Source: an uncultured Erysipelotrichaceae bacterium (GTDB lineage Bacteria; Bacillota_I; Bacilli_A; Erysipelotrichales; Erysipelotrichaceae). From it: DNA of 28,754 nucleotides. Within the stretch, counting starts at the first letter, position 1; each line of letters begins with the position of its first letter. The notes beneath the pieces were generated by a model, which was not told the origin of the DNA, made no database searches, and worked only from the letters and a program-made list of their open reading frames with translations. Positions 1 through 28,754 of the stretch are shown here, piece after piece. The stretch covers positions 1 through 28,754 of the forward strand of contig CAYWGS010000008.1 in NCBI GenBank assembly GCA_964457525.1, written 5' to 3'. The translations under genes were made by a program, and so were the position numbers.

Positions 1-125
1 TTAAAAACAGTAAAATTATATATATTTTGTAAAAAATGGTCAATTTGATAAAAGATAAAATCAAAAAGATAAATAAGAAAAGGATACGAGGGTTATAATA
101 AAGACGGTAAGGTCAGGTGATAAAT

Positions 126-1289
126 ATGTTATTAACAATTTCTGAAGAAACACTACACACAGCAAATGCTTTCAATACCGCTAAAGAAATAACTCAGCAA
201 CCACAAACTTGGGAAAAAACGGTTCAATTAGTTCAATCCAGTAAAGAAGTGATTCATAACTACTTTAATCAGATTGGAGAGCTTGGATCATTTGATATTG
301 TTTTGATGGGAGCAGGTACCAGTGAATATATTGGGAATACCTTAGTACACTATTTAAATAAATTGAGTAATTATAATGCCAGAAGTATTGCGTCAACAGA
401 TATGATACTAAATCCTGAGATGTATATTAATCCAAATCGAAATACATTATTTATTTCATATGGAAGAAGTGGTAATTCACCAGAATCTGTTGGGTCTGTT
501 TCGGCTGTTAATGCGGTGACAAACAATGCTTTCCATTTATTCATTACGTGTAATAAGAATGGTTCACTTGCAAAGCTAGCGGTTAATAATCCGCGTATTT
601 TAGCAATCGAACTACCAGAAGAAACAAATGATTTGGGTTTTGCGATGACATCAAGTTTTACAAATATGTTATTGGCGACTGTTCTCTGTTTCAATGTGAA
701 TAGAATTGAAGAGTATAAAACACTCGTAAGTGCATTAGCAAAATCAGTTAAGAATGATATGGAATCACATGCAAAACAAGTTTATGATATGATTCAAGAC
801 TATCCTTTTGAACGAATTGTTTACTTAGGTTCACAATGTATGAAGGGTTTTGCACAGGAAAGTGCACTTAAAATATTAGAACTTACTCAAGGTCGTATTC
901 CAACATTATTTGATACATTAACTGGTTTTAGACATGGTCCTAAGTCATTTATTAATTCAAAAACATTGATTGTTATTTACTTAAGTGATGATGATTTTAT
1001 ACGTCGTTATGAATTAGACTTAATTAACGAATTAAAGTCACAACAAAAAGGTTATAAGATTTTGATTGTAAATCACAAAGAAAGTGAGATCAAAGCTGAT
1101 TTTAATATTCAATGTGATTATAATGAACAACCTATGATTTTAGTTGGATTGAAGATGATTGTCATTGCACATATGATTTCATTCTTCAAATCCTATTCAT
1201 TAGGTATTACAGTGGACAATCCTTGCCCAACAGGTGAGGTTAATCGAGTTGTGACAGGAGTTACTATTTATCCTGTAGAAAGGGTTTAA
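126..1289 (+). CDS. agaS: AgaS-type double-SIS sugar-phosphate isomerase/deaminase (galactosamine-6-P to tagatose-6-P)
   Basis: ORF track gives 117..1289 with a GTG start. The first ATG, at 126, lies 5 nt after AGGTGA (115-120). Motifs TAKEITQQPQTW, GAGTSEYIG and GRSGNSPES plus a second SIS half are typical of AgaS/GlmS-like isomerases. The next gene starts 2 nt after the stop. Confidence 0.85.
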   Translation: MLLTISEETLHTANAFNTAKEITQQPQTWEKTVQLVQSSKEVIHNYFNQIGELGSFDIVLMGAGTSEYIGNTLVHYLNKLSNYNARSIASTDMILNPEMYINPNRNTLFISYGRSGNSPESVGSVSAVNAVTNNAFHLFITCNKNGSLAKLAVNNPRILAIELPEETNDLGFAMTSSFTNMLLATVLCFNVNRIEEYKTLVSALAKSVKNDMESHAKQVYDMIQDYPFERIVYLGSQCMKGFAQESALKILELTQGRIPTLFDTLTGFRHGPKSFINSKTLIVIYLSDDDFIRRYELDLINELKSQQKGYKILIVNHKESEIKADFNIQCDYNEQPMILVGLKMIVIAHMISFFKSYSLGITVDNPCPTGEVNRVVTGVTIYPVERV

Positions 1290-1290
1290 T

Positions 1291-1725
1291 ATGATAGGCG
1301 TAATTATTACAGGGCATGGTCGTTTTTCTGAAGGTATGATGAGTAGTTTAAACATGATTGCAGGTCAATCCGAAGCACTTATTGGAGTTAATTTCTTAGA
1401 ATCTGAATCAACTGAAGATTTAGATAAGAACTTATTAAATGCGTATCATGAATTAAGAAAAACGTGTGAAGGCGTTATTATTGTTTGTGACTTATTTGGT
1501 GGATCACCGTTTAAACAAGCCGCAACGTTATCTGTTCAACAAGAAAATATTTCTGTATTAGCAGGAATTAATCTGGCGTCATGCTTAGAGTTAATTTTTG
1601 CACGATTAGCAGAAACAGATGCACAAGTGTTAGCGGATGCGATGTTAGAAAAAGACTCAAACCGTTTAATCAAATTCACGATGCCAACACGTAAAGAACA
1701 AGTTGATATGGAGGATGGAATCTAA
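1291..1725 (+). CDS. PTS mannose/sorbose-family EIIA component
   Basis: 144 aa. The N-terminus MIGVIITGHGRFSEG carries the phosphorylatable His9 characteristic of EIIA-Man domains. Packed between agaS and the yajC-like gene. Confidence 0.85.
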   Translation: MIGVIITGHGRFSEGMMSSLNMIAGQSEALIGVNFLESESTEDLDKNLLNAYHELRKTCEGVIIVCDLFGGSPFKQAATLSVQQENISVLAGINLASCLELIFARLAETDAQVLADAMLEKDSNRLIKFTMPTRKEQVDMEDGI

Positions 1726-2009
1726 TGTCTCTACAAGATTATGTTACTGGAACAATCATTCTTGCGATTAATGTTGTTATTTTGTTGCTAATTTACTTAG
1801 CAGTAAGTTATATTCGTTTAAAGAATCAAAAGAAACCATTTGAAGAATTGCACAATAAACTAGCTGCAGGTAATCAAGTGCTTTTAGCCAATGGATTCTA
1901 TGGCAAAATAGTTGAATTAACGCAGGAGTATGCACTTGTTGAGATTGCGCCAAAAGTGAATGTAAAAGTATCACGTTTTGCGATTCAATCAATCGTGGGG
2001 GATAAATAA
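1725..2009 (+). CDS. yajC: YajC-family small membrane protein
   Basis: 94 aa with a single N-terminal TM helix (IILAINVVILLLIYLAV). The following segment QKKPFEELHNKLAAGNQVLLANGFYGKIVEL...VEIAPKVNVKVSRFAI aligns with the YajC core (KGDEVLTNGGLVGRV...). TAATG stop/start overlaps occur at both ends (1725 and 2009). Confidence 0.7.
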   Translation: MSLQDYVTGTIILAINVVILLLIYLAVSYIRLKNQKKPFEELHNKLAAGNQVLLANGFYGKIVELTQEYALVEIAPKVNVKVSRFAIQSIVGDK

Positions 2010-3298
2010 TGCACCCACTTAAGACACTCTTAGATCAAAGACATCAATCTGAATTAAAGGGGATTATTTCGATTTGTACCGCAAGTCCAATGGTTATTGA
2101 AGCATGTTTCGATTATTACAAATCAGTTAAAAGTCCTTTAATCGTAGAAGCAACTGCGAATCAAGTAAATCAAGAAGGTGGATATACTGGAATGAAACCA
2201 CAAGATTATGTGGATTTTGTTCAGAAATTAGCAGAAAAAAATCAATTTCCACTGGATCGTTTGTTTTTAGGTGGAGATCATCTAGGTCCATTAACCTGGT
2301 CAAAATTACCAGCTGAAGAAGCCATGCAAAAAGCAGAAGTTTTAGTTCATGACTTTGTTTTAGCTGGATTTACAAAGATTCATCTAGATACGAGCATGAA
2401 ATTAGCGGATGATGGTGAAGTTTTATTAACTGAAACCATTGCGGAACGTGGCATTCGATTAATGAAGGTCTGTGAAGCAGCTTATCTTAAACGTAAAGAA
2501 ATTTATCCTGATGCATTATTGCCTGTTTATATTATTGGTTCAGAAGTTCCAATTCCTGGTGGTGCTCAAGAAGTTGAAGAAGGCCTTGAAGTAACTAAAG
2601 TAGATGATTTTAAACATACTGTTGAAGTTTATCAAGATTTAATGAATAAAGCTGGATTAGGATCTGTTTTTGAACGTGTACTTGCGGTTGTGGTACAACC
2701 AGGTGTTGAGTTTTCAGATGCGAGTGTACATGAATACAATCCTGTTAAAGCCAAATCATTAGTACAAAGTCTAAGTCTTTATCCAACACTTGTTTTTGAA
2801 GGACATTCAACCGATTATCAAACAAAATTTGGATTAAAACAAATGGTTGATGACAATATCTCGATTTTAAAAGTAGGTCCTGCTTTAACATTTGCCTTAC
2901 GTGAGGGTTTATTTGCTTTAGCTCTTATTGAAAATGCATGGGTCGATTCGAGTAAACAATCCCATTTTATTGAGTTATTAGAAGAAATTATGTTAGAAAA
3001 TCCAAGTAATTGGATAAAACATTACCATGGAAATGAACATGAATTAGGAATTAAACGAAAATATAGTTTTTCGGATCGTAGTCGTTATTACATGCCTGAT
3101 CATCGTTTAGAAGAAGCGATTAAGGTATTATTTGAGAATACGAAGGATGTTCCTTATTCTCTTTTAAGTCAATTTTTACCAATTCAATATCGTAAAGTAC
3201 GTGAAGGACAATTAGCTTATAATCCAGAACTTTGGGTTAAAGATGTTGTTCATGAATTATTGAATGATTATATTTATGCAGTTGAAAAGTCTCAGTAG
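2009..3298 (+). CDS. agaZ: GatZ/KbaZ (AgaZ)-family protein: tagatose-bisphosphate aldolase accessory subunit or tagatose-6-P 4-epimerase homologue
   Basis: 429 aa. N-terminal GIISICTASPMVIEA, ATANQVNQEGGYTGM and GGDHLGP resemble the GatZ/KbaZ family. Last gene of the agaS operon, followed by a terminator hairpin. Confidence 0.8.
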   Translation: MHPLKTLLDQRHQSELKGIISICTASPMVIEACFDYYKSVKSPLIVEATANQVNQEGGYTGMKPQDYVDFVQKLAEKNQFPLDRLFLGGDHLGPLTWSKLPAEEAMQKAEVLVHDFVLAGFTKIHLDTSMKLADDGEVLLTETIAERGIRLMKVCEAAYLKRKEIYPDALLPVYIIGSEVPIPGGAQEVEEGLEVTKVDDFKHTVEVYQDLMNKAGLGSVFERVLAVVVQPGVEFSDASVHEYNPVKAKSLVQSLSLYPTLVFEGHSTDYQTKFGLKQMVDDNISILKVGPALTFALREGLFALALIENAWVDSSKQSHFIELLEEIMLENPSNWIKHYHGNEHELGIKRKYSFSDRSRYYMPDHRLEEAIKVLFENTKDVPYSLLSQFLPIQYRKVREGQLAYNPELWVKDVVHELLNDYIYAVEKSQ

Positions 3299-3309
3299 AG
3301 ACTTTTTTT
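3286..3309 (+). terminator. Rho-independent terminator after agaZ
   Basis: AAAGTCTC / loop AGTA / GAGACTTT, followed by a 7-T run. The hairpin spans the agaZ stop codon. On the minus strand (AraC) the hairpin has no U-tract. Confidence 0.7.
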
Positions 3310-4471
3310 AATTCACAATCGATTTTGCGTATTCACTTGGAGAAATACCATACTGTAATTTGAATTTACGAGAGAAGTAATGTATAGAAGCGAATCCTAA
3401 CATATCGCTTACTTCACTCACTGTACGTGCTGATTTCTTAAGTAATATCTTGCTTTGTTCTAGTTTGATGTTGTTTATGTAATGCTTTGGTGAGATATCT
3501 AAATTTCGTTTGAATAATGCTTGTAAAGATGATCGGGAGATTGCGAATTTATCACAAATTTCATTAATACTTAATGAACTATTGATATGATTCATGATGT
3601 ACTGAGTAATTTCATTCATAAGTTCATCTTCATAGTGTTGTTGCATTGGATTAATATTCTGTGAAGCAAATTCAATTTCATTGGTTTCATCCATGGCGTA
3701 AATTATTAATAGTTTTAATAAACTCAATAACAATTCATTTATGTGCTCCCAATTCTCATTGGATAAGTGCATGAACATGGATAATGTTTGATACATATTT
3801 TTACTACAATGGATGACCCTATTAGCGAGTTTCTCTGGCTCCATTTCTTTCATATCAAACATAATTGTCATATAAGAGCAGGTACTTTTATCGGTTGTAC
3901 GTTGAGTATGAAATTGATGTGGGCTATAAAAGAAGATCGAACGAGTAGGGAGTATATAATCTTCACCTTCAACATTCGTGATGAGTTCACCATTATCTAC
4001 GAATGTCATTTCCCAGTATGGATGTTTTTCGCCTTCGAAGAAATATGAGTTTCCTTTAGTGGAATAGTAGTAAGCATAGATCTCTTGAACCTTTATGGAT
4101 GACTTAATGCCCACTGAACCAAACTCAGGTATTCTTACTTTTTGACTGTTCGCATTTAAGTTCATTTGTATGGTAACGATACCAGACTGAGATAGACTAA
4201 TAAAGTTAAAATAGGTACCTGGTTTTATTTTTAATGTTTTATGTATTGCGAAGAGTTCAGGTTTTTCATTTAAATCGTTTAAAAATACAATACCAATGAT
4301 TCCACTATCGACTTGTACGCATACAGATCGATCATAGACATAGACTTCATCTATTTTTTTCTTTTTTATGGTTTTTTTAGCATTAAAATAGTTCGAATTA
4401 CCATTATTTGGTAGATTTTTCAATATTTCACAATACTTTGCACATTGTATCGAAGTTGTCTTTTTGTACAT
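3308..4471 (-). CDS. AraC-family transcriptional regulator with cupin-like sensor region and an extra N-terminal segment
   Basis: The C-terminal AraC double HTH is present (SINEICDKFAISRSSLQALFKR ... VSEVSDMLGFASIHYFSRKFKLQYGISPSEYA). A central cupin-like stretch reads HPYWEMTFVDNGELI...FYSPHQFH. I prefer the ATG at 4471 (MYKKTT) because GGAG lies 6-9 nt upstream; the ORF track starts at 4501. Confidence 0.85.
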   Translation of the reverse strand: MYKKTTSIQCAKYCEILKNLPNNGNSNYFNAKKTIKKKKIDEVYVYDRSVCVQVDSGIIGIVFLNDLNEKPELFAIHKTLKIKPGTYFNFISLSQSGIVTIQMNLNANSQKVRIPEFGSVGIKSSIKVQEIYAYYYSTKGNSYFFEGEKHPYWEMTFVDNGELITNVEGEDYILPTRSIFFYSPHQFHTQRTTDKSTCSYMTIMFDMKEMEPEKLANRVIHCSKNMYQTLSMFMHLSNENWEHINELLLSLLKLLIIYAMDETNEIEFASQNINPMQQHYEDELMNEITQYIMNHINSSLSINEICDKFAISRSSLQALFKRNLDISPKHYINNIKLEQSKILLKKSARTVSEVSDMLGFASIHYFSRKFKLQYGISPSEYAKSIVN

Positions 4472-4590
4472 TTTATATCTCCTATATTTGTGATAATTCA
4501 CACTATAAATTAATTCTATAACGAAAAATACAAATAGTATAGGTAAAAATATAAAGCAATTGAGTTTTTATAGGGTTATATTAAATGTAG

Positions 4591-4604
4591 GTAAAGCGCT
4601 ATCA
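4591..4604. promoter_or_regulatory. Candidate catabolite-responsive element (cre) upstream of PTS EIIB
   Basis: GTAAAGCGCTATCA matches 12 of 14 positions of TGWAANCGNTNWCA, with the central CG conserved. It lies 17 nt upstream of the EIIB SD. Confidence 0.35.
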
Positions 4605-4632
4605 CGGCGTTACTAGGAATGGAGGGAGTGCA

Positions 4633-5112
4633 GTGGCAAATATAGTTTTGACAAGAATTGATAATCGTTTAATCCATGGGCAAGTGGCAACACAATGGGC
4701 TTCAAGTGTTAAAGGAAATCTTATTCTTGTGGCTAATGATAAAGTTGCGAATGATACCTTTAGACAAGGTCTCATGGATATGGCAGCACCGAGTTTTTGC
4801 CAAACTCGCTATTTTACCTTAGAGAAGACGATCAACGTCATTCATAAGGCAAGCCCTGAGCAGAAGATTATCATCATGTGCGATAATCCAAGTGATGTCT
4901 TGACTTTGGTAGAGGGGGGCGTCCCTATTACAAAAGTTAACATCGGTAACATGCACATGGCTGAAGGCAAGCGTCAAGTTGCGACGGTTGTGGCTGTAGA
5001 TGACAAAGATGTTGCGGCTTTTCAAAGATTAGTCGAACTTGGGGTAGAACTTGAGATTCGAAAAGTACCGAGTGAAGGTACAGAAGATGTTCAAAAATTA
5101 TTTAAAAAATAA
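4633..5112 (+). CDS. PTS mannose/sorbose-family EIIB component
   Basis: 159 aa. MANIVLTRIDNRLIHGQVATQW contains the canonical EIIB-Man phospho-His (His15). GTG start, preceded by GGAGGGAG (4621-4628). Confidence 0.9.
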   Translation: MANIVLTRIDNRLIHGQVATQWASSVKGNLILVANDKVANDTFRQGLMDMAAPSFCQTRYFTLEKTINVIHKASPEQKIIIMCDNPSDVLTLVEGGVPITKVNIGNMHMAEGKRQVATVVAVDDKDVAAFQRLVELGVELEIRKVPSEGTEDVQKLFKK

Positions 5113-5127
5113 AGGAGATGAAACAAT

Positions 5128-5922
5128 ATGACTTTTAGCTTTATTCAAATTTTACTTGTTATGATTGTAACTTTCATCGCCGCTATTGATCAGTTCTCTT
5201 TCCTTGAATCATTATATCAACCAATCGTAATGGGACCAGTTGTTGGTGCTATTCTTGGTGATATGAACACTGGCTTAATCGTTGGTGGTTCTTATCAATT
5301 AATGATGATTGGTAGTATGCCGGTCGGCGGTGCTCAACCACCTAACAGTGTTATCGGTGGAATCATGGCAACAGTGTTTGCGATTTCCATGAATATTACA
5401 GACCCACAAGCTGCGCTTGGTTTATCCATTCCGTTTGCTTTATTAGGTCAATATGCAGTTATCTTAGTGTTTACAATCACTTCACCATTAATGGCTAAGG
5501 CTGATGATTATGCTAAGAATGCTGATACTAAAGGCATTGAACGTTTAAACTACATTACAATGGGTTTACTCGGATTATTATTCGCATTCGTCGTATTGGC
5601 TGGATTACTATTCGGTCAAGCTATTGGTGAAACTTTAACCAACGTATTACCTATCTGGGTATGGAATGGTTTAAAGGCTGCTGGTGGTATGATGCGTTTC
5701 GTAGGGTTTGCTGTATTGTTGAAAGTTATGATGTCAAACGAATACTGGGGCTTCTATTTCGCAGGATTCGCATTGGCTACAATCGTCGACAAAGCTGGTT
5801 TAGGCGGACAAGCTTTAGCACTTATCGCTCTAATCGGATTTGCAATTGCAGTTTACGACTATCAAACTAATGTTAAGATGAAACAATTTGGTAAAAAGGA
5901 GGTAAGCAATGATGGCATCTAA
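5128..5922 (+). CDS. PTS mannose/sorbose-family EIIC component
   Basis: 264 aa polytopic membrane protein. N-terminal IAAIDQFSFLESLYQPIVMGPVVGAILGD is typical of ManY/AgaC-type EIIC. SD AAGGAG lies upstream. Confidence 0.85.
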   Translation: MTFSFIQILLVMIVTFIAAIDQFSFLESLYQPIVMGPVVGAILGDMNTGLIVGGSYQLMMIGSMPVGGAQPPNSVIGGIMATVFAISMNITDPQAALGLSIPFALLGQYAVILVFTITSPLMAKADDYAKNADTKGIERLNYITMGLLGLLFAFVVLAGLLFGQAIGETLTNVLPIWVWNGLKAAGGMMRFVGFAVLLKVMMSNEYWGFYFAGFALATIVDKAGLGGQALALIALIGFAIAVYDYQTNVKMKQFGKKEVSNDGI

Positions 5923-6736
5923 TCTTGCAACAAATTATCGTGATCTAAATCCAGCGGCTCCGCTCGATAAAAAGACCTTGAACCAAATGGCTTGGCGTTC
6001 CCTCTTCTTGCAAGGTTCATTCAACTATGAACGTATGCAAGCTGCAGGATGGTTATATGGTATTATTCCAGGATTGAAGAAAATTCATACTGACAAAGAA
6101 GACTTATCATTATCCATGCAACACAACCTTGAGTTCTTTAATACTCACCCATTCTTAGTAACATTCGTTATGGGTATCGTTCTATCCATGGAACAAGAAA
6201 AATCCGATATCGGTACAATCCGTGCAGTACGTGTTGCTGCTATGGGTCCTCTAGGTGGTATTGGTGATGCTATTTTCTGGTTTACACTCGTTCCGATCGC
6301 TGCTGGTATCAGTGCTAATATGGCACTTGATGGCAGTATCGCTGGTCCAATTGTATTCTTGTTGATGTTCAACGTTGTACAATTCGCAGTACGTTATTGG
6401 TTAATGCACTGGTCCTATAACTTAGGTACTAAGGCAATCGAAGCAATTACTCGTAATGCAAAAGAATTTACACGTGCAGCTTCCATCTTAGGTATCTTGG
6501 TTGTCGGTTCTCTTACTTCCTTATATGGTGGTACAACAATCGCATTAACAATTCCTAACGGTGAAAGTCCTATTGTTTTACAAAATATCTTAGACGGTAT
6601 CTTACCAAAACTTATCCCATTAGGCTTAACACTTGGTTTATACTGGCTCATTAAAAACAAAAACTGGTCTGCTGTTAAGTGTATTGCACTTCTCTTAGTT
6701 CTAGGATTAGTTGGCGGATTCTTAGGATTATTCTAA
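5909..6736 (+). CDS. PTS mannose/sorbose-family EIID component
   Basis: 275 aa. WRSLFLQGSFNYERMQAAGWLYGIIPGLKKI is the ManZ/AgaD signature. GGAGG sits 6 nt upstream of the ATG. The gene overlaps EIIC by 14 nt. Confidence 0.9.
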   Translation: MMASNLATNYRDLNPAAPLDKKTLNQMAWRSLFLQGSFNYERMQAAGWLYGIIPGLKKIHTDKEDLSLSMQHNLEFFNTHPFLVTFVMGIVLSMEQEKSDIGTIRAVRVAAMGPLGGIGDAIFWFTLVPIAAGISANMALDGSIAGPIVFLLMFNVVQFAVRYWLMHWSYNLGTKAIEAITRNAKEFTRAASILGILVVGSLTSLYGGTTIALTIPNGESPIVLQNILDGILPKLIPLGLTLGLYWLIKNKNWSAVKCIALLLVLGLVGGFLGLF

Positions 6737-6760
6737 TCAGTTAATACTCCCTTCCAAACC

Positions 6761-6785
6761 AGGAATCTCTCGCGAGATTCCTTTT
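6761..6785 (+). terminator. Probable rho-independent terminator after PTS EIID
   Basis: AGGAATCTC / loop TCGC / GAGATTCCT (9 bp), followed by a short TTTT tract. Confidence 0.55.
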
Positions 6786-6812
6786 CCTGTTAAAAGTAAA
6801 AGTGTGAAAAAT

Positions 6813-8057
6813 ATGAAAATTTCAATCAAAAAATCATGTATTACGCCTGTTGTACCAAGTTATTTATCAGGTCAAATCAATCGAATAGAGAAGCATACTT
6901 CAGTTCTAGATGATTTGTTTTGTTATGTACTTGTGATGGAACATAATGGGAATAAGATTTGCATGTTACAGTATGATTTACTTCAATTTGATGATTATTT
7001 ATCCAATCGAATTCGTAACCGTGTAAAAGATGAACTCAATATCTCTTTTGAATCCGTCTTTACGATTCCAAGTCATACGCATGCTGCACCAGAAGTACTT
7101 AGAGATGGTTTGTTTGGGATTAAAACGGAATCGAGTGTAGCGGAAGGCTACCTCGATTTCTTAGTTGATGTTAGTGTTAAAACGGCACTTGTTGCGAATG
7201 ACACACTCATAGAGTCAGATCTTTCTTATAGTGAATATGCGATTGATGGTTATTATGGTAATCGTAATAATAAGAATAATCCAGCAGATAAGAAAATACG
7301 ATTTGTACAGTTTAAAGCAAACAATAATACGCTTGGAATGCTTGTAAATCTATCTTGTCATCCAACAGTATTAGGTCAAACAAATACTCAGATAAGTGCT
7401 GATTTATTTGGTTATATTCGTAAGGGATTGGAAGAGCGTTACAATTGCCCAGTGTTTATGAGCAATGGAGCTGAAGGAGATATCAGTAATCGTCATTACC
7501 GTTTGAGTGATGATGTGAATGAACTTATTCGAACAGGTAAAGGAATTCTAGAACAGATACCGAGTACACTAGTGTTCAATGATTTTAAGAGTGTTAATTT
7601 AAAAATATACACTAAACAATTTAATTTTCATTGCTTTAATGATACTAAACGTTTAGAAGAAGCAATCCAGCGCAATAATCAACTTATATTACAATCAAGT
7701 GATAAGGATCAATTAAAGATACTAAACGCAACAAATACTGTTTTATATCATCAGATAAAGAAAAATATTGATGATATCCTAAGTATTTCATACAGTATTA
7801 TCCAACTTGGAGACGTATTTATTGTGACTGTACCAATGGAACTATTCTCAAGTTTATATTTGAAAATTGATCAAACAAATCCTGTTCTATTGTTTGGTTT
7901 GACGAATACATCGGTAGGTTATTGTGCAGATGAATTATCCTATGATTCAACCTATGAAGGTCTAACCAGTCCGTTTATAAAAGGTGAGGGTGAACGATTC
8001 ATCCAAGAGATAAATAAAGAATTGAGTCAAATAAGACGCAGATTAGAATCAATTTGA
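6813..8057 (+). CDS. Neutral/alkaline-ceramidase-like (N-terminal domain family) putative metallo-amidohydrolase, cytoplasmic
   Basis: There is no signal peptide. Four motifs are spaced as in the neutral ceramidase catalytic domain: N-terminal SCITPVVPSYLSGQ, PSHTHAAPE (compare HTHSGP), NLSCHPTVLG and NGAEGDISNR (compare GDVSPN). The start is uncertain (ATG 6813 or GTG 6804) and neither has a clear SD. Confidence 0.45.
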   Translation: MKISIKKSCITPVVPSYLSGQINRIEKHTSVLDDLFCYVLVMEHNGNKICMLQYDLLQFDDYLSNRIRNRVKDELNISFESVFTIPSHTHAAPEVLRDGLFGIKTESSVAEGYLDFLVDVSVKTALVANDTLIESDLSYSEYAIDGYYGNRNNKNNPADKKIRFVQFKANNNTLGMLVNLSCHPTVLGQTNTQISADLFGYIRKGLEERYNCPVFMSNGAEGDISNRHYRLSDDVNELIRTGKGILEQIPSTLVFNDFKSVNLKIYTKQFNFHCFNDTKRLEEAIQRNNQLILQSSDKDQLKILNATNTVLYHQIKKNIDDILSISYSIIQLGDVFIVTVPMELFSSLYLKIDQTNPVLLFGLTNTSVGYCADELSYDSTYEGLTSPFIKGEGERFIQEINKELSQIRRRLESI

Positions 8058-8080
8058 TACAATAGTATTGAGGTTTATGT

Positions 8081-8869
8081 ATGAAAGAAAAAATAGTGTT
8101 TATTGAATCCATATTACCAGAGATTAGAGAATTGATATTAAGTAAGACCATTCAAGAAGTGATTGTAAAGGATAATGAATTTGATAATATTGTGACTGAT
8201 TTAGATATACTTGTACAAAATACGTTGATCAAATCTCTTACAGAGAAATTTCCAGATACACAAGTTTTAGGTGAAGAAAGTGAAGAGCATATCTTTACCG
8301 ATAAGATGTGGATTATTGATCCGATTGATGGAACAAAGAACTTTTTTAGACGTAAAGAAGATTTCGCAATATCCATTGCTTATTATGAAAATATGAAACC
8401 TGTATTTGGGTTTGTTTTTGATGTAGTTAAAAATGATATTTATCTTGGGATTGTTGGTCAAGGTGCTTATCTAAATAAACAAGCATTAAGTAAATTACCG
8501 ATACGTACCATGAATCAATCAGTCCTAGATATGAACTTAAAGACTTTATATACCTTAGAAGAAAAATACAATGCAAATGTTAAACTTGTTTCAACTCAAG
8601 TCTTTGCTCATCGTAATATTGGATCTGCGGCAATTAGTATGTGTCAAATCGCACGAGGTTTACATGATATTTATATTTCCAGTCATTTAAAACTATGGGA
8701 TTATGCGGCTTCAAGTATTGTGTTAAAAGAAGTGGGTGGAGAAGTTTATTTCCCATTTGAAGATAAAAAAGAATTAAATGTTAAGTCTGTATTCTTATTT
8801 GCGACAAGCAGTAAAGAAGTATATCAAGATCTAAACCAATTACTATACGGAGACCAACATGCGAGCTGA
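8081..8869 (+). CDS. Inositol-monophosphatase (IMPase/SuhB) family phosphatase
   Basis: 262 aa. Both IMPase motifs are present: WIIDPIDGTKNF and LWDYAASSIVLKEVGG. GAGG SD lies upstream. Confidence 0.85.
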   Translation: MKEKIVFIESILPEIRELILSKTIQEVIVKDNEFDNIVTDLDILVQNTLIKSLTEKFPDTQVLGEESEEHIFTDKMWIIDPIDGTKNFFRRKEDFAISIAYYENMKPVFGFVFDVVKNDIYLGIVGQGAYLNKQALSKLPIRTMNQSVLDMNLKTLYTLEEKYNANVKLVSTQVFAHRNIGSAAISMCQIARGLHDIYISSHLKLWDYAASSIVLKEVGGEVYFPFEDKKELNVKSVFLFATSSKEVYQDLNQLLYGDQHAS

Positions 8870-9659
8870 TTATCATATCCATTCAAATTTTAGTGTAGAC
8901 TCGAAGTTAGAGATGGAAGAGATTATCCAACAAGCAATAAACCTTGGTTTAGATGAAATCTGTTTTACGGATCATGTGGATTATGATGTTAAGAATCATA
9001 TTGTAGATAAACAAGAAGTGGATTATCCGAATTTCTTTAGTGAGTATGAACGAGTTAAGAATCTCTATAAAGACAAAATTACCATAAAAGTTGGATTGGA
9101 ATTTGGTGTACAACTTCATACGATGAATCGATATGTTGATGATATGAAAAAATATCCGATTGATTTTGTATTGTTAAGTTGCCATCAGATTGAGAATAAA
9201 GAATTATGGTTAAATGAATATCAGAAAGACAAAACACAAATTGAATATAATCGAGGTTATTATGAATACTTGTACCAACTCGTTGATCAATTTGATGACT
9301 TTAGTGTTTTAGGTCATTTGGATGTCATTAAGCGATACGATAATAATGGAGTACTTGATGATGAATATGTTATTGATATTATCGAAAAAATCTTAAAACG
9401 TGTCATTGAAAAGGGCAAAGGAATCGAAGTAAATACATCAAGCTATCGTTATAATTTGCCTGACTTAACTCCTTCAACTCGAATACTCAAGTTATATTAT
9501 GATTTAGGTGGAAGAATTTTAACGATGGGTTCAGATACACATAAAATAGAACATTTAAAGGATCACTTTGAAGAGATTATTCTTCAATTAAAAGCAATTG
9601 GATTTACAGAGTTGTATACTTTTGAAAAGATGAAAGCATATAAATATAAAATGGATTAA
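8859..9659 (+). CDS. PHP-domain phosphatase of the HisJ/HisK (histidinol-phosphatase) family
   Basis: 266 aa. N-terminal ADYHIHSNFSVDS, then FTDHVDY, a SCHQ... segment, GHLD and GSDTH form the PHP metal-ligand pattern. The gene overlaps the IMPase gene by 11 nt. Confidence 0.8.
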   Translation: MRADYHIHSNFSVDSKLEMEEIIQQAINLGLDEICFTDHVDYDVKNHIVDKQEVDYPNFFSEYERVKNLYKDKITIKVGLEFGVQLHTMNRYVDDMKKYPIDFVLLSCHQIENKELWLNEYQKDKTQIEYNRGYYEYLYQLVDQFDDFSVLGHLDVIKRYDNNGVLDDEYVIDIIEKILKRVIEKGKGIEVNTSSYRYNLPDLTPSTRILKLYYDLGGRILTMGSDTHKIEHLKDHFEEIILQLKAIGFTELYTFEKMKAYKYKMD

Positions 9660-9694
9660 AACCAAAGATTTTGATACTGAGGTTTTAAATAATG

Positions 9695-9727
9695 TAACTA
9701 ACTTAGTTTTTAAGTTAGTTATTTTAT
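9695..9727 (+). terminator. Rho-independent terminator after the PHP phosphatase gene
   Basis: Perfect 11-bp stem TAACTAACTTA / loop GTTTT / TAAGTTAGTTA, followed by TTTTATT. Confidence 0.8.
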
Positions 9728-9755
9728 TATGTGATTTCTATATTTGAGTAATCTA

Positions 9756-9783
9756 TTGACTGAGTTAATAATGATACTATATA
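9756..9783 (+). promoter_or_regulatory. Probable promoter of the orphan EIIC gene
   Basis: TTGACT (9756-9761), a 16-nt spacer, then TATATA (9778-9783), about 40 nt upstream of the start codon. Confidence 0.4.
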
Positions 9784-9822
9784 CTTACAATATAAGCTAA
9801 CTACTTAGAAAAGGAGGATAAT

Positions 9823-11100
9823 ATGGATTCTATAGTCAAGTTTTTTGAAGAAAAACTGGCTCCAGTAGCATCAAGAGTCTCAACTCAGAGACATCTTATG
9901 GCAATTCGTGATGGTTTAGTCCTTACGATGCCACTCATGATTGTCGGTTCAATCATCATAATATTTAGTACCGACTTTCCAGTTCCTGGTTGGGCTGAGT
10001 TTATTACTGGAATTTTCCCGACATGGGATGACTTTATTTGGGGTGTTGTGTTCTCGTCTACAATGAGTATTTCTGCATTAGTTGCTACAATGGGAATTAC
10101 ATTCTCACTTGTAAAATCGTATGGTGAAGAAGGTATTGTGGCTGCAGGCTTAGCATTTGCGGCATTCTTCTTATTACAAGATGGATCTTCTGGTGCTTGG
10201 AGTACGGGTATTCTAGGTGCTGAAGGATTATTCTTAGCGATTATCGTAGCGTTAATTGTTTCAGAAATTTATGTTCGTGTCATTAAAGCGAATATGGTTA
10301 TTCGACTACCTGAAAGTGTTCCTGTAGCAATTAGTCGTTCATTCGTTGCATTAGTTCCAGGAGCCATTATTATCGTTTTATTTGCACTCATTCATGTATT
10401 ATTTGCATTAACATCCTATGGAACAGCACAAGTCTTCATAATTAATGTGCTTCAAATTCCGTTGGTTACAATTTCAGCAAGTTATCTCGGTGCTATGTTT
10501 ACAAGTTTCTTTATTTCAATTTTCTGGGCATTTGGACTACATGGTGATTTAATTGTTGGATCTGTTGTTAATCCTTTAATTCAAGCTGGTTATTTAGCGA
10601 ATGTGGATGCTTTACGTCTTGGTTTAGAAATTCCTAATATTGCTGTTGAAGGGTTCCAATCGTTATTTATTAATGTAGGTGGGACTGGTGCTACTTTAGG
10701 TATTGCGATTGTTTGTGCATTCTTTGCTAAATCCAAACAATTAAGGCTTATTGGTCGATTATCTTTAGGTCCTGGTATTTTCAATATCAATGAACCAATC
10801 GTATTTGGTTTACCAATCGTATTAAATCCAATGTTGTTAATTCCGTATATTATTGCTCCACTTGTTGTCGGTACATTGACGTACTTTGCGATGGCGCTTA
10901 ACTTGGTGAATCGAATTGTTGCTGCACCACCTTGGACAACCCCTGTATTTATTGCGGGATTTATTGCTACGGGTGGTGACTTTAGAGCAGTCATTCTACA
11001 GGCGATTAACCTCGTTATTGTATTAGCTATTTACTATCCATTCTTAGCTGCATGGGATAAAAAACAATACGAACTTGAAAATAGTTCAGTAAAAGAATAG
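9823..11100 (+). CDS. PTS lactose/cellobiose-family EIIC permease (orphan: no EIIA/EIIB nearby)
   Basis: 425 aa polytopic membrane protein. N-terminal FFEEKLAPVASRVSTQRHLMAIRDGLVLTMPLMIVGS is typical of CelB/ChbC-type EIIC. A strong SD AAGGAGG precedes it. Confidence 0.85.
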   Translation: MDSIVKFFEEKLAPVASRVSTQRHLMAIRDGLVLTMPLMIVGSIIIIFSTDFPVPGWAEFITGIFPTWDDFIWGVVFSSTMSISALVATMGITFSLVKSYGEEGIVAAGLAFAAFFLLQDGSSGAWSTGILGAEGLFLAIIVALIVSEIYVRVIKANMVIRLPESVPVAISRSFVALVPGAIIIVLFALIHVLFALTSYGTAQVFIINVLQIPLVTISASYLGAMFTSFFISIFWAFGLHGDLIVGSVVNPLIQAGYLANVDALRLGLEIPNIAVEGFQSLFINVGGTGATLGIAIVCAFFAKSKQLRLIGRLSLGPGIFNINEPIVFGLPIVLNPMLLIPYIIAPLVVGTLTYFAMALNLVNRIVAAPPWTTPVFIAGFIATGGDFRAVILQAINLVIVLAIYYPFLAAWDKKQYELENSSVKE

Positions 11101-11135
11101 TTAAAGAAAACAATCTGAATTATCAGATTGTTTTT
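11101..11135. terminator. Bidirectional terminator between the convergent EIIC and GntR genes
   Basis: AAACAATCTGA / loop ATTA / TCAGATTGTTT, flanked by a T-run on the plus strand and, on the minus strand, TTTTCTTTAA. It overlaps the GntR stop codon. Confidence 0.8.
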
Positions 11136-11880
11136 AGTTCTGCTTATATACCATTAGATCAAATTCATTACGATCACCAATATAATACGAATGTGCGATT
11201 TCAACAACTCGATCGCGATCATCATATGCAAGTGATTCGACAAAATGGATTGCATGACCACTCTCGGTTTTTAATGTATCAGTTAATTCATCTGGGATAA
11301 TTTGTGCATCCACTACTTTTTTAATATGGCTTAACCATATATTAAATTTAGTTTCCAGTGTGTTATAGATAGGAGAGTTCTCGAAATTTATATTTTGAAG
11401 TCCTTGTATTAAGTCTAATGGATAATAAGATTCTTTTAATACAATGGGTAAATCAGAGCTATAATAAACCAACTTAACCTTAAGAACTTGTTTACTGTCT
11501 AATTGTTCATGAATCAATAAATCATGTTCGTTATTTGAAAGAACTTCTTTGCTTAAACAAACTACAGAAGGAGATAATCCCATATTCTCTAAGTCAATCT
11601 CAATATCAGAGAATTCACTAAAAAATGTGCTTTTTATTTCTTGTTCTTTTACAAATGTACCACGACTTTTAAAACGAATAATATAGTTTTCATCTAGTAA
11701 TTCTTTATAAGCTTGACGAACAACTGGTCTTGATATTCTAAATTCCTCACATAATTCTTCTTCAGTCGGAAGTTTATCATTTGGTTTTAATTGACCGTTC
11801 TTTATTGCTTGTTTGATTGAATCTTTCAATTGTGCATAAAGTGGTGTGCTACTACTTTTAAATAAAGAAATGTATTTCAT
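11134..11880 (-). CDS. GntR-family regulator, HutC/UTRA subfamily (paralogue B)
   Basis: 248 aa. N-terminal winged HTH (PLYAQLKDSIKQAI...NDKLPTEEELCEEFRISRPVVRQAYKELL...RFKSRGTFV) plus a UTRA-like C-terminal half. ATGA overlap with the upstream paralogue. SD AAGAGGAA lies inside the upstream gene. Confidence 0.85.
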   Translation of the reverse strand: MKYISLFKSSSTPLYAQLKDSIKQAIKNGQLKPNDKLPTEEELCEEFRISRPVVRQAYKELLDENYIIRFKSRGTFVKEQEIKSTFFSEFSDIEIDLENMGLSPSVVCLSKEVLSNNEHDLLIHEQLDSKQVLKVKLVYYSSDLPIVLKESYYPLDLIQGLQNINFENSPIYNTLETKFNIWLSHIKKVVDAQIIPDELTDTLKTESGHAIHFVESLAYDDRDRVVEIAHSYYIGDRNEFDLMVYKQN

Positions 11881-12635
11881 CGGTGATTCCTCTTAACGAC
11901 TAAACTGAATCGATTTCTAGTTCCTGGGAAGTAAGCAATGGAGTACTCTACAATTTTATTGTTTTGATTATAACTTTGAGTTTCAACTTTATGAACTGCA
12001 CTATGCTTTTGAATATCTAAAATTCTTGAGTCTGCCTCGGATACAATAACTGCTTTATACGTCGTATAAACTTTTGTTATTTGAGTATTATAATCCGATT
12101 CAAGCAACTTAAATAGTGATTCGTTCGCAAAATCATGTTGATCTAGATTTGGGAATTCTTCGAGTGAAACAAATGTTTCCTCAACATAAATAGGTGTATT
12201 GCTTCCTAGTCTCAACCGTTTATAATGCAAGCATTCTTGGCCTTTATTTAGACTTAGTATTGGATATGCTTTTTCATCCCATGTGATCTTTTCAATATAG
12301 ATAAGTTTTGTACTCGGTTGAAAACCCTGTCGAATCATCTCATTCGAAAAATCACTAAGTTCTTGTATGAAATTTCTCTCTTTATATACTTTCTTAACAA
12401 AAGTTCCCTTGCTTTTATGTCGTTCAATCCTGCCCATACTAAGTAAATCACTATAGGCTTGTCTTACTACTGTCTTTGAAATGTTATAAAATGAGCAAAT
12501 TTCGTTTTCTGTTGGTAATTTATCATTTTCTTTTAGGATGCCACTATCCATCGCTTTTAATAAACCGTCACGTAGTTGAGCATAGAGTGGAATAGATGAT
12601 AGTTTATTGATACTGATATCATGTAGAATTTTCAT
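11877..12635 (-). CDS. GntR-family regulator, HutC/UTRA subfamily (paralogue A)
   Basis: 252 aa. PLYAQLRDGLLKAM...NDKLPTENEICSFYNISKTVVRQAYSDLL...RHKSKGTFV. There is no SD. TGCTATAAT ends 6 nt before the ATG. Confidence 0.85.
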   Translation of the reverse strand: MKILHDISINKLSSIPLYAQLRDGLLKAMDSGILKENDKLPTENEICSFYNISKTVVRQAYSDLLSMGRIERHKSKGTFVKKVYKERNFIQELSDFSNEMIRQGFQPSTKLIYIEKITWDEKAYPILSLNKGQECLHYKRLRLGSNTPIYVEETFVSLEEFPNLDQHDFANESLFKLLESDYNTQITKVYTTYKAVIVSEADSRILDIQKHSAVHKVETQSYNQNNKIVEYSIAYFPGTRNRFSLVVKRNHR

Positions 12636-12641
12636 GTAAAA

Positions 12642-12650
12642 ATTATAGCA
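12642..12650 (-). promoter_or_regulatory. Extended -10 promoter (TGCTATAAT) positioned for a leaderless GntR-pair transcript
   Basis: Minus strand reads TGC-TATAAT-TTTTAC-ATG. The -10 ends 6 nt before the ATG at 12635 and there is no SD. Confidence 0.45.
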
Positions 12651-12652
12651 TA

Positions 12653-12664
12653 ATATAATTACAA
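12653..12664 (+). repeat. 12-bp direct repeat ATATAATTACAA (second copy at 12712-12723)
   Basis: The same 12-mer occurs twice, 59 bp apart, in the 103-bp divergent GntR/SIS intergenic region. Confidence 0.6.
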
Positions 12665-12689
12665 TAATACAATGATTAATAATGCGTTA

Positions 12690-12718
12690 TTGTTAAAAAA
12701 ACATTGTAATGATATAAT
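12690..12718 (+). promoter_or_regulatory. Sigma-A-type promoter of the SIS/RDD unit
   Basis: TTGTTA (12690-12695), a 17-nt spacer, then TATAAT (12713-12718), about 20 nt upstream of the AAGGAG SD. Confidence 0.55.
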
Positions 12719-12723
12719 TACAA
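12704..12723. promoter_or_regulatory. Candidate GntR/HutC operator: TTGTAAT-N6-ATTACAA palindrome over the -10 of the SIS promoter
   Basis: Perfect 7-bp inverted arms at 12704-12710 and 12717-12723. The GT...AC symmetry matches the generic GntR-family operator form. It overlaps TATAAT at 12713-12718. Confidence 0.4.
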
Positions 12724-12738
12724 AAAAGGAGAATACGT

Positions 12739-13482
12739 ATGGGTCAATCATTTCATAATTATGCAGATCATCTTAAGAGTTTAATTGATAAAGTAGAGTT
12801 TACACAAGAAAATAAAATCGATGAAGCAGCAAATCTAATCGTCGAAGCAATAGAGAATGGGAATTCAATTTTTGCGTTTGGGGCATCTCATGCAGGTATG
12901 TTATCGATGGAATTATTCTATCGTACAGGTGGGTTAGTTAATATCAATCCAATCTTTGCGGCAGATTTAATGTCTAATATTCGACCAGCGACACTAACGA
13001 GCGATATTGAGCGTTTAGAAGGCTATGGTACATTAATTCTTAATAATACGAGTATCAAGCAAGGGGATGTCTTAATCCTTCATTCCGTTTCAGGACGCAA
13101 TGCAGTAACGATTGATATGGGACTAGAGGCAAAGAAAAAGGGAATTAAGGTAATCGTAATAACAAACATTACCTACACAAGTCTCGTAACTTCACGTCAT
13201 TCAAGTCATTTAAAACTAAAAGATGTTGGGGATATTGTGATAGACAATTGTGGAGAATTTGAAGATTCAAGTCAGAAGATTCGTGGGGTTGAACAAAAAA
13301 TGGGGCCAACATCAACTGTAATTGGTGCATTTATTGTGAATGGTATAACATTAAAAGTTGCGGAGAAATTAGTTGAAAAAGGAGTTGAAGTTCCTGTTTT
13401 CCACAGTGCAAATATTGATGGTGGAGATGAACATAATAAGGCTTTAATGGAGAAATATAAAAACAATATTTTCTACATGTAA
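12739..13482 (+). CDS. SIS-domain protein of the UPF0309 type (putative sugar-phosphate isomerase/binding protein)
   Basis: 247 aa. GNSIFAFGASHAGMLSMELFYRTGGL and LILHSVSGRNAVTIDMGLEAKKKGIKVIVITN are SIS-fold motifs. SD AAGGAG lies upstream. Confidence 0.75.
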   Translation: MGQSFHNYADHLKSLIDKVEFTQENKIDEAANLIVEAIENGNSIFAFGASHAGMLSMELFYRTGGLVNINPIFAADLMSNIRPATLTSDIERLEGYGTLILNNTSIKQGDVLILHSVSGRNAVTIDMGLEAKKKGIKVIVITNITYTSLVTSRHSSHLKLKDVGDIVIDNCGEFEDSSQKIRGVEQKMGPTSTVIGAFIVNGITLKVAEKLVEKGVEVPVFHSANIDGGDEHNKALMEKYKNNIFYM

Positions 13483-13483
13483 T

Positions 13484-13903
13484 ATGAAATCAAATCTACT
13501 CGACAAAGCACTTACTGAGCAAACTAAGAAAAATTTATATTGGGCTAAGGCTCCAATTTATAAACGTATTTTAGCGTTTTTCATCGATTTATTTATTATG
13601 TTCCCAATCCAAAATATTACTCGATCCATTCATCCAATGTTGCCTGTATTTGCTGTTGCGCTTTATTTTATTCTATTAGAATCAAGCCCATGGCAAGGCA
13701 CGATTGGTAAAAGAGTATTAGGGATGAAAGTAGAATTAGTTAATGGAAATCGAATAAATATCGTACAAGCAACGATTCGATATGTAATTAAAGTATTTAC
13801 ATTAGCATTATTAGGAATAGGTTACTGGCCATTATTTTTAGGTAAACAGGCTCTTTGTGATCAAGTGATACAATCCACTGTTTTAGCATTAAGTGTAAAA
13901 TAA
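13484..13903 (+). CDS. RDD-family membrane protein
   Basis: 139 aa. KRILAFFIDLFIMFPI, several TM segments and GTIGKRVLGMKV are typical of RDD domains. It starts 2 nt after the SIS stop. Confidence 0.65.
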   Translation: MKSNLLDKALTEQTKKNLYWAKAPIYKRILAFFIDLFIMFPIQNITRSIHPMLPVFAVALYFILLESSPWQGTIGKRVLGMKVELVNGNRINIVQATIRYVIKVFTLALLGIGYWPLFLGKQALCDQVIQSTVLALSVK

Positions 13904-13937
13904 TTTAACTATAATAGTAATTATTCCTAATTTGCCA

Positions 13938-13966
13938 TTGTTTCTATTATCGGTTAAGACTATAAT
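13938..13966 (+). promoter_or_regulatory. Probable promoter of rubrerythrin
   Basis: TTGTTT (13938-13943), a 17-nt spacer, then TATAAT (13961-13966). Confidence 0.45.
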
Positions 13967-13997
13967 AATATTAGTTATAAGAAAGGTAATAAAAACA

Positions 13998-14534
13998 ATG
14001 AATTTAAAAGGAACTAAGACTGAAAAGAATTTACAAGCTGCATTTGCTGGAGAATCCATGGCAAATACAAAGTATACTTTCTACTCAATGAAAGCAAGAG
14101 AAGAAGGCTACGAACAAATCGCTGATTTCTTCAAAGAAACTGCACGTAATGAACAAGAACATGCATTCTTATGGTTCAAATTCTTACACGATGGTCTTCC
14201 AACTACAACTGAAAACTTAAAAGACGCGGCTGCTGGTGAAAACTATGAATGGACAACCATGTATGCGGATTTCGCAAAAGATGCGGAAGCTGAAGGTTTT
14301 GCGAAGATTGCATTCTTGATGAAAGAAGTTGGTAAAATTGAAGCTCGTCACGAAAAACGTTACCTTGATTTAGTTAAGAACATCGAAGATGATCGTGTCT
14401 TCAAGAAAGATGAAAAAGTTGTTTGGGAATGCGATATCTGTGGTTACCAAGTAGAAGCAAATAATGCGCCTTCTATCTGCCCAGTTTGTGGACAAAACCA
14501 CGCACACTTCGCAATCGACGAAAAGAATTATTAA
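13998..14534 (+). CDS. rbr: Rubrerythrin (diiron four-helix bundle plus C-terminal rubredoxin-like CxxC...CxxC)
   Basis: Starts MNLKGTKTEKNLQAAFAGESMANTKY. Contains EQEH and EARHEKRY ligand motifs and C-terminal CDICGY...CPVCG. The ATG at 13998 follows GAAAGG. The ORF-track start at 13932 is a TTG extension with no homology-like sequence. Confidence 0.9.
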   Translation: MNLKGTKTEKNLQAAFAGESMANTKYTFYSMKAREEGYEQIADFFKETARNEQEHAFLWFKFLHDGLPTTTENLKDAAAGENYEWTTMYADFAKDAEAEGFAKIAFLMKEVGKIEARHEKRYLDLVKNIEDDRVFKKDEKVVWECDICGYQVEANNAPSICPVCGQNHAHFAIDEKNY

Positions 14535-14543
14535 TTCAAAAAC

Positions 14544-14567
14544 GGACTAGAAATAGTCCTTTTTTTT
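14544..14567 (+). terminator. Rho-independent terminator after rubrerythrin
   Basis: GGACTA / loop GAAA / TAGTCC, followed by an 8-T run. Confidence 0.85.
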
Positions 14568-14576
14568 CGAACATTC

Positions 14577-14605
14577 TTGATTAAATCGCTTACATACGGT
14601 AACAT
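14577..14605 (+). promoter_or_regulatory. Possible promoter of the 5TMR-LYT/HD-GYP sensor gene
   Basis: TTGATT (14577-14582), a 17-nt spacer, then TAACAT (14600-14605). Confidence 0.3.
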
Positions 14606-14640
14606 TAATCTCAACGGATAGTGTGAAAAATGAGGTAATT

Positions 14641-16650
14641 ATGAACGCGAGTGATTTACATATTTTATTAGATAATGCCGCAATCTTAATCGCTTCAACA
14701 TTACTCTATCAAGTATCAACCTATATTAAAGAGACATACGATCATTCATCAGAAGTGTTCGATGCCTTTTTATTTGGTTTAATTGGGATATTAATAATGA
14801 GTTTTCCTTTTACTCCAACATTAGGTCTGTATATCGATACTCGATCCATCCTTGTTGGTTTAATTGCATATATTTTTGGTGGAAAAAGAAGTATTTTTCT
14901 TATGATTCTTCTCAGTATTTATCGATTCATTTTAGGGGGAGATGGAACGATTATTGGAATATCAATTATTCTTAGTAGTGGATTATTGGGGTATTTATTT
15001 AGGAAGATTAATACACCATTTTTAAGAATTTACTCTTCATTAAATTTCTATTTATTGGGACTTATCATCCATATCTTAATGACAATCTCGATTATGGTGA
15101 TGGCAAAGGAAGAGTATATTACTGCATTCTATAATTCGATTGTACCTTTGATAATTGTATTTCCACTTACAACAGTCGTCGTAGGAAAACTCTTCATGAT
15201 TCAAAGGGAACTTGTTAATCAACTCCAACTAACACGATTTGCGGAGAGACGTTTTAGATCATTATTTGAACAAGCTCAAATTGGTATTTGTTATTTGGAT
15301 AGTAATGGGGTTTTATTAAATACCAATGATTATTTCAATGGGATGTTTCAATATTCCAATGATGAGTTTAATAATATGAGTATTAATCATTTAATTCATA
15401 AGGGTGAAAATGATCACGAAAATACACTTCAACCTCTTTTTGATGACAATAAACCAACGAGTCACACTGTTGAAAAACGAATGATAAGAAAAGATGGTTC
15501 ATTCTTCTGGGCGAATATTAGTGTTTCAAAGATACGTTTCAATAATGAAAATCTTTTTATGAGTACGGTTATTGATATTAGCGAGCGAAAAAAAGCAGAA
15601 GAGATGTTACATTATTTGAACTATCATGATCAAACAACAGGTTTATATAATCGACATTACTATGAATCAAATATTGTTAAGTTGGATAAAGTTGAGAATT
15701 ATCCATTAACTCTATTAAAGATTGATATCAATGGTATGAAACTCATTAATGATGCATTTGGTTATGAGATGGGGGATACACTTGTTAAGCGAGTGGTTAA
15801 TTTAATCAAACCGATTGTTTACAATTCTGATATGTTCTGTCGATTTGGGGGGAGTGATTTTATTATCGTTTATACCAAAGTACAAAAGTCCTATATCGAT
15901 ATCATCTTAGCTCAAATAAACCATGTGATGGTCAATGAAACCATACAGAATATCAAAGTATCTGTTTCTTCTGCCTATGCAGTTAAACAATCATCGGATG
16001 ATAGTCTTGTATCTGTATTGAAGAAAGCAGAGATGCGATTAAGTCGAGAGAAGTTGATTGATACCAGTAGTATGTTAAGTCGTACGATTGAAATTATTAT
16101 GAACTCGTTGTATGAAAAGAATTCACGTGAAATGGAACATTCACAACGTGTTGCGGAATGGTGTGAAAAGATGGCGCTTAAGATGAACTTAGACTCACAC
16201 ATTGTTTCTAAATTAAGAATTGCTGGATTGATGCATGATATTGGTAAGATTGGTGTTCCTGATTCAATCTTAGATAAACCGGATCGATTGACTGAAGAAG
16301 AGTTTAACTTAATTCGTAAACATTCAGAAGTGGGTTATCGTATTCTTAGTGCTGCGAACGAATTCTCAGAAATAGCGGATTATATTCTTGCTCATCATGA
16401 ACGTTGGGATGGTACAGGCTACCCTAAAGGTTTAAAAGGAAATGATATTCCAGTTTATTCCAGAATTATCTCCGTAGCGGATTCATTTGATGCGATGACA
16501 TCGGATCGTGCATATCGAAAAGCAATGACAATCGATGAAGCACGATTAGAAATAATCCGTCATTCGAATGTTCAGTTTGATCCAAGTATTGTAAAAGTAT
16601 TTCTAGAAATAATGGATGAAGAAATACGGCCAACTTTTAAAATGAATTAA
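14641..16650 (+). CDS. Membrane sensor: 5TMR-LYT-like N-terminal domain, PAS, degenerate GGDEF (GGSDF), and HD-GYP phosphodiesterase domain
   Basis: About 190 aa of TM helices come first. A PAS-like region follows (RFRSLFEQAQIGICYLDSNGVLL ... DGSFFWANISVS). The GGDEF-fold region (YHDQTTGLYNRHYY ... RFGGSDFII) has a non-canonical signature. The HD-GYP domain is intact (HSQRVAEW, MHDIGKIGVPDSIL, HHERWDGTGYPKGL). The ATG at 14641 follows GAGG. Confidence 0.8.
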   Translation: MNASDLHILLDNAAILIASTLLYQVSTYIKETYDHSSEVFDAFLFGLIGILIMSFPFTPTLGLYIDTRSILVGLIAYIFGGKRSIFLMILLSIYRFILGGDGTIIGISIILSSGLLGYLFRKINTPFLRIYSSLNFYLLGLIIHILMTISIMVMAKEEYITAFYNSIVPLIIVFPLTTVVVGKLFMIQRELVNQLQLTRFAERRFRSLFEQAQIGICYLDSNGVLLNTNDYFNGMFQYSNDEFNNMSINHLIHKGENDHENTLQPLFDDNKPTSHTVEKRMIRKDGSFFWANISVSKIRFNNENLFMSTVIDISERKKAEEMLHYLNYHDQTTGLYNRHYYESNIVKLDKVENYPLTLLKIDINGMKLINDAFGYEMGDTLVKRVVNLIKPIVYNSDMFCRFGGSDFIIVYTKVQKSYIDIILAQINHVMVNETIQNIKVSVSSAYAVKQSSDDSLVSVLKKAEMRLSREKLIDTSSMLSRTIEIIMNSLYEKNSREMEHSQRVAEWCEKMALKMNLDSHIVSKLRIAGLMHDIGKIGVPDSILDKPDRLTEEEFNLIRKHSEVGYRILSAANEFSEIADYILAHHERWDGTGYPKGLKGNDIPVYSRIISVADSFDAMTSDRAYRKAMTIDEARLEIIRHSNVQFDPSIVKVFLEIMDEEIRPTFKMN

Positions 16651-16660
16651 ATAAAAAAGA

Positions 16661-16689
16661 TTGACAAGATAATAAGGCACTGTTATTAT
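16661..16689 (+). promoter_or_regulatory. Sigma-A-type promoter of the T-box/metNIQ unit
   Basis: TTGACA (16661-16666), a 17-nt spacer, then TATTAT (16684-16689). Confidence 0.7.
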
Positions 16690-16696
16690 GTCAATC

Positions 16697-16959
16697 ATAA
16701 AAGCGTTGAAGAGAAGAGTAAACGGTGGATGATTTCATAGAGAGCCCTGGAGTGCTGAAAGGGGTAAATCAAAAACAGTTGAACATGGTCTTGGAGCAAG
16801 CATACCGATGGGAAACCTTAGATTATGCCGGATTCGCCCGTTACAGCGATAGAGTATAACCTTTCATAGGCGTACTTGATAAGGTTTATAAAGTGATTTA
16901 TAAACGAACATAGGTGGTAACACGGGTAAGCCCTCGTCCTTAGTGATGGGGGCTTTTTT
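16697..16959 (+). promoter_or_regulatory. T-box riboswitch leader, probable Met (AUG) specifier, controlling metNIQ
   Basis: The Stem I 5' side GCGUUGAAGAGAAGAGUA closely parallels the B. subtilis glyQS leader (GCGAUGAGAAGAAGAGUA). AG bay AGAGAG is at 16739-16744 and distal loop GGAGUGCUGAAAGG follows. The specifier-loop 3' side is GAAC-AUG-G (AUG at 16785-16787), then UCUUGGAGCA. The T-box sequence UAGGUGGUAACACGGG has UGGU at 16915-16918. A terminator hairpin and U-tract lie immediately before the metN SD. Confidence 0.8.
16928..16959 (+). terminator. T-box intrinsic terminator (attenuator)
   Basis: AGCCC (16929-16933) pairs with GGGCU (16950-16954) and is followed by UUUUUU. The 5' arm overlaps the T-box antiterminator sequence. 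Confidence 0.7.
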
Positions 16960-16974
16960 GTATAGGAGGAAACT

Positions 16975-17712
16975 ATGATAGAAATCAAAGGGTTAAAGAA
17001 AAGCTTTAATACAGCAAATGGAACACTTGTAGCGCTGGATAATGTCAACCTAAGTTTAGATAAAGGTGAAATGGTTGGGATAATCGGTATGTCAGGTGCA
17101 GGCAAGACAACCTTATTGCGTTGCTTAAGCTTACTTGAGAAACCAGATGAGGGTGAAATATTGATTGATCACTTGAATCTTCTTGAGGCGAAGGATGATC
17201 GAATGCGTGAATATCGTCAAAAGATTGGGGTCGTATTTCAAGGAAATCAATTACTTAAACAACGAAATGTGTATGATAATATCGCTTTTCCACTTACATT
17301 AAGAAACGATAAGAAAGAGAACTATGATCAAAAAATCAGAAACTTAATTGAACTCGTTGGATTAAGTGGTAAAGAATTAAGTTATCCATCTCAATTATCG
17401 GGTGGTCAGAAACAAAGAGTTGCGATCGCACGAGCGCTTGCGAGTAGTCCAGATTTACTTTTATTGGATGAACCCACAAGTGCACTTGATTCCATCACAA
17501 CACGAGCTTTATTGGAACTCTTAAAAGAGATTCATGAAAAAACACATGCGACAATCTTGATCATTACACATGAGTTAAGTGTTGTACAAAAGGTATGTGA
17601 AAAAGTAGTTGTGATTGATGGTGGTCAGTTCATAGAACAGGGTCGAGTAGAAGATATCTTCAATCATCCGCAACACAAAACAACTCGTTTACTTCTTGGA
17701 TTGGAGAACTAA
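16975..17712 (+). CDS. metN: Methionine-type ABC importer ATP-binding protein, lacking the C-terminal NIL domain
   Basis: 245 aa. Walker A GMSGAGKTT, signature LSGGQKQR, Walker B LLLLDEPTSALD. Sits in MetN-MetI-MetQ gene order behind a T-box(Met) leader. SD AGGAGGA. Confidence 0.8.
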   Translation: MIEIKGLKKSFNTANGTLVALDNVNLSLDKGEMVGIIGMSGAGKTTLLRCLSLLEKPDEGEILIDHLNLLEAKDDRMREYRQKIGVVFQGNQLLKQRNVYDNIAFPLTLRNDKKENYDQKIRNLIELVGLSGKELSYPSQLSGGQKQRVAIARALASSPDLLLLDEPTSALDSITTRALLELLKEIHEKTHATILIITHELSVVQKVCEKVVVIDGGQFIEQGRVEDIFNHPQHKTTRLLLGLEN

Positions 17713-17713
17713 T

Positions 17714-18373
17714 ATGACAAATGCACAATTATTTGAACTCTTATCACAAGGTTTAGTGGACACGATATGGATTATATTAGGTTCGAGCTTTATTGCGTAT
17801 GCATTTGGATTTCCATTAGGAGTACTTATTACCTTAACTCGTAAAGATGGATTATACCCAAAACCAGTATTATCCCTTAGCTTAAACCGAGTGATTAATG
17901 TATTTAGAAGTATTCCATTTTATATCTTAGTTGTTGCATTAATGCCATTCTCACGCTTTGTCGTGGGGACGAGCTTAGGTATTAAAGCTACCATTTTCTC
18001 CCTATCTGTCGGAGCCATTCCATTTGTAGCACGACTGGTTGAAAGTGCACTTCTTGAAGTTGATCAAGACATGATTGAGTCCGTTATTACGATGGGCGCA
18101 AGTAAGTTACAAATTGTAACAAAGGTTCTCTTCAGAGAAGCACTCCCACAACTTATACAAGGTTTATCCATTACGATGATTATGTTAGTTGGATATTCCG
18201 CAATGGCAGGGCTTATGGGAGGTGGAGGATTAGGTGATATTGCGATTCGATATGGATACTATCGTTACAATTACACCATTATGTATTATGCTTTAATTAT
18301 ATTAATTGTATGTGTTGAAATTATACAAACATCGATCGCATGGATCGTACGAAAAATAGATAAACGAAACTAG
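17714..18373 (+). CDS. metI: Methionine-type ABC importer permease
   Basis: About 219 aa with 5 predicted TM helices and an EAA-like loop (ESVITMGASKLQIVTKVLFREALPQL). The ATG at 17714 follows GGAGA; the ORF track starts at a TTG at 17696. Confidence 0.8.
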   Translation: MTNAQLFELLSQGLVDTIWIILGSSFIAYAFGFPLGVLITLTRKDGLYPKPVLSLSLNRVINVFRSIPFYILVVALMPFSRFVVGTSLGIKATIFSLSVGAIPFVARLVESALLEVDQDMIESVITMGASKLQIVTKVLFREALPQLIQGLSITMIMLVGYSAMAGLMGGGGLGDIAIRYGYYRYNYTIMYYALIILIVCVEIIQTSIAWIVRKIDKRN

Positions 18374-18385
18374 AGGAACATAAAC

Positions 18386-19189
18386 ATGAAAAAAATTAAA
18401 TTTGGCTTAGCCTTTATCGCTCTTATATTAGCTTTAACTGGATGTGCAACTGAGAAAAAAGATACCGTTATTAAAGTAGGCGCATCCGTAACGCCGCATG
18501 CAGAAATTTTAGAAGTCATTAAACCACTCTTAGAAGCGAAGGGTTATACTTTAGAAATTGTTCAGTTTACTGATTATGTCTTACCGAATACCAATTTAGA
18601 GGAAGGTGAATTGGATGCGAACTATTTCCAACACGTTCCATACCTAACCGATTTTAATACAGAAAATGGTACCGATATTGTGTCTGTATTAGCTGTACAC
18701 TTTGAACCATTAGGCTTATACCCAGGTAAAACAGCTTCTGTTGATTTATTAGCGGATGGCGCAAAGATTGCGGTTCCAAATGATGCGACAAACGAAGCAC
18801 GTGCTTTAAACCTATTACAAGACTTAGGCTTAATTTCACTTGATCCAAGTAAGAAAGAAACCGCAACGAAGTTAGATATTATTTCAAATCCAAAGAATTT
18901 AGATATTGTTGAATTGGAAGCAGCACAATTAGCACGTTCATTACAGGATGTGGATTTAGCGGTTATCAATGGTAACTATGCACTCGAAGCTGGAATTACC
19001 GATACAGTTCTAACGACTGAAGATAAAGCTTCGGATGCGGCGCTTAAATATGCGAATATTCTAGCTGTTAAAGCTGGTAATGAGACAACTGAAAAAACAC
19101 TTGTTCTTATTGAAGCTCTAAGATCTGCAGAAGTTAAACAATTTATCCAAGATAATTACTATCCAGTTGTAATTTCTGTTACTGAGTAA
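18386..19189 (+). CDS. metQ: MetQ/NlpA-family substrate-binding lipoprotein
   Basis: 267 aa. Signal peptide with lipobox LALTGC (Cys20). NYFQHVPYL and AVPNDATNEARAL are typical of the NlpA/MetQ family. Confidence 0.8.
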   Translation: MKKIKFGLAFIALILALTGCATEKKDTVIKVGASVTPHAEILEVIKPLLEAKGYTLEIVQFTDYVLPNTNLEEGELDANYFQHVPYLTDFNTENGTDIVSVLAVHFEPLGLYPGKTASVDLLADGAKIAVPNDATNEARALNLLQDLGLISLDPSKKETATKLDIISNPKNLDIVELEAAQLARSLQDVDLAVINGNYALEAGITDTVLTTEDKASDAALKYANILAVKAGNETTEKTLVLIEALRSAEVKQFIQDNYYPVVISVTE

Positions 19190-19192
19190 TCA

Positions 19193-19218
19193 AACCTCCT
19201 TATGGAGGTTTTCGCTTT
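19193..19218 (+). terminator. Probable terminator after metQ
   Basis: AACCTCC / loop TTAT / GGAGGTT, followed by TTCGCTTT (interrupted T-tract). Confidence 0.6.
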
Positions 19219-19224
19219 ACATAG

Positions 19225-19230
19225 TATAAT
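19225..19230 (+). promoter_or_regulatory. -10 element (TATAAT) positioned for a leaderless ferredoxin transcript
   Basis: TATAAT-TAATAT-ATG. There is no SD and no convincing -35, because that region is the metQ terminator. Confidence 0.35.
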
Positions 19231-19236
19231 TAATAT

Positions 19237-19728
19237 ATGAAACAACACAGTGAACAAGAACTAAGTAAGATTCAAAGTATTTTAGACTATTATCGAGATT
19301 CGTTTTTACCACTTGACCAACAATCCTTGATAACTTGTCTAAAAGAAATTCAAGCTGAATTTAACTATATACCAATGGAAAGCTATCCTGGTATTATTTC
19401 TCTTTTTAATACGAGTCCTCAAATTATTAAATCGATTATTCATCGTTTCCCAAGTCTTATTGAAGAAGGGGGACCTCATCTCTTACTGATGTGTAGTGGA
19501 GATCGATGTAAAGAAAAGGGTGGATATCAGTTTATTAAAGAGGTTGAAGATTATTTGGGTTGTTCAGTTGGTGGAATTAGTAAGGATGGGTTATTCGAGC
19601 TAAAAACACAGAGTTGTTTGAGACGTTGTGCTAAAGGGAAGAATTTGAATATTGATACAACGCAGTATACAGAAATGACCTTTGATAAGTTAAAACCGAT
19701 TATTGATCAGATGCGTAAACAAAAATAG
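19237..19728 (+). CDS. Thioredoxin-like [2Fe-2S] ferredoxin (NuoE/HndA-like), stand-alone
   Basis: 163 aa. The Cys pattern CSGDRC (C-x4-C) followed by CLRRC (C-x3-C) matches the NuoE-type cluster ligands. There is no SD, and TATAAT ends 6 nt before the ATG. Confidence 0.6.
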   Translation: MKQHSEQELSKIQSILDYYRDSFLPLDQQSLITCLKEIQAEFNYIPMESYPGIISLFNTSPQIIKSIIHRFPSLIEEGGPHLLLMCSGDRCKEKGGYQFIKEVEDYLGCSVGGISKDGLFELKTQSCLRRCAKGKNLNIDTTQYTEMTFDKLKPIIDQMRKQK

Positions 19729-20469
19729 AGAGTCATCATCATTTGACTCTTTTATTTGGCATTCAGGCTCTAAGAAAAATTGATTCAAGCTGTCTCTATT
19801 AAATACTTCAGTATGACCATGAATTGCGTATTCGAAATCATATTTAAAGAGTGATTCTTTTAAATCATTGTATTTTTTGGATGTATAATGCATATCTCCA
19901 TGATGATAATCAGGCGAAATAATATCACCTAAGAAGATAACCTTTTCTTCTGGCACATAAATAACAATACTATCGGACGCATGATCATTATCGATGTGTT
20001 GTAAGATACATTCCTTATCACCAAGATGTATAACTCGTTTATCTTCAAATGTAATATCAGCTAAACGAACTTGTATGGTTTGTGGATTAGTATATTCAAT
20101 ACGAATATTCTGGTCACAAAACTCGATATCTTCACCAGTCTCTAATCGTTTTCTCATCGACTCATCATCCCATTTCCAATGACTCATTTCGATTAACTTA
20201 TCTTGAGTTAATTGCGAACAGATTGTTGGGATTTTGGTAGCGGATAAACCATAAACATGATCCCAGTGCCAATGGGTAAGTAGGATAAAATCGGGTAATG
20301 GAAGTCCAATTTTAGTGCATTCTTGTATAAAATCATTAAAATGAGCTGGAGAATTACCCGCATCAATCATTACATTATATCGGCTTCCTTTGATATAGCC
20401 TAAACGAGGTCGATCGTTACTTGAATCAAAATCAGAGATGTAAACACTTTGTGTAATTTGGGTTAACAT
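19690..20469 (-). CDS. Metallo-beta-lactamase-fold hydrolase
   Basis: Contains the THWHWDHVYG (HxHxDH) motif and later His/Asp ligands. I prefer the ATG at 20469 (MLTQITQ). The TTG at 20496 in the ORF track lies inside a terminator/promoter region. The 3' end overlaps the convergent ferredoxin gene by 39 nt. Confidence 0.75.
   Translation of the reverse strand: MLTQITQSVYISDFDSSNDRPRLGYIKGSRYNVMIDAGNSPAHFNDFIQECTKIGLPLPDFILLTHWHWDHVYGLSATKIPTICSQLTQDKLIEMSHWKWDDESMRKRLETGEDIEFCDQNIRIEYTNPQTIQVRLADITFEDKRVIHLGDKECILQHIDNDHASDSIVIYVPEEKVIFLGDIISPDYHHGDMHYTSKKYNDLKESLFKYDFEYAIHGHTEVFNRDSLNQFFLEPECQIKESNDDDSLFLFTHLINNRF
19729..19757 (+). terminator. Terminator after the ferredoxin gene, embedded in the 3' end of the convergent MBL CDS
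   Basis: AGAGTCA / 8-nt loop / TGACTCT, followed by TTTATTT. It starts 1 nt after the TAG stop at 19726-19728. Confidence 0.65.
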
Positions 20470-20475
20470 AGGCAA

Positions 20476-20484
20476 ATTATAGCA
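20476..20484 (-). promoter_or_regulatory. Extended -10 promoter (TGCTATAAT) positioned for a leaderless MBL transcript
   Basis: Minus strand reads TGC-TATAAT-TTGCCT-ATG. The -10 ends 6 nt before the ATG at 20469 and there is no SD. Confidence 0.5.
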
Positions 20485-20485
20485 T

Positions 20486-20514
20486 AAAAAAAGCAACTCC
20501 TTTTTAGAGCTGCT
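20486..20514 (-). terminator. Rho-independent terminator after the siderophore ABC operon
   Basis: Minus-strand RNA AGCAGCUCU / loop AAAAA / GGAGUUGCU (9 bp including 2 G-U pairs), followed by UUUUUUU. It begins 9 nt after the SBP stop codon. Confidence 0.7.
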
Positions 20515-20522
20515 AGATAATT

Positions 20523-21512
20523 TTATTCGACTAATGTTGGGACAGTAATGCTTTGACCAATTGTTTCAAGGTATTGATTCATGTCGACAATCATTTGTAA
20601 ACTTGCCTTGAATCCACCCGATGTTAAGTACCAAGCACTCGCATCGAGTTCATACACTTGACCATTTTTAGCCGCATTGGTTTGTTGGATTAATTCATTG
20701 GCTAGGACATCATCAAGAGTTGCTTCATTACCAACACTTGCGCCACGATCCATTAAGAATAAGATATCAGGATTTGTTTCAAGTACATATTCGAAGGATA
20801 CTTGTTTTCCATGACTTCCGCCTTCTTCTGTATTCGTATCGGATGCGCCATAACCAAATTCATCATAGATCATCTTATATCGTCCAGCTGGACCATAGTA
20901 TGAAATTGCATTCGCATTGACGAGTAAGAACATTGCGTTTGTATCTACAGTCTTTGTTTTAATCTCATCAAATGCGCCAAGGATTAATTCTAAATTCTGA
21001 TTTAACTTGTCCGCAATCCCTGGGAAGATGGTTGCTAAGTTTGTTACGTTTTGCGTTAATCCTTCACTTAAATCAGAGTTTGGAAGTGTAACATCTAAGA
21101 AATCTGCATTAGGATAAGCTTCCTTAAGCGTTTCATAGAGCGTTGCGGAACGACCACCTATAATGATAAGTTCAGGATCAAATAGGTCTAAATCATCTAA
21201 ACTAGCTTCAAATAGAGTACCTACATTCTTGTAGGGTTCAGCTCCGTATTCACTTAATGAAGCAGGTAAATTGGCTTGTGGTACTCCAAGTAAATCAATA
21301 CCAGCTGCTTCAAGTCCAACGGTATCTAAGATATCTAAGATATCGTAATTAAATATTGCGACACGAGAAGGATTTGTTTTAACTTCTCGAGTAGAGATTG
21401 CGTCTGTAATACTAACAACTTCACGTGTTTCTAGATCAACTTTTGGTGTTGTAGCGCATGCACTTAAACTAAGTGCGATAAATAGGATAAATAATGATTT
21501 TAGGGTTTTCAT
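20523..21512 (-). CDS. Siderophore-type ABC substrate-binding lipoprotein (YclQ/FatB-like, Peripla_BP_2 fold)
   Basis: Starts MKTLKSLFILFIALSLSAC with a lipobox (Cys19), after AGAGG. Sequence resembles B. subtilis YclQ along its length (VAIFNYDILDILDTVGL, PELIIIGGRS, SFEYVLETNPDILFLMDRGA, AAKNGQVYELDASAWYL). The ORF-track N-terminal extension to 21614 overlaps the ATPase gene. Confidence 0.8.
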   Translation of the reverse strand: MKTLKSLFILFIALSLSACATTPKVDLETREVVSITDAISTREVKTNPSRVAIFNYDILDILDTVGLEAAGIDLLGVPQANLPASLSEYGAEPYKNVGTLFEASLDDLDLFDPELIIIGGRSATLYETLKEAYPNADFLDVTLPNSDLSEGLTQNVTNLATIFPGIADKLNQNLELILGAFDEIKTKTVDTNAMFLLVNANAISYYGPAGRYKMIYDEFGYGASDTNTEEGGSHGKQVSFEYVLETNPDILFLMDRGASVGNEATLDDVLANELIQQTNAAKNGQVYELDASAWYLTSGGFKASLQMIVDMNQYLETIGQSITVPTLVE

Positions 21513-21537
21513 ATAACCTCTTTCTAAGTTCTTTTCT

Positions 21538-22305
21538 TTACGATTGAACAGCTTTATACATACATACTTTTTGACCATTGATGCATTCAACACAGAAATC
21601 ATGGTCATAAACATGATCTAAGATATCTTTCTCTATGATGTCATTGGTTTCACCTTCATAGAGAATTTCCCCTCCTTTCATTGCGATAATATGATCCGCG
21701 AATGTGGCGGCAATGTTTATATCATGAACCACCACAACAATCGTTTTATTAAAGTCTTTTACCAATCGTTGTAATATGTTCATCATCTCAACGGCATAAC
21801 GCATATCCAGATTGTTAAGAGGTTCATCAAGGAAGACATATTCCGTATCTTGTGCCAAGATCATTGCGATGTAGGCTCGTTGTTTTTGCCCTCCCGAGAG
21901 TTGATCGATAAATCGATCCTGAACGTCAACTAAATCTAGATACGCTAAGCATTCATCAATCTTTTGATGATCAAATGCATTGAGATGTCCAAGCGAATGT
22001 GGATATCGTCCAAATGCGACCAAGTCTCTAACACTTAATCGAACTTGTAAGGGATTGGATTGTTTAAGAATAGCCAATCGCTTTGCGATATCTCGAGTCT
22101 TAAGATTCTTTATATCAACACCATCAATCAGTACTTCACCTTTTGATGGATTGAGTAATCGGGAGATTACATTAACTAAGGTAGATTTACCAGCTCCATT
22201 CGCTCCAATAAGAGCGGTAATTTTCTTTTCTGGTATAACAATGGAGACATCATTTAAGACCTGTTTCTCTCCATAGGATTGCGATAATTGTCGTATTTCG
22301 ATCAT
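21538..22305 (-). CDS. Iron-siderophore ABC transporter ATP-binding protein (FepC/FecE/YclP-like)
   Basis: 255 aa. Walker A GANGAGKST, signature LSGGQKQR, Walker B VFLDEPLNNLD. SD GGAGGG. ATGA-type overlap with the upstream permease gene. Confidence 0.85.
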   Translation of the reverse strand: MIEIRQLSQSYGEKQVLNDVSIVIPEKKITALIGANGAGKSTLVNVISRLLNPSKGEVLIDGVDIKNLKTRDIAKRLAILKQSNPLQVRLSVRDLVAFGRYPHSLGHLNAFDHQKIDECLAYLDLVDVQDRFIDQLSGGQKQRAYIAMILAQDTEYVFLDEPLNNLDMRYAVEMMNILQRLVKDFNKTIVVVVHDINIAATFADHIIAMKGGEILYEGETNDIIEKDILDHVYDHDFCVECINGQKVCMYKAVQS

Positions 22306-23276
22306 AATTGACCCTCCTTTAGAATCAAGTAGATTAAATAAATTCCACCAACAAGATTTAATAAAACAGTAACTGAAGTTATAAATCCAATTTGTTCGAT
22401 AATTAATTGACCCAAAACCAACATGACAATACTAAGTAGTGAAGATGTCACAAATAGTTGAGTATGTTTATAGGTCTTAAGAAGTTCACGAGCACTGTTG
22501 ACCGCAATCAATCCTAAGAAAGTCATTGGCCCAACCAAAGCAGTCGAAATCGCCATTGCGGCGGATAGAGTTATGAGTGTTGTTCTCTGTGTTCTATCAT
22601 AATCAAGACCAAGGGATAGAGCAGAATCTCTTCCGAGTGCCATCACATCATACTGACTCGATTTTCGATAGAATAAAATAATTAGAATGATCATAAATGG
22701 GATAATCCATAGGATGAGATTGGCATCAATGTTTGAAATACTAACTGTAGTAAGAGCCACAAGCGATTGAAACTCATCAGGATTTAATAGTATTTGAATA
22801 AAGCTAGAACTACTTCTCAATAAGGTTGAAATAACTAAACCAAAGAGTAGAAGAAATGCGATTTGTCTTGAATATTTTTTGAGTAGATATCCGTATAGAA
22901 TAAGCGATACCAGAATCATGATGGTACTGGTTAGTCCAAAGTTCACTACTGGATTACTGAGTAAGATTGAATTAGCGCCAAAGATAAATAAAACAAAGGT
23001 TTGTGTTGCGCTAAACAATGAATCAAATCCTAATACACTTGGTGTTAGAATCCTGTTTTGTGTTAAGGTTTGAAAGGATAAACTTGCGAATGCGATGAGC
23101 GTACTCGATACAATCATTGCGATAAGATGTAAAGAGCGTCTTTGGGTAATTCTCAATATCGCATTAAGTGATATCGCTCCATAACTCTGAGTTAACAACC
23201 AGAAGAATAAATAAGCGATAATGGATAAAATACTTAAACCGATAAGGATAAAGAGTGGGTTGATTCGCTTAAGCAT
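22302..23276 (-). CDS. FecCD-family iron-chelate ABC permease (YclO/FatC-like)
   Basis: 324 aa polytopic membrane protein with FecCD-like conserved segments (RILTPSVLGFDS, ALGRDSALSLGLDY, GPMTFLGLIAVN). Confidence 0.8.
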   Translation of the reverse strand: MLKRINPLFILIGLSILSIIAYLFFWLLTQSYGAISLNAILRITQRRSLHLIAMIVSSTLIAFASLSFQTLTQNRILTPSVLGFDSLFSATQTFVLFIFGANSILLSNPVVNFGLTSTIMILVSLILYGYLLKKYSRQIAFLLLFGLVISTLLRSSSSFIQILLNPDEFQSLVALTTVSISNIDANLILWIIPFMIILIILFYRKSSQYDVMALGRDSALSLGLDYDRTQRTTLITLSAAMAISTALVGPMTFLGLIAVNSARELLKTYKHTQLFVTSSLLSIVMLVLGQLIIEQIGFITSVTVLLNLVGGIYLIYLILKEGQL

Positions 23277-24234
23277 ATTTACGACCTCTTAAGATTAACC
23301 AAATGAATATAATTGAACCCGTAATCCCCATTGTAAAACCAACAGATACTTCATATGGGAATATAATTAATCTAGAAATAATATCATTGATAAGTACATA
23401 GATCGATCCAAACAATGCGACATCTAACATCGAACGTTTTAGATTATCACCATAATAGATACGAATTAGGTTTGGGATTATTAATCCAATAAATGGAAGT
23501 GGCCCAACTGTTACATAGGTAGAAGCGGACACGATCGATATAATAACAAGTCCTATAAATACAACTTGTTTGACTTTTAGTCCAAGATTCATTGCGAAAT
23601 CTTGTCCTAAACGAATCAAACTAAATTGTGTTGCGTAGATAAAACTGAGGATTAAAGGAATTATAATTATCCATAAGAGTTCATATCGCCCTTTAGTCAT
23701 TGTGGTAAAAGTACCGAGACTGATACTACTTAGCACTTGAGAAGCATCAAATTGATGAGCAATAAAGGTACTAAACGAAGAAATAATGGAACCATACATC
23801 ATCCCAACTAAAGGGACATAAATCGGCTCTTTTAGTTTTAAACGATTTAAGATTTGGATAAGAACGAGGGTTGAGACAAATGCGAATATAAAGGCAAAAC
23901 TAAGTTTAAAACTCAATGATTGTGATCCAAATAAGATATAAGTCATCAAGATACCAAATAATGCCGCATCACTGGTACCGATGGTAGACGGGGATATAAA
24001 ATTATTATGTCCAATTGATTGCATGATTAAACCAGCAATACTAAGACTGCTTGCGGATAGAATAATGGCTAATGTACGTGGTAATCGACTTATGAAAAGG
24101 AGGGAGATTGTTTTATTGTCTCCTTTGAATAAATCAAGATAATTAAATTCAATAACACCAATTTTTAATGAGATAAGGATTAATAGGATGAAAACGATAA
24201 TAAGGACGATTCTTCGTTTATTGAAGTTTTTCAT
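23269..24234 (-). CDS. FecCD-family iron-chelate ABC permease (YclN/FatD-like)
   Basis: 321 aa. RLPRTLAIILSASSLSIAGLIMQ, RLGQDFAMNLGL and GPLPFIGLIIPNLIR are typical FecCD motifs. Overlaps both neighbours by 4-8 nt. Confidence 0.8.
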   Translation of the reverse strand: MKNFNKRRIVLIIVFILLILISLKIGVIEFNYLDLFKGDNKTISLLFISRLPRTLAIILSASSLSIAGLIMQSIGHNNFISPSTIGTSDAALFGILMTYILFGSQSLSFKLSFAFIFAFVSTLVLIQILNRLKLKEPIYVPLVGMMYGSIISSFSTFIAHQFDASQVLSSISLGTFTTMTKGRYELLWIIIIPLILSFIYATQFSLIRLGQDFAMNLGLKVKQVVFIGLVIISIVSASTYVTVGPLPFIGLIIPNLIRIYYGDNLKRSMLDVALFGSIYVLINDIISRLIIFPYEVSVGFTMGITGSIIFIWLILRGRKYA

Positions 24235-24530
24235 CGGGTATTAAAGTGTTCTAACTTAAAATTGATTAACCCTTGTGGTTTTTCCTTATTCTGTTTTGAT
24301 TGGTGCATTGCTAAATGCTCAGGACTCTTTTCCCAGGCAATAAAATAATCTCGCTCTTCAAAATAAATCGATAATCTTAAAACATCGAGATTTGGATTTT
24401 GATCATTAATCAATATTTCCTTCTTAATATAACCCGGTGCTTTTTCGACCAAGGATTGATTTTGGAAACGTTGAACAAAAGATTCTGAAAATCCTTTCTC
24501 TAATTCGATTACTCGTGTGATTACAAACAT
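24231..24530 (-). CDS. ABM-domain (IsdG/HmoA-like) monooxygenase-fold protein, first gene of the siderophore ABC operon
   Basis: 99 aa. MFVITRVIELEKGF... resembles B. subtilis HmoA (MFVVTNRITVKKGF...). Trp66 and His76 sit at the IsdI catalytic positions, but position 6 is Arg rather than Asn. ATGA overlap with the permease gene. Confidence 0.6.
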   Translation of the reverse strand: MFVITRVIELEKGFSESFVQRFQNQSLVEKAPGYIKKEILINDQNPNLDVLRLSIYFEERDYFIAWEKSPEHLAMHQSKQNKEKPQGLINFKLEHFNTR

Positions 24531-24546
24531 ATATGGTTCTACTTAC

Positions 24547-24565
24547 TAGAGAACAGTGTTCTCTA
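24547..24565. repeat. Perfect 19-bp (9-1-9) palindrome TAGAGAACA-G-TGTTCTCTA in the leader of the ABM/siderophore operon
   Basis: The arms are exact reverse complements. It lies 17 nt upstream of the ABM start codon (24530, minus strand). Its function as an operator or RNA hairpin is inferred. Confidence 0.6.
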
Positions 24566-24598
24566 CTTTCTAAGCAGATAAGTTCTATCTACGGTTTG

Positions 24599-24628
24599 AG
24601 AATACCATAAGTCTTTTTAAGGTTGCAA
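24599..24628 (-). promoter_or_regulatory. Possible promoter of the ABM/siderophore operon
   Basis: Minus strand reads TTGCAA, an 18-nt spacer, then TGgTATTCT (extended -10-like). Confidence 0.3.
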
Positions 24629-24645
24629 ATGATATTATCATAATT
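24627..24645. promoter_or_regulatory. Weak Fur-box-like element
   Basis: Minus strand reads AATTATGATAATATCATTT. It contains a perfect TGATAAT half-site and matches 11 of 19 positions of GATAATGATAATCATTATC (better if one base is inserted). It abuts the self-complementary TTGCAA at 24623-24628. Confidence 0.3.
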
Positions 24646-24663
24646 AAGTTAATTAAGCGTCTA

Positions 24664-24672
24664 TGGTATAAT
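24664..24672 (+). promoter_or_regulatory. Extended -10 promoter (TGGTATAAT) of the DUF1538/PII unit
   Basis: TGnTATAAT lies 31 nt upstream of the TTG start. The SD AAGAGG is in between. Confidence 0.45.
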
Positions 24673-24703
24673 ATTTAAACAATAGAATAGAAAGAGGTAT
24701 CGT

Positions 24704-26194
24704 TTGAATATTTTCACGCAGAAGCTTAAAGAAGTTTTTTTATCCATATGTCCCGTTTTTATTGTGGTCAATTTGACCCACTTTTTGATTTTTCCTTTGT
24801 CAACCCATTTATATGTCCGATTCTTAATTAGTACCGTTATATTAATACTCGGATTAACCTTGTTTTTAATTGGTGTAGATCTTGGTATAAGTCCAATGGG
24901 ACAAATGTTAGGTCCATTGATTGCGAAACGTAATAAACATCGTTATATTGTAATCTTTGGTTTTATCATTGGATTCTTTATTTCCTTTGCGGAACCCGCT
25001 TTACTCATCATGTCCCAACAAGTTGAACAACTCAGTAGTGGAGTCTTAAGTTCTGAACTCTTGTTGGTGGTAGTATCCATTGGGATTGGGACGATGGTAG
25101 TGGTTGGTTTATTCCGACTTCTCTATAATTTACCACTTTATATCATCTTGCTTATATCTTATGGAATCATTTTCCTACTATCCCTGAATACATCGTTTGA
25201 TATGTTAGCGATTGCCTTTGATTCTTCAGGTGTAACTACAGGAATATTAGCTGTTCCATTCTTATTATCATTATCACTCGGGCTAACGAATATAAAGAAA
25301 GATAGTAAATCATCTGAGAAAGATAGTTTTGGACTAATTTCGATTGCGTCTGCTGGGGCAATCATAATAGTATTATTGCTTAACCGTTTATACCAACCGA
25401 ATTTATCTTCCGCAACGATATCCTATTTAAATTACGATTCAATCACGATTTTTAGAACATTTATGATTCAAATTCCAAGTTCAATAAGAGAAACATTTTT
25501 ATCAATGTCTCCACTTATAGTGATGGGAATACTTGTGGGATATTTTAATCGGAAATCAATTTCAAAACGAGGTTTAGTTCGTTTAACCTTTGGATTTATC
25601 TATGCGGTTTTAGGATTGTTTTTATTCTTAGTTTCAATTAATGCAAGTTATATTGAGATTGGGAATACGATTGGAAATCAATTAATCAATGAACTGAGTT
25701 CGACTAAATTAATCTTATTTGGCTTCTTAATTGGGGTTGCGACAATTCTAGCAGAGCCTGCAGTATATGTATTAACCAATCAAATAGAAACAGTCACATC
25801 CGGTTATATCAAACGTCGATCAGTGTTAATTGCTTTAACGATTGGGGTAGGAAGTGCTATTTCTTTCTCTGTGTTACGCGTATTAATTCCTGAGGTGCAA
25901 TTATGGCATTTCTTATTACCTGGCTATTTAATTGCTTTAGGATTAATGTTCATCGTTCCAAAGTTGTTCGTAGGGATTGCGTTTGATGCGGGTGGGGTTG
26001 CGACGGGTCCAATGATTTCAACATTTATTCTTTCATTTATTCATGGATTAGCCGATGCAATGCCAAGTGCAGATGTTTTGATTGATGGATTTGGGATGGT
26101 ATCATTGGTTGCGCTAATGCCAATTATAACAATCGAAATATTAGGCTTGGTTTTTAAGATTAAGTCGAGCAAGGAAGGTGTAACAAATGTCTAA
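24704..26194 (+). CDS. Internally duplicated DUF1538-type polytopic membrane protein (putative transporter)
   Basis: 496 aa. Two homologous halves offset by about 255 residues: FAEPALLIMSQQVEQLSSG / LAEPAVYVLTNQIETVTSG and AIAFDSSGVTTGILAVPFLLS / GIAFDAGGVATGPMISTFILS. TTG start 6 nt after AAGAGG. Confidence 0.65.
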   Translation: MNIFTQKLKEVFLSICPVFIVVNLTHFLIFPLSTHLYVRFLISTVILILGLTLFLIGVDLGISPMGQMLGPLIAKRNKHRYIVIFGFIIGFFISFAEPALLIMSQQVEQLSSGVLSSELLLVVVSIGIGTMVVVGLFRLLYNLPLYIILLISYGIIFLLSLNTSFDMLAIAFDSSGVTTGILAVPFLLSLSLGLTNIKKDSKSSEKDSFGLISIASAGAIIIVLLLNRLYQPNLSSATISYLNYDSITIFRTFMIQIPSSIRETFLSMSPLIVMGILVGYFNRKSISKRGLVRLTFGFIYAVLGLFLFLVSINASYIEIGNTIGNQLINELSSTKLILFGFLIGVATILAEPAVYVLTNQIETVTSGYIKRRSVLIALTIGVGSAISFSVLRVLIPEVQLWHFLLPGYLIALGLMFIVPKLFVGIAFDAGGVATGPMISTFILSFIHGLADAMPSADVLIDGFGMVSLVALMPIITIEILGLVFKIKSSKEGVTNV

Positions 26195-26834
26195 GTTAGT
26201 ATTAAATTACCTGATTGTTAATCAAGGGATGGGAAGTAAATTATTGAGTTATGCAAAAACCTTAGGATTACAAGGGGGTACCATTTTTATGGCACATGGA
26301 ACAATCAATAACTCATTATTAAAATTACTCAACTTAAATGAGAATCGTAAAGATGTTGTGCTTATAGCGGAAAATCTAAATCAAGATGGAAGCCAATTAA
26401 AAAAAATTGCGGATCATTTCCAATTTCATCGACCTAATCATGGAATTGGATTTAACATAGCAATTACTCAACTCTATAAAGCTAAAGAAGAAGGATTAAT
26501 CAAAGGAGAATCAAGTATGAACAAGTATGAACTTATTTATGCGATTGTTAATAAAGGAAAAGGAGAAGAAGTGGTAGAAGCAGCACAAAAAGCAGGATCT
26601 AGTGGTGCAACTATTATTAATGCGAGAGGTTCAAGTGTGCATGAGACCGCAAAAATATTCTCGATAGAGATTGAACCTGAGAAGGAAATTGTATTGATGA
26701 TTGTTAAGTCAGATATAAAAGAAAATATTTGTCAAACGATTATTAAAGATACAAATATTACAGAACCTGGTAAAGGTGTCTTGTTTACCCAAAGCATTAA
26801 TGAAGTCTATGGTTTATACGAAGATAATCATTAA
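26187..26834 (+). CDS. Fused tandem PII-like (GlnB-fold) protein
   Basis: 215 aa with two beta-alpha-beta repeats. Repeat 2 (YELIYAIVNKGKGEEVVEAAQKAGSSGATIINARGS...EKEIVLMIV...EPGKGVLFTQSINEVYGL) parallels the canonical PII layout (IEAII...GMTVTEVKGFG...KIEIVV...GDGKIFVSPVEEV). Repeat 1 (LNYLIVNQGMGSKLLSYAKTLGLQGGTIFMAHGT...VVLIA...NHGIGFNIAITQLY) is more diverged. The gene overlaps the DUF1538 gene by 8 nt. Confidence 0.6.
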   Translation: MSKLVLNYLIVNQGMGSKLLSYAKTLGLQGGTIFMAHGTINNSLLKLLNLNENRKDVVLIAENLNQDGSQLKKIADHFQFHRPNHGIGFNIAITQLYKAKEEGLIKGESSMNKYELIYAIVNKGKGEEVVEAAQKAGSSGATIINARGSSVHETAKIFSIEIEPEKEIVLMIVKSDIKENICQTIIKDTNITEPGKGVLFTQSINEVYGLYEDNH

Positions 26835-26875
26835 CATTTAAAAGGGACTTATGGTATTGTAATAGTATACAAACT

Positions 26876-28753
26876 ATGAAAATTAAAAATCTAACCATTG
26901 TAGCTCTAATTGTATCTTTTTTTATCATCGTAACTGCAATTTATGTCAATTTTGATTTGGTTGCGAATGTGCGTTTTTATGTGGATCAGAATGATGAGCT
27001 AGTCGATCGTTTAAATGAGGGAAAACTGAAGTTAGAAACACCGATACAACAGTTAAAAGACATCAATGAGTACGCTCGAACAACTGTTTCTGTAGCGATA
27101 ATCAAAGATGAATTATCGGATCTTATTGAAGAGATGCAAAGTGATTCATTAGATTTAAAGAATAACTTGAATATCATGAATGAGATAAGTATTAAACGTC
27201 ATAATGAAGGAATTCAAGCCATCTCTGCTAAGCTTCTACAGTTACAAATCAATCTTGATAAAATCCAATTTTTTATTAATCAAAATATGGTTTTGAGTGA
27301 AATGTTAGATTCGAGTTTAGAAACTCGAAAGGACATTAATCAATTAATCTTAGATATTGATAAAGATTATTCCAATCTTAATCAAGTAATTCTAAGTGAT
27401 TTGAGTATTGTATTAAATGTAATATTTATTAGTTTACTTTCCATAGTAGGCTTACTATTCTTTGGTCTCATACGTTTTGTGAATTTCCAAATTCCTTATA
27501 TTGTAAATGGTTTAACCATGTTAGGGGATAAACAGTACGATAATCAGCGACTAAATATTCCTAAGCCATTCTTTATTGAAGAAAAGAACATCCATAAGTA
27601 TATTGAAACAGTATTTGAAGAGAATCGATTTATTGAGGATGTTAAGGAAGTACTATTAAAGGTTTATACACTTGAAGATGCAGTAGATCATCTATTCAGT
27701 TTATTAAAGGAAAGAATGGGTGTAGATCGAGTAGGTCTTGCGTTTGTGGACTATTCTCGTGAGATGATTGTGGCTGAGTACGGTGTTCTTGTGGATCAGA
27801 ATATTAAGTTAGGTCCAGGTTTTGAAGTGCCATTTGTACGTACTTCTTTGTTTGATTTGATTGAATCCAAGAAACCAGTTATTAACAATGATTTAGAAAA
27901 TGAATTTATTAAACGACCAAAAAGTTCTTCACTTTATCTCTTATCGCTCGAAGGTGTCAAATCAAATCTTATTTTACCGTTAACGATGGGCAATGCAGTA
28001 TTTGGGTTCTTGTTTCTGAGTTCAAGACAGAAGAATTTCTTTGATCTAAATCATTTACATCTCGCGGAAAAGATTGTTTATGAGATTAAAGGATTACTCA
28101 ATCGTACCTATTTTACCAAGGTAATCTTTAACAAAATTACGACAGGATTCTCTGAATTAGTGGATAAAAAAGACAATGAAACCGGTCAACACATAAATCG
28201 TATGGTTAATTATTCTACTTTATTAGCACAAAAACTGGTTGAGAAGAATCATCCTGATTATCCAATCAATGATAAGATTGTTCTTGAGATAGAACGAAAC
28301 GCGGCAGTTCATGATATTGGTAAAGTAGGAATCCCTGACTCAATCTTAAAGAAACCAGGTAAGCTAACGGATGAAGAATGGGAAATAATGCGTACTCATC
28401 CAATTATTGGTGGAGATATCTTCAAGAGTATGCGTGAGGGATTAAAGGCATTTGATCCAGAACTTTATAAAGTCTCTGAAGAGATTACACGATTCCACCA
28501 TGAAAAATGGAATGGAGAAGGATATCCTAATGGCTTAAAGGGATTTGAGATTCCTTTAGTTGCCAGAATTGTATCAGTTGCGGATGTGTTTGATGCGATA
28601 TCAAACAAACGCGTTTACAAGGATGCATTTGATTTTGAGGAATCGTTTAAGATGTTAGAAGAAATGAAAGGCAAGAATCTTGATCCTTTCTTGGTTGATT
28701 TGTTTATCGAAAATTCAGACGAAGTATTAAAGATTTATCAAAAATATCAATAA
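26876..28753 (+). CDS. Membrane sensor: two TM helices flanking a roughly 150-aa helical extracytoplasmic region, then GAF and HD-GYP phosphodiesterase domains
   Basis: 625 aa. TM1 is LTIVALIVSFFIIVTAIYV and TM2 is LSIVLNVIFISLLSIVGLLFFGLI. GAF-like region: VDRVGLAFVDYSREMIVAEYG...LILPLTMGNAVFGFLFLSS. HD-GYP domain: HINRMVNYS, VHDIGKVGIPDSIL, HHEKWNGEGYPNGL. No SD is visible upstream. Confidence 0.8.
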   Translation: MKIKNLTIVALIVSFFIIVTAIYVNFDLVANVRFYVDQNDELVDRLNEGKLKLETPIQQLKDINEYARTTVSVAIIKDELSDLIEEMQSDSLDLKNNLNIMNEISIKRHNEGIQAISAKLLQLQINLDKIQFFINQNMVLSEMLDSSLETRKDINQLILDIDKDYSNLNQVILSDLSIVLNVIFISLLSIVGLLFFGLIRFVNFQIPYIVNGLTMLGDKQYDNQRLNIPKPFFIEEKNIHKYIETVFEENRFIEDVKEVLLKVYTLEDAVDHLFSLLKERMGVDRVGLAFVDYSREMIVAEYGVLVDQNIKLGPGFEVPFVRTSLFDLIESKKPVINNDLENEFIKRPKSSSLYLLSLEGVKSNLILPLTMGNAVFGFLFLSSRQKNFFDLNHLHLAEKIVYEIKGLLNRTYFTKVIFNKITTGFSELVDKKDNETGQHINRMVNYSTLLAQKLVEKNHPDYPINDKIVLEIERNAAVHDIGKVGIPDSILKKPGKLTDEEWEIMRTHPIIGGDIFKSMREGLKAFDPELYKVSEEITRFHHEKWNGEGYPNGLKGFEIPLVARIVSVADVFDAISNKRVYKDAFDFEESFKMLEEMKGKNLDPFLVDLFIENSDEVLKIYQKYQ

Positions 28754-28754
28754 G

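Follow-up and report, generated by a model that had tools for sequence, protein, structure and literature searches.

A stretch of 28,754 nucleotides from an uncultured Erysipelotrichaceae bacterium (hereinafter, the window) encodes a two-gene module that consists of a fused membrane protein of the DUF1538/UmpAB family (24704..26194, + strand; 496 aa, TTG start) and a tandem PII-like protein (26187..26834, + strand; 215 aa). This module is, rather probably, an ion-coupled transporter, likely specific for cations and protons, that is controlled by a bound PII-like subunit. The family affiliations of the two proteins, their internal duplications, the conserved linkage of their genes and the existence of natural fusions between them are established.

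The coordinates of both open reading frames and their 8-nt overlap are as originally described: the ATG codon of the PII-like gene (26187-26189) precedes the TAA stop codon of the transporter gene (26192-26194). The overlap, together with the Shine-Dalgarno-like sequence AAGGAAGG within the end of the transporter gene (26171..26178, + strand; 8 nt upstream of the PII-like ATG), suggests translational coupling, and the two genes probably form a self-contained, translationally coupled module. Among 80 loci with fused DUF1538 genes, which come from many Bacillota, Acholeplasmataceae and one Sphaerochaetaceae genome, the partner ORF usually has its first in-frame start codon at or before the stop codon of the transporter gene; the called genes overlap by 11-17 nt at the places of the three tandem PII-like proteins that were looked up. 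The TTG start of the 496-aa protein is backed by the N-termini of homologs, in which M1 is nearly invariant and N2 is invariant, and a Shine-Dalgarno-like AAAGAGG can be read in the sequence 6 nt ahead of it (24691-24697). The module is preceded by a divergent intergenic region of 173 nt (24531..24703) that contains a candidate extended -10 element (TG-n-TATAAT, 24664-24672); the consensus scan of this region reported no + strand promoter, so that the element is a reading by eye alone. The Rfam search of the same region yielded no match, and neither did the search for riboswitches or leaders upstream of the module in the window. Control of the module by c-di-AMP was considered and rejected: the conserved upstream element in Acholeplasmataceae relatives is a tRNA plus a c-di-AMP riboswitch, located on the opposite strand and serving the divergent gene.

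Conserved gene linkage, on which the proposal of a transporter-sensor pair had been staked beforehand, was found from both sides. A tandem PII-like gene is located directly downstream of the fused DUF1538 gene in 79 of the 80 loci (the sole locus lacking it is L038) and is the only conserved neighbor of the fused genes. When DUF1538 is represented by two separate genes, these are adjoined by a single-unit PII-like gene (74 of 80 split metagenome loci), and five of the six partnerless split loci end no more than about 170 nt past the second DUF1538 gene. From the PII side, all three tandem PII-like proteins that were looked up, in five places, sit behind a DUF1538 gene. The pairing is distributed among Bacillota, Acholeplasmataceae, Sphaerochaetaceae and Alphaproteobacteria, and is present on one contig with actinomycete-type domains; annotated plasmid examples come from Methylocystis, Chelativorans, Vescimonas and Paraclostridium. 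The partners, mostly tandem, form at least 486 clusters at 50% identity, and the detectable relatives fall into about 1,900 clusters. None of the papers retrieved in literature searches (DUF1538, PF07556, UmpAB, PII-like tandem, PII superfamily) ties DUF1538 to a PII-like protein.

Two proteins, P0434 (709 aa) and P0395, both singletons from short metagenome contigs, combine DUF1538 and the tandem PII within one polypeptide. The two are 59% identical, with the alignment running straight across the transporter-PII junction, and are encoded on two contigs. Such a conserved fusion argues for physical association of the two components and locates the PII units at the C-terminal tail, which is predicted to be cytoplasmic. 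The number of PII units per chain is one, two or three depending on the lineage; the triple form is found in a 22-member cluster.

Both family assignments of the earlier note are borne out by profile searches, with scores above the thresholds. The 496-aa protein contains two matches to the Pfam DUF1538 family (PF07556; 393.5 bits vs the cutoff of 22.6) but misses the equivalog cutoffs of the UmpA and UmpB models carried by NCBIfam (NF041627/NF041628; 171.1 vs 490 bits and 136 vs 500 bits, respectively). Judging from these comparisons, it is a member of the DUF1538/UmpAB family and not an UmpA or UmpB ortholog, and, the scores being far under the cutoffs, its substrate may differ from that of UmpAB. 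The two halves of the protein align over 228 residues with 28% identity (BLASTP E 1e-22), so that the two-repeat structure recognized initially is a duplication far above chance. The first repeat (about residues 1-240; nt 24704-25423, + strand) is UmpA-like and resembles the A-type subunits of split systems; the second (about residues 249-496; nt 25448-26191, + strand) is UmpB-like and resembles the B-type subunits. The pair of homologous, roughly 240-residue units that characterizes the family is present here as fused halves.

Each repeat contains two conserved motifs. AEPAL (residues 96-100; nt 24989..25003, + strand), in the break of helix 79-110, has its counterpart in AEPAV (residues 350-354; nt 25751-25765, + strand), and AFDSSGVTTG (residues 171-180; nt 25214..25243, + strand), at the end of helix 165-177 and in the adjacent unwound stretch, corresponds to AFDAGGVATG (residues 426-435; nt 25979-26008, + strand). 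Three of the four motif positions given earlier (96, 350 and 171) stand, and the last motif starts at residue 426 rather than 427. In the alignment of homologs, E97, P98, E351 and P352 are invariant columns, as are D173 and D428; both the E-P pair and the Asp are kept in each of the four classes of repeats (N, C, A and B). The AlphaFold model of the 496-aa protein (pLDDT 84.3, pTM 0.84) has helix breaks at residues 96-98 and 349-352, that is, at the AEPA motifs, and non-helical stretches at 178-182 and 433-435. The count of Lys and Arg per homologous loop in the N half sums to 8.9 inside and 1.0 outside, and that in the C half to 11.4 inside and 2.5 outside; the bias is opposite between the N/A-type and C/B-type repeats, which points to an inverted topology. 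By the positive-inside rule only, the protein is predicted to have two oppositely oriented sets of seven transmembrane helices (7+7), its N- and C-terminus both lying in the cytoplasm. Seven transmembrane segments per subunit have been predicted for UmpA and UmpB as well (PMC5484666).

The earlier statement that DUF1538 proteins lack a demonstrated substrate no longer holds. UmpAB of Halomonas zhaodongensis, a pair of proteins from the same Pfam family, was reported in 2017 to be a Na+(Li+,K+)/H+ antiporter: it provides Na+ and Li+ tolerance to E. coli KNabc, and functional assays showed Na+(Li+,K+)/H+ antiport (PMC5484666). This evidence comes from a single study that employed heterologous complementation and antiport assays; the four ORFs listed for the cloned insert do not include a PII-like gene (PMC5484666). 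The window protein differs from UmpAB in being one fused chain of 496 aa instead of two subunits and in that a PII-like partner, which appears nowhere in the UmpAB paper (PMC5484666), is near-universal among its relatives. DUF1538 is also listed among the genome features that are predictive of optimal growth pH (PMC13255231), an independent correlation. Genes of cation homeostasis recur in the neighborhoods, with a Na_H_Exchanger gene near 9 of the 80 fused loci (a raw neighbor count with no background) and, in split loci, genes for tandem Usp (18), P-type cation ATPase (11), K+-channel-like protein (4) and Na_H_Exchanger with TrkA_C (3), again as raw counts with no background.

Under the explanation that we favor, the membrane protein would be a single-chain form of the two-subunit DUF1538/UmpAB transporter, in which UmpA-like and UmpB-like repeats of seven helices are joined head to tail. 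The oppositely inserted repeats would form a pseudo-dimer of 14 helices that begins and ends in the cytoplasm. In each repeat, two predicted discontinuous helices would bear the invariant Glu (AEPA) and the invariant Asp (AFD..G.TTG), which are likely to bind the ions or protons in an ion-coupled secondary transporter. Given the homology to UmpAB, this would most likely be a monovalent cation/proton antiporter involved in cation and pH homeostasis. We infer the cation/proton substrate, and likewise the direct binding of the PII-like protein to the transporter and the regulation of the latter.

The same architecture and mode of regulation could serve another substrate, such as Mg2+, K+ taken up into the cell, bicarbonate, ammonium or a small organic ion, with the PII-like partner reporting on substrate status. 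This is the less likely assignment, albeit one of appreciable weight. The window protein is distant from UmpAB, and the known PII-family partners control the transport of ammonium (GlnK-AmtB) and bicarbonate (SbtB-SbtA) (bioRxiv 10.1101/2023.08.10.552651). The genomic surroundings can also be read this way in part: the gene for the triple-unit PII-like variant is followed by a gene for an MgtE_N+CBS protein, and the Methylocystis module has a SulP gene at a distance of about 5 kb. Conversely, cation/proton antiport by UmpAB is the sole experimental datum for the family (PMC5484666), the recurrent neighbors are transporters of monovalent cations or protons, and carbonic anhydrase, amtB and glnA are absent among them.

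The genes that flank the module in the window could, in principle, indicate that it is functionally part of a local iron/heme and c-di-GMP circuit, with one control region for the module and the heme-oxygenase/FecCD operon, and a common transcript with an HD-GYP gene; this appears improbable. The HD-GYP gene (26876..28753, + strand) encodes a 625-aa, membrane-anchored protein with GAF and HD-GYP domains and the motif HHEKWNGEGYP (Pfam HD_5, HD and GAF_2; partial NCBIfam match) that is probably, as judged from its domains, a c-di-GMP phosphodiesterase. It follows the PII-like gene after a 41-nt spacer (26835..26875) in which, as the earlier note maintained, no terminator-like hairpin was found, and in the closest relative (L001, 85% identical) an HD-GYP gene is also located behind the module, at +40 nt. 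That position, however, is kept in only this one of the 80 relatives, so that the link is local and the HD-GYP gene was rejected as a part of the module; HD-GYP-like genes are located upstream in two other fused loci (L002 and L023). Furthermore, a weak promoter-like match (26831-26860) precedes the HD-GYP gene. The proposed link to the iron-uptake operon is likewise local. The divergent intergenic region spans 173 nt, but iron/heme genes abut the module in none of the 80 relatives and were rejected as module components, and no Fur-box-like site with up to three mismatches is present in 24531..24703, the window-wide count of such sites being that expected by chance. In one locus (L047), a FecCD/ABC cluster is found more than 4 kb upstream. 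In the 79 loci other than L001, neither neighbor abuts the module.

Still less probable is that DUF1538 is a membrane sensor or scaffold rather than a transporter, with the PII-like protein as its signaling output. The confidently modeled structure of the 496-aa protein resembles no solved transporter fold: the Foldseek search against solved structures gave no match (best E 9e-3, TM <=0.24), the PDB sequence search gave nothing significant, and the DUF1538 family has no solved structure. Functional transfer by fold is thus not possible, and the transporter label relies on UmpAB and on the architecture of the protein. Against a sensor speak the antiport data for UmpAB (PMC5484666) and the predicted inverted 7+7 repeats, discontinuous helices and buried invariant Glu and Asp, which are typical of ion-coupled carriers. 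Extramembrane sensor domains are also absent.

The 215-aa protein consists of two PII-like units, as proposed initially. The N unit (about residues 1-97; nt 26187-26477, + strand) is diverged and contains ENRKD and PNHG motifs; it is separated by a disordered linker (residues 97-111) from the C unit (about residues 112-210; nt 26520-26816, + strand), which carries RGSSVHETAK...EIEPEKE and EPGKGVLF. The Pfam P-II model (PF00543) matches the C unit alone (residues 116-210; 34 bits vs the cutoff of 25) and does not detect the N unit. Nevertheless, the N unit can be assigned the PII fold because the two halves align over 98 residues with 28% identity (E 4e-11) and the AlphaFold model (pLDDT 79.9, pTM 0.77) consists of two beta-alpha-beta-beta-alpha-beta units. 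The best fold matches in Foldseek for a single unit of about 95 residues are GlnK and GlnB (E 3e-6; GlnK1). PII proteins usually form homotrimers of single-unit chains, into which this two-unit chain does not obviously fit.

In the alignment of the tandem PII-like family, F158, E161-E167, G197 and G209 are invariant. The T-loop is indeed shortened, by 6 residues compared to GlnB and GlnK, and lacks a Tyr at the apex, so that there is no modification site of the Tyr51/Ser49 type; this region contains the invariant EPEKE motif. In comparison with the E. coli GlnB sequence and a GlnK chain from the PDB, K58 of GlnB is replaced by an invariant Glu and K90 by V, I or L; in comparison with E. coli GlnB alone, R101 is replaced by an invariant Gly and R103 by Tyr. 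Altogether, the canonical contacts for ATP and 2-oxoglutarate (Q39, K58, K90, R101 and R103) are not conserved, and the sole residues retained are three glycines, G37, G87 and G89. The segment EPGKGVLF, noted earlier as B-loop-like, does align with the B-loop through both glycines (G87 and G89 of GlnB), but its lysine corresponds to D88, and K90 is replaced by V. Thus, with the canonical nucleotide and 2-oxoglutarate contacts missing, the sensing of nucleotides that the earlier note gave as a trait of PII and PII-like proteins should not be assumed for this one. Pfam and PDB sequence searches gave no matches to PstA/DarA, SbtB or CutA as closer relatives. PstA and DarA are c-di-AMP-binding PII-like proteins of Bacillota that combine the PII fold with a shortened T-loop; we know of no transporter to which they are linked.

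Within the preferred scheme, in which the PII-like protein controls a cation/proton transporter, the 215-aa product would be a cytoplasmic regulatory subunit made of two diverged PII-fold units. It would most likely dock onto the transporter from the cytoplasmic side via the short invariant T-loop region (RGSGIHETSK..F..EIEPEKE) and would turn transport on or off when cued by a small molecule other than the canonical pair of ATP and 2-oxoglutarate. The reading of the protein as an ordinary GlnB/GlnK-type nitrogen regulator that is incidentally located beside a membrane protein agrees with the above-threshold P-II match, the source names of the homologs ("P-II family nitrogen regulator") and the top fold matches to GlnK and GlnB, but is highly improbable and, at the sequence level, is already contradicted by the tandem of units, the short T-loop devoid of a Tyr51-type site, the replacement of GlnB K58, K90, R101 and R103 (the latter two relative to E. 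coli GlnB), the lack of an adjacent amtB or glnA gene in the window, and the adjacency to DUF1538 in 79/80 fused and 74/80 split loci. The conserved partnering indicates that the two proteins are probably a transporter-plus-regulator pair similar to GlnK-AmtB, and not a nitrogen regulator with a chance neighbor.

Few signal transducers are as widespread as the PII proteins. To our knowledge, only a small number of their transporter partners, with AmtB and SbtA as the chief ones, are understood. DUF1538 with its PII-like partner may, tentatively, represent a third, widespread and undescribed class of PII-controlled transporters, with a 7+7 inverted-repeat fold that is absent from the PDB, a new, invariant acidic T-loop (EPEKE) in place of the adenylate/2-oxoglutarate site, and one to three covalently linked PII units or a fusion to the transporter. 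If this is the case, the ligand would be a new one, and PII would act in a non-trimeric or pseudo-trimeric manner. The module is a testable third case of a PII-partnered transporter and draws attention to a membrane fold for which no structure has been solved; the annotation "P-II family nitrogen regulator", now applied across the board, would have to be corrected, and the DUF1538/UmpAB family would gain a regulatory subunit that was not considered in its sole functional study. The variation from one to three units, along with the full fusion, constitutes a natural experiment on PII stoichiometry.

In common with GlnK-AmtB and SbtB-SbtA, the module shows conserved linkage, within an operon, of a PII-family gene to a single family of transporters. 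As in GlnK-AmtB, a PII-fold protein is encoded beside, and probably co-translated with, the transporter that it is expected to control, and GlnK is the best fold match of the PII-like unit; the transporter fold is different, however, and the partner is a tandem instead of a single unit, with a shorter T-loop, no modification site and no conservation of the ATP/2-oxoglutarate contacts of GlnK. The likeness to SbtB-SbtA lies in the dedication of a PII-like protein to one adjacent secondary transporter; the sequence search of solved structures, however, gave no match of the window protein to SbtB, the C-terminal redox loop is absent, and SbtA is a cyanobacterial bicarbonate transporter that is unrelated to the DUF1538 membrane partner. 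Among solved structures, the C unit is closest in sequence to PDB 9p1x chain H (E 5e-7 with the family profile), a P-II protein of the methanogen nitrogenase supercomplex that also has a short T-loop but keeps the GDGR/K B-loop, consists of a single unit and has nitrogenase as its partner.

The two genes form a tightly packed pair on the plus strand, exactly where the earlier note had placed them: a DUF1538 membrane-protein gene (24704..26194; 496 aa, TTG start) is followed by a tandem PII-like gene (26187..26834; 215 aa, ATG start). The ATG of the second gene precedes the TAA of the first (8-nt overlap, 26187-26194), and a ribosome-binding site, AAGGAAGG, can be read within the 3' end of the transporter gene ahead of this ATG, a layout typical of translational coupling. 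The TTG is a credible start codon because the homologues start at the same residue (N2 is invariant and M1 nearly so in the alignment of N-termini) and AAAGAGG is located 6 nt upstream.

Profile searches support both proposed family assignments. The membrane protein contains two copies of DUF1538 (Pfam, 393.5 bits), and residues 116-210 of the 215-aa protein match the Pfam P-II family (34 bits versus a cutoff of 25). The N-terminal unit of the latter has no Pfam match but is nonetheless PII-like, as it is similar to the C-terminal unit and the AlphaFold model (pLDDT 79.9, pTM 0.77) comprises two beta-alpha-beta-beta-alpha-beta units. The best Foldseek matches of one modeled unit are GlnK and GlnB (E 3e-6, TM 0.6-0.7 on target). 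The internal duplications recognized previously are genuine in both proteins, with half-to-half E-values of 1e-22 for the membrane protein (28% identity across 228 residues) and 4e-11 for the small protein (28% across 98 residues). The paired motifs of the membrane protein, AEPA at residues 96 and 350 and AFD..G.TTG at 171 and 426 (the last originally given as 427), stem from this true duplication.

There is little doubt that the pairing of the transporter with a PII-like protein, which the earlier note had proposed to check across genomes, is conserved. Scanning one genome per species yielded 513 loci with relatives of the fused protein, and the neighborhoods of the best 80 (47-85% identity) were compared. 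In 79 of these 80, the transporter gene is immediately followed by an ORF for a tandem PII-like protein (about 212-260 aa), and the first in-frame start of this ORF mostly coincides with or precedes the stop codon of the transporter gene. These 80 loci span Clostridia, Erysipelotrichia, Enterococcus, Streptococcus, Acholeplasmataceae and one Sphaerochaetaceae genome, and clustering of all flanking ORFs identified the PII-like gene as the only conserved neighbor. In the reverse look-up, a gene for a DUF1538 protein of about 498 aa immediately precedes the gene of each of the three tandem PII-like proteins (five places). A split version occurs on plasmids of Methylocystis and Chelativorans, where two separate DUF1538 genes precede a 'P-II family' gene that encodes a single unit (112-122 aa). 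With the Methylocystis subunit as the query, 74 of 80 metagenomic loci encode two DUF1538 proteins (about 231 and 243 aa) and one PII-like unit, which is single in all 74; five of the six remaining loci end within about 170 nt past the second DUF1538 gene. The PII-like gene precedes the DUF1538 pair in two split loci. Across the sampled loci, fused transporters are accompanied by tandem partners and split ones by single-unit partners.

Several individual loci stand out. The sole fused locus of the 80 without an adjoining PII-like gene belongs to an Oscillospiraceae MAG (L038:1993-3613), where the DUF1538 gene is followed by 144 nt and an unrelated 843-aa gene. An Alkalibacterium MAG encodes an additional 100-aa single-unit PII-like ORF (L069:6614-6916; Pfam P-II, E 1e-10) immediately ahead of the fused DUF1538 gene, besides the usual downstream tandem gene. 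The DNA just upstream of the module is 97-100% identical, with identical ORF coordinates, in Alkalithermobacter, Lacrimispora defluvii, a Eubacteriaceae MAG and Streptococcus plurextorum (L046, L059, L063 and L066, about 6920-9155 each), which points to recent horizontal transfer. In four loci, including L046, the module is preceded by a small DUF1413 gene.

An exhaustive profile search (486 clusters at 50% identity with E <=1e-30 and 1,942 with E <=1e-10) revealed further architectures. Two proteins, P0434 (709 aa; L166:311-2440) and the 5'-truncated P0395 (L167:24-1277), comprise the entire transporter plus the tandem PII-like protein as a single chain. Both are singletons on short metagenome contigs; since their samples differ, their identity is 59% and their alignment runs ungapped across the junction, the fusion is inherited rather than a sequencing artefact. 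These chains provide Rosetta-stone evidence that the transporter and the PII-like protein act as one complex, and place the PII units at the C-terminal tail of the transporter. In another variant, P0361, three PII-like units are contained within one 357-aa chain (22 members in the 90%-identity cluster, on long contigs). Its gene lies directly behind a fused 512-aa DUF1538 gene with a 4-nt overlap (L165:3466-7652), and such a covalently linked pseudo-trimer would be relevant to the stoichiometry of PII proteins. Downstream, there are genes for an SH3_actinomycetes+MgtE_N+CBS protein and a DUF1003 protein.

In an alignment of 100 repeats (25 each of N halves, C halves, and UmpA-like A-type and UmpB-like B-type subunits of split systems), the N half is A-type (TTGVL signature) and the C half B-type (GGVATGP signature), so the duplication predates the split/fused distinction. 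The K+R counts of homologous loops are opposite between the N-half and C-half classes: in N-half numbering, 2.0 versus 1.3 at the N-terminus, 0.1 versus 3.4 at 28-38, 2.8 versus 0.8 at 59-80, 0.0 versus 2.4 at 108-118, 0.2 versus 1.0 at 159-166, 4.1 versus 0.4 at 195-212, and 0.7 versus 4.6 in the tail. Between A-type and B-type subunits, this contrast recurs at five of the seven loops and is weak at 59-80 and 108-118. Because of the positive-inside rule and the seven helices per repeat, the halves are predicted to be oppositely oriented in the membrane, the whole protein being N-in/C-in. In the AlphaFold model (pLDDT 84.3, pTM 0.84), the invariant E97-P98 and E351-P352 are located at breaks of helices 79-110 and 333-364, and the invariant D173 and D428 lie beside unwound stretches within 165-195 and 420-452. 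Ion-coupled carriers are usually built from inverted repeats with discontinuous helices bearing buried acidic residues, a design that the DUF1538 protein probably shares. Foldseek detected no resemblance of this model to solved structures, among which there is no DUF1538 protein (best E 9e-3, TM <=0.24).

The previous statement that DUF1538 proteins have no demonstrated substrate is out of date because UmpAB of Halomonas zhaodongensis, which consists of two DUF1538 proteins, shows pH-dependent Na+(Li+,K+)/H+ antiport (PMC5484666). Co-expressed UmpA and UmpB, which form a hetero-dimer with seven predicted transmembrane segments apiece, rescue the antiporter-less E. coli KNabc; umpB is the last of the listed ORFs in the cloned fragment, and a PII-like gene is nowhere mentioned (PMC5484666). 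The membrane protein analyzed here matches the NCBIfam UmpA and UmpB 'Na,Li,K/H+ antiporter subunit' models far below the equivalog cutoffs (171 versus 490 and 136 versus 500 bits). Literature searches found no paper connecting DUF1538 to a PII-like protein.

The C unit of the tandem proteins and the single-unit partners share the signature GGT(I/V)..(G/A)RG.G(I/V)(H/N)E....(F/L)G(I/M).(I/V)EPEKE(I/V)(V/L)L...(P/T)G.G(I/L/V)(A/I/L)F(V/T). Relative to GlnB/GlnK, the T-loop lacks 6 residues, K58 is replaced by an invariant Glu, K90 by V/I/L, R101 by an invariant Gly and R103 by Tyr, and only the structural glycines are kept. Because of the short T-loop and these replacements, the protein is PII-like rather than an ATP and 2-oxoglutarate sensor of the GlnB/GlnK type; the B-loop lysine pointed out in the earlier note is no counterpart of K90, and with 'P-II family nitrogen regulator' public annotation claims more than is known. 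The N unit carries conserved variants of its own (E.RKE and KPNHGIAF), indicative of divergence under constraint rather than decay, and the single-unit partners are closer to the C unit (E about 1e-29) than to the N unit (E about 1e-19). The nearest solved relative is a short-T-loop P-II from a methanogen nitrogenase complex (9p1x, E 5e-7); SbtB, PstA/DarA and CutA are absent among the solved-structure matches.

Most likely, the transporter is an ion-coupled, probably cation/proton, carrier with a 7+7 inverted repeat, and the PII-like subunit would bind its cytoplasmic face and switch it in response to a ligand. The outline of the earlier note, a transporter with a dedicated PII-like partner, was right, and its account of prior knowledge on the family, of the nucleotide-binding residues and of local regulatory links requires revision. 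The pair is widespread, uncharacterized as such and directly testable. Counted without a background control, 9 of 80 fused loci have an Na_H_Exchanger gene no more than three genes away from the module, and the recurrent neighbors in split loci include a P-type cation ATPase (11 loci), a K+-channel-like protein (4) and an Na_H_Exchanger+TrkA_C antiporter (3). A genome-wide machine-learning study lists DUF1538 among the transport families predicting optimal growth pH (PMC13255231). For many close relatives, taken without a background distribution, the source is an alkaliphile or a soda-lake sediment (Tindallia, Anoxynatronum, Natranaerovirga, Isachenkonia, Alkalithermobacter, Alkalibacterium and several soda-lake MAGs). 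These neighbor, growth-pH and habitat correlations are in line with the UmpAB data. In 18 split loci (e.g., L093:6195-7085), the single-unit PII-like gene has beside it, in most cases directly downstream, a gene for a tandem universal-stress protein of about 296 aa (Usp twice), which may be a further lineage-specific component.

The genes on either side of the module are neighbors rather than parts. An HD-GYP gene (GAF + HD_5, HHEKWNGEGYP; Pfam and sequence) starts 41 nt after the module; as reported before, no terminator was found in between, but the proposed link is a local one, the arrangement recurring only in L001, an 85%-identical relative. The divergent heme-oxygenase-like/FecCD/ABC operon adjoins the module in the window only and in no relative's locus, so that the suggested link to iron uptake is local too, and the 173-nt intergenic region upstream of the module contains neither a Fur-box-like site nor an Rfam element. 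Both the HD-GYP gene and this operon were rejected as module parts. A perfect 9-1-9 palindrome, TAGAGAACA-G-TGTTCTCTA (24547-24565), which differs from the Fur consensus, is located 17-35 nt ahead of the heme-oxygenase-like (ABM/IsdG-type) gene on the minus strand and may be the operator of the heme/iron ABC operon. In five Acholeplasmataceae and related loci (L035:6496-6820, L044:6442-6753, L045:5943-6791, L072:6467-6776 and L075:3982-4293), the opposite strand carries a tRNA gene and a c-di-AMP riboswitch at a distance of about 180-1,060 nt upstream from the DUF1538 start; this riboswitch belongs to the divergent gene and was discarded as evidence for c-di-AMP control of the module.

Elsewhere in the window, a T-box leader (16697-16944; Rfam RF00230, 98.8 bits) lies upstream of ORFs starting at 16975. 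A sugar-utilization cluster (117-9659) encodes a SIS-domain protein, PTS EIIA-man, a GatZ/KbaZ-like tagatose-bisphosphate aldolase subunit, a divergent AraC-type regulator, mannose-family PTS IIB/IIC/IID, and ceramidase-like, inositol monophosphatase family and PHP-domain proteins.
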